This document shows, one piece after another, positions 1-64,000 of a stretch of DNA of 64,000 nucleotides. A program made the position numbers and the translations under genes. The stretch comes from Candidatus Nealsonbacteria bacterium (GTDB taxonomy: Bacteria; Patescibacteriota; Minisyncoccia; Minisyncoccales; JANBVM01), in assembly GCA_047456315.1 (NCBI GenBank), contig CP179889.1, positions 192,776 to 256,775 on the forward strand, given 5' to 3'. Within the stretch, counting starts at the first letter, position 1. Each line of letters opens with the position of its first letter. The notes under the pieces are model-generated. The model saw only the letters and a list, made by a program, of their open reading frames with translations, was not told the origin of the DNA and did not search any database.

Positions 1-154
1 TTAGCTTAATTGCTCTTTTTTTGTCTTTTAATCTTATCTTCATAAAAATGCGAACCTTTATAAATTCATTATTTTATTATAACAAGAAGGTTCGAATTAA
101 ACAATATCCTTGATGAATTGAAAAAAGCAGGATTTTAAGCTAAAATTTCTAAAC

Positions 155-1618
155 ATGGATATTCCGAAACAAGTAAAATCTATTATTGAAAAACTGGAAA
201 AAAAAGGCTTTAAGGCCCATATTGTTGGTGGTTGTGTTAGAGATTTTTTAAGAGATGTGAGACCAAACGATTGGGATATAACAACTAGCGCTAAACCAGA
301 GCAAATCCAGAAATTGTTTCCAAAGAGTTTTTATAAAAACAAGTTTTTCACTGTTACTGTTCAAACTGACAGCAAAGAGCCAGAACTAAAAGAAATTGAA
401 ATCACTACTTATCGTTTAGAAACAAAATATACTGACAAGCGCCATCCAGAACAAATCAAGTTTGCAAAAACAATTGAAGAAGATTTGGAAAGAAGAGATT
501 TTACTATTAATGCTATGGCTATTGAGTTAAAGGATAAAAAAACAAAAATCATTGACTCTTTTAATGGACAAGAAGATTTAAAAAACAAAATAATCAGAGC
601 TGTTGGAAAACCAGAGAAAAGGTTTTCAGAAGATGCTTTAAGAATGATGAGATCTGTGAGATTTGCTGCAACTTTAGGAGAAGATTTCAAGATTGAAAAA
701 AACACTGCTCAAGCTATTAAGAAAAATTCTATCTGGCTTCAGGCAATTTCAAAAGAAAGAGTCAAAGATGAGTTGATAAAAATTATAATGTCAGAACAGG
801 CTGCCAGTGGCATTGAGCTTTTAAGAGAGCTAAAGCTTTTAAAATACATTATTCCAGAATTAGAAGAGGGTTATAAGGTGGCTCAAAACAAACACCATAT
901 TTATGAGTGCTATGAACATTATATTCGTTCTTTGGATTTTGCAGCTAAAAAGGGTTTTAGCATGCATGTTAGATTGGCTGCTTTATTCCATGATATTGGC
1001 AAACCAAGGTCTAAGAGAGGAAAAGGAAAAGATGCTACATTTTATAATCATGAAATAATAGGAGCAAAAATGACACTGGAGATTTTAAATCGTTTAAAGT
1101 TTTCAAAAAAGGACATTAAAAAGATTGTTAAGCTTGTAAGGTATCATCTTTTTTATTACACACCTGAAGAGGTTGGCGAGAGCTCTGTTAGAAGACTGGT
1201 TCGTCAGGTTGGACCAGAAAATATGAAAGAGTTGCTTGAAGTGAGAATGGCTGATAGGATTGGCTCTGGAGTTCCAAAAGCTGAACCTTATAAACTGCGT
1301 CATTTAAGATATGTAATTGAGAAAGTTGCTCAAGATCCCATTTCAGCTAAAATGCTGAAAATTACTGGAAATGACATAATGGAAATTTTGAAAATAAAGC
1401 CAGGACCAGAAGTAGGACAGATACTTGATATTTTACTTGGATATATTTTAGAAGATCCTAAAAAAAATACTAAAAAGTTTTTGGAAAATGAAATTAAAAA
1501 ACTATCAAAGATGGATAAAAAAGAATTGTTGAATTTAAGTCAAAAATCAAGAAAAGAACGGGAGGAAATTGAAATGAAAAAAGATAAAATGACAAAAAAG
1601 AAGTATTGGGTAACATGA
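155..1618 (+). CDS. cca: CCA-adding enzyme / tRNA nucleotidyltransferase with HD domain
   Basis: 487-aa ORF with the class-II tRNA nucleotidyltransferase motifs GGCVRDFLRDVRPNDWDITT and RRDFTINAMA, followed by an HD-domain motif FHDIGKP. Confidence 0.85.
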   Translation: MDIPKQVKSIIEKLEKKGFKAHIVGGCVRDFLRDVRPNDWDITTSAKPEQIQKLFPKSFYKNKFFTVTVQTDSKEPELKEIEITTYRLETKYTDKRHPEQIKFAKTIEEDLERRDFTINAMAIELKDKKTKIIDSFNGQEDLKNKIIRAVGKPEKRFSEDALRMMRSVRFAATLGEDFKIEKNTAQAIKKNSIWLQAISKERVKDELIKIIMSEQAASGIELLRELKLLKYIIPELEEGYKVAQNKHHIYECYEHYIRSLDFAAKKGFSMHVRLAALFHDIGKPRSKRGKGKDATFYNHEIIGAKMTLEILNRLKFSKKDIKKIVKLVRYHLFYYTPEEVGESSVRRLVRQVGPENMKELLEVRMADRIGSGVPKAEPYKLRHLRYVIEKVAQDPISAKMLKITGNDIMEILKIKPGPEVGQILDILLGYILEDPKKNTKKFLENEIKKLSKMDKKELLNLSQKSRKEREEIEMKKDKMTKKKYWVT

Positions 1619-1620
1619 TA

Positions 1621-1691
1621 CGGGGTGTAGTATAACGGTAGTACGCGGGCATCGGGAGCTTGTGGCCTGGGTTCAATTCCCAGCACCCCGA
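1621..1691 (+). tRNA. tRNA-Pro (anticodon CGG)
   Basis: Hand-folded 71-nt cloverleaf. Acceptor CGGGGTG/CACCCCG, D arm GTAT-AACGGTA-GTAC, anticodon arm CGGGC-ATCGGGA-GCTTG (U33, CGG, G37), T arm CTGGG-TTCAATT-CCCAG, discriminator A. The 3' CCA is not encoded. Confidence 0.9.
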
Positions 1692-1693
1692 CA

Positions 1694-1764
1694 GGGCCTA
1701 TAGCTCAATGGTAGAGCGCTACATTCGCATTGTAGAAACATGAGTTCGACTCTCATTAGGTCCA
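1694..1764 (+). tRNA. tRNA-Ala (anticodon CGC)
   Basis: Hand-folded 71-nt cloverleaf. Acceptor GGGCCTA/TAGGTCC with the G3:U70 alanine identity pair, D arm GCTC-AATGGTA-GAGC, anticodon arm CTACA-TTCGCAT-TGTAG, T arm ATGAG-TTCGACT-CTCAT. CCA is not encoded. Confidence 0.9.
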
Positions 1765-2364
1765 TTAGTTTTCAGCTGAATTAAAGCTTATTATTATTCT
1801 TTGCAAGGCACTGATATTAGAAAAAACAGCTAAGATTATTATTGGATAAATTACCAGATTAATATCAAAAATTCCTAAAAACATTGAGGTTGCGATTGAA
1901 ATTACTCTTTCTGTTCTTCCAAAAAAAGCTGGCGCTGGTTTTTCCATAACCAACTCTTTTTCTTTAGCAGCTGCTTTTGCGTAAGTTGTCATCAGGCCTC
2001 CTAAAAACGACAAGCCAACCCAGATTCTGAAAGGTAAAATAAAGAATTTTAAAGGTAGAAGTAAAAACCCTAAAAGAACTATTCCATTGACATATCTGTC
2101 GCAAATAGTGTCTAGATACGCTCCTTTTTTCGAAGCTTGTCCTTTTATTCTTGCCACAGCTCCATCAATAAGATCTAGGATTCCTGCAGAAATGAAGAAT
2201 AAGAAAGCTAAAACAAAATTAAGATTGATCAGAAAATAAAAAGAAATAAAAGCAAAAACAATGCTCATTAAAGTAAACTGAGCTGGCGCTAAACCAGTTT
2301 TAGAAAATACATTTCCTAAAAAATCTTCAAGAAATTTAAATTTTTCCCTTATTTCACCCAACAT
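1765..2364 (-). CDS. CDP-alcohol phosphatidyltransferase family protein (PgsA / archaetidylinositol-phosphate-synthase-like)
   Basis: 199-aa polytopic membrane ORF with the family signature D-G-x2-A-R-x8-G-x3-D-x3-D, seen as DLIDGAVARIKGQASKKGAYLDTICDR. Confidence 0.8.
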   Translation of the reverse strand: MLGEIREKFKFLEDFLGNVFSKTGLAPAQFTLMSIVFAFISFYFLINLNFVLAFLFFISAGILDLIDGAVARIKGQASKKGAYLDTICDRYVNGIVLLGFLLLPLKFFILPFRIWVGLSFLGGLMTTYAKAAAKEKELVMEKPAPAFFGRTERVISIATSMFLGIFDINLVIYPIIILAVFSNISALQRIIISFNSAEN

Positions 2365-2367
2365 AAA

Positions 2368-3027
2368 TTATTTAAATATTTTAGATAATCTAATAATCCC
2401 TCTTTTCGTTCTTTCTGTTATTTTTTCAAAAAAGCTGAATTCTTTTCCTTTAATTTCACAGTTTTTGTTTTTTATCGCTTCTAATACCTGCTCAATTGAT
2501 AAGTCCTTTCCTGGAATTTCCAAATAGGCCCTGCCAATGAATTTTGGCTCATGGGCATCAGAGCCAGCAGTAAAAGCTAAATTATGTTTTTTTACAAACT
2601 CTTTAGCTTTTTTATTGCCAGTAAGAATAGAGGCATTAAATACTTCAATAGCATCAACTTTACCAATAAAATCTTTCAAATCTTTTTTAAAAGAATGCCA
2701 GTCGCCAAAAGGATGAGCAATAATCGCCAATCCATTTTGTTCTTTTATTTTTTCAATAGTTTTCTCTGCTGACAAACCTTTTTCAATTTCCTTTTTAACA
2801 TTTAAAGCTATTATATCTCCATCTCTGCTTTTAACCTCAATTGCTGGAATAATTAAAATTGGTTTATCTTTTGCATACTCAATTGCTTCAAATGCTCCTT
2901 GAATTTTATTATGATCAGTAATTGCTATGCAGTCTATTCCTTTTTTGATTGCAGTATCGATTATTTTCTTAATTGAAGAATCACTATCATAAGAATAATG
3001 GCTGTGGGTGTGTAAATCGCATTTCAT
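2368..3027 (-). CDS. PHP-domain metal-dependent phosphoesterase
   Basis: N-terminal MKCDLHTHSHYSYDS (the PHP H-x-H motif), internal IAITDHN and a C-terminal GSDAH motif. Confidence 0.75.
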   Translation of the reverse strand: MKCDLHTHSHYSYDSDSSIKKIIDTAIKKGIDCIAITDHNKIQGAFEAIEYAKDKPILIIPAIEVKSRDGDIIALNVKKEIEKGLSAEKTIEKIKEQNGLAIIAHPFGDWHSFKKDLKDFIGKVDAIEVFNASILTGNKKAKEFVKKHNLAFTAGSDAHEPKFIGRAYLEIPGKDLSIEQVLEAIKNKNCEIKGKEFSFFEKITERTKRGIIRLSKIFK

Positions 3028-3091
3028 TTGACCATCTTAACATAATTTTTTTATTAAACAATAAATACTGTATACTAAATACAATATACCT

Positions 3092-3649
3092 ATGTATAAA
3101 CTTATCCTGTCATCTCTTTATTTTTTTCTGCCTGCGTATTTTACCAATATGACGCCTCCTTTAGCCAAAAGATTTAGAGTTTTTGATTTTTTAGACAAAC
3201 CCATTGATTCTAATAAAACTTTCAATAATAAACCAATACTAGGAGTTCATAAAACCTGGAGGGGAATAGCAACCGGAATAATTGTCGGAATTTCGGTTGC
3301 TTGCTTACAAAAATGGCTTTATCAGTTTTCCTGGATTAAAGAGATTTCTTTTTTTGATTATGAAAGAATTAATATTTTGATTTTAGGTCTTTTACTATCT
3401 TCTGGCGCTCTTTTTGGCGACTTAATTTTTGCATTTATTAAAAGAAGATTAGGCCTGAAGCCAGGCGCAAAATTTATTCCATTTGACCAGATAAATTATG
3501 TAATAGGAGCATATATTTTCTTTTACTTGACTTCATTTTCTAAAATTGATAACTTGGTTTGGATTATACTTTTAATATTTACTTTTTTCCTTCATATCAT
3601 AGTAAATCGGTTTGGTTATCACTTGAGATTACATAAGGCAAAATGGTAA
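3092..3649 (+). CDS. carS: CDP-archaeol synthase-like protein (CarS / DUF46 family)
   Basis: 185-aa, ~5-TM ORF. LPAYFTN, ILGVHKTWRG, GALFGDLIFAFIKRRLGLKPG-x-F-x-PFDQ and a C-terminal basic ...KW end match my recollection of archaeal CarS (e.g. AF1740). It is not CdsA-like. Confidence 0.75.
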   Translation: MYKLILSSLYFFLPAYFTNMTPPLAKRFRVFDFLDKPIDSNKTFNNKPILGVHKTWRGIATGIIVGISVACLQKWLYQFSWIKEISFFDYERINILILGLLLSSGALFGDLIFAFIKRRLGLKPGAKFIPFDQINYVIGAYIFFYLTSFSKIDNLVWIILLIFTFFLHIIVNRFGYHLRLHKAKW

Positions 3650-3680
3650 GATTAAAGATTAAAATAAACACTAAAATAAT

Positions 3681-4334
3681 ATGATTCAAGAAGTAATTAC
3701 CTTAGTTTGGCAAAATATAGTTGAAGTTTCCCCTGCTATTATCGGAGGAATCCTGCTTCTATTATTTGGATTTATTATTGCTGGTTCTTTAAAGAGACTG
3801 GCGATTGCCTTTCTTAAAAGAATCAGGTTAAACCAGGTTTTAAGAAGATTGGGCCTTGATGATACTTTATCAAAAATAGATGTTCGTTTTGATGCATCTA
3901 ATTTCTTTGGAGATGTAGTTAAATGGTTTTTCATCTTCGTATTTTTAATGGCATCTTCAGAGGTAATAGGACTGACTCAATTCAGCCGATTCCTTGAAAG
4001 AGTGATTGAGTATTTTCCAAATATTTTCATTGCTTTTTTAATGTTTGTGGTTGCTGCTTTTATTGCTGATTTTTCAAAGAAGATTGTTGTTGGAACACTG
4101 GAAAAAGAAAGAATAATTTACTCCAAATTCCTTGGAAGATCAATTCATTGGGCAATATGGTTTTTTGCGCTTTTAGCTATTTTATATCAGCTTCAGATTA
4201 CTCCATCTTTAATTTTAGTAATATTTATTGGTATGGTAGCTGCCCTTTCAATTTCTGTGGGAATTGCTTTTGGTCTGGGAGGAAAAGATTTAGCTTCCAG
4301 AATCCTTAAGGAATTAGAAGAGAAATTTAAGTAA
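3681..4334 (+). CDS. Membrane protein with conserved TM-helix repeats (mechanosensitive-channel-associated type)
   Basis: 217 aa with about 5 hydrophobic helices. The repeated pattern of a TM helix followed by a basic stretch resembles the TM_helix repeat family. No catalytic motif seen. Confidence 0.4.
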   Translation: MIQEVITLVWQNIVEVSPAIIGGILLLLFGFIIAGSLKRLAIAFLKRIRLNQVLRRLGLDDTLSKIDVRFDASNFFGDVVKWFFIFVFLMASSEVIGLTQFSRFLERVIEYFPNIFIAFLMFVVAAFIADFSKKIVVGTLEKERIIYSKFLGRSIHWAIWFFALLAILYQLQITPSLILVIFIGMVAALSISVGIAFGLGGKDLASRILKELEEKFK

Positions 4335-4339
4335 GAATT

Positions 4340-6064
4340 TTGGGTTTTGTAAAAATGCAGTATCTTAGCCAAAATGATTTAAAAAAAATGATTCTCCTTT
4401 CTTATGAAAGGATTAATAAAGAAAAAGAAGCAATTAATAAAATCAATGTTTTTCCAGTGCCAGATCAGGACACTGGGAACAATGTTGAAAAAACCTTATC
4501 TGGTATTAAAAAAACAATTGAAGATAGTGATTTCGACACTTTAAGTGATTTCACAGAAGCAGTTTTAGATGGAGCTCTGACTGCTGCTCAAGGAAATGCC
4601 GGTGTGATTTATACCGGTTTTTTAGCTGGTTTTTTGCCAGAATTAACTGAAAGAATTGATGTTAATAACTTAGCGTTGGCTTTTGAGAAAGGTGCCAAAA
4701 GAGCTAAAGAAAGCATTCAAAACCCGCAACAAGGCACAATCCTGGATGTTATTGATGCTACGGCTTCAGTGTTTAAAAAAGCATCTGGCAAAGAAGATGA
4801 TATTATTTCTGTATTTGAAAAAGCAGTCAAAAATGCAGACAAAGCACTGATTGAAACTAAAGAAAAAATGGAGATTTTGAAAAAAGCAAATGTGGTTGAT
4901 GCAGGTGGCCTGGCCTTTTTAATTATTTTAGAGAGTCATTTAGAAGCTTTAAAAGGCAGGGGCGGGGAAGCAAGGCCGCAAGAAAAACCCTCAGAAAAAG
5001 TTAAAAGATTTATTCAGATTATTTCTAACCGCTACGAAGTTGTTGCTTTAATTGCAGATCCTGTTTTAGAAATAAAAAAAATAAAAGAAAGATTAGAGAA
5101 ATTAGGAAATTCTATTGATATTGTTCAGGTTAAAAACAGAGTGAAAATTCATATTCACAGCGACTATCCTGACGAGGTAAGATCTGTTTTAAAGAAAATA
5201 GGAGAAATAAAAAGTTTGAGGATTGAAGATGTGACAAAAGAAATAGTTGGAGAAGAATCGATAAGAGCTGTGTCAGTGGGGCTTGTTACTGAAAGTTCAT
5301 CAATGCTTTTGTCTAAGATTATTGAAAGATACCAGATAGAGTTAATTGATTGTGAGAAGAAATTATCAGAAGAGAAAATATCAAATCAAAACATCTTTCA
5401 AAGGTTGAGAAAAAGAAAGATAAAAATTCCTGGCTTGACTTATAGGCATTATTTGAGTACTTTTGAAAAACAACTTAAAAAATTCAGCAGTGTTTTATGC
5501 ATTGTAAGTTCATCAAAACTGTACAATTGTTATGATTTAGCAATGAAAGCAAGGTTAGCAAGCTCCAACCCCCGAAAGATATTTGTTTTTGATTCATTAA
5601 ATACAGGAACTGGTCAGGCATTAGTTGTTCTAAAATCCATTGAGCTGACACAAGAACAAAGAAGTATAGATGACATTGTAAAAAAGCTTAAAAGCTTTGT
5701 TTCTAGAATGCACCATTATGTGTTTTCTGAAAACTTTAAACAAACAACCAGAGCTGGTAAAATAAAGCTCTACCTGGTGCTGCAGGTTAAGAACGGCAAG
5801 GTTTTAAAAACAGGAGTTATCTTGGCTCAAAACAGCACTGAAGCTTTAATAAAAAAGATTTTAAAAGAGTCTAAAAAATTCAAAAAAATCAGAGTGATAT
5901 TAGGATATTCTAAAAGTATTGAGGCTGTTAAAAAAATAAAAGATGGTTTGAAATCAAAAACTAAAGCTGATATTTCTTTTATGAATTTAATGCCTTTATC
6001 TGTTACCAGTGTGATAGGGAGTCAATCTATAGCTGCGAGCTGGACAGGAATTTTAAAAAAATAA
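4340..6064 (+). CDS. DAK2-domain fusion protein (YloV / fatty-acid kinase FakA-like)
   Basis: The N-terminus has the Dak2 nucleotide-binding motif VPDQDTGNNVEKT and GNAGVIY. The C-terminal half has a DegV-like start (VGLVTESSSML). The ORF-track start is TTG 4340 and ATG 4355 (MQYLSQ...) is more likely. Confidence 0.7.
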   Translation: MGFVKMQYLSQNDLKKMILLSYERINKEKEAINKINVFPVPDQDTGNNVEKTLSGIKKTIEDSDFDTLSDFTEAVLDGALTAAQGNAGVIYTGFLAGFLPELTERIDVNNLALAFEKGAKRAKESIQNPQQGTILDVIDATASVFKKASGKEDDIISVFEKAVKNADKALIETKEKMEILKKANVVDAGGLAFLIILESHLEALKGRGGEARPQEKPSEKVKRFIQIISNRYEVVALIADPVLEIKKIKERLEKLGNSIDIVQVKNRVKIHIHSDYPDEVRSVLKKIGEIKSLRIEDVTKEIVGEESIRAVSVGLVTESSSMLLSKIIERYQIELIDCEKKLSEEKISNQNIFQRLRKRKIKIPGLTYRHYLSTFEKQLKKFSSVLCIVSSSKLYNCYDLAMKARLASSNPRKIFVFDSLNTGTGQALVVLKSIELTQEQRSIDDIVKKLKSFVSRMHHYVFSENFKQTTRAGKIKLYLVLQVKNGKVLKTGVILAQNSTEALIKKILKESKKFKKIRVILGYSKSIEAVKKIKDGLKSKTKADISFMNLMPLSVTSVIGSQSIAASWTGILKK

Positions 6065-6095
6065 AAATAATAAATACAAGATAAATTTCAACAAC

Positions 6096-7220
6096 ATGTA
6101 TATTAAAGGTGTAGGAATGACAAAATTTGATTATTCTCAAAAGCCCTGGTGGAAACAGGCCTATGAAGCAGCAATGGAAGCGCTTGAGGATTCTAAAATG
6201 AAAATCTCTCAAATTAATGGAATTGTTTTTACAGGAATGTCTAGCGCCGCTGCTGGAGAACATCAAACCCATAAAGTATCTCTTATTTCTGATTTATTTA
6301 AAACCAATGTGCCAATTATTGAGACTCCTTCAGTTTGCTCTGGCGGAGGCGTAGCAACCTGGACAGGCGCTAGATTAGGTCTTAAAAATGTTTTGGTCTT
6401 AAGTGGTGAAAGGATAGTATATAACATCAGTGAAATAACAACAGACAATATAATGTCAGCAGCTGAAAAAGTGATTGAACAGCCAGAAGGCATGCTTTTT
6501 CCTGTTCAAAATGCATTGGTCTGGCAGCAGTATATGAAAAAATATGGCGCTACAATGGATGACCTGGCTTTGATTGGTTTTAAAAATCATAAAAACGCTG
6601 TCTTAAACCCCAAAGCATATTTCTATAATCGTCCTGTTTCACTTGAACAAATAAAGAACTCACCAGTTGTCGCTTCACCTTTAAGACTGCTTGATTGTTC
6701 TTTGTCAATTAACGGGGGCGCTGCTGCTATTGTTTCTTCTGAAAAAACTGACATTGAAATTATTGGCTCTGGTTTTGCCACTGATTATCTTTTAACTTTC
6801 TTGCGTGATGACATCACTCATTTTAAAGCAACAAGATTAGCAGCAAAACAAGCGTTTGAAGAAGCAAAGTTAAAGCCAAGTGATATTGATGTGGCTGAGA
6901 TCCATGATGCTTTTACTTCTGTAGAACTATTCTCTTATGAGGACTTAGGATTTGCGCCAGTTGGTAAAGGAAGAGAACTGATAAGGTCAGGTAAAATAGA
7001 CTTGGATGGTGAAATGCCGGTTAATTCTTCAGGAGGATTAAAAGCAAAAGGCCATCCCATATCAGTAACAGGGCTGGCCCAGATATATGAAATAGTAAAT
7101 CAGTTAAGAGGTAAATGCGATAAAAGACAAGTAAGTCCAGTTCCTAAAATCGGGCTTTGCCACAACATAGGTGGATCAGGAGGGAGTGTTACCGTCCATA
7201 TTTTTAAAAGAATTACTTAG
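6096..7220 (+). CDS. Thiolase-superfamily condensing enzyme (archaeal-type acetyl-CoA acetyltransferase-like)
   Basis: 374 aa. Active-site Cys context ETPSVCSGGG, His context KAKGHPISVTGLAQ, and the C-terminal CHNIGGSGGS typical of thiolases. Length and N-terminus (MYIKGVGMTKF) fit the short archaeal/SCP-x-like clade. Confidence 0.75.
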   Translation: MYIKGVGMTKFDYSQKPWWKQAYEAAMEALEDSKMKISQINGIVFTGMSSAAAGEHQTHKVSLISDLFKTNVPIIETPSVCSGGGVATWTGARLGLKNVLVLSGERIVYNISEITTDNIMSAAEKVIEQPEGMLFPVQNALVWQQYMKKYGATMDDLALIGFKNHKNAVLNPKAYFYNRPVSLEQIKNSPVVASPLRLLDCSLSINGGAAAIVSSEKTDIEIIGSGFATDYLLTFLRDDITHFKATRLAAKQAFEEAKLKPSDIDVAEIHDAFTSVELFSYEDLGFAPVGKGRELIRSGKIDLDGEMPVNSSGGLKAKGHPISVTGLAQIYEIVNQLRGKCDKRQVSPVPKIGLCHNIGGSGGSVTVHIFKRIT

Positions 7221-7719
7221 TTTCAAATTTTTCCAAAAGATCTTTTAAGTCTTTTTTAACTTTTTCTGAAGATTCAATTATACCAATTCCTTTATCTGGC
7301 AAGCCATAAATTATTGCAGTTCCTTTTTCAGAAAGCAAAACAGCAGGAATAACCAGCAGGTCTTCCTCTCCTTCAACAAAAATGTTTTTTTCTTCTTTGA
7401 TTGCCTGGTCAACAATCTGCCAAACCTCAGCATTGATAACGCCAGCAGGATTAGAGCATTCCAGAGAGAAAGGTAGGATATTTTCAACTGGCTCTCTCTT
7501 TATCTTGCCGTCAAAAATCTTGACATCAGAAGGAAGGGCCAAAGAACAATAATCACCTACTGTAATTACTTTTTTGAATCCTTTTTCTTTGATAAATTTC
7601 TGGCACTTTTTAAAAACTTCATTATTTTTGCCAAAAATGGCTGTTCCCCAAATCTTTTTTAATTCCGGCTTGAGCTTTTCGGGCAAATAATATGTTTTTG
7701 TAATTTTTTCAAAATTCAT
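7213..7719 (-). CDS. DUF359 protein (archaeal-type GTP-dependent dephospho-CoA kinase family)
   Basis: 168 aa. VITVGDYCS...VKIFDGKIKRE and VEGEEDLLVIPAVLLSEKGTAIIYGLPDKGIGII match the DUF359 hallmarks (VGD, IvDgk-x-R, GEEDLL, YGqP-x-G). Confidence 0.7.
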   Translation of the reverse strand: MNFEKITKTYYLPEKLKPELKKIWGTAIFGKNNEVFKKCQKFIKEKGFKKVITVGDYCSLALPSDVKIFDGKIKREPVENILPFSLECSNPAGVINAEVWQIVDQAIKEEKNIFVEGEEDLLVIPAVLLSEKGTAIIYGLPDKGIGIIESSEKVKKDLKDLLEKFETK

Positions 7720-7761
7720 ATAATTTATAATTATACATTATTCATTATTATCTAACATATC

Positions 7762-8820
7762 ATGGCTTTTTTTCAATGTCCCAAATGTAAAAATAAATGG
7801 CAGCATAATATCAGTAAATGTCCTGATTGTTTTTTAGATGTCAAAAGATTAAAAAGCAGAAAGATTAAAGTGATTGGTATCAGTGAGATTAAAATCCCAG
7901 CTATTTTACATCTTAAAACGCCTTATTTTGTTTTGGTTTTGGAAGATGAGCAAGGCAACCGTTGGACGCAGAAATCTATTAAAGAGTACAAGATTAATGA
8001 TGAATTTAGTATTAAGCCTTCCCATAATAAAAAAGCTGTGTCTTTATGGAAAGTAAAGTACGATATTTTAGAGGCAATTGAAAAAACCATTGAATTGCTT
8101 GGGGGATTAGAAATCAACAAAGGTTCTAAGATTCTGATTTTGCCTACATTAATATCTGCCAAACATCCTCATTTTGCTGATAATACAACCCCTGAATTTT
8201 TGGAAGCCGCAATTAAATTTTTGGTTCAATGCGGGGCTGATTTAAAAAACATTAAAATAGCTGGTCAAAGTTTTAATGACGTGTTGATTGAAGCTTCAGC
8301 TCAAAAATCTCAGATTTTAAATATTGCCTTAAAATACAAAATAGCTGTTTTAAATTTAGCAAAAACCAAATTTATTAAAAAAGAAATAAATGGCTTAACT
8401 GTTCAGATTTCAGAACAAGCATTTAAAAATGATTTAATAATCAATCTGCCAAAATTAAAGCTGGATCCGCAAGTAATAATCAAAGGCGCAACTAATAATA
8501 TTTTAACCCTGCTGGATAAAAAATCCCACCTTTCTTTAAAAGATAATAATTACGAAAGAGTGCTTAAGAAAATAAATGAAGTTTTGCCAGAATATTTAAG
8601 TTTGGCTGAAGGGATATCAATTCAAAGAAGTGATAAAATCGTAGTATCTTTGGGGTTGGCTTTTGCCAGTTTTAATTCTTTAAACCTGGATAGAATCTTT
8701 GCTGAAATTGCAATTATCAAAAATTTGCCAGAATATTTAAAAGATATTAAAATTGAACATATTCCAACGACAGGAAGGCATCCAGAAGAATTACAATATA
8801 ATGTAGAAAAGATTTACTAA
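7762..8820 (+). CDS. Zn-ribbon/OB (DUF35-like) N-terminal domain fused to a DUF362-like domain
   Basis: The N-terminus CPKC-x13-CPDC is followed by an OB-like segment (KTPYFVLVLEDEQGNRW), as in the DUF35 partners of archaeal thiolases. The remainder (ILILPTLISAKHPHFADNTTPEFLEAAIKFLVQCGA) resembles DUF362. The C-terminal assignment is tentative. Confidence 0.4.
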   Translation: MAFFQCPKCKNKWQHNISKCPDCFLDVKRLKSRKIKVIGISEIKIPAILHLKTPYFVLVLEDEQGNRWTQKSIKEYKINDEFSIKPSHNKKAVSLWKVKYDILEAIEKTIELLGGLEINKGSKILILPTLISAKHPHFADNTTPEFLEAAIKFLVQCGADLKNIKIAGQSFNDVLIEASAQKSQILNIALKYKIAVLNLAKTKFIKKEINGLTVQISEQAFKNDLIINLPKLKLDPQVIIKGATNNILTLLDKKSHLSLKDNNYERVLKKINEVLPEYLSLAEGISIQRSDKIVVSLGLAFASFNSLNLDRIFAEIAIIKNLPEYLKDIKIEHIPTTGRHPEELQYNVEKIY

Positions 8821-8824
8821 AATT

Positions 8825-8878
8825 ATGAAAGGAAAAACAGTTTCAATAACAGGTTCGTTTCAGGGAATAGAAAAACAG
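8825..8878 (+). repeat. Copy A of a ~54-bp direct repeat (fabG 5' end)
   Basis: ATGAAAGGAAAAACAGTTTCAATAACAGGTTCGTTTCAGGGAATAG... versus 9421 ATGAAAGGAAAAACAGCTTTAATAACAGGTTCATCTCAGGGGATAG.... The first 16 nt are identical and only about 6 of the first ~47 nt are mismatches. Confidence 0.85.
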
Positions 8879-9421
8879 ATTATTCTAACTAAAAGCATTG
8901 TTCAAATTTTGGGCTTTGCTGTTTTAACTGGAATAAGTGCTGGATTAAAACTTGAAATAGGGGCTGTTCCAGTGACTGCCCAAACGCTGATTGTTTTATT
9001 GAGCGGGGCTTTATTAGGAAGCAAGAAGGGGGCTTTATCTCAATTTACTTATTTAGCCGGAGGACTGATTGGATTTCCTTGGTTTTCTCGCGGAGGAGGA
9101 ATGGTTTATATTATGAGCCCTACTTTTGGTTATATTTTAGGTTTTGTATTAGCATCTTATTTCACTGGTTTGTTATTTGAAAAGGGCTGGGATAAAGAAA
9201 TTAAAAAATCTGTCTTAGTATTGCTAATTGCAAGTTTTGCTATTTATATTCCTGGGCTTCTGTGGCTGGCAAGATTTATTGGATTTTCAAAAATTTTGAC
9301 AGTTGGCTTCTACCCTTTTGTTATAGGAGATATATTAAAGATATCTCTAGTTGCGCTAATTTTATCTTTCAGTTTAAAACAAAAAAAAGTGGAAAGTTTA
9401 AATAATTTAGAAATCAAATAA
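8825..9421 (+). CDS. bioY: Biotin transporter BioY
   Basis: 198-aa, 5-6-TM ORF with VPVTAQTLIVLLSGALLGSKKGALSQ...GGLIGFPWFSRGGG...PTFGYILGF, the classical BioY core. The first ~17 codons duplicate the fabG start (see findings). Confidence 0.8.
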   Translation: MKGKTVSITGSFQGIEKQIILTKSIVQILGFAVLTGISAGLKLEIGAVPVTAQTLIVLLSGALLGSKKGALSQFTYLAGGLIGFPWFSRGGGMVYIMSPTFGYILGFVLASYFTGLLFEKGWDKEIKKSVLVLLIASFAIYIPGLLWLARFIGFSKILTVGFYPFVIGDILKISLVALILSFSLKQKKVESLNNLEIK

Positions 9422-9474
9422 TGAAAGGAAAAACAGCTTTAATAACAGGTTCATCTCAGGGGATAGGAAAAGCA
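9421..9474 (+). repeat. Copy B of the ~54-bp direct repeat (authentic fabG start)
   Basis: See copy A. This copy encodes MKGKTALITGSSQGIGKA, an intact Rossmann TGxxxGIG motif. Confidence 0.85.
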
Positions 9475-10158
9475 ATTGCTATCAAGCTTGGCGTCTTAGG
9501 CGTAAACATTGCCTTAAATGATATTGCACCCCAAGAAGAGAGCTTAAAAGAATTAAAATCTCAGATTGAGGCTCAAGGAGTTAGAGTTCAGTATTTTTTA
9601 GCTGATGTTTCAAAGCTGGAAGAGACCCATAAAATGGCTGAAAAAATAAAACAAGAATTTGGAGGGTTAGATATTTTAGTCAACAATGCTGGAATAACAA
9701 AAGACAGAACGCTTCTGAAAATGACCAAAGATGAATGGCAAAGAGTGATTGACGTTGATTTAACAGGAGTATTTAATGTAACTAAATCATGCCTGCCTTT
9801 AATTATTGCCAGTAAAGGGAAGATAGTGAATATTTCTTCAGTAATAGGACAGCGTGGAAATTTTGGCCAGACAAACTACGGAGCTGCTAAGGCCGGAGTA
9901 ATTGGTTTTACAAAATCCTTAAGCAAAGAAGTTGGTAAATTCAATGTTAATGTTAATGCAATTACGCCTGGTTTTATTGAAACACGGCTGACAAATAAAG
10001 TCCCTCTTCAATTTAAACTAATGCTTAAAAAATTGACTGCTTTGGGAAGATTTGGAAAACCAGAGGAAGTAGCAGATTTGGTGGCATTTTTATGCTCAAA
10101 TGAAGCCAGTTTCATAACCGGAGCAGTAATTAATATTGATGGAGGGTTGTCAATTTAA
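9421..10158 (+). CDS. fabG: 3-oxoacyl-(acyl-carrier) reductase FabG (classical SDR)
   Basis: TGSSQGIGKA, NNAG, the S...YGAAK catalytic motif and the C-terminal FITGAVINIDGG. Confidence 0.85.
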   Translation: MKGKTALITGSSQGIGKAIAIKLGVLGVNIALNDIAPQEESLKELKSQIEAQGVRVQYFLADVSKLEETHKMAEKIKQEFGGLDILVNNAGITKDRTLLKMTKDEWQRVIDVDLTGVFNVTKSCLPLIIASKGKIVNISSVIGQRGNFGQTNYGAAKAGVIGFTKSLSKEVGKFNVNVNAITPGFIETRLTNKVPLQFKLMLKKLTALGRFGKPEEVADLVAFLCSNEASFITGAVINIDGGLSI

Positions 10159-11648
10159 TGATGAAAAAAAACCAAATTAAAAAAATTATTCCTTATGATG
10201 AACCCTTTTTATGGGTTGATGAGATAGAAAGCATTTCAGCAAGAACTATTGTTGGTTATAAGGATACGTCAAAGAATGACCCTCACTTCAAGGGGCACTT
10301 TGTTGGGTTTCCAATTATGCCAGGAGTATTGGTTATTGAAGGAATAGCCCAAACAGCAACAATTCTTTTACGTACAAAGATTGGTTCTTCCCATAAGAAT
10401 AAGCACATGTTGGCATATCAGGTCAGAAGCGCTTTTTTTTATGAGCCCATTTTTCCTGAGCAAAAGATAAAGTATAAAGTCCAGCTTTTGGGTTTTTATG
10501 GCGATAAACTTGCTAATTTTAAAGGAGAGGCCTTTGTTGATGATAAAAGAAAGTGTGAAGTAAGATTTAGCATTGCAATTGTAGATAAAGATGATTTTAA
10601 AAAAAAGTTCTTGGAAAAACACAGCAGGCCTGTTCCTCAAACCAAACTCCCTCCTTTAAAAATTGGAAATCTTTTTACTAAAATTCCAATAATTCAAGGA
10701 GGTATGGCAGTAAGAGTGTCTCTTCATAATTTAGCTGGTAATGTGGCAAAAAATGGAGCAGTAGGTATTATTGCTGTTTCAGGAATGAATGATCCGAATG
10801 AAGTTAAATCAGAAATTAGAAAAGCCAGAAAAATTGCCGGATCAAATGGATTAATTGGAATCAATATTATGGGTGTGATAGGTCGTTTTACTGAACTGCT
10901 TGAGGCAGCCATGGAAGAGAAAATTGATTTAGTTATTCAGGGAGCAGGATTCAGAACAGATATCTTTGAAATGGGCAGGAAATATAATATTCCAATATTC
11001 TCAATGGCTTCATCTGTTAAGGTTGCTAAAAAGGGTGAAGCAATGGGAGCTGTGGCAGTGGTGGTTGAGGGAAAAGATGCTGGAGGCCATCTGGGGTTTC
11101 CAAAAGGCCATGCTTTTAGGAAAACCATTGACATTCTTAAAGACGTGGTAAAAGAAGTAAAAATACCAATAATTGCTGCTGGAGGAATATTCGATGGAAA
11201 AGATATTGTAGAAATGTTGAGAGCAGGTGCAAAAGGGGTTCAAATGGCAACAAGGTTTGTAACGACAAAAGAATGTGATGTCCATGACAATTTCAAGCAA
11301 GCTCACTTAAAAGCTAAGAAAGAGGATGTTGTAATAATTCATTCTCCTGTTGGGCTGCCTGGCAGAGCAATCAAGAATTCTTTTGTCAAAAAAATCCTGG
11401 AAGGCAAAGCCCCGAAACCAGACCCTTTAAAATGCCAGGGATGCATAGGAATGGCCTGTGATAAGAGCTATTGTATTTTAGATGCTTTAGAAAAAGCCAG
11501 AAAAGGAGATATAGAGAACGGGCTTATCTTTGCTGGTTCAAACGTCTGGAGAGTTAATAAAATAACCACTGTCAAAAAACTGCTTGAAGAATTGGTCGAA
11601 GAAGCAAATGAAATTTTAAAGAATAAACCTTTATTAATTAATGACTGA
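10158..11648 (+). CDS. Fusion of a FabZ-type beta-hydroxyacyl dehydratase and an FMN-dependent enoyl reductase (FabK / nitronate-monooxygenase family)
   Basis: aa ~10-150 carry the hotdog-fold FabZ motifs PYDEPFLWVDE and PHFKGHFVGFPIMPGVLVIEGIAQ. aa ~175-496 form a TIM-barrel NMO/FabK-like domain (PIIQGGMAVRVS, VVVEGKDAGGH, IIAAGGIFDG, GVQMATRF). Confidence 0.75.
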   Translation: MMKKNQIKKIIPYDEPFLWVDEIESISARTIVGYKDTSKNDPHFKGHFVGFPIMPGVLVIEGIAQTATILLRTKIGSSHKNKHMLAYQVRSAFFYEPIFPEQKIKYKVQLLGFYGDKLANFKGEAFVDDKRKCEVRFSIAIVDKDDFKKKFLEKHSRPVPQTKLPPLKIGNLFTKIPIIQGGMAVRVSLHNLAGNVAKNGAVGIIAVSGMNDPNEVKSEIRKARKIAGSNGLIGINIMGVIGRFTELLEAAMEEKIDLVIQGAGFRTDIFEMGRKYNIPIFSMASSVKVAKKGEAMGAVAVVVEGKDAGGHLGFPKGHAFRKTIDILKDVVKEVKIPIIAAGGIFDGKDIVEMLRAGAKGVQMATRFVTTKECDVHDNFKQAHLKAKKEDVVIIHSPVGLPGRAIKNSFVKKILEGKAPKPDPLKCQGCIGMACDKSYCILDALEKARKGDIENGLIFAGSNVWRVNKITTVKKLLEELVEEANEILKNKPLLIND

Positions 11649-12585
11649 TTATATGCTTGGCTCTAAATTAACTAAATTATTAGGAATTAAATACCCGATA
11701 ATTCAGGGGGCAATGGCTGGAATATCAGATTCTGTGTTAGTTTCAGCTGTTTCAAACGCCGGGGGATTAGGAGTTATTGGCGCTGGTTTTTTATCTGCTC
11801 AGTGGCTGGAGGAAGAGATTGACAAGACTAAAAAATTAACTGATAAACCTTTTGCAGTTAATTTAATGCTCCAGAATTCAAACATACCAAAACTGATAGA
11901 AATAATAATTGAAAAGAAGGTGCCTATTATTTCAACTGGAGGAGGAAATCCCCTGCCTTTAATCCCGCATTTAAAAAGAGCAGGAATTAAAATTATGACT
12001 GTGGTTGCATTAACAAGATTAGCCAAGAAAATGAAAGAAAGCGATGTTGATGTTATTGTGGTGGAAGGAATGGAATCAGGCGGTCATATTGGCAAGAAAA
12101 CAACGCTTAGCTTGGTGCCTCAGGCAAAGAAAGTACTGGAGAATACTCCTTTGGTTGCAGCTGGAGGTATTTATGATGGAAAAACAGCAGCAGCAATGTT
12201 TGTGTTGGGAGCTGATGGAGTTCAGATGGGGACCAGATTTTTAGCAAGCAAAGAGTGTGATATTAATAAGGATTATAAAGCTGCGATATTAAATGCAACT
12301 GATGAAGATATAATTACAGTGGGAGAATTTACTGGTCATCCAGTAAGATTAATAAAAAATGAATTAACTGAAAAAGTTAAGAAATTAGAGGAAAAAAATC
12401 CTTTTCCTGAAGAAGTGAGAGCTGATGCTTATTCTTCTTCAAAATTATTAAATACTGATATTAATCAGGCTCCTCTTCTGGCCGGGCTCTGTGCCGGAGA
12501 CATTAAAGAGATTAAAACCTGTAAAGAGATTATAGAAGAAACAATAAAGGAAGCTGAAAAGATTCTAAGAGGGACAAGGTTATAA
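11641..12585 (+). CDS. fabK: Enoyl-(acyl-carrier) reductase II FabK (NMO family)
   Basis: IKYPIIQGAMAGISDSVLVSAVSNAGGLGVIGAG, VVEGMESGGHIG, AAGGIYDG and GVQMGTRF. Confidence 0.8.
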   Translation: MTDYMLGSKLTKLLGIKYPIIQGAMAGISDSVLVSAVSNAGGLGVIGAGFLSAQWLEEEIDKTKKLTDKPFAVNLMLQNSNIPKLIEIIIEKKVPIISTGGGNPLPLIPHLKRAGIKIMTVVALTRLAKKMKESDVDVIVVEGMESGGHIGKKTTLSLVPQAKKVLENTPLVAAGGIYDGKTAAAMFVLGADGVQMGTRFLASKECDINKDYKAAILNATDEDIITVGEFTGHPVRLIKNELTEKVKKLEEKNPFPEEVRADAYSSSKLLNTDINQAPLLAGLCAGDIKEIKTCKEIIEETIKEAEKILRGTRL

Positions 12586-12598
12586 CAGACAAATTATA

Positions 12599-13279
12599 AT
12601 GAACAGACTAGTTTCTTGGTTTTGTAAAATTTTTATTGCTCCAATTGTTAAACTTCTTTTTATTAAAAGAGTTAAAGGATGGGAAAACATTCCCAAAACG
12701 AACTTTATTTTAGCATCAAATCATGAAAGCCATCTGGATTGGATAATTGATGGCTATATTTGTGTTCCCAGGAGATTTCATTTTATTGGCCAGACCGACC
12801 AGTATGGCGGATTAATAAAACTATCTCTCTATGTTATGTACTTTCTTGCTGGAGTCATTCGCTTGAACAGAAAAAGTAAAGAATCAAAGAAAAAAATGTT
12901 CGAAGAAGCAATTAAAAGCTTAAAGATGGGAGATTGTTTAATAATTTATCCAGAAGGAACAAGAACCAGAACTGGCCGGATAGGAAAGGGAAGATATGGA
13001 GTAGCTAGGATGGTTTTAGAATCAGGAAAGCCGATCTTGCCAATGGCAATTAAAGGAACTTTTGAGCTTCTCCCTCCGAAAAGCAGACCTAAAGCAAATA
13101 AGATAAAAAGAATTGTTGAAATTAATATTGGTAAACCTCTTTATTTTAATAATGAATACGAAAAAGCAAAAAGCCTTGATAATGATTCAGAGCAATATAA
13201 GTTATTGCTTTCTGAGATTACCAGTAAAATGATGGATAAGATTATTTTTTTAAGATCAGAACTAGATTCAGGAAAATGA
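12599..13279 (+). CDS. plsC: 1-acyl-sn-glycerol-3-phosphate acyltransferase (PlsC family)
   Basis: NHESHLDW (the H-x4-D motif) and IYPEGTRTRTG. Confidence 0.75.
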   Translation: MNRLVSWFCKIFIAPIVKLLFIKRVKGWENIPKTNFILASNHESHLDWIIDGYICVPRRFHFIGQTDQYGGLIKLSLYVMYFLAGVIRLNRKSKESKKKMFEEAIKSLKMGDCLIIYPEGTRTRTGRIGKGRYGVARMVLESGKPILPMAIKGTFELLPPKSRPKANKIKRIVEINIGKPLYFNNEYEKAKSLDNDSEQYKLLLSEITSKMMDKIIFLRSELDSGK

Positions 13280-13917
13280 AAACAAGTTTTATTTATTTCT
13301 GTAAATATATATCTTCTCCTATTATTGAAAGGTTTTTTTTGGAAAAAATAGAAGGAAAAGAAAATATTCCCAGCACTAATTTTATTCTTGCTCCAAATCA
13401 TCTTGACGGAAAAGATCACTGGCTTCTTATGGTTTTATTGAAAGAGAGATTGAAAAATGTTCGTTTTGTTGGAGCAATGGACAGTTTAAAAACCTTGTTT
13501 ATGTCAACAATGCTTTATTATTTTGCAAATACAATCAAGGTAAACAGAAGAACAGTAAACAGAGAGATTTTTTTAACCAAGCTGGCTAAAAGCGTGAAAG
13601 AAAATAAAATTATAGTTATTTATCCTGAAGGCGACAGTAATAATAAAAAATATCTTTTAAAAGGTAAAACAGGTATAGCAGAATTAACTCTTAGAACAGG
13701 CATTCCAGTCGTTCCAGTAGGAATAAGGGCAGTTAATAATTCCTTTAAAAGAATAATAACAGTAGGCAGGCCACTTGACTATTTGAAAGAAAGAGAGATG
13801 ATGAAAAAGGTTAAAGACAATCATCAGGAATACAGCTTACTGCTGCGAAAAATAACAGATGATATAATGCAGAAAATATCTAAATTATCTCAAAAACCCT
13901 ATCAATATGCAGATTAA
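13276..13917 (+). CDS. Second PlsC-family lysophospholipid acyltransferase (divergent)
   Basis: Paralogous layout with PNHLDGKDHW and IYPEGDSNN. The catalytic block is less canonical. Confidence 0.55.
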   Translation: MKTSFIYFCKYISSPIIERFFLEKIEGKENIPSTNFILAPNHLDGKDHWLLMVLLKERLKNVRFVGAMDSLKTLFMSTMLYYFANTIKVNRRTVNREIFLTKLAKSVKENKIIVIYPEGDSNNKKYLLKGKTGIAELTLRTGIPVVPVGIRAVNNSFKRIITVGRPLDYLKEREMMKKVKDNHQEYSLLLRKITDDIMQKISKLSQKPYQYAD

Positions 13918-15439
13918 AAAGATTCTTATTGCCAACAGAGGCGAAATTGCTCTTAGAATAATCAGAACCTGCCAGGACATGGGAATTAAGACCGTGGCTC
14001 TTTGTCCCTTTAAAGGAGAAGAGTCAAATTTTCTTGAAACAAGACTGGCGGATGAGTATTATTTCCTAGAGAAAGAAGGCTCTTCTGGTTATCTGGACCA
14101 GAAGAGAATAATTGAAATTGCTAAAAAAGCTAAAGTTGATGCCATTCATCCTGGTTATGGTTTTCTGGCTGAAAACTGGAAATTTGCCAGGTCTGTTGAA
14201 AAAAATAAAATTAAGTTTATCGGGCCCCACTTTAAAACTTTAAAAAAGCTGGAAGACAAGATTGAGGCAAAAAAAGTTGCCAGAAAAGTAGGAATCCCAA
14301 CACTGCCAGCAAGCAAGGGCTCCATTAAAACCAAGAGTGATTTAGTGAAGTGGGTTTTGAAAATCAAACCTCCGTTTATTTTAAAGGCCAGGAAAGGAGG
14401 CGGAGGTATTGGCATCAGAGTTATTGGCTCTAAGATTGATTTTGGAGATATCTTTTCAATTTCTGCTGGGATAAAAAGGCAGATGGCAAAGTCCTTTTCT
14501 GATACTGATTTCTTTCTTGAAAAACACTTATCCCATGCAAAACACATTGAGTTTCAGATTCTGGGAGACGGGAAAAACGTTGTTCATCTCGGAGAAAGAG
14601 AATGCACAATTCAAAGAAGGTTCCAGAAACTGCTTGAAGAAGCTCCTTCTCCTTCCCTAGATGTTCAAACAAGAGAAGAAATGGCTAACTTGGCAGTTAA
14701 GATTGCAAAAGAGTTAAAGTATAAAGGAGCAGGCACTGTTGAGTTTTTAATAGATAAAAACAAAGATTTTTATTTCTTGGAAGTTAATCCAAGAATTCAG
14801 GTAGAGCATCCTGTCACAGAAGCAATAACAAAAATAGATATTGTTGAGCAGCAGATGAGAATTGCCCAGGATCAACCGCTTCTATTTTCTCAGGATGACA
14901 TTACATTTGATGGCTGGGCCATTGAGGCAAGGATTAATGCTGAAGATCCTAAGAAGAACTTCAGGCCTAATCCTGGTATGATATCAAAATATATTGCTCC
15001 TGGGGGCAAGGGCATTTTTGTTCATAGTTTTATTCATTCAGAGCAAGAAATCTATCCCTATTTTGATTCTTTGCTGGCTAAAGTGATTGCTTATAATAAA
15101 ACAAGAGAAGGAGCAATTAAAAGATTAAAGAATGCGCTGGAAGAGATTGTTATTGAAGGAGTGCCAACAACTATTCCCTTTTTCAAGGTGCTTTTAAAGG
15201 ATAAAAGTTTTTTGAGGGGTGATTTTACAACCAATTTTATTGAAGAAAGCAATATTTTAAAGAGATTGCTGCCTCAGCCGTCACGCAAAGAAGTAATTAA
15301 AACCAAGCCAGTTAATGAAAGAGAAATTGCCCAGCTTGTGTTCCAGACATATCAAGCGATTAAAAAAACTCAGGAAGAATCAGATAAACCGCTTGTCTCA
15401 AATTGGTTGATGGCTGAAAGATTAAAAATGTTTGAATAG
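13907..15439 (+). CDS. accC: Biotin carboxylase subunit of an acyl-CoA carboxylase
   Basis: KILIANRGEIALRIIRT, the HPGYGFLAEN motif, ATP-grasp KARKGGGGIGIRV, and EVNPRIQVEHPVTE. Confidence 0.9.
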   Translation: MQIKKILIANRGEIALRIIRTCQDMGIKTVALCPFKGEESNFLETRLADEYYFLEKEGSSGYLDQKRIIEIAKKAKVDAIHPGYGFLAENWKFARSVEKNKIKFIGPHFKTLKKLEDKIEAKKVARKVGIPTLPASKGSIKTKSDLVKWVLKIKPPFILKARKGGGGIGIRVIGSKIDFGDIFSISAGIKRQMAKSFSDTDFFLEKHLSHAKHIEFQILGDGKNVVHLGERECTIQRRFQKLLEEAPSPSLDVQTREEMANLAVKIAKELKYKGAGTVEFLIDKNKDFYFLEVNPRIQVEHPVTEAITKIDIVEQQMRIAQDQPLLFSQDDITFDGWAIEARINAEDPKKNFRPNPGMISKYIAPGGKGIFVHSFIHSEQEIYPYFDSLLAKVIAYNKTREGAIKRLKNALEEIVIEGVPTTIPFFKVLLKDKSFLRGDFTTNFIEESNILKRLLPQPSRKEVIKTKPVNEREIAQLVFQTYQAIKKTQEESDKPLVSNWLMAERLKMFE

Positions 15440-15442
15440 TTT

Positions 15443-15826
15443 ATGGATAAAATAAAATTAAACATAAATAACAAGGAGTATGAAGTTGAAATTCTCAAGG
15501 ACAATACAGATAAAATCAAAGTCAGGGTAAATGATAAAGATTTTATCTTTGAGGAAGAAAAGAAAGAACAGATATCAGTTGCGAAAACAAGCCTGCCAAA
15601 AAGGGATTTCTCAAAAAAAGAAATAACAGCTCCGATTACCGGGGAAATCTCAGACATTTTCATAAAAAAAGGGGATTTCATTAAAAAAGACAAGAAAATA
15701 ATCCTTTTATCTGCAATGAAAATGGAAAATGAAATAATAACTGAATTTGAAGGCAGGGTGAAAAAAGTTTTAGTTGATAAAGACCAAAAAGTAAATAAAG
15801 GCGATATTTTAGCAATTTTAGAATAA
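15443..15826 (+). CDS. Biotin carboxyl carrier protein (biotinyl domain)
   Basis: 127 aa with the C-terminal biotinyl domain ITAPITGEI...LSAMKMENEI (A-M-K-M biotinylation motif). Confidence 0.8.
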   Translation: MDKIKLNINNKEYEVEILKDNTDKIKVRVNDKDFIFEEEKKEQISVAKTSLPKRDFSKKEITAPITGEISDIFIKKGDFIKKDKKIILLSAMKMENEIITEFEGRVKKVLVDKDQKVNKGDILAILE

Positions 15827-16344
15827 TGAAAATAAAAAGATTTAAAAAAGTTTCATCAACAAGCGCTCTGGCAAAAAAAGAAAAGGCCAACCCCTGGCTG
15901 GTTTTATGGGCTGAAGAACAAAGTTCTGGTTATGGAAGGGGGAAAAATTATTGGTTTTCCCCAAAAGGAGGATTGTACTTTTCTGTGATTTTGCCAAAAA
16001 CAGATATTGACGACTTGCAAACCCTAACTATTTTAGCTGCTTTTATTGTGGCTAAAATAATTAAAGATAATTTTTCTCTAGAGTGTTTTATTAAGCTGCC
16101 AAATGATGTATATGTTAACAATAAAAAGATTGCTGGCGTGTTAACTGAAAACGTGCTGTCAAACGATGTTAAATTCTCAATAATGGGAATTGGCCTTAAT
16201 ACAAATATTGACAAGTTTCCTGGTGATTTGGAAAATACCGCCACATCACTTAAAATAGAGTTGGATAAAGATATAGATAATGAAAAGATTTTAAAGCAGA
16301 TTGTTAACGGACTAAAAGAGCAATTAAAAACTATCAGTCAATAA
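15826..16344 (+). CDS. birA: Biotin--protein ligase, minimal form (catalytic domain only)
   Basis: 172 aa. EEQSSGYGRGKNYWFSPKGGLYFSV matches the GRGRxGRxWxSPxGxLYxS biotin-binding loop, and KLPNDVYVNNKKIAGVL matches KWPNDi...KiaGIL. There is no HTH, and a C-terminal cap domain appears absent. Confidence 0.7.
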   Translation: MKIKRFKKVSSTSALAKKEKANPWLVLWAEEQSSGYGRGKNYWFSPKGGLYFSVILPKTDIDDLQTLTILAAFIVAKIIKDNFSLECFIKLPNDVYVNNKKIAGVLTENVLSNDVKFSIMGIGLNTNIDKFPGDLENTATSLKIELDKDIDNEKILKQIVNGLKEQLKTISQ

Positions 16345-16349
16345 TATTT

Positions 16350-17900
16350 ATGTTTTTTAAAAAAGACATTGAAAAACTGAATAAAAAGCTAAAGGAGCTG
16401 AACAATAAAGAGTTAATTGAAAATCAGCATCAAAAAGGGAAATTAACTGCCAGAGAAAGGATAGAGCTTCTTTTGGACACAAACAGCTTTACAGAGTTTG
16501 ATTCTTTTGTTGAAAGTCGCTTCAGTAATTTAGGAATGAGTAAAAAGAAATTCCCAGGTGACGCAGTTATTACTGGCTTTGGAAGAGTTAATAACCGTCA
16601 AGTATATGTTTTTAGCCAGGATTTTTCTAAGATCGGAGGTTCTTTAGGTGAAATGCATGGCAAAAAAATAGTTAAAGTAATTAACCTGGCTCAGAAAACA
16701 GGCTGTCCTGTAATTAGCATCATTGATTCTGGCGGAGCTAGAATTCAGGAAGGCATATCAAGTTTGGATGGTTACGCAGCAATTTTCAGGTCTATGATTA
16801 AATGTTCTGGTGTGGTTCCTCAGATTTCTGTAATTGTAGGGCCTTCTGCTGGCGGAGCTTGTTATACGCCAGGGCTTTCAGACTTTATCTTCATGGTTAA
16901 TGGAATTTCACAGATGTATATCACAGGACCCCAGGTCATTAAAAAAGTAACAGGAGAAACTATTTCTTTTGAAGATTTAGGAGGAGCGTCAGTGCATGCT
17001 TCAAAAAGCGGATGCGCACATTTTGTATATGATAATGAAAAAGATTGTTTTTTGGCAGTTAAGAAGCTGCTGTCTTATCTTCCCTCTAATAACCTTCAAA
17101 ATCCTCCACAGGAAAGAAGTCTTTTGGCTGAGTTTTTTGAAAAAGAAGAAAGCTTAAAGCTTCTTGATATAGTTCCTGAGAAAGAAGAAAAAAGCTATGA
17201 CATGAAAGCTGTGATTAAAGAGGTTTTTGATAAAGGAACATTTTTTGAGGTTCAAGAGGTCTTTGCAACAAATTCAATTGTGGGCTTTGGAAAGTTAGCT
17301 GGTTTTGTTGTGGCAATAGTGGCAAATCAGACAAAACACATGGCTGGCACTCTGGATGTTGATTCTTCTGACAAGATTGCCCGTTTTGTCAGATTTGCTG
17401 ATGCTTTCAATATTCCTTTAATTAATTTAGTTGATACTCCAGGATATCTTCCTGGCGCCAGTCAAGAAGCAAAAGGCATAATACGACATGGAGCAAAGAT
17501 TCTTTATGCTTTTTCTGAGGCCACTGTTCCTAAAATTAGCTTAATTTTAAGAAAAGCATATGGGGGCGCATATATCGCGCTTTGCTCACGTGAACTTGGC
17601 TATGACAAGGTTATTGCCTGGCCGTCAGCTCAGATTGCTGTTATGGGTCCTGATCAAGCAGTAAAGATTATTTTTAAAAAAGATTTGGCTAAAAGCAAGA
17701 ATCCTCAAAAACTAGAAAAAGAAAAAATAGAAGAGTTAAAAAGAGCCTTTTTAGATCCCTACCAGGCAGCCAAGCTTGGCCAGGTTGATATGATAATTAA
17801 TCCCAAAGACACAAGAATAGTTTTAATCAAGTGCTTAAAATCACTCTTAAATAAACGAGAGAGTAAAGTGCCAAGAAAACACGGAAATATTCCTTTATGA
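16350..17900 (+). CDS. Acyl-CoA carboxylase carboxyltransferase subunit (fused beta/alpha, PccB/AccD5-like)
   Basis: 516 aa. QHQKGKLTARERIELLLD, DSGGARIQEG, AGGACYTPG and the second-half motifs DTPGYLPG and RKAYGGAY. Confidence 0.85.
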   Translation: MFFKKDIEKLNKKLKELNNKELIENQHQKGKLTARERIELLLDTNSFTEFDSFVESRFSNLGMSKKKFPGDAVITGFGRVNNRQVYVFSQDFSKIGGSLGEMHGKKIVKVINLAQKTGCPVISIIDSGGARIQEGISSLDGYAAIFRSMIKCSGVVPQISVIVGPSAGGACYTPGLSDFIFMVNGISQMYITGPQVIKKVTGETISFEDLGGASVHASKSGCAHFVYDNEKDCFLAVKKLLSYLPSNNLQNPPQERSLLAEFFEKEESLKLLDIVPEKEEKSYDMKAVIKEVFDKGTFFEVQEVFATNSIVGFGKLAGFVVAIVANQTKHMAGTLDVDSSDKIARFVRFADAFNIPLINLVDTPGYLPGASQEAKGIIRHGAKILYAFSEATVPKISLILRKAYGGAYIALCSRELGYDKVIAWPSAQIAVMGPDQAVKIIFKKDLAKSKNPQKLEKEKIEELKRAFLDPYQAAKLGQVDMIINPKDTRIVLIKCLKSLLNKRESKVPRKHGNIPL

Positions 17901-18580
17901 TCTGTGCTTTAATAAACAATTATTTCAGCTTTTACTGGGTAATTGTTTCATATGTTCTGGGCTCTTTTCCTTCTGGATATATATTTACAAAACTTTCTGT
18001 TAATAAAGATATTTTACAAATTGGCTGGCGTAAAAGTTCTGGTTCAAATGTTTTCAAAAATATAGGCATCTGGCAGGGAGCGCTCACAGCTGTTTTTGAT
18101 GTTGGGAAAGGGTATTTAGCAGTTTATCTGGCCCAGTATTTTGGGCTGCCAGCTTATCTTCAAGCGCTTTCTGGAGTAGCTGCAGTTATTGGCCATAATT
18201 GGTCTTGTTTTCTAAAGTTTTCTGGTGGAAGAGGTATTGGAACTTTAGCCGGTGCTTTTTTAGCTCTGTCTCCTGAACTTGTCTGGCTTCCAGTTATTAT
18301 TTTAATTATTCTGGCAGTTATCTGGAATGCTTCAATTGGGACAATTGTTTTTCTAATAACCTCTCTGGTTTTAGCAGCACAATACAGCCAGCTTGAAACA
18401 ATTGGAGTTTTAATACTGGGTTCTTTAATCCCGATATTTATTAAAAGATTGAGTCCAATAAGCGAGATTAAAAGCGCACAGAATAAATTTCTTTTAATAA
18501 GAAACCGGCTCATTTTTGATGACGATAAGCCATCAGGTCTGCGGATTAAAAGAATAATAAAAGGTTCAGGCTGGTGGTAG
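17897..18580 (+). CDS. plsY: Glycerol-3-phosphate acyltransferase PlsY (acyl-phosphate dependent)
   Basis: Polytopic membrane ORF with GSFPSGYIF, SGSNVFKNIG and GHNWSCFLKFSGGRGIGT (compare GH-x-fp-x-f-x-FkGGKGvAT). Confidence 0.75.
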   Translation: MICALINNYFSFYWVIVSYVLGSFPSGYIFTKLSVNKDILQIGWRKSSGSNVFKNIGIWQGALTAVFDVGKGYLAVYLAQYFGLPAYLQALSGVAAVIGHNWSCFLKFSGGRGIGTLAGAFLALSPELVWLPVIILIILAVIWNASIGTIVFLITSLVLAAQYSQLETIGVLILGSLIPIFIKRLSPISEIKSAQNKFLLIRNRLIFDDDKPSGLRIKRIIKGSGWW

Positions 18581-18589
18581 TTAAAAAGG

Positions 18590-18618
18590 TTGACAGACTA
18601 ACATTTATTTGGCAAAAT
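18590..18618 (+). promoter_or_regulatory. Putative sigma-70-type promoter upstream of nusA
   Basis: TTGACA (18590-18595), a 17-nt spacer, then CAAAAT (18613-18618). Confidence 0.35.
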
Positions 18619-18681
18619 AGAAATTAGTCCGTTAAAACGCGGACATTTTTATTAAGAATAGATAATTTTCCAATTTAAATT

Positions 18682-19911
18682 ATGGACATGAAAAACTTTA
18701 CTTCAGCCATTAGCCAGATTGCTGAGGAAAAAGGAATTTCTTCAGAAAAAGTTTTAGAAACAATTGAACAGGCCTTGGCTGCAGCTTATAAAAAAGATTA
18801 TGGGAAAAAGGGACAGGTTATTAAAGCAAAGCTTGATGAAAAATCAGGTGATGTTAAGTTTTGGCAGGAAAAAACAGTTGTAAGTGAGAAAATGATTTAT
18901 TCAGAAAAGGAACTGGAAGAATTACAGCAGTCTTCTGCTAAAACCGCTGAAGACAAAGAAAAGATTCGTTTTAATCCAGAAAAGTATATCATGATTAAGG
19001 ATGCAAAAAAAATAGATCCTAAAATTAAAATTAATGAAGAATTGATTATGCCCTTGGAAACCAAAAAAGAATATGGCAGAATTGCTGCTCAAACAGCCAA
19101 GCAGGTAATCATGCAAAGAATCAGAGAAGCTGAAAAAGAAAGTATTTTTAATGAATACAAGTCAAAGGAAGATGATATTATTTCTGGTATTGTTCAAAGA
19201 GTAGAAGGCAGAAATGTGTTTTTTGATATTGGAAAAACTTTAGGGGTTTTGCCCAGAGAAGAGCAGGTGCCTGGAGAGTTTTACAGACCAGGCCAGAGAT
19301 TAAAACTTTATGTTTTAAAAGTTGAAACAACTTCTAAAGGCCCTAAGATTTTTCTGTCTCGCGCTTATCCAAAATTAGTTTCAAAACTTTTTGAATTAGA
19401 AGTTCCAGAAGTTTCAGCTGGTACAGTTGTTATAAAATCAATAGCAAGAGAGCCTGGCTCAAGAACAAAGATTGCTGTTACTTCGCTTGAAGAGGGCATT
19501 GATCCAATTGGAGCAGTTGTTGGCCAGCGCGGAACCAGGGTTCAGGTGGTAATCAATGAGCTGGGAGGGGAAAAGATTGATATTATTGAATACTCTGATG
19601 ATCCAAAAATGTATATAGCTAATTCTTTAAGCCCAGCCAAGGTTGAAGAAGTTAAGATTATGCCTAAAAACATAGCTTTAGCTATTGTTCCCTATAACCA
19701 ATTATCTTTGGCTATAGGCAAGGATGGTCAGAATGTAAGATTAGCTGCTAAATTAACTGGCTGGAAAATTGATGTAAGAAGTTCTTCTTCCCAAGAGGAA
19801 ACAAAAGAAGAAAAAGAAGAAAAGCCAGAACCAGCCCCTATTAAAGAACCAGAGGTTAAGGAAAAAAAGAAGAAAGAGAAAAAGAAAGAAGAAAAGACAA
19901 AAGAAGAATAA
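18682..19911 (+). CDS. nusA: Transcription termination/antitermination factor NusA with a Lys/Glu-rich tail
   Basis: N-terminal NusA domain, S1 domain (IISGIVQRVEGRNVFFDIG), two KH domains (GIDPIGAVVGQRGTRV and AIGKDGQNVRLAAKLTGWKIDV), and a C-terminal KEEKEEKPE...KKKKEKKKEEK tail. Confidence 0.9.
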   Translation: MDMKNFTSAISQIAEEKGISSEKVLETIEQALAAAYKKDYGKKGQVIKAKLDEKSGDVKFWQEKTVVSEKMIYSEKELEELQQSSAKTAEDKEKIRFNPEKYIMIKDAKKIDPKIKINEELIMPLETKKEYGRIAAQTAKQVIMQRIREAEKESIFNEYKSKEDDIISGIVQRVEGRNVFFDIGKTLGVLPREEQVPGEFYRPGQRLKLYVLKVETTSKGPKIFLSRAYPKLVSKLFELEVPEVSAGTVVIKSIAREPGSRTKIAVTSLEEGIDPIGAVVGQRGTRVQVVINELGGEKIDIIEYSDDPKMYIANSLSPAKVEEVKIMPKNIALAIVPYNQLSLAIGKDGQNVRLAAKLTGWKIDVRSSSSQEETKEEKEEKPEPAPIKEPEVKEKKKKEKKKEEKTKEE

Positions 19912-19929
19912 TTAAGTAAAATATATTAT

Positions 19930-20517
19930 ATGAACTTAATTCCTACTATTATTGAAAAAACAAAATACGGAGAAAGGGCCTATGATATTTATTCAAGACT
20001 GCTTAAGGAAAGAATTATTTTCCTGGGAGGCCCTATCATTGATCCAATAGCTAACTCTATTATTGCCCAGATGCTTTTTTTAGCTTCTCAAGATCCCAAA
20101 AAAAGCATTCAACTTTATATTAATTCACCAGGCGGAATATTAACTGCAGCCTTGGCAATTTATGACACTATGCAGTATGTGAAGTGCCCTGTTTCAACTG
20201 TTTGCGTTGGTTCTGCTGCCTCAGGAGCTGCGGTACTGTTAGGAGCAGGAGAAAAAGGAAAAAGATTTGCCCTGCCTAATTCCCAGATTCTGCTTCATCA
20301 GGTGGCTGTCAGCGGTATAAGTGGCCAGGCAATAGAAATTGAAATTGCTGCTAAACAGATTGTCAGGTTAAAGCAGCAAGTTAATAAAATCCTGGCAAAA
20401 CATACTGGGCAGAAACTAGAAAAACTTGAAAAAGATACTGACAGGGATTTTTACCTTTCTGCTGAAGATGCTAAGGTTTACGGATTAATTGACCAGGTAA
20501 TTAAAACAAAAAAATAA
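19930..20517 (+). CDS. clpP: ATP-dependent Clp protease proteolytic subunit
   Basis: [37 protein letters not shown] (catalytic Ser context), LLHQ. Confidence 0.9.
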
Positions 20518-20526
20518 TCTTTTGAA

Positions 20527-21588
20527 ATGAAACTCCTAAAATCAAAAAGGTTTTGGTTAATAATACTAACCCTTATTGTAATAGGGGTTTTAATTTACTT
20601 TATTTTTTTTAGAAAAGACATGGTTGAAAATGGGGTTATTCCTTCAAACGGAGAAAGTGAAGAGGTAAAAGATAAAACAGAGCCCGCTTCCCAGATTAGA
20701 TTTCCTGATTCCGGCTCTTGGTATGGAAAAAACTTTGTTCTTGAGGTGCTGGATGAGGATTTAGAGTCTGGCCTAGATTTCTGTGAATACAAAATTATAA
20801 CTTATGATAGTGAAAAAGAATATTCCACTGACTGGCTAAAAAGAAAATGTAATTCTGATTTGAGTATTTCTGTTGGAGAAAGGAAAATGTGCGGTTTTGA
20901 AGGAAAAAATGCCTGCTGGATATATGTACGTTCAAAGGATACTAGCAATAATCAGCACAGTTCTTCTTTAGAAAACAAATCCATTGTTTATCTTCATATT
21001 GACTGGACCAAGCCTGTTATTTCTAAGGTTTTTATAGTTGATAAACTGGATGATCAAGCTTATCCCATCTTCATTGAAAAAGATGAAAGCTATAATTTGA
21101 AAACAAAGGTAAATGATAATCTCAAGATCACTGGCTGTAATTTATATATTGATTATCAAGATCAGGGAATAATGTTAAGACTAGATCCCGGTTGCCAGAA
21201 AGAGTGCAGTTTTACTAAGGAATTTATTCCAAAGCAATCCGGTGTTTATGAGATTTTTGCTGCTTGCAAGGATAATGCAGGAAACATTTCAAAAAGTGAA
21301 ACTATTGAAGCTAGAACTAATTTAGCTCCTGAGATTTTATTCTGCAGAGTCAGTCCAGTGTCTGGCAGCATTGGTGTTCAATTTAATTTTTCTGTTGATG
21401 TCCAAGATCCAGATGATGACTCCCTTTCTTTTTCATGGAATTTTGGTGATGAAGAATTTTCAAACGTAAAAGATGCGGTTCATTTTTATGAGAACCCTGG
21501 CATTTATGAGCCTGAAGTCATTGTTTCTGATGACAAGGGAGCAAGTGATTCTTGCTCAACTGCCTGGGTTAGTATTTCAAAAGATTAA
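20527..21588 (+). CDS. Membrane-anchored extracellular protein with a C-terminal PKD domain
   Basis: N-terminal TM helix (FWLIILTLIVIGVLIYFIFF). The C-terminal FNFSVDVQDPDDDSLSFSWNFGDEEF...HFYENPGIYEPEVIVSDDKGASDS matches the PKD WxFGDG...HxY...GxY pattern. Confidence 0.6.
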   Translation: MKLLKSKRFWLIILTLIVIGVLIYFIFFRKDMVENGVIPSNGESEEVKDKTEPASQIRFPDSGSWYGKNFVLEVLDEDLESGLDFCEYKIITYDSEKEYSTDWLKRKCNSDLSISVGERKMCGFEGKNACWIYVRSKDTSNNQHSSSLENKSIVYLHIDWTKPVISKVFIVDKLDDQAYPIFIEKDESYNLKTKVNDNLKITGCNLYIDYQDQGIMLRLDPGCQKECSFTKEFIPKQSGVYEIFAACKDNAGNISKSETIEARTNLAPEILFCRVSPVSGSIGVQFNFSVDVQDPDDDSLSFSWNFGDEEFSNVKDAVHFYENPGIYEPEVIVSDDKGASDSCSTAWVSISKD

Positions 21589-21610
21589 AACATGTTAATA
21601 TATATAAAAT

Positions 21611-22282
21611 ATGAATAAAAAAAATCTTCTTATTCTCTTTACTATTATTTTTGGGCTAACTATCCTAAAAGCTGATTTTTGTCTGGCATTAAATAATCCG
21701 CAGAATCTTCAAACACCGGCTGTTGGCGAAGGCAGTGCTATACTTCAATGGGAGTGGTACGAAAATGGTGGCACGCTTAAACAATTTAGACTTTTATACA
21801 AAGACATAGATTCAACAGTATGGACGGCAAGATATCCTATTGCAGATAGCGGCACCATCACATACAATTTAATGGGCTTATCTGAAAATACTGAATATGA
21901 ATGGAGGATGCAGGCTGAAGCCGAAGATCCTGCAGATGACAGTGATTTTGTTGATGGTCCTAATTTCACAACAATACAAGCTCCAACTCCCCCGCCAGAT
22001 GAAAATGGTGGAACCTTAGGCCCTATAGCTCTGAAAAATCCTTTAGACCAAGATAATATCTGGGATGCAATAGATGCGGTTTTAAGCTTCCTTATTTTAA
22101 TTGCTTTTGCTATTGCTCCAATTTTAATAATTTATTCTGCCTTTTTAATGATTTTTGCTGCTGGAGACGCAGTTAAAATTAATAAAGCCAAATCAATAAT
22201 TACCTGGACCCTTGTGGCTTTAGCAATCATTCTATTTTCCAAAGGCCTGCCAGCAGTTATTAAAGAAGTGATGAGCGGATAA
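21611..22282 (+). CDS. Secreted FN3-domain protein with a two-helix TrbC/VirB2-like (pilin-like) C-terminal membrane module
   Basis: Signal/TM sequence at the N-terminus, an FN3-like segment (PQNLQT...AILQWEW...FRLLYKD...YNLMGLSENTEYEWRMQA), a Pro-rich linker, then two hydrophobic helices flanking AAGDAVKINKAKS as in TrbC/VirB2-type pilins. Confidence 0.45.
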   Translation: MNKKNLLILFTIIFGLTILKADFCLALNNPQNLQTPAVGEGSAILQWEWYENGGTLKQFRLLYKDIDSTVWTARYPIADSGTITYNLMGLSENTEYEWRMQAEAEDPADDSDFVDGPNFTTIQAPTPPPDENGGTLGPIALKNPLDQDNIWDAIDAVLSFLILIAFAIAPILIIYSAFLMIFAAGDAVKINKAKSIITWTLVALAIILFSKGLPAVIKEVMSG

Positions 22283-22317
22283 CCCCCACCAACTTTCCTA
22301 ACTAGCATATTGTTTAT

Positions 22318-22346
22318 AAAACAGAATAATCTCATTCTGTTTTTAT
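22318..22346 (+). terminator. Rho-independent terminator after the FN3/pilin-like gene
   Basis: Stem ACAGAAT / ATTCTGT (22321-22327 / 22334-22340), loop AATCTC, followed by a T-run. Confidence 0.6.
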
Positions 22347-22382
22347 ATAAATTATAGCTTTTAAAAATAAAGTTAGTGCGCC

Positions 22383-22411
22383 TTGACAGTAGTTCATAAA
22401 AGAAACAAAAT
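22383..22411 (+). promoter_or_regulatory. Putative promoter
   Basis: TTGACA, 17-nt spacer, CAAAAT. This is the same architecture as the nusA promoter candidate. Confidence 0.35.
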
Positions 22412-22468
22412 GAAAATGAAATTCATTTCCATTAGTTTTTTTAGAAAAGCCTAAAAATTTTTAAAAAG

Positions 22469-22810
22469 ATGGTTAAAAAACTTGAAGAACTAATTAAATA
22501 TCAGGGTCAACTTCCTGACAAACTTAAGGTTCAAATTACAAAATCTGACGACTGGGGCTATGCAGTTAAGATTTTAAACCTTCATGGATGTTTCACTCAA
22601 GTAGAAGATGCAGGAGAATTATTTGTTATGGTAAACGATGCTGTTTACGCTTATTTTAATATTCCTGATGGCGTTATTCCTTCAATGCCTCGTTATTTTC
22701 CCATTGAGAGAATAAGAAAAGAGCTGCAAAAATGGGAAAAATCAATTCCGGCAAACTTTTTAGAAAGGCCCATTGTATTTACTCAATCAGGTGTTGGTGC
22801 TAACTTATAA
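22469..22810 (+). CDS. HicB-like (UPF0150) antitoxin-fold protein
   Basis: 113 aa. WGYAVKILNLHGCFTQVEDAGELFVMVNDAVYAYF resembles the HicB N-domain pattern (y-x-v-x-vPdlpGC-x-TqGdt-x-eEa...a). No HicA partner was recognised. Confidence 0.35.
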   Translation: MVKKLEELIKYQGQLPDKLKVQITKSDDWGYAVKILNLHGCFTQVEDAGELFVMVNDAVYAYFNIPDGVIPSMPRYFPIERIRKELQKWEKSIPANFLERPIVFTQSGVGANL

Positions 22811-23250
22811 GAATTTCATGAGTGATTTTTATATTTCTTGCAAATACACCATCTTTTATAAATGGCCTAATAAAGATGACTGGAAACTAGGGGAGACAAC
22901 GAAAGAATTTTATCTTGTCTTTGTTAAAGAAGGAAGTATTGCAAAAATAGATTCAATTATCGCTTCTAAGAAAGATTAGATCCTTAGAATTTTTAACAGG
23001 CGAAATTTCATCGACTTCGCTTTTTAAAGAGAGTTTCCGCGAAGATAATCAGAGTGAAGCTGGCTATCCTCCTGAGTCGTGGCACTGGAAAATGATAGCA
23101 AAGTGAGTAAAGCAAATTTATTAAATTTCAAGGGGCGAAACCTTAATGGCTTTGCCTTTAATTTAGGTAAGTTTCCCATTATAACAAGTAAAAAATTACT
23201 AACAGATAGAGATTTTCAATTTTTGATATAAGTGTTAGAATTAAAATAAT

Positions 23251-25776
23251 ATGAATGATGCAAACAAGAATTTAAAAGAAGGATATATATTAGATAAAGC
23301 TACAGGGAAACCCGTCGACTTTATCAAGCCAGAAGAAAAAGTAAGGCAAGATTATGAGAAGGTTCTATATGAAGATTATGGTTATAATTATAAACAAATA
23401 GACATAAATGTTCCAATACGAAGAGGGACAAAAAAACAAAAAGGAGAAACAGATTTTGCCGACATAGTTATTTATAAAACAACAGATAAAAACAAGAGAG
23501 AGCAAAATGAAGATGTTATTGGAATTGTTGAAACAAAAAGACCCACAAGGAAAGAAGGTATAAAACAATTAATGACCTATATATCTGCCACTTCTTGTTC
23601 TTGGGGTATATGGACTAATGGAAAAGAAATTGAGTATGTTTATAGAAATCCTAAAACTGGAGAGATTAAGAGAGATTTTATTTACCAAATTCCAAAAAAT
23701 GGTGAGACTTTCGAGACCATCGGAAGAATATCAAAAAATAAGTTAAAACCAACAATTAATCTTAAATTAATATTTATAAGGTTACTCAATACTCTTTATG
23801 CTAATACAAATATTAGTAGAAGAGAAAAATTAGGCAATGAGATGATTAGATTAATATTTTGTAAAATCTGGGACGAAAGATATGAACCGAGTGCCTTACC
23901 AAAGTTTAGGATTGGTTTTGAAGAAAAACCCAAAGAAGTAGCTAAGAGAATTAAAGAATTATTTGAAGATGTAAAAGGTGAGCTCGTAAGCGATGGGGTC
24001 TTTGATGGTAGTGAAGAAATCAAATTAGACGATAAATCCATTGCTTATGTCGTTGGCGAATTAGAACCCTATAGTTTACAAAAAACAGATAAAGATGTTG
24101 TCGGTGATGCTTTTGAAGTTTTTGCAGAAAGTAAATTAGTTGGAGAAAAAGGAGAGTTCTTTACTCCGAGAGAAGTTGTTAAGACGGCAATAAAAATAAT
24201 CAACCCACAACCCCAAGAAAGCGTAATGGACCCAGCATGCGGTAGTGGTGGATTCTTGATTTATGCTCTTGAACATATTTGGGACGTAATGGAAAACAGT
24301 AAAAAATACAAAGGGATAGTTAATTTAGATGTAATAAAGAAAGAAATTGCCGAAAAATATTTTTTCGGTATTGATAAAGAAATTGATTTAGTCAAAATAG
24401 CAAAGGCGTACATGGCAATTGTAGGTGATGGCAGGGGTGGGATTGTTCAGCAAAATAGTTTACATTTAGCTGAAGATTTTGAAGGAAGGGCAAGGAATTT
24501 ATTTGTAGAAAAAAATAAATTTAAGAAATTTGATATAATATTAACCAATCCACCTTTTGGAAAAAAGACAAAGGTATTAGAAGAAGAAGCAAAAAATTTT
24601 GATTTAGGTCATAAATGGAAAAAAGACACAAGTGGTAGATGGATAAAAACAAAAGACACAAGAGACACAGAACCACAAGTATTATTTATAGAAAGGTGCT
24701 TTGAGTTTCTGAGAGATGGTGGAAAATTAGCAATAGTTTTACCAGAGACTTATTTTCATGCACCAAATTCAAAATATATATTAAACTATATAAAAGAAAA
24801 TAGTAATATAATTACAATTATTGACTTAGCCCATAATACTTTTAGACCACATAATAATGCAAAAACTATTTTATTAATTCTAGAAAAAGGAATCAAGCAA
24901 CAAAAGAAAATTATAATGGGTGTTGCAGAAGAAATAGGACATGACCATAATGGCAAACCTCTTTATAGATATGATGAAGAAAACCATAAGTTTACGGATG
25001 AAATATGGGATGATACAAAAACAATCAGAAAAGAATTAGACAACCCTTCAAATCCAAATAACAAAAATGTTTTTGTTGTTAATATAAATGATATTAAAAA
25101 TGATGTTTTTGTGCCAAGATATTATTGGAAAAAACGGATAGAAAAATTAAGAAAAAAGGCTAAAAAACAAAATCTTGAGTTTGTTCAAATTAAACAACTT
25201 ATTGACAAAGGAATAATAAAAGAATTTAGTGGGCATGGTTCTCCAGCGAGCAGATATAAAGGTAGGGGAAATATACCCTATGTTCGTGTTGCTGATATAG
25301 TTAATTGGGAAATTTACAAAAATCCAACCTCTTTAATACCTGAACATATCTATAAATCTGTAAAAGGCAAAGGAAGAGATTTACAAGAAAAAGATATTTT
25401 ATTTGTAAGAAGAGGCAGTTATAGGATTGGCAGTGTTGCGATGATTTCGAAGTTTGATATAAAAGTTCTGCTTACAAGAGAAATACATGTTTTTAGGGTG
25501 ATCAAAAAACATAATAAATATGGAATAGATCCATTTTACTTAATATATCTCTTTTCTCATCAATTAACACAAAAACAGCTTTATAATAAAGTTTTAATAG
25601 ATACAACTCTTCCAAACATAGCAAGGAGATGGGAAGAGTTGTATTTGCCGATTTCTAAAAACAAAGAAGAAAAAGAAACAATTAAAAGAAAAATGAAAGG
25701 AGCTTTTATCAAAAAATGGGAAGCTCAAAAAAGAATAAATGATCTAAAAAATGAATTTGGTAATTTAATTACTTAA
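23251..25776 (+). CDS. Single-polypeptide type IIG restriction-modification enzyme (PD-(D/E)xK nuclease + gamma-class N6-adenine methyltransferase + target-recognition domain)
   Basis: The N-terminus is an HsdR_N-like nuclease core (ETDFADIVIY...IGIVETKRP). The middle is an HsdM-type MTase (FFTPREVV, motif I DPACGSGGFLI, motif IV LTNPPFG). The C-terminal ~200 aa are HsdS-like TRD (IPYVRVADI...GDIL-type pattern KDILFVRRGSYRIGSV). Confidence 0.8.
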   Translation: MNDANKNLKEGYILDKATGKPVDFIKPEEKVRQDYEKVLYEDYGYNYKQIDINVPIRRGTKKQKGETDFADIVIYKTTDKNKREQNEDVIGIVETKRPTRKEGIKQLMTYISATSCSWGIWTNGKEIEYVYRNPKTGEIKRDFIYQIPKNGETFETIGRISKNKLKPTINLKLIFIRLLNTLYANTNISRREKLGNEMIRLIFCKIWDERYEPSALPKFRIGFEEKPKEVAKRIKELFEDVKGELVSDGVFDGSEEIKLDDKSIAYVVGELEPYSLQKTDKDVVGDAFEVFAESKLVGEKGEFFTPREVVKTAIKIINPQPQESVMDPACGSGGFLIYALEHIWDVMENSKKYKGIVNLDVIKKEIAEKYFFGIDKEIDLVKIAKAYMAIVGDGRGGIVQQNSLHLAEDFEGRARNLFVEKNKFKKFDIILTNPPFGKKTKVLEEEAKNFDLGHKWKKDTSGRWIKTKDTRDTEPQVLFIERCFEFLRDGGKLAIVLPETYFHAPNSKYILNYIKENSNIITIIDLAHNTFRPHNNAKTILLILEKGIKQQKKIIMGVAEEIGHDHNGKPLYRYDEENHKFTDEIWDDTKTIRKELDNPSNPNNKNVFVVNINDIKNDVFVPRYYWKKRIEKLRKKAKKQNLEFVQIKQLIDKGIIKEFSGHGSPASRYKGRGNIPYVRVADIVNWEIYKNPTSLIPEHIYKSVKGKGRDLQEKDILFVRRGSYRIGSVAMISKFDIKVLLTREIHVFRVIKKHNKYGIDPFYLIYLFSHQLTQKQLYNKVLIDTTLPNIARRWEELYLPISKNKEEKETIKRKMKGAFIKKWEAQKRINDLKNEFGNLIT

Positions 25777-25837
25777 TTTTTATGAATAAATCTATGAAAA
25801 AATCGCTTAAGAGGCAGTTTTTTAGTAGGATAAAGAT

Positions 25838-26410
25838 ATGAAAGAAGAAATTCTCGAAAATATCTCAAACGTACTCACTAAGCCGCTTGAAAAAGAAAGG
25901 GTAATCTATTTGATGGTAGAAATTCGTAAATTTATTGAAAGAACCGAGGGAGAAACTAAAAGATGGGTTAATATAAAGCATTGGTGTGATTGGGTCGTTC
26001 ATACGCAATTAGATAGAAAATTTGCCATTGAGACGCTTAATTCAATGGAAAATTATCTTATAAAGAATCCCGAGAATAAATTTCAGTGGTCTGATTTTAA
26101 CAGACGGTTTGTTTCCTTAGAGAGCCTGCGCCAAGAGTTGTATAAGTTTCTGAAGGAAAATGGATTGTCGACGGACATAACTAATATCCCACCCTGGAAT
26201 GACTTCTCACGATTTTTAGCGGAAACACTACGTGATTGCCACCTCGTTAAGAATAATGGTCTTGTTAGGAAATTCTTTTTTTCAAAGAAAGAACATATTC
26301 CAGAGGCCCAAAAATACTCTATAGATTTTGAGCTTCATTTTGATGGAGGCAGACCAAATTTATGGGGCACTGTCCTTGGGTCTGAAGATGAATCTCAAAA
26401 TAAATCCTAA
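25838..26410 (+). CDS. Hypothetical protein (no recognisable domain) co-oriented with the RM gene
   Basis: 190-aa ORF, 61 nt downstream of the RM gene, with a terminator-like hairpin downstream. I can name no motif. Confidence 0.5.
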   Translation: MKEEILENISNVLTKPLEKERVIYLMVEIRKFIERTEGETKRWVNIKHWCDWVVHTQLDRKFAIETLNSMENYLIKNPENKFQWSDFNRRFVSLESLRQELYKFLKENGLSTDITNIPPWNDFSRFLAETLRDCHLVKNNGLVRKFFFSKKEHIPEAQKYSIDFELHFDGGRPNLWGTVLGSEDESQNKS

Positions 26411-26511
26411 TGTTATTTGTTTGACTTAGGGTAAGTTTAGAGAAAGATTAGCAATATGATTTCATCAAACAGGTTCTAACCTCGTCCAGCCCCCGGACCC
26501 AAAATTAAAAA

Positions 26512-26535
26512 GCCCATTGTCCTGGGCATTTTTTA
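26512..26535 (+). terminator. Putative intrinsic terminator
   Basis: GCCCA (26512-16), loop TTGTCC, TGGGC (26523-27), followed by ATTTTTTAATTT. Confidence 0.45.
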
Positions 26536-26553
26536 ATTTAAATCTTTTTAAAT

Positions 26554-27393
26554 ATGAAACTTAAAAAACTTATCAAACAATATCTTGAATATCTTGAGTT
26601 TGAAAAAAACAAGAGCGAAAGCACGCTTAAATCTTATAAAAGATATTTAGAATTTTTTCTTGATTTTGCAGGTAACATAAGAACTAGCAGAATTACTTAT
26701 GGAATGGTTAGGGAATTCAGAATAGAACAAACAAAAAGAGGTTGTAGTATTAATTATGTGAATAGTATTTCAATGTGTCTAAGGGCATTCTTCAGATACG
26801 CAAATGCTCATAACATCCCCTGTATTAATTTTTTAATGATTGAGCTAGGACAAAGACAACCAAATCTTGTTGTATTTTTGGAGCGAGGGGAAATAAGACG
26901 ATTACTTAAAGCTCCTGATACAGCAACCATCAAAGGTTTGAGAGATAAAGCGATTTTAGAAACTTTGATCAGCACAGGCTTAAGAGTTGGAGAGCTAGTA
27001 AAAATAGAAAAAAATCAAATAAGCAGAAGGAACTCTATAACTGTTATAGGCAAAGGAAAAGTGGTTCGGCTTGTGTTTTTGTCAAAAAGAGCAAAAGAAT
27101 GGATAGATAAATATCTAAAAGCAAGAGATGATGATTCTCATCTTCTTTTTCCTTTAACAAAGAGGTCAATTGAAAGAATGATAAAAGGTTATTCCGAGAC
27201 TGCAGAAATTACAAAAGATATAACTCCTCACACTTTAAGGTATTCACTTGCAGTAAATCTTCTAGAAAACGGTGCAGATATCTTTCATATCAAAGAGATT
27301 CTTGGCCATAAAGATATTGGCACTACGCAAAGATACTTGCATATTACCAATAAGCACTTGGAAGATATACATAATAGATTCCATAGATTATGA
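26554..27393 (+). CDS. Tyrosine recombinase / integrase (XerC/XerD-like)
   Basis: N-terminal SAM-like core-binding domain (YLEYLEFEKNKSESTLKSYKRYL). Catalytic domain with GLRVGEL (Arg), HTLRYS (H-x-x-R) and LGHKDIGTTQRYLH (His...Tyr). Confidence 0.85.
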   Translation: MKLKKLIKQYLEYLEFEKNKSESTLKSYKRYLEFFLDFAGNIRTSRITYGMVREFRIEQTKRGCSINYVNSISMCLRAFFRYANAHNIPCINFLMIELGQRQPNLVVFLERGEIRRLLKAPDTATIKGLRDKAILETLISTGLRVGELVKIEKNQISRRNSITVIGKGKVVRLVFLSKRAKEWIDKYLKARDDDSHLLFPLTKRSIERMIKGYSETAEITKDITPHTLRYSLAVNLLENGADIFHIKEILGHKDIGTTQRYLHITNKHLEDIHNRFHRL

Positions 27394-27460
27394 AATTAGT
27401 TGTTTTATATATTTAACTAATAGACAAAACTTTTCTGGAGAGTGAATATATAATCTACAA

Positions 27461-27865
27461 CTATCTCTCTAAATGATTCCACAATTTCCAATATGGATCA
27501 TTTTTCCAATTAGGATTTTCATGAGAAGAAGGAACTAAATTTAGCTGATGATAGATTTGGTCCTGTATATGCCATGCATTCGTCCACATTTTTGAGTCAT
27601 GAGGATTTTCATCGAGACCAACCTCCGTTAATCGTACAGGTAGTTCACCGAATTCGGGGCTTTTTATTGATATTTTTTTAATCCAAAGATTCTGAATTCC
27701 TGTTAATTTTCCATTTACATAACGTTCCAGTCTCGCGGGAGTATTAAATAGCTCAATAGAAACAGAAAGATTGTGAGCAGATAAGAGTTTTTCTAACTTT
27801 TTGCAGTGTTCTTTTATGAGCTCTTTATTGGGTTTATTTTCATATTGAATTTTTACATTATTCAT
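27461..27865 (-). CDS. Hypothetical protein (Trp/His-rich C-terminus), last gene of the minus-strand island cluster
   Basis: 134-aa ORF with no recognisable family. It lies 81 nt downstream of the 191-aa DUF4145-like gene. Confidence 0.5.
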   Translation of the reverse strand: MNNVKIQYENKPNKELIKEHCKKLEKLLSAHNLSVSIELFNTPARLERYVNGKLTGIQNLWIKKISIKSPEFGELPVRLTEVGLDENPHDSKMWTNAWHIQDQIYHQLNLVPSSHENPNWKNDPYWKLWNHLER

Positions 27866-27946
27866 TGTTTTTGTAATTTTATAATTAATATTTTTATTAC
27901 ATTGTAAGTGCTTTCAAGATAAAAATCAAATTCGTTATTCTATAGA

Positions 27947-28522
27947 TTATTCTAATCTTAAAAATGCCTTCGTTGTTTTATTGTGGTCAATATCCCAATA
28001 TTTAGGCTGATGCGGTACTATGGTGCCATTATTGACATCAAAACCAAAAACCTCTTTTTCAATTATTGCTAAGTCCTTTAAATTTTGTTGCGCTAATTTC
28101 TTGAAGGGAATCTTTGCAACTTTTGGATTCATATGATGTATATCGTTTCTATAGCTTTTCCAAATACGAGAAGACGCTTTCGCACAGCCATTTGAAATAA
28201 TCCTCTTTTCTAGAAATTCATTTATCAATTCTGTATGTTCTCTTTTTTTAATACTGTTTCTTTCGGCAATAAATTTAATAATACCTTCATTGATTGCATG
28301 ACTCATCATAACTGCACCAATAAAATAACCGTCTCGATAAAGATAAATACACTCAGATGACGCTTTCGAAAAGTAGTGTCCTCCAATAATTCCTTGATGT
28401 TTAACTTCCAAATATCTATTTATTTTTTCTTCGATCGAACTTAGGCATTGAGATTTAATACTTTCTTTGAGCTGTATTATCCTGAGTTGCTTCTCTATTT
28501 TTTGTTGTTTAGATTTCGACAT
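27947..28522 (-). CDS. DUF4145-like helical protein (divergent)
   Basis: 191 aa. SRIWKSYRNDIHHMN aligns with the DUF4145 hallmark of the neighbouring 224-aa protein (ALRQMGNIGAHAS), sharing a basic residue at -4, Asn, and His at +4. The preceding helices (GAVMMSHAINEGIIKFIAE) resemble the DUF4145 A-x-x-x-R-x-x-L-E helix. Confidence 0.4.
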   Translation of the reverse strand: MSKSKQQKIEKQLRIIQLKESIKSQCLSSIEEKINRYLEVKHQGIIGGHYFSKASSECIYLYRDGYFIGAVMMSHAINEGIIKFIAERNSIKKREHTELINEFLEKRIISNGCAKASSRIWKSYRNDIHHMNPKVAKIPFKKLAQQNLKDLAIIEKEVFGFDVNNGTIVPHQPKYWDIDHNKTTKAFLRLE

Positions 28523-28530
28523 ATTATCTT

Positions 28531-28634
28531 AATTTAGACTTTATTAACTAAACTTGCTTTTTTCACATCATTCCTCGAAAGTAATTGGGCTGTTACGAAT
28601 ACAGAAAAGGCTGTTTTGTAGGGACAATCCATTC
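28531..28634 (-). repeat. Island leader repeat, copy 1 (upstream of the 191-aa gene)
   Basis: The + strand ...ACAGAAAAGGCTGTTTTGTAGGGACAATCCATTC (ending at 28634) matches 30301-30334 ACAGGAAAGGTTCGTTTGTAGTGACAATCCATTC. The terminal 20-mer matches 19/20. Similarity at the TTTAGAC end is weaker. Confidence 0.7.
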
Positions 28635-29439
28635 ACATGATGTCTCCAAACATATATTTTAAGATAAGTTCACTTATGATATTGCCAATTATAACAACGA
28701 TTAATGCAACTAGTACGTACCAGAAAAATTTACTCCAAAAACTTTCTCTAGGAACTTGAAGCTTTCCTGCGTGTTGGCTCCAGTCGCCAATGCTTCCTTG
28801 AAATTTCTCGATATTACCAATAGCATATTTGGATTCTATCTTCCTAGCCTTCTCTTTTTCTTCTGGAGTAAATTCTACATCTCCACCTTCAATACCCTGT
28901 TTTTTTAATCTTATGGCCCAATCTAGAAGATTATCTTTGACTGCGTTTAATACTCCAGCTAGAGACGATCTATCGATAAAAAAAGAAGCTTTTGTTCTAT
29001 ATGGACCTTTCAGTATTTGATTCGCAACTGAATCGGAATATGGCATTTCATAACTACTCGACTTCTGAGAAAGAAGTTCCTCTATTTCTCCAATCGATTG
29101 TTTGGTTCTTCGCTTCGAAAGCATTCTTTCGTTCTCAGGATTTTTGTGAATTACTGGTATCCAACCATAATAAGGATTCCATGCTTTAATCTGACCATTA
29201 AGATTTCTATAACTTGGATATGAGTCGTTGTTTTTGTATCCTTCGAGTTCTAAATTAATCCAGGATAGAAACTCGGCCTGGTCTAGATCATTTGCTAAGA
29301 TTTTAGCTTCTCTTAGTAGAGAGGAAGTAGAAATATTTTCATCTTTGATGTTTTCAATAAGTTTTTCAATTTTTTTCATAAAGTATTCGTTTTCCTTTTC
29401 TAGAACTTCAATAGCTGACATCCTCGGTCTAGAACCCAT
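28633..29439 (-). CDS. AbiTii-like abortive-infection domain protein with a C-terminal TM anchor
   Basis: SSLLREAKILANDLDQAEFLSWINLELEGYKNNDSYPSYRNL matches my recollection of the AbiTii N-domain (LLRK-x-KvLA-x-xLg...W...ELnGY...P-x-YR). The C-terminal hydrophobic helix is FFWYVLVALIVVIIGNIISELIL. Confidence 0.55.
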   Translation of the reverse strand: MGSRPRMSAIEVLEKENEYFMKKIEKLIENIKDENISTSSLLREAKILANDLDQAEFLSWINLELEGYKNNDSYPSYRNLNGQIKAWNPYYGWIPVIHKNPENERMLSKRRTKQSIGEIEELLSQKSSSYEMPYSDSVANQILKGPYRTKASFFIDRSSLAGVLNAVKDNLLDWAIRLKKQGIEGGDVEFTPEEKEKARKIESKYAIGNIEKFQGSIGDWSQHAGKLQVPRESFWSKFFWYVLVALIVVIIGNIISELILKYMFGDIM

Positions 29440-29474
29440 GTTTTAAGGAGAATTTATGGGCTTTGAAGCGTGTC

Positions 29475-30149
29475 TCACTGATGCGTCTCGGTCGGATTTA
29501 TTTTAGACATAGATTGAATTTGTTTCTTTTGTTGACGCTCTTTAAATTTATCATACTTGCCAGTTAACGTGTACACGTAGTCACAAATTGCTATTGTGAA
29601 ATCTAAAACATCTCTTGCGTCTTGTTTACTTATATGCTTTTTACTTGCATGAGCTCCAATATTTCCCATTTGACGAAGAGCTTCTCCCCACTCTGCTAAT
29701 CTTCCATCAATGATTCCTTCAGTTTTTAATTCTTTTAACTTGTCTGGTAGGGATTTAGCCGATACAGCCAAATCAACACACAAAGATTCTAGTGTCCTTC
29801 TACACATCACACTACATGCTAAATTTGCATTAACGTTAAAACATTTTCCAGCCTCCTCAAGAGATTGTTTTACAGAGGTTGGTAAATCAAAAAAGTTTTT
29901 CTTTGGATAAGGCCAAACTCGCTCCAATAATCCCTCCTCCCATTCTGGATTATCTATTACTCCACCTATTTCCATCTCGCTAACCGCACAAATAGGTAAG
30001 CTACAAACCGGACATTTTAATAAGTAAACAACCAGTGTCACATCAGGTCCTTCATCAAAAAAACTAATCCCAGATAAAACCTCTGCACCAACTTTTGATT
30101 CACAGGTTGGACAATCAATAAATTTTATTTTTTCTTTTTGTTTATCCAT
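29475..30149 (-). CDS. Zn-ribbon + DUF4145 domain protein
   Basis: CPTC...CPVC cysteine pairs in the N-terminal ~50 aa. The C-terminal ACSVMCRRTLESLCVDL...LKELKTEGIIDGRLAEWGEALRQMGNIGAH...DARDVLDF is the canonical DUF4145 pattern. Confidence 0.6.
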   Translation of the reverse strand: MDKQKEKIKFIDCPTCESKVGAEVLSGISFFDEGPDVTLVVYLLKCPVCSLPICAVSEMEIGGVIDNPEWEEGLLERVWPYPKKNFFDLPTSVKQSLEEAGKCFNVNANLACSVMCRRTLESLCVDLAVSAKSLPDKLKELKTEGIIDGRLAEWGEALRQMGNIGAHASKKHISKQDARDVLDFTIAICDYVYTLTGKYDKFKERQQKKQIQSMSKINPTETHQ

Positions 30150-30200
30150 GTTTTATATTAGAGCTTTATTGAGCCTCTCGGTCTTCTGAGGGGCCCACGA

Positions 30201-30235
30201 GGTTGCTGCGGGGCTAGGACTCGAACCTATCCTAG
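30201..30235 (-). other. tRNA 3'-end-like fragment (T arm + 3' acceptor strand), a possible att remnant
   Basis: The minus strand reads CTAGGATAGGTTCGAGTCCTAGCCCCGCAGCAACC, with a GGTTCGAGTCC T-loop context followed by CCCCGCA, the same 3' acceptor strand as bacterial initiator tRNA-Met. There is no matching 5' half, so it is not a gene. Confidence 0.45.
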
Positions 30236-30334
30236 ATTAAACTTTAAGCAGCTCTGTTTTCTTTACTTTCTTTTTAGACATTAAACAAGCGCTTGTAAAG
30301 ACAGGAAAGGTTCGTTTGTAGTGACAATCCATTC
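30235..30334 (-). repeat. Island leader repeat, copy 2 (upstream of the 224-aa DUF4145 gene)
   Basis: A 100-nt unit, GATTAAACTTTAAGCAGCTCTGTTTTCTTTACTTTCTTTTTAGACATTAAACAAGCGCTTGTAAAGACAGGAAAGGTTCGTTTGTAGTGACAATCCATTC. It contains the perfect 12-bp palindrome ACAAGCGCTTGT (30285-30296). Confidence 0.75.
30271..30299 (-). promoter_or_regulatory. Putative promoter of the 224-aa gene inside repeat copy 2
   Basis: The minus strand reads TTTACA (30299-30294), 17 nt, TAAAAA (30276-30271). The ACAAGCGCTTGT palindrome overlaps the -35 element and spacer. Confidence 0.3.
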
Positions 30335-30398
30335 GTTTTCTGAATCTTCTCCTCACTATTTGGTTAGTAGAATCTTGCTATTGCGTAACAGGAATGAA

Positions 30399-30496
30399 GA
30401 TTACAGCTTTAGCAGGCTTGGTTTCCTTACTTTATTTTTAGGCATTAATCAGGCACTAACAAATACAGAAAGTGTTGATATTACAATTCAGAATTC
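30399..30496 (-). repeat. Island leader repeat, copy 3 (degenerate, no gene downstream)
   Basis: GATTACAGCTTTAGCAGGCTTGGTTTCCTTACTTTATTTTTAGGCATTAATCAGGCACTAACAAATACAGAAAGTGTTGATATTACAATTCAGAATTC aligns along its whole length with copy 2. By eye it is roughly 70% identical, offset by 164 nt. Confidence 0.6.
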
Positions 30497-30865
30497 AATT
30501 TTTGAAAAAAACAGGTTTGCTATCACCTATGAAGGAGCGAATTGCACTACAACAGAACAAAAAATTAATGAATTAAAAACAAATCATAATGTTATTTTTT
30601 GTGATAATGTTTATGACTATAAAGTTCCTCCTGAGTGCTCTGTGATTTCTTCTACTAAATGCAGCGATCTATAAGAGTTTTTAACAAAGAACAGTAATAA
30701 AGGTTTTCCATAGATAAATCACCGTATTTTTATTTGGTTTTCTAATTTTTCAATTTAATCTTGGGATTTTCGCTTTTGTAGTTTGACGGGGATTCCGATA
30801 TATTTTAAACTGAAAGTGGTCATTAAAGACAACTTTTGGTTCATAACTATGAAAAAAGCATAAAT

Positions 30866-30890
30866 TTAGGACAGGCTTAGCCTGTCCTAA
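30866..30890. repeat. Perfect 25-bp palindrome TTAGGACAGGCT-T-AGCCTGTCCTAA
   Basis: Read directly from the sequence. It is a hairpin or operator candidate 80 nt beyond the toxin gene stop. Confidence 0.8.
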
Positions 30891-30903
30891 TCTGTAATAA
30901 TAG

Positions 30904-30946
30904 GATTGGGATAAGCTTAACTCGTCCTAATTAGCTTATCCCAATC
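30904..30946. repeat. 14-bp inverted repeat GATTGGGATAAGCT ... AGCTTATCCCAATC with a 15-nt spacer
   Basis: Read directly from the sequence. The spacer contains CGTCCTAA, related to the TAGGAC half-site. Confidence 0.8.
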
Positions 30947-30971
30947 TACCATAAATGGTTAAATAAAGCCT

Positions 30972-31349
30972 TTATGATGTTAAAAATTTTAAGTATTCTT
31001 TTATTCTGCTTTGATCTTCGTTTTGCTTATCTCCTTTAAAATATATTTCAATAAATACAACCCTTGTTTTTTTTGGAAAAAAAGCGTAGATTATCCGAAT
31101 ACCGCTTTTAACTCCCCGTCCCTTTAAAGATCTACAGGCGAATTTTTTTAATTTACAAATTTGTATTCTTTCAGAGCAAAAACGAGGAATAAAAAAAACG
31201 CTTTGGTTGTCGTGTCTTTTGATATGATAAAGCTCGATAGCGTTCCGTTTAGCAACTTCTAAGTCTTTAGACAGAGTTCTAAACTTTTTATGCAGCTTTT
31301 TAAAATCTTTTTTAAATGTTAAGGTCTCCTCATAATTCATTATCTTCAT
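30972..31349 (-). CDS. RelE/ParE-superfamily toxin (Gp49/HigB-like)
   Basis: 125 aa. FKKDFKKL...LKGRGVKSGIRIIYAFFPKKTRVVFIEIYFKGDKQNED follows the RelE-fold pattern (K...G-x-SG-x-R-x-iy ... v-x-l-x-iy-x-K-x-d). It overlaps the upstream antitoxin gene by 20 nt. Confidence 0.6.
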   Translation of the reverse strand: MKIMNYEETLTFKKDFKKLHKKFRTLSKDLEVAKRNAIELYHIKRHDNQSVFFIPRFCSERIQICKLKKFACRSLKGRGVKSGIRIIYAFFPKKTRVVFIEIYFKGDKQNEDQSRIKEYLKFLTS

Positions 31350-32118
31350 AACTTCTTACAGATGTTTTGCGAGAACGATAAAAAACAGCTTCATATTCAA
31401 TAGGTTTTCCGTCTTCTGTTGTGATCCAGGGCACGTCATTATGCGAGTAATCGCTTAATTCCTGCGCGTTCTTGTTTGACAACCTTGCCAGCACTTCGTC
31501 TATATGTTTAATTTCTTGAGCATTAAGCTTCTCTAAGTCAGATTCACGTCTTGGGAGGTATTTTTTTTGATCGTATTGAAAATATTTGCTTCTTACTCTT
31601 TCAATCTCCCCCCTTTTTTCCATTTCTTCAACAATAGACTTAAATTCTATTGGCGTAGGGCCATGATAATTTTTAATATAAGTAGCGCCAATAAGTTGTT
31701 CTTCATACTTCTCATAGAAGTCAAAATCTATAAAATAAAGTAGCTTATAAAGCACTGTCTCGCCTACATTTGGTTTAGCCCCTACTTTCTCTAAAACATA
31801 CAATAAAACCTCTTTGAATTTGCTTATTTTTTTTTGTGGTACGTTAATGCGAATTTCCCTTTTAGTTGCTTTTCTCTGCTTTCTTTCTAATTTTATTGAT
31901 ATTTCAACACCTTTTTTCTTATTAGACAAAAATTCTTCTAAAGGAGTATTGAGAATAGCTGCTAATTTTTTAAGTTCTGAAACAGTTAATTCTCGTTTCC
32001 CTTTTTCAATTAAAATAAAAGTGGGTCGTGATATGCCCAGCTGCTTAGCGAGATATTCTTGAGAAAAACCATTTTCTTTCCTTAATTTTTTAATTTTAGT
32101 ATATAGATTATTAGCCAT
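31330..32118 (-). CDS. XRE-family HTH fused to a DUF4065 (Panacea/SocA-type) antitoxin domain
   Basis: N-terminal LRKENGFSQEYLAKQLGISRPTFILIEKGKRELTVSELKKLAAIL (XRE HTH). The C-terminal VLYKLLYFIDFDFYEKYEEQLIGATYIKNYHGPTP matches the DUF4065 hallmark (KLlYf-x-d...G-x-x-y...-GPv). Confidence 0.7.
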   Translation of the reverse strand: MANNLYTKIKKLRKENGFSQEYLAKQLGISRPTFILIEKGKRELTVSELKKLAAILNTPLEEFLSNKKKGVEISIKLERKQRKATKREIRINVPQKKISKFKEVLLYVLEKVGAKPNVGETVLYKLLYFIDFDFYEKYEEQLIGATYIKNYHGPTPIEFKSIVEEMEKRGEIERVRSKYFQYDQKKYLPRRESDLEKLNAQEIKHIDEVLARLSNKNAQELSDYSHNDVPWITTEDGKPIEYEAVFYRSRKTSVRSYEDNEL

Positions 32119-32140
32119 ATTTTTTCATACTCTTTATTTA

Positions 32141-32168
32141 ATCATAGTAATGTAAGAATTCTTGTCAA
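32141..32168 (-). promoter_or_regulatory. Putative promoter of the antitoxin-toxin operon, with flanking inverted repeats
   Basis: The minus strand reads TTGACA (32168-32163), 16 nt, TATGAT (32146-32141). TTGTCAA ... TTGACAA inverted 7-mers lie at ~32162-32193. Confidence 0.45.
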
Positions 32169-32446
32169 GTAAGTTAGTCAAAAGATTTGACAATAAAAAT
32201 TTATCTTTACTGATAAAAGACAAAGAGTTTTTTAATAAACACACAAAAATTCCACAGGGTTTTAAACAAGTTATTAATCGGTTTTCCAAAGAGTTTTCCA
32301 CAGTTAACAGAAATTTTAAAAAATAATTAAATAATAAATAGATAGGAGCTCTATCCAGTTCTTTGCCAAAACAAATGATGGAGTGATGTGATGGAAGAGA
32401 ATGAATATATAATATTTTGAGTTGCAATCGAGCCTATAGGCGAACA

Positions 32447-32481
32447 GGAAGGAAATGCAACCTTCCGCTCATATTTTTTTT
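32447..32481 (+). terminator. Orphan + strand intrinsic terminator
   Basis: GGAAGG (32447-52), loop AAATGCAA, CCTTCC (32461-66), then GCTCATATTTTTTTT. No + strand CDS lies upstream of it. Confidence 0.5.
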
Positions 32482-32504
32482 ACAACAACATTGTTGTATT
32501 TTTT

Positions 32505-32533
32505 TTGACCAAGGTCTTTGTTTTTGTTATAGT
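32505..32533 (+). promoter_or_regulatory. Sigma-70-type promoter of the regulator gene
   Basis: TTGACC (32505-10), 17 nt, TATAGT (32528-33). It is flanked by TACAACAA/TTGTTGTA palindromic 8-mers (32481-32498, with another copy at 32533-32540). The ATG is at 32549, so the leader is very short. Confidence 0.55.
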
Positions 32534-32548
32534 TGTTGTATAAAAAGT

Positions 32549-33190
32549 ATGGATAAAAAACGTTTAATTCAGGCAACCAATGAGCTTTATAGATTGACTT
32601 TACTTTTCCCTAAAAAAGAACCATTAAGGTTTCAGATGAGAGAACTGGCCGATGAGATTTTGGCTTACTTTGTTGTTTGTCTTGGTTCTGATTCCAGCTC
32701 TGAAGATCCAGGAACTGTTAGGAGCCGTTCTAATCAGATTACTGCCTTGGACAGTTTTTTTGAAGTTGCCAGAGCCCAGAACTGGGTTAAGAATGATGAT
32801 ATTTTAAAGCTCCAAGAAGAGTATAGAAAAATCATACAAGACCTAAAAGAACCAGAAAAGCAAGAAGAAAAAGAACAAGAAAAAAAAGAGGATAAAAAAA
32901 TAGTATCATCTTCTGTCCAGCTTACCCAGGGACTTGATAGCCCGCTACTGCCCGAAAAACCAATTCTAGAACAGAGTAAAGCAGAAGTTACTGATAGACA
33001 GAAAAGAATCTTAGATATTTTAAAGCAAAAAGAGGGTGCCCAGGTCTGGGAAGTAAAAGATGTTCTTCCAGATGTGAGCAAAAGAACTTTACGCCGAGAT
33101 TTCAGAAAATTATTAAAAGATGGCTTAGTAGAGAGAAAAGGGGAGAGAAATACCACGTTTTATAAACTCAAGATTGATAGGACAATATAG
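32549..33190 (+). CDS. Four-helix-bundle (23S rRNA IVS-protein-like) N-domain + Lys/Glu linker + DeoR-type winged-HTH regulator
   Basis: I place the start at M45 of the track ORF (32417), because the upstream part spans a terminator and a promoter. LYRLTLLFPKKEPLRFQMRELADEIL resembles four-helix-bundle PF05635-type proteins. The C-terminal RQKRILDILKQKEGAQVWEVKDVLPDVSKRTLRRDFRKLLKDGLVERKG is a DeoR-like HTH. Confidence 0.45.
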   Translation: MDKKRLIQATNELYRLTLLFPKKEPLRFQMRELADEILAYFVVCLGSDSSSEDPGTVRSRSNQITALDSFFEVARAQNWVKNDDILKLQEEYRKIIQDLKEPEKQEEKEQEKKEDKKIVSSSVQLTQGLDSPLLPEKPILEQSKAEVTDRQKRILDILKQKEGAQVWEVKDVLPDVSKRTLRRDFRKLLKDGLVERKGERNTTFYKLKIDRTI

Positions 33191-33216
33191 GACACCACAT
33201 TATATAATATAATTAG

Positions 33217-33231
33217 TAGGACATTGTCCTA
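33217..33231. promoter_or_regulatory. Palindrome TAGGACA-T-TGTCCTA just upstream of the sigma-factor gene, with two direct TAGGACA copies at 33178 and 33188
   Basis: Read directly from the sequence. The half-site is identical to the arms of the 30866-30890 palindrome. Confidence 0.5.
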
Positions 33232-33250
33232 GATTATAAGCATAAACTAC

Positions 33251-33763
33251 ATGTCAGATCTTCGAAAAAAATACAGCCACATATACGATAGATATATTAA
33301 GAAAATATATAAGTTTGTATTTTTAAAGGTAAGTTCTCAGGAAATAGCTGAAGATTTAACTTCAGAAGCTTTTTCAAGAACCTGGGTTGTTTTTAAGAAA
33401 AAACAAGGAGAAATCAGAAATGTCCGAGCTTTTTTATATAAAACAGCAAATAATTTAGTTATTGATCACTATCGGCAAAAAGGCAGAGTTAGGATAGTAT
33501 CAGTAAATAATCCTTTTGTTCCTGCTATTGTTGACCATTCACAGGATTTAGAAAAACATGTCCTATTAAACTCAGACATGGAAAAGGTAAAACAAGCATT
33601 ATTTGTTTTAAAAGAGGATTATCAGAATGTTATTATCTGGCATTATTTAGATGAGTTATCCATCTCTGAAGTATCAGAGCTTTTAAACAGGTCAAAGCAG
33701 GCAACCAGAGTATTACTTCACAGGGCTTTAAAAGCATTAAAAGAAAGCATAGAACAAGTGTAA
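33251..33763 (+). CDS. ECF-type sigma-70 family RNA polymerase sigma factor
   Basis: 170 aa. Region 2 (AEDLTSEAFSRTW...FLYKTANNLVIDHYR) and region 4 HTH (LSISEVSELLNRSKQATRVLLHRALKALKE). Confidence 0.8.
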   Translation: MSDLRKKYSHIYDRYIKKIYKFVFLKVSSQEIAEDLTSEAFSRTWVVFKKKQGEIRNVRAFLYKTANNLVIDHYRQKGRVRIVSVNNPFVPAIVDHSQDLEKHVLLNSDMEKVKQALFVLKEDYQNVIIWHYLDELSISEVSELLNRSKQATRVLLHRALKALKESIEQV

Positions 33764-33823
33764 TAAAACCTTGGCTCTTACGTCATAGTATTATAGTGGA
33801 TATATTCTGTTTTACTTATATTA

Positions 33824-34528
33824 TTGACTTTTATGAACGATATTCAATTGATCAGAAATCTAAAGAAATTAAACCAAATACAACCTAGAAAAGAATTCGT
33901 AATATCAGCCAAAAAGGAAATTTTAGGAGAAGACCTAGGATTTGGTTTATTCCCAAGTTTGAAACCAGTTTATGCTGGCCTGTTTTGCATTGTTTTAATA
34001 TTTGGTTTATTTCAGTTTTCCCAGAATGCTTTGCCTGGTGAAATCTTGTTTTCCCTTAAAAAAATCACTGAAAAGGGCCAGACAATGTTTGCCTCAGAGC
34101 AAGACAAGCCAAGATTAAGCTTGTTTTTAGCGAATAAAAGATTAATGGAGTTAGAAATAATCACTGAAATGAATCAGGCCCAGAAGTTAGCTCCTGCTGT
34201 AAATGAATTTAAGATTAAAGCTGCTGAAGCTGCAAAAGATTTGGCAAGTGTAACTAAAGTTAGTAAAGAGATTGTTGCTCAATTTAAAGAATTAGAGGAC
34301 AATAAGGAGAAATTAGAGCAGGTTTTAGCAACTAAGATTGATACAGAAGAGCTTGATACTGCTTATAATGCTTTGGTCAGATTAGTAGTAGAAAGAGGAA
34401 TCAAGGATTTAGAACAAAAAACATTAAATGAAAACGATTTAAGTATTTTAGAACAGGCAAAAGAATTCTTTGAAAAAAAGGATTATTCAGAAGCACTGAT
34501 TAAGATTTTAGAACTAAACCATTATTAA
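33824..34528 (+). CDS. Single-pass membrane protein, anti-sigma-like (DUF5667-like helical ectodomain)
   Basis: It sits immediately downstream of the ECF sigma gene and has one TM helix (VYAGLFCIVLIFGLFQF) and a helical C-terminal domain. The track start is TTG and ATG 33833 (MNDIQLI) is more likely. Confidence 0.4.
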   Translation: MTFMNDIQLIRNLKKLNQIQPRKEFVISAKKEILGEDLGFGLFPSLKPVYAGLFCIVLIFGLFQFSQNALPGEILFSLKKITEKGQTMFASEQDKPRLSLFLANKRLMELEIITEMNQAQKLAPAVNEFKIKAAEAAKDLASVTKVSKEIVAQFKELEDNKEKLEQVLATKIDTEELDTAYNALVRLVVERGIKDLEQKTLNENDLSILEQAKEFFEKKDYSEALIKILELNHY

Positions 34529-34763
34529 TGGTTTTCCACAGTTTTCATTTTTGTTAATTGTGATAGTATTAAAAATCGAAAGTCGCGCTTCCCGTACCAA
34601 AAGCTTGTTGTAGGTGTTGTTCTCGTGGCTAATACGTAAGGTCGCGAGCTCCCTTTTCAAGCTCAAAAATATTAATAGGTCGTAATTTATTTGGGAGGGG
34701 CAGGTCGACGCGACAAGAAGTAAAAAACAATAATTAATTAAATACAAAACGAAAATTAAAAAA

Positions 34764-37700
34764 ATGATTAAAATTAAAAAGATCGTAGCGATTATTACCA
34801 CATTCACCTTTTTGTTTACAGCTGCTGGCCCTGCTATGGGTGCAACAATTGAAGAGCTTCAAGCTCAGATTGCTGATTTGTTAGCTCTGATATCTAGCTT
34901 GTCAAGCCAGTTAGCTGCACTGCAAGGTACTGGTACGACTATTTCAGGATGTACAATTAGTAGTTTTACCCGAAGTCTTAAAACAGGAATGTCGGGTGAT
35001 GATGTTAAATGTTTACAGATTGTCTTGAATACAGACAGCGCTACTCAAGTTGCATCTTCTGGAGTAGGTTCTCCTGGAAACGAGACCAGCTATTTTGGTT
35101 CTTTAACCACTGCAGCTGTGATTAAATTTCAGGAAAAATACGCCAGTGAAGTTCTTGCTACCTATGGTTTAACCAGTGGAACTGGTTATGTTGGTACAAC
35201 AACTAAAGCTAAGTTAAATACTCTTCTGGGTACAGGTGCAGGCACAGGAACTGGTGAAGTTGGAACAGCTGCTATTATTAGCCTAGCTGCCGATACACCA
35301 GCCGCTTTTCAAACAGCATTAAATGCTCAGGATGTAATTTTCACCAAAGTTAAATTTAGCGCTGGTGCCACTGCTTATACTGTTTCCAGTATTGTGATTG
35401 CTCGAGGCGGAGTTGCAGCTGATGCTGATATATCATCTATTAAATTATATGATGGTTCAACTCAGATAGGTTCAACTCAGGCTTTGAACACCACAACTCA
35501 CAAAGCAACATTTACTAACCTTAGCTGGAATATTCCAGCTTATTCAGTCAAATACTTGACTATTAAAGGAAGTATTGCTGCTTCAGGAACAGCCACTGTT
35601 GGAGATTCTATTAGATTGGGTATTTACGTTGCTTCAGACATTACCTCAACAATAACTCCTTCAGGAACTTTTCCAATTTGGGGGAATACTAGAACAATAG
35701 CTGGAATTTCTGTTGGAAACCTTGATGTTGATAACCAAACAGCACCAGCTGCTACAACTATTCTTTCTGGCGCAACTGATCAACAGATTGCTTGCTGGAA
35801 ATTTGCAGCTTCTTCAACAGAGGGCTTTAATGTTCATTTAATTAGAGTCACTCATGTTGGCACAGCTGCCAGGGTTGATTTAAGCAACTTGCTGCTTAAA
35901 GTTTCAGGTGCTCAAATTGGTTCAAGTATTGCACAATTAGATTTATCCAATGCAGTAACATTTGATTTATCCAGTTCTCCTTTAAGCATTAATGCTGGTT
36001 CAGCTAAGACTGTTTGCGCTTATGCTGACATTGGTGGAGGAATCTGGACCGAAAGAACAGTGAGGTTTGAGATTACTCAATACACTGACGTCGTGGCTTA
36101 TGGGGCTAATTCGGGTGGAGCAACCACTATTACTCACGAGACTGGTACTGCTTACGCAAAGGAGACTGGAGCACTAATGACCATTGGTCAGGGTGGTTTG
36201 ACAATTGCTTTGGATGCCGCTGAAAATCCATCATCTCAGAATTATGTTAAAGGAACTTCAAACAGACCTATTACTGCTATAAAGTTTTCTACAGGTTCAA
36301 GAGAGGGAGTAAGGTTAACCAAGATCAGGCTTACCTTAACTGGAAGCGTCACTGATATTTCTAATATCACTCTTTGGGACGGCACTACTCAGATTGCAGG
36401 TCCTGCCAGCGCCATTAGTTCTTACGTTACTTTTGGAGCTAATACTGTTGGTTGGGATGTAAGTGGTTTGTTTGACATAGAGGCCTCACAGAATAAAACG
36501 CTAGTAGTTAAGGCTGATATTCCGAGCGGAGCTACAGCTACCAATGAAATAAAATTGAGCATTGCTGCATCTAGTGATGTTTGGGCTGATGGTTTAAGTT
36601 CACAATATGACTTACCTACAACAGCTATTTCTGGTGAAGCTGCTGGAAATCTCCACACTGTCACAGCTAGCGGTAGTTTAGCAGTTTCTTTATCTGCTGA
36701 TACTCCTGCTGCTCAAACCATTGTGAAAGGTGCTGTTAACAAGGTGCTTGCCAAGATTAATTTGACTGCTGGTTCTGGAGAAGACATTCTTGTTTCCTCT
36801 ATTACAGTTAGATGTTATACAGTTGCTGGTACTGATACTCCTTGTACTAATGGTACTACTACTAATATCAAATTGCTGAAATCAGATGGAAGCCAATATG
36901 GTTCAACGGTTAGCAGTCCAACAGCTTCTGCTTCCTTTACTGGAAACTTAACTGTGGCTGCTGCTCAGACTGTAACCTTAAGTGTTGTAGCTGATATTCC
37001 TACAGGAAGTGGAGCTGCTTCTGTTCACTTTGATATACCAAATATATCAGGTGCATATGTTTATGATGAGCTTGCCTCAACAGGTATCTCTTCAGCAGCT
37101 GACATTGTAGAGACAGGTTCTGCTACTGGTAAGTTAATAACCCTTGGTGCAGGAACAGTAACTGTTACTGCTGCTGCTACTCCTGCTGACCAGACTCTTA
37201 TTGTTGGAGCTAGTCAGGTTGCTTTTGTTGACTTGGTATTATCAGCTGGAACAGCAGAAAATGTCAGAGTAACCAGAATAAAGCTAAATTCTGCTACTAC
37301 TAATGAGGGAACAACGACTGATGTGGCTCATATTGCTCTTTACGAGGGATCTACTAGATTGACTGTTCAGAAGAGTTTGACTGCATCAACAACTGCAAAT
37401 CACTATGTTGTATTCTCATCTTCTGACTTCTTGAACTCTTCAGGAATTACAATTACCAAAGGACAGCAAAAGAGAATTACAGTTAAAGCTGATGTTCCTT
37501 CTACTGCTTCCAGTACTAACAATATTGCTTTTGGTATTGCTCAAGCTGCTAATGTTACCTTTGTTGGTCTTTCTTCTAACACAACTCCAGATCCAACTAT
37601 CACACCAGCAACAACTAACTTAACTGGAGCTAACTATGTAGCTGCAGGTCATGCTGACCTTAATCTGGTTACTTTAGCCGAAAAGGGTATTTTGACCATA

Positions 37701-38849
37701 ACTACTAATGCAGATACTCCTATTGCCGCAATTCAGTCTGTAAGTTCAGCCCCAACCGTGATTACTGGAATTGCCTTCCATAAGTCCCAGTTTGCAGCTA
37801 CCCTTGAAGACATTGATATTAAATCAATCAGTGTCACAAGATCAGGTGGTAGTGATGTTGACTTTGCGTATATTACGCTTTGGGATGGAAGCACTCAGTT
37901 AGGTTCAGCTCAGACCTTGAGTAATGGTTCAAGTACTTTCAACTTTGCAACAGATGATTACTGGAGAATTCCAGCTGGTGGAGCTAGGTACTTAACCATA
38001 AAAGCTGACCTTAATGGAATTGAAGGTGTTGGCGTTTCTGGTGCAGGAACAGGTGATGCTCCAAAACTTGGTGTTGATACTACAGTGTCTGAAGGTGTAG
38101 CCTCTGGCGTAGCGCCAACTGGTGATGGAGAACAGGATAAGCTTGGTTACATTCAGTACTTGAGACAGTCACAGCCAACTATTGCTTTGGCTAGTCCAAC
38201 TTCTGAAACATACGGCGCTGGAACTCAAGAACTTATCAGATGGACTGTATCAGCTTCTCCTACTGGCGCTATTGGTTGGGAAAAGATTGTCTTTGATGTC
38301 TCAGGTTCAGTGATTATAACTTCTGCAGGTCCTTCTTATACCGTAGGTTGTGTAACAGGTAATACTACTTGTACTGCAAAGACAGATGGTATCTGGATGT
38401 CCACTGGTACTGACCCAGTAGTTCTTCAGTTAATAGCTACAACCTCAATGCAGGTCTGGGATGTTGATAGCAATACTCAGGTTGTTGCTACTACAACTGC
38501 TACTGCTTGGACAGTTGACCAAGACACTTCTGCTGGAACAGCCAGGGTTAGTTTTGTACCTTCTGCTGAACAACAGGTTGCTATTGGAGGCACCAAGACA
38601 TATAAACTGATTGGTACTGTTCTGCAGGGCTCAGGCCAGATTGGTAGTTCATTGATAACCAAGATTGCATCCAGGTCTAGTCCTAATCTTACTGATACCT
38701 ATGCAGCCGTTGCAGGTACCGCTGGTGTTACCTTTGTCTGGACAGATAGGTCTGGAGCTGGTGGTGCTCATTCTGCAGGCAGTGCTGACTGGACTCATGA
38801 CTTCAAAGTTTCTGGTATACCAACCGCTACAAAGACTCTTAGTAAGTAA
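34764..38849 (+). CDS. Giant (1361 aa) Thr/Ala/Gly-rich cell-surface protein: signal/TM, coiled coil, PG-binding domain, six ~150-180 aa repeats
   Basis: N-terminal IVAIITTFTFLFTAAGPAMGA, coiled coil IEELQAQIADLLALISSLSSQLAALQG, and a PG_binding_1-like segment (DDVKCLQIVLN...AAVIKFQEKY). Repeats each open with an (A/L)-x-A-D-T-P-A-A-like motif at nt ~35289, 35730, 36213, 36693, 37170 and 37707. Confidence 0.8.
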   Translation: MIKIKKIVAIITTFTFLFTAAGPAMGATIEELQAQIADLLALISSLSSQLAALQGTGTTISGCTISSFTRSLKTGMSGDDVKCLQIVLNTDSATQVASSGVGSPGNETSYFGSLTTAAVIKFQEKYASEVLATYGLTSGTGYVGTTTKAKLNTLLGTGAGTGTGEVGTAAIISLAADTPAAFQTALNAQDVIFTKVKFSAGATAYTVSSIVIARGGVAADADISSIKLYDGSTQIGSTQALNTTTHKATFTNLSWNIPAYSVKYLTIKGSIAASGTATVGDSIRLGIYVASDITSTITPSGTFPIWGNTRTIAGISVGNLDVDNQTAPAATTILSGATDQQIACWKFAASSTEGFNVHLIRVTHVGTAARVDLSNLLLKVSGAQIGSSIAQLDLSNAVTFDLSSSPLSINAGSAKTVCAYADIGGGIWTERTVRFEITQYTDVVAYGANSGGATTITHETGTAYAKETGALMTIGQGGLTIALDAAENPSSQNYVKGTSNRPITAIKFSTGSREGVRLTKIRLTLTGSVTDISNITLWDGTTQIAGPASAISSYVTFGANTVGWDVSGLFDIEASQNKTLVVKADIPSGATATNEIKLSIAASSDVWADGLSSQYDLPTTAISGEAAGNLHTVTASGSLAVSLSADTPAAQTIVKGAVNKVLAKINLTAGSGEDILVSSITVRCYTVAGTDTPCTNGTTTNIKLLKSDGSQYGSTVSSPTASASFTGNLTVAAAQTVTLSVVADIPTGSGAASVHFDIPNISGAYVYDELASTGISSAADIVETGSATGKLITLGAGTVTVTAAATPADQTLIVGASQVAFVDLVLSAGTAENVRVTRIKLNSATTNEGTTTDVAHIALYEGSTRLTVQKSLTASTTANHYVVFSSSDFLNSSGITITKGQQKRITVKADVPSTASSTNNIAFGIAQAANVTFVGLSSNTTPDPTITPATTNLTGANYVAAGHADLNLVTLAEKGILTITTNADTPIAAIQSVSSAPTVITGIAFHKSQFAATLEDIDIKSISVTRSGGSDVDFAYITLWDGSTQLGSAQTLSNGSSTFNFATDDYWRIPAGGARYLTIKADLNGIEGVGVSGAGTGDAPKLGVDTTVSEGVASGVAPTGDGEQDKLGYIQYLRQSQPTIALASPTSETYGAGTQELIRWTVSASPTGAIGWEKIVFDVSGSVIITSAGPSYTVGCVTGNTTCTAKTDGIWMSTGTDPVVLQLIATTSMQVWDVDSNTQVVATTTATAWTVDQDTSAGTARVSFVPSAEQQVAIGGTKTYKLIGTVLQGSGQIGSSLITKIASRSSPNLTDTYAAVAGTAGVTFVWTDRSGAGGAHSAGSADWTHDFKVSGIPTATKTLSK

Positions 38850-38888
38850 AGATTGAACTGAAATAAAATGCCTCTTCCTTGTAAGGCA

Positions 38889-38923
38889 ACCGAAAAACCG
38901 CTCCTTTTGGGGCGGTTTTCGGT
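38889..38923. terminator. Bidirectional intrinsic terminator between convergent genes
   Basis: ACCGAAAAACCGC ... GCGGTTTTCGGT, a ~11-12-bp stem with one bulged A. It lies between the giant gene (stop 38849) and the minus-strand GT gene (stop 38948). Confidence 0.65.
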
Positions 38924-38947
38924 TTAATATACAATTATCTAATCTTG

Positions 38948-40126
38948 TTAAAACAGTTTTTCTGTTTGCTTAACCATGTTAAATAAAGAAAATCTTTTCA
39001 GCTTTTCTCTTGCTTGTTCTTTAAATTGTTGGGTTAATTCAGGATTTTTAATTAGTTTAGATATATTTTCTGCTAATTCTTCAGCGTTTTTAGGTTCAAT
39101 TAAAATTCCCTGCTTGTTATTTTCAATTATCTCTTCTAAAGCACCTACTTTAGTTGATATGATGGGGATTTCAGCTGCCATTGCTTCTAAAATTATCCAG
39201 GGAAAACCTTCTTTTAAAGAAGGCAGAACAAAAACATCAAAAGCTTTTAAATATCTATATGCATTAGGAATTCTGCCTACAAGAAAAACCTTGTTTTTAA
39301 GTTCATGTTTTTCAATCAGTTTTTCTAGTTCTGGCCTTTGTTTGCCATCTCCAATGACAATACATTTTACATCCAGAAGCTCGTATTCAGCCTCTAGCAG
39401 CTTAATACCCTCAATTAAGTATTTTATACCCTTTGTTCTGTAAAAGTTGGCCACAGTTCCAATTATGTATTTAGCATCTTGTATTCTGTATTCAGGAAGC
39501 TTATTGAATAAGAATGTTTTTGCCTCTTGTTTTGGCAAGAATTCTAGTTTTTCAGGATTAATGCCATTATGAATCTTAACTATTTTTTCTGGTGAACAGA
39601 TCTTATTTTTTATTGCAGCTTGGTAATCATATTCAGAATTAACAATGATTTTGTTTTTAAATCCAGCTGTGAGTTTTTCTAAATAAAATATGATTTTGTT
39701 TTGCCAGAATGGTCTTGGATCGTGAAATGCCCATCCACCGATTCTATAAATAATTTTGAACTCTGAATCATGAATCTTAAATAATTTATATATTGAAGCA
39801 GTGATAGACCCCAATATGCCGGCAGTGGTTGAACAGAGAAAAAGAATTTTAGGCCTATCTTTTTTTAATAGACCAAGCATTTCTGATATTGAGAAAATTG
39901 CTTCTAATGGATTTGGATTTCGTTTTAAGTGTTTTAGCTGAAAAATTTTAACAGGCAAATTTTGAACTTTTTTAAATAGCTCTTTATCTCCATGACCAGC
40001 AGCTACTAGAATCTCATATTTTTCAGGATTTAAACAGGAAACCAGCTCAAAAATATATCTTTGAGCTCCTCCAAATTCAGATTGGGTAACAATAAATATG
40101 ATTTTAGTTTTATTGATGGAATCCAT
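38948..40126 (-). CDS. Glycosyltransferase family 4 (GT-B, RfaB-like)
   Basis: C-terminal VFVLPSLKEGFPWIILEAMAAEIPIISTKVGALEEII (E-x7-E region). Confidence 0.75.
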   Translation of the reverse strand: MDSINKTKIIFIVTQSEFGGAQRYIFELVSCLNPEKYEILVAAGHGDKELFKKVQNLPVKIFQLKHLKRNPNPLEAIFSISEMLGLLKKDRPKILFLCSTTAGILGSITASIYKLFKIHDSEFKIIYRIGGWAFHDPRPFWQNKIIFYLEKLTAGFKNKIIVNSEYDYQAAIKNKICSPEKIVKIHNGINPEKLEFLPKQEAKTFLFNKLPEYRIQDAKYIIGTVANFYRTKGIKYLIEGIKLLEAEYELLDVKCIVIGDGKQRPELEKLIEKHELKNKVFLVGRIPNAYRYLKAFDVFVLPSLKEGFPWIILEAMAAEIPIISTKVGALEEIIENNKQGILIEPKNAEELAENISKLIKNPELTQQFKEQAREKLKRFSLFNMVKQTEKLF

Positions 40127-40199
40127 TTGAACCTAAGACCTGTAATAAATTAAGCTTTTTAACGTCATAATTTATAGACGCTGAAAGTCATTTTTTTTA

Positions 40200-40227
40200 T
40201 TGACTTTTGACTTGCTTTCTCTATAAT
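40200..40227 (+). promoter_or_regulatory. Sigma-70-type promoter of the nucleotide-sugar operon
   Basis: TTGACT (40200-05), 16 nt, TATAAT (40222-27), 44 nt upstream of ATG 40272. Confidence 0.5.
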
Positions 40228-40271
40228 AATAGATTATTAAATTGAAATAATCAATTATATTTTATATAGAT

Positions 40272-41099
40272 ATGTTCAAAAAAGTTGCTATATGCGGAGT
40301 TGGTATGGTCGGTGGCGCTTTAAGGCGCTATTTTGAGGAAAATAGAGGCATAAAACCTCTTTTATATGATCCAGGCAAGAGTTTAGGTTCTCTTGAGGAA
40401 ATCAATAAAGCAGATGTTGTTTTTATCTGCGTTCCAACTCCTTTTGATAAGGAAAAATGTTATTTTGACCTGTCATACGTTGAAGAAGCTCTTTCTAATA
40501 TTAGGGGTGAAAAAGTTATTGTGATTAAATCCACGGTTTTGCCTGGTGCCACTGAGTCTTTACAAGAAAAATACCCTCAACACAAAATATTATTTAACCC
40601 AGAATTTTTAACAGAACTTACAGCTGACCAAGATATGTCTTATCCAGACAGGCAAATTATTGGTTATACAAAAAAATCATTTAATGTTGCAAAAGACGTT
40701 ATAAATCTTTTACCTTTAGCTCCTTTTGAAAGAATTTTACCAGCTACCGAAGCTGAGACAGTAAAATATTTTGGAAATACATGGTTTTCAACAAAAGTAG
40801 TTTTTGCAAACCAGATTTATGATCTTTGTCAGAAATTAGGAATTGATTATGATAGGGTTAAAGATGCAGCATCTGCTGATAAAAGAATTGACAGAACTCA
40901 CTTGACAGTTTGGCATAAAGGTAAACGCGGAGCCGCCGGGAAATGCTTACCAAAAGATATGAAGGCTTTTATTAAGTTTGCTGAGAAAAATGGTATTGAT
41001 TTAAAACTGCACAAAACAGTTGATGAAATTAACGAAAAGCTCTTAAAAGAACAAGGAATTACTGACCCTGAAAATTACAGTAAAAGAGACCCTTTTTAA
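40272..41099 (+). CDS. UDP-glucose/GDP-mannose dehydrogenase family protein, short form (no C-terminal UDP-binding domain)
   Basis: VAICGVGMVGG Rossmann motif, FICVPTP, IKSTVLPG, NPEFLTE, and the catalytic-Cys context GAAGKCLPKDMKAF. Only 275 aa. Confidence 0.55.
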   Translation: MFKKVAICGVGMVGGALRRYFEENRGIKPLLYDPGKSLGSLEEINKADVVFICVPTPFDKEKCYFDLSYVEEALSNIRGEKVIVIKSTVLPGATESLQEKYPQHKILFNPEFLTELTADQDMSYPDRQIIGYTKKSFNVAKDVINLLPLAPFERILPATEAETVKYFGNTWFSTKVVFANQIYDLCQKLGIDYDRVKDAASADKRIDRTHLTVWHKGKRGAAGKCLPKDMKAFIKFAEKNGIDLKLHKTVDEINEKLLKEQGITDPENYSKRDPF

Positions 41100-41112
41100 T
41101 ATTTTTAAAAAT

Positions 41113-42015
41113 ATGGCAAAAATTTTAACCACAGGTGGAGCTGGTTTTATCGGCTCCAATTTAGTAGATAAATTAATTGAAAAAGACCATGAGGTTCTTG
41201 TAATTGATAATTTATCTACCGGTAAGAAAGAAAACCTTAATCCAAAAGCCAAGTTTTTTAATCTTGACTTAAGAGATTTTGAAAAAATTAAACCAATATT
41301 TGAAGGCGTGGATTTTGTTTTTCACTTAGCTGCTTTGCCCAGGGTTCCTTTGTCAGTTGCCAAACCAAGGGAAACTAATGAAATAAATATTACAGCAACT
41401 TTAAATACATTGGTCGCTGCAAAAGACGCAAAAGTTAAAAGATTTATTTACAGCTCTTCTTCATCAATTTACGGCATGAAAAATGACTTACCGTTAAAAG
41501 AAAATATGACACCATCTCCTGTTAGTCCTTATGCTTTGCAAAAATATGTAGGCGAACTTTATTGTAAAATCTTTTCTTCTGACCTCTATAATCTTCCCAC
41601 AGTGTCTTTAAGATATTTTAATGTTATCGGCCCAAGACAGCCAGAAGAGGGAAGTTATGTTCCGGTTATTGGTCTTTTTCTAACCCAAAAAAAAAGGGGA
41701 TTGCCTTTAACAATTACTGAAGATGGTGAACAAACTCGCGATTTCACGCATGTTTCTGATGTGGTAAATGCTAATATTTTGGCTATGGAATCAGATAAAG
41801 TTGGCAAAGGTGAAGCAATTAATATTGGAGCTGGTTGTAATTACACTGTTAATAAAATAGCAGAATTGGTTGGCGGAGAAACTAAATATATTCCTGCAAG
41901 ACCTGGTGATATAAGAGAAACTTTAGCAGACATAAGTTTAGCCAAAGAATTATTGGGTTGGGAGCCCAAAACAACCCTAGAACAGGGAATAAATCAATTG
42001 AAAAATGAACAATAA
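41113..42015 (+). CDS. NAD-dependent nucleotide-sugar epimerase/dehydratase (extended SDR)
   Basis: TGGAGFIGSNL, SSSSIYG, YALQKYVGE (YxxxK). Confidence 0.8.
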   Translation: MAKILTTGGAGFIGSNLVDKLIEKDHEVLVIDNLSTGKKENLNPKAKFFNLDLRDFEKIKPIFEGVDFVFHLAALPRVPLSVAKPRETNEINITATLNTLVAAKDAKVKRFIYSSSSSIYGMKNDLPLKENMTPSPVSPYALQKYVGELYCKIFSSDLYNLPTVSLRYFNVIGPRQPEEGSYVPVIGLFLTQKKRGLPLTITEDGEQTRDFTHVSDVVNANILAMESDKVGKGEAINIGAGCNYTVNKIAELVGGETKYIPARPGDIRETLADISLAKELLGWEPKTTLEQGINQLKNEQ

Positions 42016-42982
42016 AAAAATCTTAATTAGCGGAGGGGCCGGATTTATTGGTTCACATTTAGCTGAAAAACTTCTTCAAGACAATAAAGAAGTTTTTGTT
42101 GTTGATGATCTTTCTACTGGAAGGTTAGAGAATATAGAGCACTTAAGAAATAATGAAAACTTTCATTTCATTAAAGGTTCAGTGCTTGATGAAAATTTGA
42201 TGAAAGAGTTAATTGGAAAAGTTGAACAAGTTTATCATTTAGCTGCAGCAGTTGGAGTAAAAAAAATACTTAAAGAGCCTTTAGACTGTCTTTTAACCAA
42301 TATTAATGGCACAGAAATAGTATTAAAAGAAGCAGAAAAAAGAAACGTAAAGGTTTTAATCGCTTCTTCTTCTGAAGTTTACGGAAAAGGCGATAAAGTT
42401 CCTTTTAAAGAAGAAGATGATAGGATTTACGGTTCTGTTTATAATAATCGCTGGATTTATGCTTTTTCAAAAGGAATAGATGAGTTTTTAGGACTGGCTT
42501 ACTATAAAGAAAAAAATTTACCTGTTATTATTGTCAGATTTTTCAATGTTATTGGCCCAAGACAAATAGGAAGATATGGCATGGTGGTTCCTACTTTTAT
42601 TAAACAGGTGCTTAAAGGCGAGCCTATCACTGTTTATGGAGATGGCGAGCAAACTAGAAGTTTTGCTGATGTTGAAGATATTGTTAATGCTTTGGTTAAA
42701 TTAATGACAGTAAAAAAAGCAGAAGGTCAGGTTATTAATCTGGGAGCAGACAGAGAAATTAGCATAAATAATTTAGCTAAAAAAGTTAAAGAACTAACAA
42801 ACAGTTCTTCAAAAATAACTCATATTCCATACACCCAAGCTTATCCTGATGGATTTGAAGACCTTAGACGAAGAGTGCCAGATATTTCAAATATCAGAAA
42901 AATGATTGGCTACGAACCAAAATTTAGCTTGGAAGAAACTATTAAAAAAATAATAAAATACCAGCAGCAAGCTTATCAGTAG
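42005..42982 (+). CDS. NAD-dependent nucleotide-sugar epimerase/dehydratase (UDP-glucuronate decarboxylase-like)
   Basis: SGGAGFIGSHL, SSSEVYG, YAFSKGIDE, RFFNVIGPRQ. Confidence 0.75.
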   Translation: MNNKKILISGGAGFIGSHLAEKLLQDNKEVFVVDDLSTGRLENIEHLRNNENFHFIKGSVLDENLMKELIGKVEQVYHLAAAVGVKKILKEPLDCLLTNINGTEIVLKEAEKRNVKVLIASSSEVYGKGDKVPFKEEDDRIYGSVYNNRWIYAFSKGIDEFLGLAYYKEKNLPVIIVRFFNVIGPRQIGRYGMVVPTFIKQVLKGEPITVYGDGEQTRSFADVEDIVNALVKLMTVKKAEGQVINLGADREISINNLAKKVKELTNSSSKITHIPYTQAYPDGFEDLRRRVPDISNIRKMIGYEPKFSLEETIKKIIKYQQQAYQ

Positions 42983-42983
42983 T

Positions 42984-44132
42984 TTAAAGAGAATTTATAG
43001 CTTTTTTTATTGCCTCAATAGTTTTTTTAATATCTTTTTTTGAATAATGATTTTGTAAAGGAAAATTAATAATTCTTTTGGCGACATCAATTGTATTGGG
43101 AAATTCATCTAAATTAAGATTATATTCTTTTTGGACTTCTGGGTTAAGAATAATGGGAGTATGCCAGATTCTGGTGCAGAAAATTCCGTATTTTCTTAGG
43201 TCTTTAATAAATTTGTCACGGTTTAAATTTTTTGGAACTAAAACTGAAAGAAAACTAAAAATATTGTCTTTTGATTCTTGAACCTCAAAACCTAATTTTC
43301 TCAGTTCTTCTTGAAAGAAAAAAGCCAGCTCAATTCTCTTTTTTAAATTTTCCTTAAAATCCTTTAGATAATTAAGAAAGAGATTTAGAGAAAGATTGTT
43401 GATTTTGCCAATTTCTAATTTTTCTTCCCTTTGAATTTTAGGAGCAATTTTACCCCCAAATTTTTTAAACAAAAAAGCAAAAATTCCAAAATTATTTAAT
43501 AATGAAAGAAGGTCTCTAAGATTAAAACGGGTTTTTAGTAAAGAAGTTTCTGGTTTTTTTTGCAAAACTGCCATTCCTCCTCTCAGGCAAGGAAATTGTT
43601 TATAAAGACTGAAAAGAGCAGTTTCACCGAGATTGCCGGTATAGATTCCATTTTGTGGTGAACTTGTTGAACCACACTTTGCCCCAAAAGAATGGGCGCA
43701 ATCTTCTATGATTAATAATTGATTGTCAGTAAATTGTTTAATTTTTCGAATGTCTACTGGAAGCCCATAAGTGTGGCAGACCAAGATTGATTTAGTTTTA
43801 GGAGTAATTTTCTTTTTTATATCTTCAAGTTTGATATGAAAAGTTTCTTTTTGAATATCTAAAAAAATAGGGGAGATATTATATTTTTTAAAAATGGGAA
43901 AGAAAATGTCGCAGATATAGGCGGGAAATAACATTTGGGAATTTTCAAGCTTCATTTCTTCAACAATTAATTTTAAAGCAGTTCTTCCCATATCAGTAAA
44001 AATTATTTCTTTTTGAGGAAACATTAATTTGACCTTTTTTAAAACCTCTTTATTCGGAGATTTAAAAAAAGAAAAAAATATATTTTTTAAACTTTCCATA
44101 TTAAATTTTATTTGAGGATGAACAAAAAACAT
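42984..44132 (-). CDS. DegT/DnrJ/EryC1/StrS-family PLP-dependent sugar aminotransferase
   Basis: GRTALKLIV, IIEDCAHSFGA, and the Lys context FSLYKQFPCLRGG. The start is probably M12 (MESLKN, 44099), which removes the overlap with the divergent gene. Confidence 0.7.
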   Translation of the reverse strand: MFFVHPQIKFNMESLKNIFFSFFKSPNKEVLKKVKLMFPQKEIIFTDMGRTALKLIVEEMKLENSQMLFPAYICDIFFPIFKKYNISPIFLDIQKETFHIKLEDIKKKITPKTKSILVCHTYGLPVDIRKIKQFTDNQLLIIEDCAHSFGAKCGSTSSPQNGIYTGNLGETALFSLYKQFPCLRGGMAVLQKKPETSLLKTRFNLRDLLSLLNNFGIFAFLFKKFGGKIAPKIQREEKLEIGKINNLSLNLFLNYLKDFKENLKKRIELAFFFQEELRKLGFEVQESKDNIFSFLSVLVPKNLNRDKFIKDLRKYGIFCTRIWHTPIILNPEVQKEYNLNLDEFPNTIDVAKRIINFPLQNHYSKKDIKKTIEAIKKAINSL

Positions 44133-45203
44133 AAAAAAACAATTTTAATATTTTCTGCTTTTTACGAACCTTTTGAAGGAGGAGCAGAAAGATACGTGAA
44201 AGAAATTACAAAGAGATTAAAGGAAAAATATGATTTTATTATTTTAACTTCTCGACTTTCTTTTAAATTGCCAAGATACGAAGAAAAAAAGGGGGTTAAT
44301 ATTTATCGCTTGGGAATCGGAACAAAATTGGATAAGTATCTTTATCCTATTTTAGCACTTTTTAAGTCTTTTTTCATTAAAAAAGATTTAATTCATGCTG
44401 TTTTAGAGAGTTATGCTGGTCTGTCCCTCTTTTTTCATCAAGTTTTAAATAAAAGAATACCTGCTCTTTTAACTTTACAAAGCGGGCAGGTAAAGATGCC
44501 GAAATTTTTATTTAAAAAAATTCATCAAGTTCCAGATAAAATCCAGGCAATTTCTAATGCTTTAGCTAAAAGAGCTCAACAATTTGGAGCAAAGAACGTG
44601 GAAGTGGTGCCTAATGGCATAGACCTAAACTTATTTTCCCAAGATTTAAAGATTAAAAAAGAAAAATTTAGAATTGTTTGCGTCAGTCACTTGAAAAAAG
44701 TAAAGGGGTTGGGATATTTAATTGAAGCCCTACCTGAGGTTCTGGCAAAATTTCCCCAAGCCAAACTAGTGCTTATTGGTGAGGGAACGGAAAGAAAAGA
44801 CCTTGAATCTCAAATAGCAAAACTTGGACTTCAGGATAGGGTAGAGTTAAAAGGAAAACTATCCAATCAAGTAATTCCAGAAGAACTGCAAAAAGCTGAG
44901 GTTTTTGTTTTGCCCTCGCTTTCCGAAGGTTTGGGCATTTCAATATTAGAAGCACAAGCCTGCGGGGTGCCAGTAATTGCTAGTAAAGTTGGAGGAATTT
45001 TAGATATAATTGAAGACAGAAAAACTGGCATTTTAATAGAACCAAAAAATCCCGGACAAATTGCCCAAGCTGTCATCAAAATTTTTTCTCAACCGGAATT
45101 TGCCCAGAAATTAATTCAAAATGCCAAAGACGGCTTAGATAAATATGACTGGCAAAACATCGCTCAGAAAATTAATAGAATTTATCAAGAATTAAACTTA
45201 TGA
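44112..45203 (+). CDS. Glycosyltransferase family 4
   Basis: VFVLPSLSEGLGISILEAQACGVPVIASKVGGILDII. The likely start is ATG 44118. Confidence 0.8.
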   Translation: MRMNKKHKKTILIFSAFYEPFEGGAERYVKEITKRLKEKYDFIILTSRLSFKLPRYEEKKGVNIYRLGIGTKLDKYLYPILALFKSFFIKKDLIHAVLESYAGLSLFFHQVLNKRIPALLTLQSGQVKMPKFLFKKIHQVPDKIQAISNALAKRAQQFGAKNVEVVPNGIDLNLFSQDLKIKKEKFRIVCVSHLKKVKGLGYLIEALPEVLAKFPQAKLVLIGEGTERKDLESQIAKLGLQDRVELKGKLSNQVIPEELQKAEVFVLPSLSEGLGISILEAQACGVPVIASKVGGILDIIEDRKTGILIEPKNPGQIAQAVIKIFSQPEFAQKLIQNAKDGLDKYDWQNIAQKINRIYQELNL

Positions 45204-46285
45204 AAATAATATTAGCTACCAGTATTTTCCCACCAGATATTGGAGGCCCTGCTCAATATGTGAAGAATTTGGAGAGGAGGCTTAAGGAAAGGGGAATAGA
45301 AACCGAAGTAATTTCTTATAACAATCTTAAAAAGTATCCCCAACCTCTAAGATTTTTCCTTTATTCTTTAAATCTTTTCAAAAGAGCACAAAATATTGAT
45401 ATAATTTATGTTTTCAATTTAATTAGTTGTGGTTTGCCAGCTTATTGTATCAGCAGGTTTTTTAAAAAGAAGTTTGCAATAAGGATTGGAGGGGATTTTT
45501 TATGGGAAAGAAAAATTGAATTAAACAATACTGAGCAGAGTCTGAAAGAATATTATCAGCACCCTAAAAATCTTAAGGAAAAGTTCTTCATATTTTTAAT
45601 CAAAAACATTTTGAAAGGAGCTGATATTGTTATTTTCAGTAGTAATTTTCAAAGAGAGATTTACTTAAAGCATTTTCAAATATTAAAAGAAAAAACTGTA
45701 GTTGTTTCTAATCCTTTTCCAGAAATTGAAACACCAACATCTAAATCAGAAAACACTTATCAGTTTTTATATGCAGGTCGTTTATTAAAATTAAAGAATT
45801 TGGACAAATTAATAGAGGTTTTTAATAAAGTAGTTGAAAAAACATCTAAGCCTTTAATCCTGAAAATAATTGGGGATGGTCCAGAAAAAAAGAATCTGGA
45901 AAAGAAAATTAGTGATTTAGGCTTGAATGAAAAGATAGTTATTGAAAAATCTATCCCTTATTCTGAACTGCTTAAGGAAATTGTTAAAAGCTATGTTTGT
46001 ATTTTACCTAGTTTTACTGACATTAGTCCTAATTTCATTTTGGAATGCATTAAGCTTAAAAAACCAGTTTTACTAACTAAGGAAACAGAATACTATCAGG
46101 AATTTAAAAATAGCTTAATATTTCTTGATCCTAAAGATGAAAAAGATATTGAAGAAAAAATAACTTATCTTTTAGATGACATTAATTATCAGAATTATTC
46201 TGTTAAAATTCAAAATATTCCTACCACATATTCTTGGAATGATATAGTTGAAAAACACATATTATTATTTCAAAAAATTCAATGA
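45200..46285 (+). CDS. Glycosyltransferase (GT-B fold, GT4-like, divergent)
   Basis: GT-B layout. N-terminal ILATSIFPPDIGGPAQYV and C-terminal YAGRLLKLKNL...CILPSFTDISPNFILECIKLKKPVLLTK. Confidence 0.6.
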   Translation: MKIILATSIFPPDIGGPAQYVKNLERRLKERGIETEVISYNNLKKYPQPLRFFLYSLNLFKRAQNIDIIYVFNLISCGLPAYCISRFFKKKFAIRIGGDFLWERKIELNNTEQSLKEYYQHPKNLKEKFFIFLIKNILKGADIVIFSSNFQREIYLKHFQILKEKTVVVSNPFPEIETPTSKSENTYQFLYAGRLLKLKNLDKLIEVFNKVVEKTSKPLILKIIGDGPEKKNLEKKISDLGLNEKIVIEKSIPYSELLKEIVKSYVCILPSFTDISPNFILECIKLKKPVLLTKETEYYQEFKNSLIFLDPKDEKDIEEKITYLLDDINYQNYSVKIQNIPTTYSWNDIVEKHILLFQKIQ

Positions 46286-46366
46286 AAAAAGTTTTATTTT
46301 ATTGGACTTTCTGATTATTCTAATTATAATGGAAAATAAACAAAATTAACTAAAAATGATAAAAGC

Positions 46367-48454
46367 ATGAAAATCTTAATCACCGGGAGTTCGGGCTTTA
46401 TTGGCTTGTCTTTAAGAAAATTTTTAGAAAAAAGGGGAATAGAGGTTATTCCCTATGATTTAAAGGATACTCCACCTAATGATGTTAGAGATTTTTCCAA
46501 TTTAAAATCAAAAATGAAAGGAGTTGACGGTGTAGTCCATTTAGCTGCTATTAGCCGGGTGAAATTAGGTTACGAAGACCCTTTAACCTGTATTCATACC
46601 AACATTGGAGGAACCATAAATGTTCTTGAGGCTTGTAGGCTTTATAAAAAAGAAGATGGTCACCCCTGGATGATTTTTGGTTCTTCCAGAGAAGTCTTTG
46701 GAGAACCCAAAACTCTGCCGGTAACTGAAAAAACCCCTCATAATTCTATTAATATCTATGGCGTTGCTAAGGTGGCTGGAGAGGATTTGTGCAGGAACTT
46801 TTCACAGAATTATAGGTTAAAAACCAGGGTTTTAAGATTTTCCAATGTCTATACTGGCAAAAACGATCAATTAAACAGGGTAATTCCTAAGTTTATATTA
46901 CAGGCTTTTAAAAATGAGGATTTAGTTATTAACGGGACAGGGAAAGAAGTATTTGATTTTACCTATATTGGAGATACTATCCAGGGAATCTGGGGCTGCA
47001 TTCAAGAGATTGAGAAAAGCCAGGTGTTATATAATAATTTTACTTTATCAACGGGAAGACCTACCACCTTAAAGGAGTTGGCTGAAACCATAATTAGGGA
47101 AGTGGGGAGTAAAAGTAAAACTAAATATGCTAAAGCTCGTTCTTATGACGTTAATAAATTTTACGCTGATCCTCAAAAGGCAAAGGATATTCTCGGATTT
47201 GATCCTAAGACAGGATTGAGAGAGGGTATTAGATTGGTGGTTGAAGAATTTAAGAGAGAAAAAATGATTATACCAGAAGACTTCAAGCACTTTAAGAACT
47301 TAAAAGTTCTTTCTCTGGGTTATACCCGGGATTTATTAGCTCTGCCAGAAAAAGAAAGGGGAGAAACCTCAAAGAGATTGGGTTATTATTCACGCTTTCT
47401 GGATAAATATTTTATTTTAGTTTTTTCTTTAAAAAAACATCAGCTTAAAAAGAAGGAAATTGGAAATATGATAGTTATTCCCACCAATGGGTTTGATCGA
47501 CTCGATGCTCTTTTTAAGATGTATAAGTTAGGAAAAGAAATTTGTGAGCAAAATGAAATAGATATTATTCAAGCCCAGGACCCTATATTTACTGGACTTG
47601 TTGGTTATTTCTTGAAGCGAAAATATAACAAACCTCTTAATGTTTGTGTATATGGTTGTGACCCTTACGATAAAAACTGGTTGGGAGAAAAGAAACTTAA
47701 TTTGATATTAGCTCTAGTTTCTAGGTATATAATTAAAAATTCCAATGGGATTCAGGTTGATGGTTCGGGAGTTCTACGCAGCTTAGTTAAAAAGGCCAGA
47801 ATTCCTTCTTCAAAGGTTGCCTACAAACCCATGATTCCCCAAGACATTAATCTATTTAAAACAACAGAAGGAACAACTGTTAGGAAGGAGCTTTTAAAGA
47901 ACGAGGAAGAAAAAATCCTTCTTTTCGTAGGAAGATTGACTAAACAAAAAAATATCCCCTTTCTTTTAAATTCATATAAAAAAATTCTTCAAGAGTTTCC
48001 CAGGGTAAGACTTGTTATAATTGGTCAGGGAGAAGAAAGAGAAAAACTAAAAAATATAGTCCGGAAATTAAAAGTTCAGGATAAAATAACTTGGATTAAA
48101 GAGGTGCCTTATTCAAGAATTCCTGAATACTTTAGAGCAGCTGATATTTTTGTACTTTCTTCTTTTTATGAAGGCTTCCCCAGGGTTTTAATGGAAGCTG
48201 CCATGGCAAAGAAACCCATAGTTTCAACTAATGTTAGCGGCACAGACGATATCATTATTGATGGCAGAAGCGGTTTTATAGTTCCTCAAAAAAATAAAGA
48301 AGAGTTTGTGAGAAAAATCTTGTTTTTACTCCAAACCCCAGAGATAGCTAGAGAAATGGGAAGGAGGGGGCAGGAAATTATGGAAATAAAATTTGACCCC
48401 CAATTAATTGGTTTAAAACAAGTAGAGATTTGGGATAAAATTGCCCAAAAATAA
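46367..48454 (+). CDS. Fusion protein: NAD-dependent epimerase/dehydratase (N) + GT4 glycosyltransferase (C)
   Basis: aa 1-~300 carry ITGSSGFIG, GSSREVFG and YGVAKVAGE. aa ~320-695 carry FVGRLTKQKN and IFVLSSFYEGFPRVLMEAAMAKKPIVSTNVSGTDDII. Confidence 0.75.
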   Translation: MKILITGSSGFIGLSLRKFLEKRGIEVIPYDLKDTPPNDVRDFSNLKSKMKGVDGVVHLAAISRVKLGYEDPLTCIHTNIGGTINVLEACRLYKKEDGHPWMIFGSSREVFGEPKTLPVTEKTPHNSINIYGVAKVAGEDLCRNFSQNYRLKTRVLRFSNVYTGKNDQLNRVIPKFILQAFKNEDLVINGTGKEVFDFTYIGDTIQGIWGCIQEIEKSQVLYNNFTLSTGRPTTLKELAETIIREVGSKSKTKYAKARSYDVNKFYADPQKAKDILGFDPKTGLREGIRLVVEEFKREKMIIPEDFKHFKNLKVLSLGYTRDLLALPEKERGETSKRLGYYSRFLDKYFILVFSLKKHQLKKKEIGNMIVIPTNGFDRLDALFKMYKLGKEICEQNEIDIIQAQDPIFTGLVGYFLKRKYNKPLNVCVYGCDPYDKNWLGEKKLNLILALVSRYIIKNSNGIQVDGSGVLRSLVKKARIPSSKVAYKPMIPQDINLFKTTEGTTVRKELLKNEEEKILLFVGRLTKQKNIPFLLNSYKKILQEFPRVRLVIIGQGEEREKLKNIVRKLKVQDKITWIKEVPYSRIPEYFRAADIFVLSSFYEGFPRVLMEAAMAKKPIVSTNVSGTDDIIIDGRSGFIVPQKNKEEFVRKILFLLQTPEIAREMGRRGQEIMEIKFDPQLIGLKQVEIWDKIAQK

Positions 48455-48545
48455 AGCTAAAAGAACAAACTTTTCAAGAAATAAATTTGTGTTTTATTAT
48501 TAACCAGATTGCCTTTAACCCGTTCCACAACCTGATTTTTTTACC

Positions 48546-49160
48546 TTATTCAAACTTACGAGGATAATAATTAATGGGAACTTCTAATATTTGATAGTTT
48601 TTCTTTAAAAATTTAACGGTTAACTCCTGTTCAATTTCAAAGCCATTGCTTTCCAGTTTAAGATTTTTTAAAACACTGGATTTAAAAACTTTATATCCAC
48701 AGTAAACATCATATAAATTTGCATTATAGAAAAGATTGGTGAGGAAGCTGAGGATTCTTACTCCCCAATAATGACTTTTGTAAATAGAAGAATCACCTTG
48801 ACGATAGCGGGAGCCGTAAACAATGCTTGATTTATTTTCTAAAATAGGCCTTAAAAGTTGGGGATAGTTTCCAGTATCAAGCTCCAGGTCAGCATCTTGA
48901 ATCAGAATTATGTCGCCATGGGCTTATTTAAAGCCAGTTCTTAAAGCTGCTCCTTTGCCCAGGTTTTTCTGGTGATAAATTACCATGTATTTGTTTTCAA
49001 TTGTTTTTAAGATATTCCTTGTTCCGTCAGCAGATCCGTCATCAATTAAAATCACTTCTTTTTCAAGACTTAAAATATCTGCTTTTTCCACCTTTGCAAT
49101 AAGCTTCAAGACAGCATCCTTTTCATTATAAACTGGAATAATAATTGATAATTTTTTCAT
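48546..49160 (-). pseudogene. GT2 glycosyltransferase (polyprenol-phosphate sugar synthase-like) interrupted by one in-frame TAA
   Basis: Hand translation of the minus strand gives MKKLSIIIPVYNE...LIDDGSADGT...GKGAALRTGFK-TAA(48924-48926)-AHGDIILIQDADLELD...GFEIEQELT...YYPRKFE-stop(48546). The frame stays open on both sides, and the downstream half has no Met. Confidence 0.8.
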
Positions 49161-49260
49161 ACTTTATTTATATCAGATACTATGTTTACTTCAAATAATT
49201 TAGTCCTTGATTTAACTTAAGATAAGAAGTAAACTGAATTCAGATAAAAACTATAAAATT

Positions 49261-49638
49261 ATGTCTTTTCCAACTATTTTAGCTCTTCTGGTCTCTGTTA
49301 TAATTGCCAGTACAGCCCAGATTTTTTTAAAAAAAGGGGTTTTAAATTTAACTGATTTAGACCTGTCTTTTTCTAGCCTTTTGAAGTTGTTTATTTCTAT
49401 TTTTCAGAATAAATGGCTTTTTTTAGGAGCTTCGTTATTTGTTTTCAGCTTCATTTTTTATCTTTTTGTTCTTTCTAAGCTTCAGCTAAATTTAGCTTAT
49501 CCGGTTATGGTTAGCGCCGGAATTATATTAGTCACTATTGGCTCTTGGATCTTCTTTCAAGAACAGATTTCTCAGTGGCAAGTTTTAGGAATCTTTCTAA
49601 TCATTTTTGGCATATTTTTATTACTTCCTAAGATTTAA
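49261..49638 (+). CDS. 4-TM SMR/EamA-like small membrane protein (ArnE/F-type lipid-sugar flippase candidate)
   Basis: 125 aa with four hydrophobic helices, positioned next to a GT2 gene. Confidence 0.4.
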   Translation: MSFPTILALLVSVIIASTAQIFLKKGVLNLTDLDLSFSSLLKLFISIFQNKWLFLGASLFVFSFIFYLFVLSKLQLNLAYPVMVSAGIILVTIGSWIFFQEQISQWQVLGIFLIIFGIFLLLPKI

Positions 49639-49643
49639 AAAAC

Positions 49644-50705
49644 ATGAAGCTTCTAATTATAAGTCAAAAGGTGGATATCAATGACGATAATCTTGGATTT
49701 TTTCATTATTGGCTGGAAAAATTCGCAGGCAAACTTGAGAAAGTTTATGTAGCTTGTCTTTCAGAAGGCAAACATAGTTTACCAGAAAATGTTTTAGTTT
49801 ATTCTTTGGGTAAAGAAAAAGGCTATTCAAAATTAAGACAGCTTTTTAGATTGCAGAAATTTCTTTTTAAAAATCTCAAAGAAGTAGATGGGGTTTTTGT
49901 GCATATGTGTCCTATTTATGCAATAGCTTCCTTTCCTTTGGTCAAGGTTTTTAGAAAAAAGATGATTCTTTGGTATCTTCATAAATCAGTAAACTGGAAA
50001 CTGAAATTAACCGGAAAATTAGTAGATAAAATTTTAACTGCTTCTAAAGAAAGTTGTCGTTTAAAGAATAGGGAGAAAATTGAGATTGTAGGACATGGAA
50101 TTGATACTAATTTTTTCAAACCATTAACCTTAAGTTTTAAACCTCAAGGATTAGATAATTTCAGAATCATATTTGTTGGTCGAATTGCTCCTATTAAAGA
50201 TTTAGAGACTTTAATCAAAGCAATTGATATTTTAGTAAATCAAAAAAATATTAGAAATATTAAAGTAAGAATTATTGGTAGTTCCATAGGGTATTACGAG
50301 AAAAAATATCACGAAAAACTGATAGAGTTAATAAAAGAAAAAGAATTAGTAGATTATATAGAATTTTTGGGAGGCAAGCCCCACAGAGAAGTTTTAAGAT
50401 TTTATCAAAACAATAATGTTCTTTTGAACTTATCTCCGACAGGAGGTATGGACAAAGCTGTCTTAGAAGCAATGGCTTGTAGTGTCCCGGTTTTGGTTTG
50501 TAATATAGCCTTTAAAAAAGACCTGGGAGATTTTGTCACTAAATTGATTTTTCAGAAAAAGAATCCACAAGATTTAGCGCAAAAGATTTTAAATTTAAAG
50601 AACATAGATACTGTTGGCATTGAGGGTTATTTAAGAAAACAAGTTGTTCAAAACCATAATTTAGATAATTTAATAAACAAGATAATTCATGTCTTTGAGA
50701 AATAA
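49644..50705 (+). CDS. Glycosyltransferase family 4-like
   Basis: FVGRIAPIKD...LLNLSPTGGMDKAVLEAMACSVPVL. Confidence 0.65.
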   Translation: MKLLIISQKVDINDDNLGFFHYWLEKFAGKLEKVYVACLSEGKHSLPENVLVYSLGKEKGYSKLRQLFRLQKFLFKNLKEVDGVFVHMCPIYAIASFPLVKVFRKKMILWYLHKSVNWKLKLTGKLVDKILTASKESCRLKNREKIEIVGHGIDTNFFKPLTLSFKPQGLDNFRIIFVGRIAPIKDLETLIKAIDILVNQKNIRNIKVRIIGSSIGYYEKKYHEKLIELIKEKELVDYIEFLGGKPHREVLRFYQNNNVLLNLSPTGGMDKAVLEAMACSVPVLVCNIAFKKDLGDFVTKLIFQKKNPQDLAQKILNLKNIDTVGIEGYLRKQVVQNHNLDNLINKIIHVFEK

Positions 50706-51477
50706 TTTAAAGAATCTGGCATATTTTGGATTAAATTCTATTTTTGGTTCTTTTTCTGTTAAAAAAGCAGCAATTTTGATGTATCATTCAATAGATTATA
50801 ATAAGATTTTCTTTACGGTAAGCCTTGAGAATTTTAAGAAACAGATGAATTATCTCTATAAAAGAAAATATAATGTTATTTCTTTAACTTCTTTGACAGA
50901 TTATTTGAGAGAAAAAAAAGAGATTTCAGCTAAAACAATAGTTTTAACTTTTGATGATGGCTACGAAGATAATTACTTTAACGCGTTCCCCGTCTTAAAA
51001 AAATATAATTTTCCAGCAACTGTATTTTTAATCACTGGTTTTATTGGTAAAAAAAAGCCAAATTCGGCAAACATTCCTCTTCAAATACTGAATTGGTCAG
51101 AAATCAAAGAAATGCATAATTCTGACTTGATTGATTTTGAGCCTCATACAGTAAATCATTTAAAGCTTACAAACATTGACTTAGAACAGGCTGAGAAAGA
51201 AATTTTAGAATCAAAAAATGTCATTGAAAGAGAATTAAAGAAAAAATGTCATTTTTTTGCTTATCCTTATGGAGATTACAACCAGGGGCTAAAAGAAATT
51301 TTAATAAAAAATAAATTTTTAGGAGCAGTAGGAATAAAAGAAAGATTAGTTTCTAATAATGAAAACCTTTTCAGTTTGAAAAGGAATTCTATTGACTCTT
51401 CGGTTAGTTTTTATCAATTTAAAGGTAAATTAAATTTATCAGTAAATGTTTTTAGAAAAATTTTCAAAAATGAATAA
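50689..51477 (+). CDS. Polysaccharide deacetylase (NodB homology domain)
   Basis: VLTFDDGYEDNY, then ATVFLITGF and EPHTVNH. Confidence 0.8.
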   Translation: MSLRNNLKNLAYFGLNSIFGSFSVKKAAILMYHSIDYNKIFFTVSLENFKKQMNYLYKRKYNVISLTSLTDYLREKKEISAKTIVLTFDDGYEDNYFNAFPVLKKYNFPATVFLITGFIGKKKPNSANIPLQILNWSEIKEMHNSDLIDFEPHTVNHLKLTNIDLEQAEKEILESKNVIERELKKKCHFFAYPYGDYNQGLKEILIKNKFLGAVGIKERLVSNNENLFSLKRNSIDSSVSFYQFKGKLNLSVNVFRKIFKNE

Positions 51478-52120
51478 ACTTTTAGACTTAATTAAAGAAA
51501 TATATCGGAAAAAAGGTATTCAAAGGATTTTAATGAATTGGCAGATTTTCGAGCACTGTAAAGATTTAAAGGGCGTTATGATTGATCTCGGGGCTGGCAG
51601 AAACCCAAGTTATTATAGATATTGGCGAATTAATCCCTCTCAGTTTATAAAGGTAGATATTGATAAGAAGACAAAACCAGATGTTGTAGCTGATTTAAAT
51701 AAAACTCTACCATTTGATAATAATTTTGCTGATGCGGCTTTTTTATTTAATACTCTTTATATTATTAAAAAACCAGAAGAACTCATAAAAGAAATTTTTA
51801 GAATTTTAAAAAATAATGGTAAATTTTTTATTTATTCTCCTTTTATTTTTAATGAATCAAAAGAGCCAAATGATTATTTTCGTTATACATCTCAAGGCAT
51901 AGAACATTTATTAAAAGTCGGAGGGTTTAAAGATTATCAAATCGTTTCTGTTGGGGAAAGATTTACATCAGCTTTTAACCTAATAGAGAAAATAATTATA
52001 TTTGATATCTTGAAAATCCCTCTGATATTATTAGCTCTTTTTCTAGATAAAATTTATCCTAAAAAATTAAAAAAACTCCATCCCTGCCCAATGGGATATT
52101 TCGTTAAGACAAAAAAATGA
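51446..52120 (+). CDS. Class I SAM-dependent methyltransferase
   Basis: Motif I VMIDLGAGRNP and post-I VVADLN. An alternative start is ATG 51470. Confidence 0.65.
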   Translation: MFLEKFSKMNKLLDLIKEIYRKKGIQRILMNWQIFEHCKDLKGVMIDLGAGRNPSYYRYWRINPSQFIKVDIDKKTKPDVVADLNKTLPFDNNFADAAFLFNTLYIIKKPEELIKEIFRILKNNGKFFIYSPFIFNESKEPNDYFRYTSQGIEHLLKVGGFKDYQIVSVGERFTSAFNLIEKIIIFDILKIPLILLALFLDKIYPKKLKKLHPCPMGYFVKTKK

Positions 52121-52713
52121 ACAAATATTCGTTTTTAAAATACGATCATAAGACTCGCTGGATAAGCTATTGGCATCAGATTAATGAGGTTTTAAGCTTA
52201 GCCCCTAAAAAAGTTTTGGAAGTTGGTATTGGTAATAAAACAGTTTTAAATTATTTAAAAAACCAGGGAGTTGAAGTGATAACCCTTGATATAGATGAAA
52301 AATTGAAGCCTGATATTGTTGGAAATGTATTGAAAATGCCTTTTCAAGACAATTCTTTTGACGTTATACTTTGTGCTGAGGTTCTGGAGCATTTACCTTT
52401 TAAGGAATTCGATAAAGCATTAGAGGAGCTGGAAAGGGTTAGCAAGCAATATGTAGTTTTGAGTCTGCCTCATTTTGGTCATACAATAAAGCTTGGTTTT
52501 AAAGTTCCTTTGATAAAAGAAAAGAGACTTGTAATGAAATTTTCATTTTTCCCAAAACATCAATTTAATGGGGAACACTATTGGGAAATAGGAAAGAAGG
52601 GCTATCCACTTTCTAAAATCAAGAAAATCATTGAACAATACTTTGTGGTTAAGAAAGAGTTTATTCCTTTTGATAATCAATATCATCACTTCTTTGTTTT
52701 AAAAAAATTATGA
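52117..52713 (+). CDS. Class I SAM-dependent methyltransferase
   Basis: VLEVGIGNK, DIDE, FDVILCAEVLEHL. Confidence 0.7.
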   Translation: MNKYSFLKYDHKTRWISYWHQINEVLSLAPKKVLEVGIGNKTVLNYLKNQGVEVITLDIDEKLKPDIVGNVLKMPFQDNSFDVILCAEVLEHLPFKEFDKALEELERVSKQYVVLSLPHFGHTIKLGFKVPLIKEKRLVMKFSFFPKHQFNGEHYWEIGKKGYPLSKIKKIIEQYFVVKKEFIPFDNQYHHFFVLKKL

Positions 52714-53831
52714 AACTAATTTATATTGCCAATGCCAGAATACCAACTGAAAAAGCCCATGGGATACAGATAATGAAAATGTGCGAAGCTTTCACCGAAA
52801 GAACCGATGAATTAGAATTATTAGTACCTAATAGAATGAACTGGATAAAACAAGATCCCTTTACTTATTATGAAGTCAAAAGGAGTTTTAAGATAAAAAA
52901 GTTTTTTTGTCTTGATTTGATTCCGTTTGATAGATATTTAGGACATTTAGCTCTTTGGATTGAATCAATCACTTTTTTTATTTCTATTCTCTTTTATGTT
53001 CTTTTTAAGAAAGCTGGCATTATTTATACAAGGAATAAGTTTTTACTGATTTCTGCTCTTTTTAAGAAAAATTTTGTTTTTGAAGCCCACGCTATTTTCC
53101 AAAATTATTTTTTATATTCCTTATTTTTAAAGCGAACGAAAAGAATAATTGTTACTTCTCAAAAGATAAAAGAATTCTTTATTGAAAATGGTGTTCCCTC
53201 GGGGAAAATTTTAGTTGCTCCTAATGGGGTGGATATGGAGCAATTTGATATAAAAGAAACTCAAGAAGAATGCCGAAGGAAACTGAGTTTATCATTAAAT
53301 AAGAAAATAGTCCTTTACACTGGGCATCTCTATTCGTGGAAAGGCGTAGATACATTAGCTCGGGCCTCGCGATATTTACCTGAGGAAGTAATGCTATATT
53401 TCGTGGGCGGTGCGGAAAAAGATATTAAAAATTTCAAACTTCAAACTTCAAACCTCAAACTTAATATAGTTGGTCATCGACCCCATTCTGAAATTCCTCT
53501 TTGGTTAAGGGCCGCAGACATCTTGATTTTACCTGATTTAGCTGTTAAAGATATTTTAAAATATGGCGCTTCTCCAATGAAAATGTTTGAATATATGGCA
53601 TCAAAAAGGCCGATTATAGCTTCGAATTTACCTTCGATAAGAGAAATTTTAAATAAAAATAATTCTCTTTTAGTTAAACCGAACGATCCAGAGAGATTGG
53701 TAAGGGATATTAAGAAAGTATTGGAAGATCCTAACTTTTCTGATAAAATTTCCAATCAAGCCTTTCAGGATGTGCAGAATTATACTTGGCAGAAAAGAGC
53801 AGGAAAAATTTTAAAATTCATAAAACAATAA
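52710..53831 (+). CDS. Glycosyltransferase family 4
   Basis: YTGHLYSWKGV...ILILPD...SPMKMFEYMASKRPIIASNLPSIREIL. Confidence 0.7.
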   Translation: MKLIYIANARIPTEKAHGIQIMKMCEAFTERTDELELLVPNRMNWIKQDPFTYYEVKRSFKIKKFFCLDLIPFDRYLGHLALWIESITFFISILFYVLFKKAGIIYTRNKFLLISALFKKNFVFEAHAIFQNYFLYSLFLKRTKRIIVTSQKIKEFFIENGVPSGKILVAPNGVDMEQFDIKETQEECRRKLSLSLNKKIVLYTGHLYSWKGVDTLARASRYLPEEVMLYFVGGAEKDIKNFKLQTSNLKLNIVGHRPHSEIPLWLRAADILILPDLAVKDILKYGASPMKMFEYMASKRPIIASNLPSIREILNKNNSLLVKPNDPERLVRDIKKVLEDPNFSDKISNQAFQDVQNYTWQKRAGKILKFIKQ

Positions 53832-53872
53832 TGCATAAGGTTGGCGAAAGTTCTTAAAGTAGAAATTTAATT

Positions 53873-54577
53873 TTGATCCAAAAATTTAATAAGATGCACT
53901 TAAACATAAATAATAAAAAAATAAAAATAGTAGAAGATAGGTGGGAGCTTATAGAAAAATATGTGAGAAACAAAACCGTATTAGATGTTGGTTGTGCAGA
54001 ATTAATAGCTACCACAAAAAATTCTACAAAAAAAGAAAGATGGCCTTTTGAAAAGATAAAGAAAATAGCGAAAGATATCGTAGGTTTAGATATAAATAAA
54101 AAACAAGTAGAGGTGCTTCAGAAATTGGGATACAATGTAGTTTTGGGTAATGCTGAGAAAGTTAATCTTCAACAAACCTTTGATGTAATTTTGGCTGGAG
54201 AGTTAATTGAACATTTATCTAATCCAGGACTTTTTCTTGAGAATATGAAACGACATCTTAATAAAGAGGGGGTATTAATAATTACTACTCCTAATAGGTT
54301 TAATTCTTTTGAATTTTTTAGAACTTTTATAGCTAATAAGATACCTAAGTATACGAAAGAAATTGCTAGCCATGTTTTTTATTTTGACATCAATTCCCTT
54401 CAAGCATTGACAGAAAGACACAATTTTCAAGTAATAGACTATTCGTATTATTGGACTTTTGGTAGACATTATGATTCTTTTAGGCGAAGGGTCATACTAA
54501 AAATTATTGTAAAATTAAGACCTCAGTTTGTGAGAGGGATTATAATGGTATTTAAGAAAGGTAAATATGGACTTTAA
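53873..54577 (+). CDS. Class I SAM-dependent methyltransferase
   Basis: VLDVGCAE, LDINK, FDVILAGELIEHL. The likely start is ATG 53894. Confidence 0.7.
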   Translation: MIQKFNKMHLNINNKKIKIVEDRWELIEKYVRNKTVLDVGCAELIATTKNSTKKERWPFEKIKKIAKDIVGLDINKKQVEVLQKLGYNVVLGNAEKVNLQQTFDVILAGELIEHLSNPGLFLENMKRHLNKEGVLIITTPNRFNSFEFFRTFIANKIPKYTKEIASHVFYFDINSLQALTERHNFQVIDYSYYWTFGRHYDSFRRRVILKIIVKLRPQFVRGIIMVFKKGKYGL

Positions 54578-55562
54578 AAAACACATCTATCTCCTGCTCT
54601 TTAGAGGACAGCTTTTAAGAGTAAAAACATTTTTTAGATATTTTTTAAAAAGGAAAAAGACAGAAGGACAAATTTTTTCTTTTAATATCTGGAAAGACAA
54701 TAAAAGCCATTTTAGCTTAAAAGAAATAAATGAGATGGCTTTCAAAACTTTTAATAAAAGACCGTTAAAAGTTGAGTTTTTTTCACAATCAAAATTTGGC
54801 CATTGTTCTTATAAAGTTTTTTACGATGATGAGAATCTTAGAGTATTAAAATGTCGAGAATGTTTTTCTGAGGATTATGCACAAAAAATCGAGGAATTAA
54901 CAAAGACTTTAAACAGTAATAATTTAAAAATTGCACCAGTTTTGGGTCGATATAAAAATTTTATTTTTGTAAAATGGATTGAGGGAGAAACTATAAAATT
55001 GTCAGATTTTTTATACCAAGATTCTCTTATTGAGAAAATAGCAAGATATCAGGCCTTAATTCATTCTTGTAGTTTCCCGAGCAGATTTTTAAAGAATAAA
55101 ACTAAGAGCGATTATTTAGATTTTTTAGCAAGAAGATTCAGCTTTTTTGCCTCTAAATATGTTAAAGAAGAAGAAATTCTAAGAATCGTAAAAACAATAA
55201 AGAAATTAACTCCCCCTCTAAAACCATCCATCACCTGTCCTGACTTGACAGGCAACAACTTAGTTTTAGAAAAAGGAGAACCTGTTTTAATAGATTACGA
55301 AACTCTTAATGTAGATTTGGGGTATGAGTATGATATAATTACTACCCAAAAAAATTTCTTTCAAGAAAACCAAAGATTACAAAATTACTATTTATCTCTA
55401 TACAAAAAATATCATTCTACGGGAACGCTTGAGTCAAACCCTGATTATTGGGAAATAGTATACGCTTTAAAATCGGCAGGGAGTTGTTTTCAAAGAAGAG
55501 ATTATCAGAGAGGAAGAGTCTTTGTGCATATTCTCCAAAAAAAATTAAAAATCACATCTTAA
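54567..55562 (+). CDS. Aminoglycoside/choline-kinase-like phosphotransferase-fold protein (tentative)
   Basis: ITCPDLTGNNLVLEKGEPVLIDYE resembles the APH/ChoK catalytic loop H-x-D-x4-N ... iD-x-E, but with Cys where the His is expected. Confidence 0.35.
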   Translation: MDFKKHIYLLLFRGQLLRVKTFFRYFLKRKKTEGQIFSFNIWKDNKSHFSLKEINEMAFKTFNKRPLKVEFFSQSKFGHCSYKVFYDDENLRVLKCRECFSEDYAQKIEELTKTLNSNNLKIAPVLGRYKNFIFVKWIEGETIKLSDFLYQDSLIEKIARYQALIHSCSFPSRFLKNKTKSDYLDFLARRFSFFASKYVKEEEILRIVKTIKKLTPPLKPSITCPDLTGNNLVLEKGEPVLIDYETLNVDLGYEYDIITTQKNFFQENQRLQNYYLSLYKKYHSTGTLESNPDYWEIVYALKSAGSCFQRRDYQRGRVFVHILQKKLKITS

Positions 55563-55602
55563 TTAGGGCATGTTTTTAGCTAATTTTGTCGGAGGTTAAG
55601 AT

Positions 55603-56859
55603 TTAAAATTTTCTAAATAAGAACAAGATTAGGGCTAGATAAAAAAATGTAGCGCCTATCTGTCCCATAATCACTCCCAATATTCCATAAATAGGAGTTA
55701 AAAAAAGTAAAAGAATTATTCGGACAATAGGTACAATTCTAATAAGATAAAGCTCTTTTTTCATCATTTGAGCTTGGAAAATAGTACTGAGTAGGGTTAT
55801 TGGGACAGTTACAAAAGAAAGAGTAAATAACTGAGAATAAGAGATAGAATCTAGATACTGAGGAAAAAATATCTTATAGAGAAAAGGAGCGATTATAACA
55901 TAAATTATAGCTACTATTCCTGTTAAAAAGAAAAGTTTCCAAAATTTTTGCATTATATTTAATTTAATTTCTTTCAGGGGCTTTATTGAAAGTTTTGGAA
56001 AAGCAAGTGTGCCGACATTTTGTTTCATCAAGCCTTTAATTTGATTAGGAATAAGAATAGCAAAAGAATAAACAGCTAACTGCGTTGACCCCACAAGAGT
56101 AAAGAGTAATATTCTATCTAAATAATTAGCAATAGTCGAAATTATGCTCATTAAACTCAAGTGTTTCCCATAAGAGAGGGTTTGAGAATCCTCTTTTTTA
56201 TTTGGTTTAAATTTTGATTCTATGATTATATAGAAGGAATAATTTAAAAGAGTATGGGAAACTAAATAGACGGTGATTAACCAAAAAAGATTTTTTGTAA
56301 TGAAAAGTGTAATGATTATAGCTCCGGTTGAGACAATTCGGCTGAAGACACTATACTTTGCCTGGATATTAAATAATTTTTTTCCAACTAAAAAACTAGC
56401 ATAGATTTGAGAAGCTAACATTAAGGGTGAAAATATAGCTGAGATTAAAAGAGGAATAGGTAAAAAATAGTTTCCTTGAAGAAAGTAATAAACAGCCAAA
56501 CCAATTGCTACTATACTTGCCAATACTCCAAACCTTAATTTTTCTCTAAAAACAGAATAGAAACTTCCTTCAAATCCTCGAGCAACAGCTTGAATAATTG
56601 CAGCTCCCATGCCGGAAAGAGTAAAAATACTTAACATTCCTATTAAAGAAAGAATGTATCTATAATTTCCATAAGTCACAGGATCTAATAAATTAGCAAA
56701 AGCTATTGCTAATAAAAAAGAGGCAGCTGTTGAAATTATCTGCCCCAGAGTCAACCAAAAACCGCCTTTAGCTAAATAAACCATATCAGTCTGAGTGTAT
56801 TTTTCACTCTTTTTCAGCAAGGAATAAATCAAATTCTTTGTTTTTTCAAAGGTCTTCAT
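55603..56859 (-). CDS. Polysaccharide/oligosaccharide flippase (MOP/Wzx family)
   Basis: 418 aa with ~12 TM helices and the N-terminal pattern typical of Wzx proteins. It is adjacent to the priming sugar transferase. Confidence 0.65.
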   Translation of the reverse strand: MKTFEKTKNLIYSLLKKSEKYTQTDMVYLAKGGFWLTLGQIISTAASFLLAIAFANLLDPVTYGNYRYILSLIGMLSIFTLSGMGAAIIQAVARGFEGSFYSVFREKLRFGVLASIVAIGLAVYYFLQGNYFLPIPLLISAIFSPLMLASQIYASFLVGKKLFNIQAKYSVFSRIVSTGAIIITLFITKNLFWLITVYLVSHTLLNYSFYIIIESKFKPNKKEDSQTLSYGKHLSLMSIISTIANYLDRILLFTLVGSTQLAVYSFAILIPNQIKGLMKQNVGTLAFPKLSIKPLKEIKLNIMQKFWKLFFLTGIVAIIYVIIAPFLYKIFFPQYLDSISYSQLFTLSFVTVPITLLSTIFQAQMMKKELYLIRIVPIVRIILLLFLTPIYGILGVIMGQIGATFFYLALILFLFRKF

Positions 56860-58160
56860 TCTTTTTTAAAAAATAATTGAAAAGTTCTAAGCAAAATTCC
56901 TATGTCAAGCAAAAAGTTCCGATTTTTTAAATAATACAAGTCATACTGAAATTTTTTATGGCTGTCCATAAGAGATCTTCCGTATCTGAATTTTATCTGA
57001 GCCCAACCTGTAAACCCAGGTTTTACTAGATGCCTTAAGTGGTAATGAGGAATTTCTTTTTCTAATTTTACAACAAATTCCAGTCTTTCTGGTCTTGGTC
57101 CGACCAAAGAAATATCTCCTTTTATTACATTTATCATTTGAGGCATTTCATCTAAATGACTTTGTCTTAAGAATCTTCCAACCTTGGTTATTCTTTTATC
57201 TTGTTTTTCTGCCCAAACAGCCTTTTCTTTTTCTGCCCCCACTTTCATTGACCTGAATTTATATAAAATAAAAGATTTTCTGTCTTTTCCAATTCTTTTT
57301 TGAGAATAAAATACATAACCTTTATCCTCTAATTTAATAGCTATAGCAATAAAAGGCCAAAAGGGGAGAGTTAGAATGAATAAAAAGCTAGCTATAATTA
57401 TGTCAAAAAACCTTTTTGCCTCATCATAAAACCCCTTTTCTCTTTCTTTTAGATTTTCTAAAAACCAAGATCTAGAAACTATTGAAACCGGAATCTTTTC
57501 ATAAATCAATTCATAAGCCCTGGTAAATTCTAAAAAATTTACTCTAGCTGGCAAGCAAAAATAAAGAGCTTTAAGTATTTTAGGATTTGATTCAAATTCT
57601 TCTGTAAAAATAACTGTATCAATGTTTTTTTCCTGAATCTGAGAGAAAAGATCTTTATTTATATCTATTGGAATTATTTTATAACCAAGATAAGGCCTTT
57701 CATCTATTTCTTTTTTTAATATTTCAACCTCAGAGCCTTCTCCCACTATTGCAGTTCTGTTTAAAAAATGTACTGAAAACAGAAAATAAAATAATCTGCG
57801 CCAAGCTAAAAACAAGATTCCAAAAATTAAAATATTTATTACTAGGTTAGTTTTTGGAGTAATTTCAAAAAAAGGAACTGTATAAAAGAAAAGCATTCCT
57901 AGAACTAAACTTACAGCAAGGGCTCCAAAAGTGTTGCTATAAAAAGAGGTTTTAGTTTTAATCAAATGAAGATCGTAAAGACCAAAAATGTAGAAAATAA
58001 TGAACCAAAAAACATAAATAATGGAAAAAGGCAAAAGATGTAAAGAAAATATCTGAAAACTAAATTCACCAAAAAACCCTAATAATAAGGTTAGAAAAAG
58101 TGAGAGATAGATTAAAAAAATATCCCCAAAAAAAACAAGGATTTTCCTCATATTTAACAT
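56856..58160 (-). CDS. Polyprenyl-phosphate hexose-1-phosphate transferase (bacterial sugar transferase, WbaP-like)
   Basis: N-terminal TM helices plus the C-terminal RFFDIIIASF...YSQKRIGK..F.LYKFRSM...LDEMPQMINVIKGDISLVGPRPE. Confidence 0.8.
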   Translation of the reverse strand: MLNMRKILVFFGDIFLIYLSLFLTLLLGFFGEFSFQIFSLHLLPFSIIYVFWFIIFYIFGLYDLHLIKTKTSFYSNTFGALAVSLVLGMLFFYTVPFFEITPKTNLVINILIFGILFLAWRRLFYFLFSVHFLNRTAIVGEGSEVEILKKEIDERPYLGYKIIPIDINKDLFSQIQEKNIDTVIFTEEFESNPKILKALYFCLPARVNFLEFTRAYELIYEKIPVSIVSRSWFLENLKEREKGFYDEAKRFFDIIIASFLFILTLPFWPFIAIAIKLEDKGYVFYSQKRIGKDRKSFILYKFRSMKVGAEKEKAVWAEKQDKRITKVGRFLRQSHLDEMPQMINVIKGDISLVGPRPERLEFVVKLEKEIPHYHLRHLVKPGFTGWAQIKFRYGRSLMDSHKKFQYDLYYLKNRNFLLDIGILLRTFQLFFKKE

Positions 58161-58223
58161 AGATACATTTTAGTAAAAAGCGTTAAAATTTGCAATATCT
58201 TGCATATTGGCTAAAATAATTGA

Positions 58224-60224
58224 ATGACCCAAGTATTGAAAAAAACTTGTCTTTTCATAATCAAAACAGGAGCATATTTAGCCTTGTTTGCTCCAGTAAT
58301 TGTTTACCGCTATTCTTTTTTTCCTTTTGTTACTCCAAAGACTATTTATTTCAGAATTTTAGTGGAAATTATGCTGGCTGCTTATCTGATTCTGATGTTA
58401 TTGTTTCCCCGCTATCGACCAAAACCTAATATCATACTTACTTCTATCCTGATCTTCATTCTTGTATTGATACTAACATCTGTTTTAGGCATTAATTTTG
58501 AAAGGAGTTTTTGGAGTACTTACGAAAGAATGACAGGAATTTTTACTTTTCTTCATCTCTTAGCTTTTTTTGTCATTCTAACAAGCACTTTCAAAGAAAG
58601 AAAAGATTGGGAAAAGATTCTTGCTGTGTCAGTGTTAGTAGGAGTTATTCTTTGTATTGGTGTTTTAACGAACAGTGAACTTTCTACCAGGGGAGGAGGA
58701 ACAATTGGCAATACTTCTTTTATGGCAGCTTATCTGCTTTTTAACGTTTTTTTTGCCTTAGTTTTGTTTTTAACAAAAAAAAGCTCGTTTTTACGAGTTT
58801 TTTCTGGAATATCTTTACTTTTCCTGGTTCCAACCTTATTAATATCTACTGCCAGAGGAGCAATTATTTCTTTTTGGTCTGGACTGTTTTTAATATTATT
58901 GGGCTATTTAATATTTTCTAAGAAAAAAAAGCTTCAAAAAGCAGGAGTTTTTTTAATTTTTTGTTTAGTAATTTTAGGGATTGCTGCACTAATTGTTCAA
59001 CCCTCTTTTCTTAAGAATAAGGTTGAAAGCATCTTAAAAGACATGAAACCAAGATTTGTTGTTTGGGAGACAGCTTGGAAAGGATTTTTAGAAAGACCGC
59101 TGTTTGGATGGGGTCCAGAAAACTTTAATGTAGTTTTTACTAAATTCTTTAATCCTTGCATGTTTCTGTCAGAGTGTGGAGGAGAGATTTGGTTTGACAG
59201 AGTTCATAATATTGTTTTAGATACCCTGGTCAATAGTGGAATAATTGGGCTTTTAAGTCATTTATTGATTTTCGCAGTTTCCATTTTTACACTTTTAAAA
59301 ATTTGTTTTAAAAGAGAAGAAAACATGGTTCCTTATTTAATAATGGCAGCTTTATTAGTTGTTTACTTTGCCCAGAATCTGCTTGTTTTTGATATGATCT
59401 CAAGCTATACAGTATTTTTTTTAAGTTTAGGATTTGTTAGTTTTTTAAGAGATGAAGAAGAATATTCCTTTCCAGATTCAGTTGAAGAACCGTCTAGTTT
59501 TATTAGCGAGGGATTGGGACGAAATATTATTTTTGTCCTTATTATATCACTAACTATCCCGCTCCTTTATTTTGGCAACATCAAGCCATTTTCAAGCGCC
59601 ATAAATACTGTTGAAATAGTTATTGCTTCTGACAACTTAGATGAAACAACAAAGATTTACAAAAAATCATTAAATACTCTAATGGAAAAATATGAAATTA
59701 GAGAACAGTTTGCCCTGAAACTTTACCAGTCTGCTTTTAATCCCCAAAACAATAAGGAGACTGTAAGGATAGCTTTTCAGATTGCTGAAGAACAAATGGA
59801 GGAAAGCATTAAAAACAACCCTTTAGATTTCCGCCCTCATCTTTTTTTTGGCAGACTTTATTTCACTGATTATCGTTTCAGCCTTGACAAAGAAAAATTG
59901 GATTCAGCAGAACAGATTTTTGAAAAAGCAATAGAATTAAGCCCCACTAATCAGCAGGGTTACTGGCATTTAGCTGAAGTGAAGCTGGCAAAAGGTGAAA
60001 ACCAAGCAACTTTTGATTTATTTAAGAAGGCCATTGAATTAGAGCCAAGAATAGATGATTCTCATTGGTATTTAGCCATGGTTTATTACATCACAGGCCA
60101 ATACGAACAGGCTTTTGAAAAAGTTAAAGACGCAGAAGCAGCTGGTTATGATTGGAGAAAAAATACAGAAGATGTTAAAAAGGTAATTGAAATCTACAAA
60201 GCTTTAGGAATTGAATTAGATTAG
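58224..60224 (+). CDS. O-antigen ligase/polymerase-like (Wzy_C) membrane protein with C-terminal TPR repeats
   Basis: About 10 or more TM helices, a periplasmic-loop motif RVHNIVLDTLVNSGIIGLL, and C-terminal TPR-like repeats (AEQIFEKAIELSPTNQQGYWHLAEV..., FKKAIELEPRIDDSHWYLAMVYY). Confidence 0.7.
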   Translation: MTQVLKKTCLFIIKTGAYLALFAPVIVYRYSFFPFVTPKTIYFRILVEIMLAAYLILMLLFPRYRPKPNIILTSILIFILVLILTSVLGINFERSFWSTYERMTGIFTFLHLLAFFVILTSTFKERKDWEKILAVSVLVGVILCIGVLTNSELSTRGGGTIGNTSFMAAYLLFNVFFALVLFLTKKSSFLRVFSGISLLFLVPTLLISTARGAIISFWSGLFLILLGYLIFSKKKKLQKAGVFLIFCLVILGIAALIVQPSFLKNKVESILKDMKPRFVVWETAWKGFLERPLFGWGPENFNVVFTKFFNPCMFLSECGGEIWFDRVHNIVLDTLVNSGIIGLLSHLLIFAVSIFTLLKICFKREENMVPYLIMAALLVVYFAQNLLVFDMISSYTVFFLSLGFVSFLRDEEEYSFPDSVEEPSSFISEGLGRNIIFVLIISLTIPLLYFGNIKPFSSAINTVEIVIASDNLDETTKIYKKSLNTLMEKYEIREQFALKLYQSAFNPQNNKETVRIAFQIAEEQMEESIKNNPLDFRPHLFFGRLYFTDYRFSLDKEKLDSAEQIFEKAIELSPTNQQGYWHLAEVKLAKGENQATFDLFKKAIELEPRIDDSHWYLAMVYYITGQYEQAFEKVKDAEAAGYDWRKNTEDVKKVIEIYKALGIELD

Positions 60225-60249
60225 TTTCTGTGAAAGAGCCAATAAATAC

Positions 60250-61947
60250 ATGAAAAATTTATCTTTTATTTTAATCATTTCAATCATTGTTTTTTTACCT
60301 GTTTTTGTTAAAGCTGAACAAATTCTAGGGGATTCAGTCAGTTTTTACATTGAATCTTCTTATGATTCTTTAGAAAGAGAACAAATCCAGGCTACTTTAA
60401 GAGAAATTGCTCAAACAGCATATTGGTATGTGGATAATGATTGGTGGGATGGATTAGGAGAAAAGGAACAACTTGAAATGAATAATGCAATAACTGCTTT
60501 GTCTCAAGAATTTACAACTAATATCTATCCTGTTTTAACTCAGAATTTTGGTTCTGAATGGAAACCAGGAATTGATAATGATTCAAGGATTACTATTTTA
60601 ATACATCCCATGAAAGAACAATCAGGAGGTTATTTCAATAGTGCTGATGAATTTCTAAAATCCCAGATATCCACTTCAAATGAAAAGGAGATGATTTATT
60701 TTAATGCCTTGTATTTAAATAATAATTTAGCAAAAAGCTTTATAGCTCATGAGTTTCAGCACCTTATTTCTTTTAATCAGAAAGAAAAAACTTATGGTGT
60801 TTCTGAAGAAATCTGGTTGAACGAAGCACGCTCAGAATATGCTCCAACATTGCTGGGTTATAATGAAAGCTTTGAGGGAAGTAATCTTCAAAGAAGGATA
60901 CAGAATTTTTTAAATAAACCCTACGATTCTTTGACTGAGTGGAAGAACCTTCCTTATGATTATGGAGTGGCAAACTTGTTCATACATTATTTAACTGATC
61001 ATTATGGTGTGAAAATTTTAATAGATTCTTTAAAGAGCTCTGAAACAGGCATTAACAGCTTGAATTCTGCTTTATTTAGAACTGGATTTAAAGAAAACTT
61101 CAGTCAGATTTTCACTGATTGGACAATTGCTGTTTTAGTTAATGATTGTTCTTTATCTGCCAAGTATTGTTATTTAAATGATAACTTGAAGAACCTAAAG
61201 CTTAATCCTCTAATTAACTACCTTCCTTCTATTGGTAAAAGTGTTTTATCAGTTTCTAATATAACCAATGACTGGGCAGGTAACTGGCATAAATTTATTG
61301 GTGGCAATCACGGAGATTTAAAAGTGGAATTTATAACTTCTCCTTTGACTAAGTTCAAGGTTCCTTACTTAGTTCAAAATGATCAAGGTGATTTATCAAT
61401 TACTTTTTTGGAACTAGATTATAAAGGAGAAGCAATTATTTATGTTTCTGGCTTTGGTTCTAAAAATGTTTCTTTAACAATTATTCCTTCTGCTCAAAAC
61501 AAGACATCAAACTTTTCAGAATCAGAAACACCTCTTTCTTTTTTCTGGTCTGCCTCAACCATTGAAGAAGAGGATCAGCAGAATCAAGAGCAGGAACTAA
61601 TAAACAAGCTTTTAGCGCAGATAGAGGATTTGCAAAAACAGATAGCCGGATTACAAGCCCAGTTAGATGCTGCTTTAGGGACAGGTATAACTTGCAAGAA
61701 ATTTGATCAAAATCTTTATTATGGAATGATGAATAATAATCAAGTTGAATGTTTACAGGAATTTTTAAAATCTCAAGAAGCAGATATTTATCCTGAGGGA
61801 CTTGTAACCGGTAATTTTCTTTCTTTGACAAAACAAGCAGTTATTCGTTTTCAGGAAAGATATGCCACTGAAATCTTAATTCCTATTGGTCTTGAAAAAG
61901 GCACTGGTTTTGTTGGGCCAATGACAAGAGCTAAAATTAACCAATAG
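60250..61947 (+). CDS. Secreted HExxH (zinc-metalloprotease-like) protein with C-terminal coiled coil + PG-binding domain
   Basis: Signal peptide, FIAHEFQHLISF (HExxH), and a C-terminal LLAQIEDLQKQIAGLQAQLDAALG + C + ...VECLQEFLK...AVIRFQERY. This is the same module as the N-terminus of the giant protein. Confidence 0.55.
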   Translation: MKNLSFILIISIIVFLPVFVKAEQILGDSVSFYIESSYDSLEREQIQATLREIAQTAYWYVDNDWWDGLGEKEQLEMNNAITALSQEFTTNIYPVLTQNFGSEWKPGIDNDSRITILIHPMKEQSGGYFNSADEFLKSQISTSNEKEMIYFNALYLNNNLAKSFIAHEFQHLISFNQKEKTYGVSEEIWLNEARSEYAPTLLGYNESFEGSNLQRRIQNFLNKPYDSLTEWKNLPYDYGVANLFIHYLTDHYGVKILIDSLKSSETGINSLNSALFRTGFKENFSQIFTDWTIAVLVNDCSLSAKYCYLNDNLKNLKLNPLINYLPSIGKSVLSVSNITNDWAGNWHKFIGGNHGDLKVEFITSPLTKFKVPYLVQNDQGDLSITFLELDYKGEAIIYVSGFGSKNVSLTIIPSAQNKTSNFSESETPLSFFWSASTIEEEDQQNQEQELINKLLAQIEDLQKQIAGLQAQLDAALGTGITCKKFDQNLYYGMMNNNQVECLQEFLKSQEADIYPEGLVTGNFLSLTKQAVIRFQERYATEILIPIGLEKGTGFVGPMTRAKINQ

Positions 61948-61950
61948 GAG

Positions 61951-61979
61951 TTGACAAAACATTTTAATTTTGCTATTAT
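61951..61979 (+). promoter_or_regulatory. Near-consensus sigma-70 promoter
   Basis: TTGACA (61951-56), 17 nt, TATTAT (61974-79). Confidence 0.6.
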
Positions 61980-62032
61980 TGAAATCAGTGAGTGCGGTTC
62001 TATTTTTAGAACTCCATTCTCAGTCGGCAAAA

Positions 62033-62062
62033 GGCCCTGCTTGCAGGGTCTTTTGCTTTTTT
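62033..62062 (+). terminator. Intrinsic terminator ~50 nt downstream of the 61951 promoter
   Basis: GGCCCT, loop GCTTGC, AGGGTC (one G-U pair), followed by TTTTGCTTTTTT. Confidence 0.55.
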
Positions 62063-62117
62063 GAGCTTTTTGTCTTTTTTTTCTAATTCTTTATAATTAA
62101 ACTAGGTTAGGGGACTG

Positions 62118-62603
62118 GTGTTTACTATAACATCTGCTAATTTTATGAACCCAAGCAATAAGAAATCAAAAAACAGCAAAGAAGTTGTAGTTGCAGTTTC
62201 CGGTTATTTTAACCCCCTACATGTTGGGCATGTTAGATATTTGAAAGAAGCAAAGAAGCTTGGAACAAAATTAATAGTAATAATCAACTCAGATAAACAA
62301 TCTAAGCTTAAAGGAAGTTTTGCTTTTATGAACGAGAAGGAAAGGGCTGAAATAGTTTCTTCTTTGAAGCCCGTAGATGAAGTCGTCTTGTCAATTGATA
62401 GAGATAAAACAGTTTGTAAAACTTTAGAATTAATCAAACCAAGCATATTTGCCAAGGGAGGAGACAGGGCACTGGATAATATTCCAGAAAGGGAAGTTTG
62501 CGAAAAATTTGGCATTAAGATGCTTTTTAATGTCGGAGGAGGAAAGATTCAATCAAGTTCGTGGTTAATATCTAAATGCGTAAATGGAAAGAATAAACAA
62601 TAG
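62118..62603 (+). CDS. Cytidylyl/adenylyltransferase-family protein (TagD / RfaE-domain-II-like)
   Basis: VVAVSGYFNPLHVGHVRYLKEAKKLG (nucleotidyltransferase H-x-G-H motif). 161 aa from GTG 62118. An alternative start is ATG 62145. Confidence 0.7.
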   Translation: MFTITSANFMNPSNKKSKNSKEVVVAVSGYFNPLHVGHVRYLKEAKKLGTKLIVIINSDKQSKLKGSFAFMNEKERAEIVSSLKPVDEVVLSIDRDKTVCKTLELIKPSIFAKGGDRALDNIPEREVCEKFGIKMLFNVGGGKIQSSSWLISKCVNGKNKQ

Positions 62604-62724
62604 GATTTTAAGAATCTCTTTTCTTTTTTTAAATAATACCTTAGAATATAAATGAGTCAGGAGGATAGCACTCACTAAAGACTTAGAATAGGAGTAACTC
62701 TCCTGGCTCATTAAAGTTAAAAAT

Positions 62725-63693
62725 ATGGATAATAAAGACTTTGCTCAGTTAAAAAGTGCTTTTCCAAATATCCAATCCAATGTTTCTTTAAGAGATTACT
62801 CTGCTTTTAAGATTGGGGGAGAAGCAAAATACTTCTTAGTTATCAGAACAAAGGATGAGTTAATTGAAGCAGTTGAGTTGGCAAGAGAAAACAATCTGCC
62901 AATTTTTATTTTAGGAGGAGGAAGTAAACTATTAATATCTGATAAAGATTTTAATGGACTTGTAATAAAAATTCAGAGTTCAGGGTTTAAAGTTAATGAT
63001 TTCAAGATTTTTGCAGAATCAGGCCTTTCAACAGCAAAGTTAACAGAAATTGCTTTGGAAAATAATTTGACTGGTCTGGAATGGTTAAAAGGAATTCCAG
63101 GAACAGTTGGCGGAGCAATAAGAGGCAATGCAGGAGCTTTTGATGGCTCAATGAAAAATGTGATTAGTTTTGTTGAGGTTTTTGACAAAAAAGAAGAAAA
63201 ATTAAAAATTTTTAAAAACAAAAATTGCAGATTTGCTTACAGGACAAGTGTTTTTAAAGAAAATCCAGATTTAATTATTTTATCTTGCACTCTTCAATTA
63301 AAAAAAGGAAACAAAACTCAAATTGAAAATAAAATGAAAGAATATTTAAATTACCGCACCAGAACTCAACCTTTAAATTATCCTTCTGCTGGAAGTGTTT
63401 TTAAGAACTTTGATTTAAATAAAATTGAAAATAAATTATTTGAAAAGTTTCCTGAATTCAAAAAATTTAGAAAAACAAAAATTATTCCAGCCGGATTTTT
63501 AATAGAAAAAGCGGGATTAAAAGGAAAAATTATTGGAGGCGCTAAAGTTTCAGAAAAACACGCAAACTTTATTGTTAATTTTAAAAACGCAACAGCAAAA
63601 GACGTTAAAGAATTAATAGATTTGATAAAAAATAAAGTTAAAGATAAATTCAAAATTGAATTAGAAGAAGAAGTTCAGTATTTTAACTTTTAA
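62725..63693 (+). CDS. murB: UDP-N-acetylenolpyruvoylglucosamine reductase
   Basis: FKIGGEAKYF, ILGGGSKLLISD, GIPGTVGGAIRGNAGAF, PSAGSVFKN, GGAKVSEKHANFIVN. Confidence 0.85.
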   Translation: MDNKDFAQLKSAFPNIQSNVSLRDYSAFKIGGEAKYFLVIRTKDELIEAVELARENNLPIFILGGGSKLLISDKDFNGLVIKIQSSGFKVNDFKIFAESGLSTAKLTEIALENNLTGLEWLKGIPGTVGGAIRGNAGAFDGSMKNVISFVEVFDKKEEKLKIFKNKNCRFAYRTSVFKENPDLIILSCTLQLKKGNKTQIENKMKEYLNYRTRTQPLNYPSAGSVFKNFDLNKIENKLFEKFPEFKKFRKTKIIPAGFLIEKAGLKGKIIGGAKVSEKHANFIVNFKNATAKDVKELIDLIKNKVKDKFKIELEEEVQYFNF

Positions 63694-64000
63694 ATTTTTA
63701 AAACTTATTAAGCATTTTTAAAAAACAAGGAACAAAAACTAAACTTTGTTCTTTTTTTGTTTCAAAAACTAAAAAGTTTTTTGAAAAAGTTAAAAAATTA
63801 GTTTTTAACACTTGACATTATTCTTTGAAGTGAAAAAATAAAATAATAAATGAAAAAGATTTAGAAAAATTTTAAAGTTTAAAAGTTTTTCAAAATTAAT
63901 TTCTAAAAAAGGCAATAGAGAAGTCGACTATCTGCCTGGAAAAATAAATAATTTTTTCAAAACATGGTAAAAAGAAGAAAAAGAACAGCAACAAAAAAGA

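Follow-up and report, generated by a model that had tools for sequence, protein, structure and literature searches.

A CarS-family cytidylyltransferase encoded on the 676 kb chromosome of Candidatus Nealsonbacteria (CPR/Patescibacteria) appears, on balance, to fill the role of CdsA in this bacterium, feeding the transferase and PHP phosphoesterase head-group steps of an acyl/glycerol-3-phosphate (G3P) lipid pathway. Its product is most likely CDP-diacylglycerol (CDP-DAG) and not CDP-archaeol, because the gene lies among bacterial fatty-acid genes and because neither CdsA nor G1P dehydrogenase (G1PDH), GGGPS or DGGGPS was found in the window (the whole 64-kb stretch of DNA that was analysed). 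The genes concerned are arranged as follows (window coordinates):

1765-2364, minus strand: CDP-alcohol phosphatidyltransferase, inositol-phosphate-transferring branch (AIP/PIP-synthase-like; 199 aa; PF01066, NCBIfam and PDB matches)
2368-3027, minus strand: PHP + PHP_C metal-dependent phosphoesterase (219 aa, soluble; PF02811 + PF13263), candidate PIP/AIP or PGP phosphatase
3028-3091, no strand: AT-rich intergenic region between the divergent PHP and CarS genes (64 bp), presumed bidirectional promoter region
3092-3649, plus strand: CarS-family CTP:lipid-phosphate cytidylyltransferase (185 aa, 5 TM helices), proposed CDP-diacylglycerol synthase replacing CdsA
3681-4334, plus strand: TM217, membrane protein with 'conserved TM helix' repeats (217 aa; PF05552, 43.1 bits)
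4340-6064, plus strand: FakA (Dak2 + middle domain) fused to DegV/FakB, fatty-acid kinase (PF02734, PF21645, PF02645)
6096-12585, mixed strands: ACP-independent-type fatty-acid and CoA block, seven genes (profile matches), namely the next seven lines
6096-7220, plus strand: archaeal-type thiolase
7213-7719, minus strand: DUF359, dephospho-CoA-kinase-like
7762-8820, plus strand: DUF362
8825-9421, plus strand: BioY
9421-10158, plus strand: FabG-like SDR
10158-11648, plus strand: FabA/Z::enoyl-reductase-like NMO fusion
11641-12585, plus strand: NMO
12599-13279 and 13276-13917, plus strand: two PlsC-type acyltransferases (PF01553, 82.6 and 79.3 bits)
13907-15439, plus strand: biotin carboxylase of an acyl-CoA carboxylase set
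15443-15826, plus strand: BCCP of the same set
15826-16344, plus strand: biotin ligase of the same set
16350-17900, plus strand: carboxyltransferase of the same set
17897-18580, plus strand: PlsY, acyl-phosphate:glycerol-3-phosphate acyltransferase (PF02660 111.4 bits; TIGR00023 99.4 bits, cut-off 137.2)

The gene coordinates, the 3 nt between the PHP and transferase genes, the 64-bp divergent region and the CarS motifs had all been given in an earlier note on this DNA, and were confirmed. The 3 nt read AAA. The divergent region has a GC content of 18.8%, and a consensus promoter scan placed no site within 3028-3091, its result being no better than chance. The tRNA-Pro and tRNA-Ala genes (1621-1764, plus strand) abut the transferase stop codon.

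The 185-aa ORF product genuinely belongs to the CarS family of cytidylyltransferases and is of CarS rather than CdsA type, as the earlier note had proposed on the basis of motifs; profile scores, length, five-helix topology and fold all agree. For all three proteins the family matches are much too strong to be due to chance. In Pfam, PF01864 (CarS-like) scored 117.2 bits (E 1e-33, cut-off 22) and aligned end-to-end (residues 1-185 to profile positions 1-175 of 175), whereas PF01148 (bacterial CdsA) scored 33.8 bits over residues 53-130 only. With NCBIfam, the CarS equivalog NF003114 (EC 2.7.7.67) reached 145.2 bits, narrowly below its cut-off of 148, and the E. coli-type CdsA model NF008635 reached 15.9 bits (cut-off 385). 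The ORF failed CdsA membership, with no full-length match to the nine-helix CdsA profile. The protein already bears the name 'CDP-archaeol synthase' at NCBI, and its sole PDB sequence match was ApCarS (5GUF). The AF2 model (pLDDT 87.5) consists of five long helices and has the CarS fold, without the N and dimerisation domains of CdsA: Foldseek aligned it to 5GUF with E 1.8e-5, TM 0.72/0.84 and rmsd 2.1 Å, and TmCdsA came second with a TM of only 0.42.

The motifs HKTWRG (residues 53-58), GDLIFAFIKRRLG (residues 109-121) and FDQ (residues 131-133) align with GD...KRRLG...DQ of ApCarS and GD...KR...DR of E. coli CdsA. Alignment A1 contained 45 invariant CarS columns; G109-D110, K117-R118-R119 and D132-Q133 are invariant in it, D110 and D132 being the equivalents of the Asp dyad. 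The protein thus resembles archaeal CarS (PF01864; A. fulgidus; A. pernix 5GUF) in family, length, five-helix fold and motifs (KT-x-x-G, GD...KRR, DQ), presumably in CTP-dependent Asp-dyad chemistry, and in having a CDP-alcohol transferase adjacent, as do many archaeal relatives. With CdsA (PF01148; T. maritima 4Q2E/4Q2G; E. coli) it would share the reaction (PA + CTP -> CDP-DAG + PPi) and the pathway position, and the two have a distant catalytic C-domain in common, but CdsA is larger (~270-285 aa with 9 TM, versus 185 aa with 5 TM).

The CTP-transferase superfamily also includes dolichol-/phytol-kinase-like CTP-dependent lipid kinases, and it is highly improbable that the protein is such a kinase, acting on polyprenol or diacylglycerol, instead of a cytidylyltransferase. 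The adjacency of uppS in some loci and the PAP2 fusions among CarS relatives would suit a kinase; against it stand the end-to-end CarS equivalog match nearly at threshold, the CarS fold, and the presence beside CarS of a CDP-alcohol transferase, an enzyme that depends on a CDP-lipid, in five of the six contexts sampled outside Patescibacteria.

The CarS gene was found in at least 162 Patescibacteria species, with conserved neighbours and a host-like GC content, unlike the sporadic recent transfer that the earlier note had named as a counter-argument. Linkage was counted over ~80 species-level CarS loci (individual loci are designated by L numbers). TM217 (PF05552) is the most constant neighbour in Patescibacteria, lying directly downstream of CarS in 55 of the 78 loci with room, always on the same strand (median gap 36 nt). 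FakA/DegV genes were present in 48 of 81 loci, PHP in 44 and the transferase in 31; PlsY occurred at 6 kb or less from CarS in 32 loci (56 PlsY ORFs in total). Minisyncoccales-type loci run on a single strand as PlsY-CarS-TM217-FakA-DegV-DegV-PlsY-PlsY, with PlsY directly flanking CarS. In L018, L022 and L023, CarS directly adjoins uppS, like cdsA in E. coli.

The three-step head-group module put forward in the earlier note gained support from these comparisons: the CarS/PHP/transferase linkage outlasts rearrangement within Patescibacteria (L055, L062, L072) and recurs in two other bacterial loci of the CarS clade (L087, and L090 with the operon order transferase-PHP-CarS), and an overlapping PHP-CarS operon is present in a DPANN archaeon (L083). 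Among CarS relatives, fusions to the phosphatase folds PAP2 and DUF212 were also observed, even in the L086 operon with a serine-type transferase.

The archaeal ancestry that had been attributed to the module is plausible for CarS: the nearest named relatives of the Patescibacteria proteins are from DPANN archaea, and the four named relatives found outside Patescibacteria all come from archaea. The CarS tree has weak support, with Patescibacteria recovered as monophyletic in 104 of 200 bootstraps, and leaves the sister group unsettled. An ancestor of the clade probably received CarS and PHP together from DPANN-like archaea, with vertical inheritance since then; we infer the transfer to have run in that direction.

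CarS, PHP and the transferase are set within a 17-kb lipid supercluster. This supercluster, and the tie of PHP to CarS, had been overlooked in the earlier note. The FakA-DegV fusion (NCBIfam: YloV 248 bits, FakA 132 bits) is the probable acyl-phosphate source. Nealsonbacteria have previously been described as having PlsY and PlsC while lacking PlsX and ACP, together with a gene set of the kind seen at 6096-12585 (PMC7242380). As in the exogenous fatty-acid pathway of Firmicutes (FakA/FakB -> PlsY -> PlsC -> CdsA), FakA, DegV/FakB, PlsY and PlsC are clustered with CDP-activation; unlike in that pathway, FakA is fused to FakB, CarS takes the place of CdsA, PlsX/ACP are absent (PMC7242380), and related loci hold two or three PlsY paralogues.

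Canonical CdsA was absent from the 959 kb searched with phmmer --max and the E. coli CdsA sequence (window + 87 loci), in which CarS ORFs alone were matched, at 19.6 bits or less. No G1PDH, GGGPS or DGGGPS was found when ORFs of 110 aa or more were searched across the 64-kb window + 7 kb upstream, nor was the UbiA family found within the window. On the source chromosome, the gene searches covered ~71 kb of 676 kb. With ~11% of the chromosome covered, and with E. coli having two CdsA-type enzymes, a canonical cdsA elsewhere could make the bulk of CDP-DAG and leave to CarS an accessory role in a minor or specialised lipid. We consider this improbable, given the tiny genome, the position of CarS inside the PlsY/FakA/FakB gene string of Minisyncoccales-type loci, the 959 kb around CarS without CdsA, and the strong conservation of CarS. 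Replacement of CdsA by CarS, with CdsA lacking genome-wide, is the reading preferred here.

In purified form, archaeal CarS shows a strong preference for DGGGP over phosphatidic acid, and it fails to complement E. coli cells mutated in cdsA; both CarS and CdsA are among the enzymes said to 'uphold the lipid divide', each refusing the other domain's lipid (PMC9385802). A diacyl substrate would therefore require a change of specificity, none being visible in the sequence. If archaeal specificity had been kept, episymbionts could take archaetidic acid or a DGGGP-like lipid from the host, activate it with CDP, exchange the head group and dephosphorylate the product with PHP, so that archaeal ether lipids would be part of a bacterial membrane. 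Several episymbionts do live on methanogens: Ca. Microsyncoccus archaeolyticus (L073) is one of the CarS carriers, and Nealsonbacteria are found attached to Methanothrix. For CarS, the AIPS-like transferase and PHP alike, the closest relatives by name or profile are archaeal, diacyl PA is rejected by the characterised CarS enzymes, and genome-reduced archaea that retain CarS and CDP-alcohol transferases (CAPTs) without isoprenoid synthesis are read as putting head groups on acquired lipid.

Such a scheme is nevertheless distinctly unlikely. The constant CarS neighbours FakA/DegV and PlsY build an acyl-G3P lipid, no archaetidic acid route is encoded nearby, and for most carriers, which are from groundwater or sediment, no archaeal host is known. 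Lipidomics of CPR-size cells detected acylglycerols exclusively (PMC7242380), and E. coli lysate supports the growth of Nealsonbacteria, which the authors of that work read as archaeal lipids not being needed. The isoprenoid side of the lipid-divide question raised in the earlier note is consequently not favoured by the FakA-DegV/PlsY/PlsC context, the window without G1PDH, GGGPS or DGGGPS, and the lipidomics. A broader form, in which specificity was kept or just broadened, archaea-dwelling Patescibacteria re-head-group host isoprenoid ether lipids into mixed membranes, and PHP acts as an archaetidylinositol-phosphate phosphatase, was judged slightly less probable still. Genome-reduced archaea (DPANN; Panguiarchaeum, with CarS and PgsA/PssA but no isoprenoid synthesis) do resemble Nealsonbacteria in their CarS-CAPT operons (L086, L089, L091), their PHP-CarS operon (L083) and a symbiotic, lipid-scavenging lifestyle. 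Their lipid cores are presumably archaeal, whereas the Nealsonbacteria module is wired to bacterial acylation genes. The Nealsonbacteria gene likewise differs from archaeal CarS genes in being carried by a bacterium, amid acyl-phosphate/G3P acylation genes and not GGGPS/DGGGPS, with diacyl phosphatidic acid as the probable substrate of its slightly sub-equivalog enzyme.

The transferase has the family and fold of CDP-alcohol transferases (PF01066, CDP-OH_P_transf, 57.8 bits), and its characteristics support assignment to the inositol-phosphate branch, predicted to make a phosphorylated head group. Its best NCBIfam match was archaetidylinositol-phosphate synthase (AIPS, NF040950; 109.3 bits, cut-off 180), followed by PIP synthase (PIPS, NF045883; 64.9 bits, cut-off 170), both far above the pgsA models (20.5 and 27.8 bits) and pssA. 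PDB sequence matches were limited to PIP synthases, AF2299 and DIPP synthase, with no PgsA. The CAPT motif D-x2-D-G-x2-A-R...G-x3-D-x3-D is complete (D64, D67, G68, A71, R72, G81, D85, D89), and the Mg ligands D64/D67/D85/D89 are invariant in 28 orthologues. The inositol-1-phosphate (I1P) pocket was compared with that of MtPis (R94, S132, Y133, K135, R137', R152, R155, R195; list from PMC9385802): seven of the eight contacts are kept and invariant in the 28 orthologues (R90, T127, Y128, K130, R150, R153, R189), and one is lost, A132 standing at the equivalent of R137. This loss and the sub-cut-off AIPS and PIPS scores make the choice of alcohol uncertain.

The same pathway could accept glycerol phosphate, in which case PGP synthase and PGP phosphatase activities would yield phosphatidylglycerol (PG) and not phosphatidylinositol. 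PG is the commonest bacterial anionic lipid. SaPgsA binds G3P with Lys and Arg at similar positions, the transferase lies under both the AIPS and the PIPS cut-offs, and no inositol-phosphate synthase (MIPS) was found in the window or in the conserved neighbour clusters of CarS loci. We regard PG as a real but minority possibility, given the AIPS and PIPS scores far over those of pgsA, the PDB matches, every one of them an inositol-phosphate enzyme, and the fit of T127, Y128, K130, R150, R153 and R189 to the I1P pocket. Inositol phosphate remains the preferred acceptor.

As the product of the transferase would be phosphorylated, a phosphatase is needed after the transfer, in agreement with what the earlier note had argued. 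The adjacent PHP protein (PF02811 56.5 bits, PF13263 57.6 bits) has a complete set of metal ligands (H6, H8, H39, E64, H105, D157, H159), at least 93% conserved in 46 sequences. Its AF2 model (pLDDT 96.9) has the fold of PHP proteins, with the uncharacterised TM0559 as the best match, and its closest characterised structural relatives (RNase AM, pAp phosphatase, EndoQ) act on nucleotide or nucleic-acid substrates, not lipids. PHP orthologues adjoin CarS in the DPANN locus L083 (35% identity, E 5e-37), L087 and L090. Next to CarS, PHP occurs together with transferases of the inositol-P type (window type, L087, L090) but not with those of the serine type (L086, L089, L091), which makes it a candidate PIP/AIP phosphatase. 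The PIP phosphatase step was listed as 'unidentified' in archaea and most bacteria in a 2022 review (PMC9385802). The PgpA family matched none of the three proteins (Pfam, NCBIfam), so PHP, if a PIP phosphatase, would be a non-homologous replacement.

The link of PHP to CarS is no looser than its link to the transferase: PHP-CarS pairs without a transferase within 6-8 kb were seen in L083 and in nine higher-GC Patescibacteria loci. PHP might accordingly serve CarS itself, by hydrolysing pyrophosphate to pull the reaction or by nucleotide/CDP-lipid turnover (as a CDP-lipid hydrolase or a CMP/pAp-type enzyme), and leave head-group dephosphorylation to a different enzyme, for instance the HAD-IB hydrolase (TIGR01490, 133.8 bits; weakly similar to PgpC) encoded near the transferase in many loci. 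The nucleotide/RNA phosphoesterase folds and the PAP2/DUF212 fusions of CarS relatives would fit this role, to which we give about the same minor share of belief as to the PG variant. No PHP enzyme is known to be an inorganic pyrophosphatase. PgpB and other enzymes of the PAP2 type in fact act as PGP phosphatases, only 3 nt separate PHP from the transferase in the window, and in the six informative arrangements PHP goes with the inositol-P-type transferases and with none of the serine-type. A lipid head-group phosphatase is therefore the role preferred for PHP.

In the pathway proposed, FakA-DegV would phosphorylate free fatty acids, either scavenged or supplied by the adjacent ACP-independent synthesis genes; PlsY would transfer the acyl-phosphate to G3P, and the PlsC-type acyltransferases would complete phosphatidic acid. 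The CarS-like enzyme would then convert CTP and phosphatidic acid to CDP-DAG and pyrophosphate, the AIP/PIP-synthase-like transferase would swap CMP for a phosphorylated polyol (most likely 1L-myo-inositol-1-phosphate), and the PHP metallo-phosphoesterase would strip the terminal phosphate to leave phosphatidylinositol (or PG, were glycerol phosphate the acceptor). The last steps parallel the two-step inositol lipid pathway of Mycobacterium (PgsA1) and Methanothermobacter (AIPS), through a CAPT of the inositol-phosphate branch with I1P pocket residues, and the Bacteroides BT_1523/BT_1525 cluster, in which a phosphatase gene also lies directly beside the synthase gene. They differ in that the phosphatase candidate is of the PHP family and not the PgpA family (as BT_1525 is), that the CDP-lipid donor would come from CarS and not CdsA, that MIPS was not found nearby, and that the transferase is sub-equivalog.

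A bacterial clade with CarS wired into FakA/FakB-PlsY-PlsC constitutes a natural experiment on the lipid-divide rule. If CarS has switched to diacyl phosphatidic acid, comparison of the Patescibacteria and DPANN enzymes could show the determinants of chain specificity; in the alternative outcome, the Patescibacteria carriers handle archaeal lipids. The finding also bears on how membranes are built by CPR bacteria, which are usually portrayed as incapable of lipid synthesis: acyl-phosphate, the source of which was left open by Probst et al. 2020, would come from the FakA-DegV fusion, and a PHP-family protein is nominated for the PIP/AIP phosphatase step, known experimentally solely as a PgpA-family enzyme in Bacteroides.

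Three focal genes near the left end of the window and the features next to them were located as follows:

1621-1764: tRNA-Pro and tRNA-Ala genes, abutting the stop codon of the transferase gene
1765-2364, minus strand: CDP-alcohol phosphatidyltransferase ("transferase", PF01066)
2368-3027, minus strand: PHP phosphoesterase ("PHP", PF02811 and PF13263)
3092-3649, plus strand: CarS-like protein (PF01864)
3681-4334, plus strand: 217-aa membrane protein (TM217) with PF05552 'conserved TM helix' repeats
4340-6064, plus strand: fusion of FakA (Dak2 and middle domain) to DegV/FakB, downstream of CarS and beyond the TM217 gene
6096-17900: fatty-acid synthesis block (thiolase to carboxyltransferase)

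The three open reading frames (ORFs), their strands, the 3-nt gap between transferase and PHP and the 64-bp PHP/CarS spacer were exactly as the earlier note had described. The spacer (18.8% GC) contained no promoter or terminator site from a scan of positions 1500-4500, in which the number of sites found (14) was not above chance expectation (11.9).

The assignment of the 3092-3649 product to the CarS type and not to the CdsA type (bacterial CDP-diacylglycerol synthase) was confirmed by profile comparison: the protein scored 117.2 bits over its full length against PF01864, versus 33.8 bits against PF01148 (CdsA; residues 53-130 only). With the NCBIfam models, the scores were 145.2 for the CarS equivalog (cut-off 148) and 15.9 for E. 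coli-type CdsA (cut-off 385). The sole solved structure matched by sequence was Aeropyrum pernix CarS (ApCarS, 5GUF). An AlphaFold model (pLDDT 87.5, five long helices) was superposed on 5GUF with TM-scores of 0.72/0.84 and an rmsd of 2.1 Å, Thermotoga CdsA being a distant second (TM 0.42). An identical protein is encoded on CP179890.1 (675,639 bp, Candidatus Nealsonbacteria) and already bears the NCBI label 'CDP-archaeol synthase'. The gene is therefore already annotated but, as far as we found, apparently new as a topic: a literature search on CPR, Patescibacteria and Parcubacteria turned up no discussion of their CarS, CarS is not treated in Coleman et al. (2019), the supplements of Probst et al. 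(2020) contain no CdsA or CarS table, and Kuroda (2024) contains no lipid discussion.

CarS relatives were detected in 162 genomes by a pattern scan (one genome per species) and 80 were retained, nearly all from Patescibacteria/Paceibacteria; the carriers include Ca. Microsyncoccus archaeolyticus, a parasite of a methanogen. A sporadic recent transfer, for which the earlier note had allowed, was rejected because the three genes have a window-like GC content (30-32% versus 32.8%) and orthologues in at least 162 species. Many binned MAGs titled 'Candidatus Saccharibacteria' grouped with Paceibacteria in the scan. Two loci titled 'Candidatus Pacearchaeota archaeon' (L036 and L049) carried a Patescibacteria-type CarS, with PlsY and DegV genes in L049 and a gene order common to Patescibacteria loci in L036. 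These Saccharibacteria and Pacearchaeota record titles are probably mislabelled.

A CarS profile search of 1.84 billion representatives gave 2,164 clusters at E <= 1e-3. All named Patescibacteria CarS sequences (81/81) fell into one tight group, and the names available in other CarS groups (4/4) were archaeal: Nanoarchaeota, Ca. Nanoarchaeia, Nanobdellota and 'archaeon'. A neighbour-joining tree (84 sequences, 181 columns, rooted with partial ApCarS) recovered Patescibacteria monophyly in only 104/200 bootstraps and gave no resolved sister group. Because this tree is weak, the archaeal ancestry proposed in the earlier note is one that we infer from the distribution and the named nearest relatives, which point to an archaeal origin of CarS, and not from the rooted tree.

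The three genes form the left end of a ~17-kb lipid supercluster. From CarS on, this comprises TM217, the FakA::DegV fatty-acid kinase fusion, an archaeal-type thiolase, a DUF359 protein (dephospho-CoA-kinase-like, its best NCBIfam matches being archaeal GTP-dependent dephospho-CoA kinase), DUF362, BioY, a FabG-like reductase, a FabA/Z::NMO fusion, a second NMO and two PlsC-type acyltransferases; biotin carboxylase, BCCP, biotin ligase, carboxyltransferase and PlsY make up the right end. The fatty-acid block, for which no ACP or ketoacyl-ACP synthase was found in the window, is consistent with the ACP-independent pathway suggested for Nealsonbacteria (PMC7242380). In some Nealsonbacteria, fatty-acid and phospholipid pathways were reported to be nearly complete, with ACP and PlsX missing; the CDP-activation step was not mentioned and, PlsX being absent, the source of acyl-phosphate was left open (Probst et al., 2020; PMC7242380). 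The FakA::DegV kinase would supply acyl-phosphate to PlsY. By way of FakA/FakB, PlsY and PlsC, bacteria turn free fatty acids into phosphatidic acid based on sn-glycerol-3-phosphate (G3P). For the CDP-diacylglycerol synthase step after PlsC, the CarS-like gene is the sole candidate in sight. Neither cdsA nor genes for G1P dehydrogenase (G1PDH), GGGPS, DGGGPS/UbiA or inositol-phosphate synthase (MIPS) were found in the 64-kb window; coverage of the chromosome for cdsA, MIPS, G1PDH, GGGPS and DGGGPS was the window plus 7 kb upstream (~11%). A regular expression for the canonical CdsA signature, a crude pattern, gave no match, and phmmer --max with the E. coli CdsA sequence, run on all stop-to-stop ORFs of 959 kb (the window plus 87 loci), returned CarS ORFs only (<=19.6 bits).

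The remaining window encodes a defence/mobile island, a sigma factor, a large putative wall protein, a polysaccharide cluster and MurB. The island (23251-32118) carries an 841-aa N6-methylase with an HSDR_N domain, a tyrosine integrase (26554-27393), AbiTii (28633-29439), DUF4145 (29475-30149), a SocA/Panacea antitoxin-like HTH protein (31330-32118) and several small ORFs without family. A 1361-aa ORF (34764-38849, plus strand), which lies in the highest-GC stretch of the window (~40% versus 33%), and a 565-aa ORF (60250-61947, plus strand) probably encode surface or wall proteins; the one annotation of each is a weak peptidoglycan-binding match below threshold. The polysaccharide cluster (38948-60224) contains several GT4 glycosyltransferases, epimerases/dehydratases (one GT4-fused, 46367-48454), a DegT aminotransferase, methyltransferases, a deacetylase, a flippase, a Bac_transf initiating transferase and a Wzy-like polymerase with TPR repeats.

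For the neighbour census, all ORFs of the 80 retained loci were clustered without preconceptions, with the following result:

TM217: directly downstream of CarS in 55/78 loci with room, always on the same strand, median gap 36 nt
FakA/DegV: present in 48 of 81 loci (101 ORFs in all)
PHP: near CarS in 44 loci; directly upstream and divergent in 35/78, downstream on the same strand in 3
PlsY: near CarS in 32 loci (56 ORFs, paralogues common)
Transferase: near CarS in 31 loci, adjoining PHP in nearly every case

TM217 could be a partner of CarS. It was the most constant CarS neighbour in Patescibacteria and was absent from DPANN and other outside contexts.

Three CarS-locus architectures were distinguished: the Nealsonbacteria type of the window; a Minisyncoccales type, PlsY-CarS-TM217-FakA-DegV-DegV-PlsY-PlsY on one strand, which includes Ca. 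Microsyncoccus (L073); and a higher-GC type, with PHP divergent from CarS-TM217, then a nucleotide-kinase-like gene, and no transferase nearby. PHP and transferase lie on the opposite side of CarS, beside acyltransferases, in L055, L062 and L072, so their linkage to CarS survives rearrangement. The uppS gene, which commonly sits beside cdsA in E. coli and other bacteria, directly adjoins CarS in L018 (2073-3379), L022 and L023; the E. coli locus (L088, 404-2035) shows the classical uppS-cdsA adjacency, in reversed order relative to Patescibacteria. Two or three PlsY paralogues surround CarS in Minisyncoccales-type loci (L058, L060, L065, L067, L069-L071, L073, L078, L080-L081), and no PlsC-type gene was found within 6 kb of CarS there. 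The second acylation might fall to one of the PlsY paralogues, using acyl-phosphate, or lyso-lipids, which are reported to be enriched in CPR fractions, might be made instead. In higher-GC loci (L026, L027, L031, L034, L036, L037, L044-L046), a ~190-aa P-loop kinase (best NCBIfam match PRK08356, weak similarity to archaeal (d)CMP kinase) is encoded after CarS or CarS-TM217; it might recycle the CMP freed by CDP-alcohol transferases.

Outside Patescibacteria, six CarS contexts were sampled (AIPS and PIPS, archaetidylinositol and phosphatidylinositol phosphate synthases):

L083, DPANN archaeon (Spt4, S24e, S27e, P0, Rpr2): PHP with PHP_C overlapping CarS by 13 nt, same strand
L086, Nanobdellota: Psd, serine-type transferase and DUF212::CarS fusion (6001-7023), one operon
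L089: Psd, serine-type transferase, CarS
L091, 'archaeon': serine-type transferase, CarS, DedA/VTT
L087, bacterial-looking: AIPS-like transferase (159.8 bits), divergent from PHP, unknown gene, CarS and HAD
L090, bacterial (WhiB, PlsC-type, BipA): tight operon of PIPS/AIPS-like transferase, PHP and CarS

The L083 PHP is 35% identical to that of the window (E 5e-37), and the L090 PHP was confirmed by hhalign (99.7%, E 3e-25). A CDP-alcohol transferase accompanied CarS in 5/6 contexts; the two are a widely conserved pair. Fusions of CarS relatives with lipid-phosphatase domains, either PAP2 or DUF212 (divergent PAP2), also occur. Such domains are N-terminal in proteins P0146, P0175, P0243 and P0261 as in the L086 fusion, and at least one fusion comes from a Nanobdellota (DPANN) archaeon.

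The transferase scored 57.8 bits with PF01066 and, among NCBIfam models, 109.3 with AIP synthase (cut-off 180), 64.9 with PIP synthase and 20.5 with pgsA. Pocket residues were mapped from the M. tuberculosis PIP synthase list in PMC9385802. In 28 orthologues, the four Mg-binding aspartates were invariant, as were 7/8 inositol-phosphate contacts (R90, T127 (for S132), Y128, K130, R150, R153 and R189), R137 being the sole contact lost. From these residues and the inositol-phosphate relatives of known structure, the acceptor is, judging by sequence, a phosphorylated alcohol, so that the product would need a phosphatase; inositol-1-phosphate is the best guess. Glycerol phosphate is a possible acceptor instead, since the AIPS/PIPS scores fall short of the equivalog cut-offs and the window showed no MIPS, but the solved sequence relatives are all inositol-phosphate enzymes (mycobacterial PIP synthase 6H53/6H5A, AF2299, DIPP synthase, Renibacterium PIPS), with no PgsA or PssA among them.

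The PHP protein scored 56.5 bits with PF02811, 57.6 bits with PF13263 and 90.8 with the NCBIfam CehA/McbA metallohydrolase domain (cut-off 80). Its orthologues conserve the complete PHP metal-binding set and share a basic, amphipathic helix at the C-terminus in which one arginine is near-invariant. The closest structures to the model (pLDDT 96.9) were the uncharacterised structural-genomics entries TM0559 and BVU_3505, followed by RNase AM, EndoQ and pAp phosphatase; the fold therefore does not fix the substrate. The PIP phosphatase was called unidentified in a 2022 review (PMC9385802), and the PgpA-family protein BT_1525 of Bacteroides is the only one experimentally assigned. Context makes PHP a candidate lipid head-group (PIP/AIP) phosphatase, non-homologous to the PgpA family, because it lies 3 nt from the transferase and tracks transferase type: it occurs with CarS in three independent arrangements where the transferase is of the inositol-phosphate type, and is absent from the three loci with a serine-type enzyme (L086, L089, L091). 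The PAP2-type phosphatases fused to CarS relatives argue in the same direction, since the PAP2 enzymes include the PGP phosphatase PgpB (PMC9385802). Two points speak against this role: a HAD-IB hydrolase, found near the transferase in many loci, is a rival for it, and PHP-CarS pairs also occur without a nearby transferase. A 427-aa PHP-like gene in Patescibacteria contigs L063 and L068 (4703-5986), whose stop overlaps the CarS start, was not counted as a PHP-CarS linkage because it is a genuine, full-length homologue of Pyrococcus Endonuclease Q (165 bits to 5ZB8). Endonuclease Q is best known from archaea.

In the proposed pathway, FakA::DegV would convert free fatty acid to acyl-phosphate, from which PlsY would form 1-acyl-G3P and the PlsC-type enzymes phosphatidic acid; the CarS-like enzyme would use CTP to make CDP-diacylglycerol, the AIPS/PIPS-like transferase would yield PIP (or PGP), and PHP would convert PIP to PI (or PGP to PG). 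The 'activate, transfer, dephosphorylate' module of the earlier note is supported and extended. The isoprenoid lipids that the note suggested are not the favoured reading: the surroundings are of the bacterial acyl/G3P kind, only acylglycerols were reported among the lipids of CPR-size cells (PMC7242380), and E. coli lysate supports Nealsonbacteria, from which the authors took a need for archaeal lipids as excluded. Characterised CarS enzymes strongly prefer their archaeal substrate DGGGP and do not replace E. coli CdsA (PMC9385802), and Methanothermobacter membranes are selective for chain type, not for ester versus ether or G1P versus G3P. Diacyl use would therefore require a change of CarS chain specificity, the main difficulty of the pathway. 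On balance, we consider it somewhat probable that an archaeal-type CarS takes the CdsA step in the FakA/PlsY/PlsC pathway across a bacterial clade, together with a candidate PIP/AIP phosphatase. What is new would be a known pathway with its CdsA step taken by CarS, and a candidate non-homologous phosphatase for PIP/AIP.

Follow-up and report, generated by a model that had tools for sequence, protein, structure and literature searches.

A repeated small gene heads the modules of an accessory gene array in a Candidatus Nealsonbacteria chromosome

An element of about 100 nt that occurs three times in a chromosome of Candidatus Nealsonbacteria, one of the CPR bacteria, is, judged from its sequence, a protein-coding gene of the minus strand, 31-32 codons long, of which two paralogues are intact and a third is a pseudogene. 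Each copy heads one module of an accessory (defence) gene array, and fusions with truncated host genes indicate that the first ten bases of the small gene are a recurrent DNA breakpoint. Since these ten bases recur as a breakpoint, the small gene may mark a new kind of cassette boundary. The stretch of DNA analysed, 64 kb in length, is referred to as the window, and all positions are those of the window unless a locus on another contig is named. The features on which the argument rests are the following.

26554..27393, plus strand: Xer-like tyrosine recombinase (Pfam Phage_integrase, E 6.5e-34, plus a SAM_1 domain)
27461..28522, minus strand: next module after copy 1, with ORF191 (27947-28522) and ORF134 (27461-27865)
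28534..28632, minus strand: small ORF, copy 1, 32 codons and a TAA stop, MDCPYKTAFSVFVTAQLLSRNDVKKASLVNKV
28615..28634: 20-mer 1, which in the minus-strand reading is GA, the ATG and codons 2-6 (MDCPYK) of copy 1
28633..29439, minus strand: cargo, AbiTii abortive-infection protein (Pfam PF18864, E 2e-41; PADLOC AbiTii, E 7e-45)
29475..30149, minus strand: cargo, DUF4145 Zn-ribbon protein (Pfam PF13643, E 2e-22; weak PADLOC PD-T7-4 match)
30204..30236, minus strand: tRNA-3'-like stub UCUAGGAUAGGUUCGAGUCCUAGCCCCGCAGCA, T arm and acceptor-stem 3' strand, immediately following the copy 2 stop
30237..30332, minus strand: small ORF, copy 2, 31 codons and a TAA stop, MDCHYKRTFPVFTSACLMSKKKVKKTELLKV
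30315..30334: 20-mer 2, which in the minus-strand reading is GA, the ATG and codons 2-6 (MDCHYK) of copy 2
30335..30382, minus strand: decayed remnant of the start of an LTD (lamin-tail-domain) gene (..ILLTK, two stops, GEDSEN / EWI), joined to copy 2 at GAATGGATTG
30394..30500, minus strand: copy 3, a decayed pseudogene without ATG and with an in-frame TGA (..STLSVFVSA, stop, LMPKNKVRKPSLLKL, stop)

Pairwise global alignments of the element gave identities of 61-73%, with z values of 5.5-10.4 against shuffles. Copies 2 and 3, for which the original prediction had given a full-length alignment at roughly 70% and an offset of 164 nt, agree in 77 of 105 columns (73%, z 10.4) at exactly that offset. 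Copy 1, held to be their relative, is 66% identical to copy 2 (z 8.6) and 61% identical to copy 3 (z 5.5). The two 20-mers match at 19 of 20 positions as claimed, and their pattern occurs nowhere else in the window, that is, twice in 64 kb versus 0.02 matches expected by chance. They do bracket the DUF4145 gene, the AbiTii gene and the tRNA-like stub, and the AbiTii stop is indeed where the conserved block of copy 1 begins (...ATG TGA ATG GAT...); there the TGA at 28633-28635 abuts the ATG of the repeat (TGAATG). The stop of copy 1 lies 11 nt before the start of ORF191. An nhmmer profile found exactly three copies in the window (E 4e-25 for copy 2, 7e-23 for copy 1 and 1e-17 for copy 3) and nothing besides them below E 0.09; a peptide profile run against the six-frame translation of the window recovered the same three only (copy 1, E 6e-20). 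The palindrome ACAAGCGCTTGT noticed in copy 2 is present at 30285-30296 but falls within codons 13-16 and is a palindrome in no homologue, which makes it incidental, as is the promoter-like match seen in the same copy, for the region holds 14 such sites versus 14.9 expected and does not rise above background. A 17-mer repeat at 27438 and 32397 and an inverted 11-mer in ORF190 were both at chance level.

The shared unit of about 100 nt had been recognised correctly as duplicated together with the gene modules and as marking their boundaries, but its coding nature was missed. The edges of conservation are the ATG and the stop of the small gene. Nineteen copies were translated, the three of the window and 16 from outside it; a frame of 25-32 codons was open in 17 of them, in one frame only, the other two forward frames containing 26-52 stops in total. 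The ATG is invariant and the stop falls at codon 26-33. The peptide, MDCPYKRTFSVFV..., has the consensus MDCPYKRTFSVFVxTQLVPKNxVRKxxLVKV. Pairwise differences at codon positions 1, 2 and 3 amounted to 0.24, 0.26 and 0.41 (column-permutation p 0.0013). When the sequences were aligned without reference to the protein, 0.29 of the differing codons were synonymous in the coding frame versus 0.11 and 0.14 in the other two, and amino acid replacements were milder in the coding frame than in the other frames. Indels preserve the frame, with 6 nt added in the divergent 'type 2' copy and 9 nt missing from L014_2007. The mean pN/pS of 0.42 also fits a coding sequence, although it is only moderate constraint, in sequences that are few and related. 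The frame is broken in one early-stop copy, one pseudogene and one copy with an internal deletion, so that the small gene is dispensable at some sites.

Constraint is unevenly distributed along the gene. In codons 1-13 pS is 0.27 versus 0.72 in the remainder, so that synonymous sites are approximately 2.7 times more conserved there, and the codons CGA, TCT, TGT and AAA show little or no variation. Copies of the promoter type have a purine-rich stretch approximately 10-14 nt upstream of the ATG. As for the product, one might guess that the basic peptide is a small trans-acting factor expressed with each module; the AlphaFold2 model, a single helix with a pLDDT of 74, is uninformative for 32 residues.

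Searches with the peptide returned nothing from Pfam, NCBIfam, PHROGs and PDB sequences at E values up to 10 and nothing from PADLOC up to 0.01, and no relation emerged when it was compared with bL34 and CopG. A set of 1.84 billion representative proteins yielded only one real match, a fused call (P0121), and the family was absent from a catalogue of 5.8 billion proteins searched with a concatenated query. The latter absence fits a gene too short to be called and equally provides no independent support. In viral contigs the start motif gave chance matches only. The finding also illustrates that a 'non-coding repeat' seen by eye can be a gene too short for standard gene callers.

Nineteen further copies, 17 of them frame-intact, and one internally deleted relic were found on nine other distinct CPR metagenome contigs (nhmmer E 1e-15 to 1e-29). 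Within each locus all copies are co-oriented and lie 0.9-4.9 kb apart. The small gene stands ahead of varied, unrelated cargo, namely Abi, toxin-antitoxin and surface-protein genes, among them a Gp49/HTH toxin-antitoxin pair, HEPN_AbiU2 and SocA_Panacea, and no protein was common to the window and the first nine family loci. In L009, L014 and L019 the conserved block continues through the downstream 5' UTR into the signal anchor of the next gene, which means that breakpoints do not coincide with the small gene in every case. Neither an empty site nor a circular intermediate was observed. The DUF4145-AbiTii cassette was also considered as the mobile unit and was rejected, AbiTii homologues being found without the small gene in Wolfebacteria and on other CPR contigs.

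In the window, the array sits between the decayed LTD-gene remnant and the convergent Xer-like recombinase gene at its far end. ORF191 and ORF134 matched no family, and exact-protein look-ups of the window genes found none on record; the AbiTii protein has a counterpart of 100% identity in a Candidatus Nealsonbacteria MAG. The recombinase is a Xer-type enzyme of 279 residues, at most 46% identical to CPR XerA-like enzymes. Among its homologues at 82-92% identity the flanks differ in every contig and one, that of L029, shares the layout of the array, with an LTD gene, cassettes and a convergent Xer-like integrase, 88% identical to that of the window, at the same end. Window positions 30206-30347 and L029 positions 4371-4512, which comprise the small gene and the stub, are 86% identical over 142 nt and have unrelated flanks. 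Between the window and L029 the cargo has been replaced around a conserved unit of small gene plus stub.

The position of the breakpoint is given by host genes that have lost their 3' parts. The small gene is fused, exactly at GAATGGAT(T)G, to what is left of LTD and amidase-like genes, their 5' parts. Compared with intact paralogues, the LTD fragments show identities of 92% (L028) and 84% (L020), and similarity breaks off exactly at GAATGGATTG, which codes for the EWI motif conserved in LTD genes; the amidase-like 5' fragment is fused in frame at GGAATGGA. The decayed LTD remnant of the window is identical in 30 of 48 nt to the LTD gene of L029 just upstream of the L029 junction (z 4.7, 0 of 1000 shuffles as good). 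These fusions bear out the earlier suggestion of an att-like recombination scar in so far as the 5' end of the repeat is a real junction. An att site of the hairpin (attC) type was not upheld by single-stranded DNA folding of both strands of three copies, which gave z values of -0.75 to +0.6 against shuffles. In Roizmanbacteria a CRISPR-Cas indel adjoins an LTD gene, and the empty site has 'two very short hypothetical proteins' (PMC6509639).

In the reading that we favour, with moderate confidence, the small gene heads the modules and its over-conserved 5' end would serve as a cassette joint. According to this scenario, the repeated gene, above all its first 40 nt or so, is the place where modules may be gained, lost and swapped. 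Most likely, copies would recombine with one another, and with sites resembling GAATGGATTG in host genes, by homology or guided by microhomology, catalysis by a dedicated integrase being less likely than homology-driven exchange. Against a joint it can be said that the LTD fusions could go back to a few old events and have been copied around later, that in L009, L014 and L019 conservation extends beyond the small gene, and that AbiTii homologues of other CPR lineages are without it.

The small ORF and its promoter might instead be an expression head only, a leader or uORF that drives or tunes the downstream genes and has been repeated because modules were duplicated or acquired with it, without any part in recombination. 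An extended -10 promoter (TGcTATAAT) located exactly 17 nt before GAATGG in seven copies speaks for this reading, as do the position of copy 1, sandwiched within an operon between the AbiTii stop and the ORF191 start, and the downstream 5' UTR and signal anchor included in the conserved block of the three loci named above. However, a second promoter-like site, or a stub with a terminator, separates the ORF from the cargo in most copies, and because such a site or stub and terminator precedes the cargo the small ORF is probably often a transcription unit of its own. Moreover, a leader explains neither the exact fusions to truncated host genes nor the excess of synonymous conservation at the 5' end, and we consider it unlikely that the element is an expression head and nothing else.

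A cassette joint might also be worked by an enzyme. In an integron-like platform the recombinase at 26554-27393 would insert and excise cassettes at a site within the first 40 nt or so of the small gene, and GAATGGATTG in LTD genes would be the primary (attI-like) or a secondary site. Such a platform would account for co-oriented arrays of cassettes of 1-3 genes with repeats of about 100 nt between them, for one exact junction position in at least three unrelated target genes, for the over-conserved synonymous sites of codons 1-13 and for an integrase at the array end in both the window and L029. It would also give a role to the 7-7-7 inverted repeat ACGAACA-N7-TGTTCGT, found at the 5' end of most copies but absent from both intact copies of the window. 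Yet the other nine repeat loci have no integrase homologue within 2-13 kb, the repeat is absent from the neighbourhood of close integrase homologues in L031, L035, L037 and L038, and the enzyme itself is of the Xer type and at most 46% identical to CPR XerA-like proteins. The junction is devoid of dyad symmetry and single strands fold no better than shuffles. A Xer/dif site was rejected on inspection, the junction GAATGGATTG/TC having no dyad partner and the 7-7-7 inverted repeat lying 16 nt further in, and dif-like 11-6-11 or 12-6-12 arms around the 20-mer match by eye at only 6-8 of 12 positions. A GTTTAAC/GTTTAAT-like string, to be compared with the inverse-core and core motifs of attC (RYYYAAC ... 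GTTRRRY), is present at the 3' end of the repeat, where the surroundings of a stop codon in AT-rich DNA probably account for it. A diversity-generating retroelement or retron was likewise dismissed, since no reverse transcriptase is present. We regard the integron-like platform as quite unlikely. Doubtful to the same degree is the broader proposal of an unrecognised cassette-capture system of the CPR (Patescibacteria), with its site in the start of the gene of about 31 codons, GAATGGATTG as docking sequence and the Xer-like recombinase as operator; if true, it would be a functional analogue of the integron built from different parts.

The stub suggests yet another origin, in which an element that enters a tRNA gene (initiator tRNA-like) carries the small gene at its end, and small gene, tRNA 3' stub and terminator together constitute an attR, several of which were left by tandem integrations. 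T arm and acceptor 3' strand follow directly after the stop in eight copies, homologous stubs being found after the small ORF in L009, L011, L013, L028, L029 (two copies) and L036, and an intrinsic terminator often comes next, as in real tRNA genes. The CCCCGCA of the stub resembles the acceptor strand of initiator tRNA. A second tRNA-like motif (CAAACAGGTTCTAAC...CCCCCGGA), without the small gene, is found immediately upstream of the integrase and again in L011, L013, L017 and L020. However, neither the window nor the loci contain an intact tRNA gene that could be the partner, the stubs are diverged forms of a single sequence and not the 3' termini of local tRNAs, the small gene repeats more strongly than the stub, and the LTD junction is at the other end of the unit, all of which makes scars of a tRNA-targeting element very unlikely. 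The stub at 30204-30236 was called as a tRNA neither by ARAGORN nor by Rfam, even at E 10; the only tRNAs called in the window by these programs were tRNA-Pro and tRNA-Ala at 1621-1764, and ARAGORN made no call at the element, be it in the window, L005 or L008. A cloverleaf, or acceptor pairing of the 5' flank with the stub, was sought by eye; 6 of 7 pairs were reached in one locus and were not conserved in close homologues. A tmRNA was rejected as well, since neither ARAGORN nor Rfam detects one in the window, L005, L008 or L009 and no 5' acceptor strand is conserved; the conserved part of the peptide, its N-terminus, is moreover the opposite of what is found in tmRNA tags.

Finally, a non-coding regulatory RNA or 5' UTR with the open frame as a by-product, the original prediction's other suggestion (there as a shared regulatory RNA or promoter/5' UTR), is highly improbable: the repeat does lie upstream of genes in the same orientation and contains a local stem (AGAUU-N7-AAUCU) with one or two compensatory changes by eye, but RNAalifold gave -0.65 kcal/mol with 6 pairs and 0 compensatory, no Rfam match was obtained down to E 10, and three-base periodicity, frame-preserving indels and the conserved stop position all indicate coding. 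The Rfam searches covered the whole window at the gathering threshold, window positions 27800-31000 and two L009 stretches at E up to 10, and L005 and L008 at E up to 1, and returned chance matches only.

The genomes of CPR bacteria are tiny, few mobile elements are known from them and their defence is poorly understood. If an unannotated small gene, present in repeated copies, marks where their defence, toxin-antitoxin and surface-protein modules are swapped, it would provide a searchable signature for these variable regions, and the small-protein families would gain a new member. Accessory-gene shuffling in the CPR, possibly by natural transformation and short homology, would then have a model that can be tested.

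Several known systems share parts of this arrangement. As in genomic islands at tRNA or tmRNA genes, a tRNA 3' stub lies at module boundaries, a tyrosine recombinase is nearby and modules are in tandem; unlike in such islands, there is no intact tRNA partner, the main repeat is the small gene and one junction lies inside LTD and amidase-like genes. Defence-island hotspots and 'minimal mobile elements' are exchanged by homologous recombination between conserved flanks. Here, too, variable defence cargo lies between conserved sequences and differs between the window and L029, but the conserved flank is a small gene of about 100 nt inside the island and not a pair of core genes. With Xer-dependent modules (pdif modules, IMEX) the array shares a Xer-family recombinase and small toxin-antitoxin or defence modules, whereas sequence inspection revealed no 11-6-11 dif-like dyad at or near the junction and the modules are all in direct orientation.

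The resemblance to integron cassettes and attC sites (Vibrio VCRs, superintegrons) includes co-oriented, largely promoter-poor cassettes of 1-3 genes, repeats of about 100-120 nt, a cargo rich in toxin-antitoxin, defence and unknown genes, and a tyrosine recombinase that adjoins the array in the window and L029. In contrast to attC, the repeat is situated 5' of the cargo, encodes protein and forms no imperfect-palindrome hairpin, and an R''/R' core pair was not identified. The recombinase differs as well, being Xer-like, convergent with the array, located at its far end and absent at most loci. In class 1 integrons, short ORFs of the attI1 region (ORF-11 and ORF-17) enhance the translation of cassettes. 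Like these, the small gene is a short ORF exactly at the cassette junction that overlaps the recombination point. Unlike them, it has 31-32 codons and a conserved amino acid sequence, precedes every cassette, and often has a promoter of its own and a terminator after it.

The three copies of the ~100-nt repeat (28531-28634, 30235-30334 and 30399-30496) and the two direct 20-mers that agree at 19 of 20 positions (28615-28634 and 30315-30334) lie where the original prediction placed them, and the 20-mers do flank a DUF4145 gene, an AbiTii gene and a tRNA-3'-like stub. The 64-kb window contains two matches to the 20-mer pattern, versus 0.02 expected by chance. In global alignments copies 2 and 3 are 73% identical (z 10.4), in agreement with the ~70% judged by eye, copies 1 and 2 are 66% identical (z 8.6) and copies 1 and 3 61% (z 5.5). 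The three copies are the sole matches of an all-member family profile within the window and were also those recovered by a peptide profile from its six-frame translation. The observation was confirmed; its interpretation, as recombination scars or a regulatory RNA, is partly supported.

Read on the minus strand, the element begins GA-ATG-GAT-TGT. Of the 19 copies translated (16 from outside the window and the window's three), 17 keep one frame open over 25-32 codons. The element's ~100-nt extent is the distance from ATG to stop, the 20-mer runs from 2 nt before the ATG through codon 6, and the 34-nt distal block recognized earlier corresponds to the first 11 codons. The peptide consensus is MDCPYKRTFSVFVxTQLVPKNxVRKxxLVKV, and a divergent 'type 2' copy has a two-codon insertion. 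Copy 3 is a pseudogene because its ATG is lost and an in-frame TGA is present. Differences between copies amount to 0.24, 0.26 and 0.41 at codon positions 1, 2 and 3 (column-permutation p 0.0013), with a mean pN/pS of 0.42. When nucleotides alone were aligned, the fraction of differing codons that are synonymous is 0.29 in the coding frame versus 0.11 and 0.14 in the other frames, and the coding frame also has the more conservative replacements. Searches of Pfam, NCBIfam, PHROGs, PADLOC and PDB sequences gave no match to the peptide. Among 1.84 billion representative proteins a profile found one real match, the fused protein call P0121; among 5.8 billion proteins a word-index search found none. 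Evidently the gene is too short for gene calling. An AlphaFold2 model consists of one helix (pLDDT 74), which carries little information at 32 residues. Comparison of the copies shows the repeats to be paralogues of a predicted small gene that is not annotated and stands at the head of accessory modules. A 117-codon ORF with a GTG start (30321-30674, +) spans copy 3 antisense; it has no Pfam match, the reverse frames are closed in other family members, and it is probably spurious.

The window locus is a defence island, in which the minus-strand order toward the recombinase is SocA_Panacea-HTH, ORF125, the repeats with DUF4145 and AbiTii, ORF191 and ORF134. An annotated protein of a Candidatus Nealsonbacteria MAG, encoded on a 647,540-nt contig, is 100% identical to the AbiTii protein, which places the window in a CPR chromosome; T4SS-pilin and DUF5667 neighbours are consistent with that origin.

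Features of the locus (window coordinates, strand)
23251-25776, +, N6-methyltransferase/HSDR_N fusion gene, upstream of the array
after the fusion gene, +, ORF190, no family match
26554-27393, +, tyrosine recombinase, 279 aa
28632->28534, -, small gene copy 1, encodes MDCPYKTAFSVFVTAQLLSRNDVKKASLVNKV
28633-29439, -, AbiTii gene
29475-30149, -, DUF4145 gene
30332->30237, -, small gene copy 2, encodes MDCHYKRTFPVFTSACLMSKKKVKKTELLKV
after window copy 2, stub; stubs also in L009, L011, L013, L028, L029 (two copies) and L036, loci on other CPR metagenome contigs

Several further features of the window were recorded. The best PADLOC match of the 841-aa HSDR_N/N6-adenine methyltransferase fusion is a type II MTase (E 9e-87); a separate nuclease or specificity gene was not recognized beside the fusion gene. 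Two strong hairpins, AGGACAGGCTTAGCCTGTCCT and GGGATAAGCTTAACTCGTCCTAATTAGCTTATCCC, lie 3' of ORF125 (30972-31349, -) at 30866-30965; AGGACAGGCTTAGCCTGTCCT, the sole terminator-like site between 27.4 and 31.4 kb, probably closes the upstream transcription unit. The 17-mer GAGA[G/A]TGAATATATAAT at 27438-27454 and 32397-32413 (+) encloses the entire block of minus-strand genes reaching from ORF134 to SocA/ORF97, without extended similarity around it and with about one such match expected by chance on a rough estimate. Inside ORF190, AATGGATTGTC (26158-26169, +) is an inverted near-copy of the small-gene start and belongs to a 26-nt inverted repeat 77% complementary to 30323-30348; on a rough estimate chance alone would give about 0.3 matches of this kind, and the repeat, if real, would permit inversion of a 4-kb segment including the integrase. 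Between the stub and the DUF4145 start is a GC-rich ~55-nt spacer (30150-30203) containing GACCGAGAGGC; the similar GACCGAGA[C/T]GC occurs at the DUF4145 gene 3' end (29484-29494) and in L029 upstream of the third small gene. Rfam gave no match here. tRNA-Pro(CGG) and tRNA-Ala(CGC), with one base between them, are at 1621-1764 (+).

Scanning genome and metagenome collections with the 20-mer yielded chance matches and a real family, with L009, L011 (=L008), L013, L014, L017, L019, L020 (=L005) and L028 as distinct loci after deduplication; an integrase homologue later led to L029, and a protein match to L036. More diverged copies in the same loci were detected by nhmmer (E 1e-8 to 1e-29), giving 19 copies outside the window and one internally deleted relic in L009. 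Within each locus the copies are co-oriented with one another and with the following genes, at a spacing of 0.9-4.9 kb. The window-locus proteins have no homologue in the first nine loci, with which the element is the sole shared feature. Among the cargo of the other loci are a Gp49/HTH toxin-antitoxin pair, HEPN_AbiU2, SocA_Panacea, a HATPase/DUF4325 protein and numerous proteins that are secreted or membrane-anchored.

The flanks of the small gene follow a pattern. Upstream of seven copies lie a terminator hairpin and then a putative extended -10 promoter, TGcTATAAT, placed exactly 17 nt ahead of GAATGG; in seven copies, the upstream sequence is the 5' part of a lamin-tail domain (LTD) gene ending in ...(N/D)EW(I/V), at GAATGGATTG, with GAATGGGTTG as the junction in L029. 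The LTD fragment is 92% (L028) and 84% (L020) identical to an intact paralogue 1.7-2.6 kb downstream, and the similarity breaks off exactly at GAATGGATTG. In L036 an amidase-like 5' fragment (a motif seen by eye, with no Pfam family on record) is joined in frame at GGAATGGA; in the window the ATG of copy 1 abuts the AbiTii stop (TGAATG), and a decayed LTD remnant ahead of copy 2 matches the L029 LTD gene at 30 of 48 nt (z 4.7). These junctions show the first ten bases of the small gene to be a recurrent breakpoint. In L017 (6620-6660) the terminator-promoter module TATATAATATTTGCTATAAT, elsewhere found ahead of the small gene, directly drives an LTD gene that is cut at EWI and joined to the small gene. 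In the L009 relic (2119-2200) a promoter and the small gene's first 14 nt precede an internal deletion to the post-gene region, which has a consensus TTGACA-16-TATAAT promoter; this shows that the small gene can be lost with promoters retained.

After the small-gene stop there is either a second promoter-like site, TTTAAC-17-TAgAAT, followed by a cargo gene, or a stub (T arm and acceptor 3' strand), in many cases with a terminator behind it. All stubs derive from a single sequence in diverged form; that of the window ends CCCCGCA, which resembles the initiator tRNA acceptor strand. A second intergenic motif, CAAACAGGTTCTAAC...GTCC..CCCCCGGA, is located just upstream of the integrase gene (26468-26500, +) and at L011 6322, L013 2100, L017 6444 and L020 3036, preceding terminator-promoter modules in these four loci; it aligns with the L009 stub after the small gene and may be a stub-type boundary piece without the small gene.

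Exchange of modules is indicated by L029, whose integrase is 88% identical to that of the window and whose architecture is the same: pyrF, an LTD gene truncated within its second domain, small gene, ORF165, small gene with stub, HEPN_AbiU2, small gene, SocA_Panacea-ORF399-ORF73 and a convergent integrase. Window 30206-30347 (small gene and stub) and L029 4371-4512 are 86% identical, with unrelated DNA on either side. In L009, L014 and L019 the same heads precede differing gene combinations, but there the conserved block also takes in the 5' UTR and signal anchor of the gene that follows. In Roizmanbacteria a type I-B CRISPR-Cas indel lies beside an LTD gene, and the empty site holds two very short hypothetical genes (Chen et al. 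2019, PMC6509639).

The repeated small gene, above all its 5' end, would serve as the joint at which modules are gained, lost and exchanged. Homologous or microhomology-guided recombination is favoured because every junction has 8-10 nt of identity and no dyad, and usually no recombinase is nearby. Of the original prediction's recombination scars, the recurrent breakpoint speaks for the idea; single-stranded DNA of either strand folds no better than shuffles (z -0.75 to +0.6), and therefore the element is not an attC-like hairpin. An integron-like system driven by the recombinase is unlikely. The integrase is, by its sequence, an Xer-type enzyme; beyond five close homologues its matches are at most 46% identical, all in the CPR XerA-like group. 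The gene and ~50 nt upstream (26503-27391) form a block conserved at 82-92% across L029 and the integrase-homologue contigs L030, L031-L034 and L037, with different flanks in every contig (RM methylase/ORF190, GmrSD and type I HsdR, SocA_Panacea, UDG-like and others), so that it appears to behave like a module within a variable region. No small gene was found in the short contigs of its relatives except L029, and no integrase in the remaining repeat-bearing loci; the integrase-repeat link is one independent case, since only L029 has both outside the window.

Synonymous divergence is 0.27 in codons 1-13 versus 0.72 in the remainder. Every Arg is encoded by the rare codon CGA and every Ser by TCT, and Cys TGT and Lys AAA are invariant in all copies; the first ~40 nt would either have an overlapping nucleotide-level function or be continually homogenized by recombination. 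Most copies, the window's excepted, carry a 7-7-7 inverted repeat, ACGAACA-N7-TGTTCGT, at the 5' end, with no compensatory change across copies. The promoter proposed in copy 2 was not upheld, promoter-like matches in the region being at background (14 found versus 14.9 expected), and its palindrome is not conserved. A competing explanation is that the element acts as an expression head or leader ORF without recombination; alternatively, the repeats might be scars of tRNA-targeting elements. ARAGORN and Rfam found nothing at the element. Least likely is a non-coding RNA, the other option of the original prediction, as RNAalifold gave -0.65 kcal/mol and no compensatory pair for 13 family members.

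The most fitting description of the element is that of a new family of small genes that acts as a cassette boundary in CPR genomes. It fits no defined family; the overall architecture is akin to known cassettes and islands, from which the small-gene family at the boundary sets the present loci apart.
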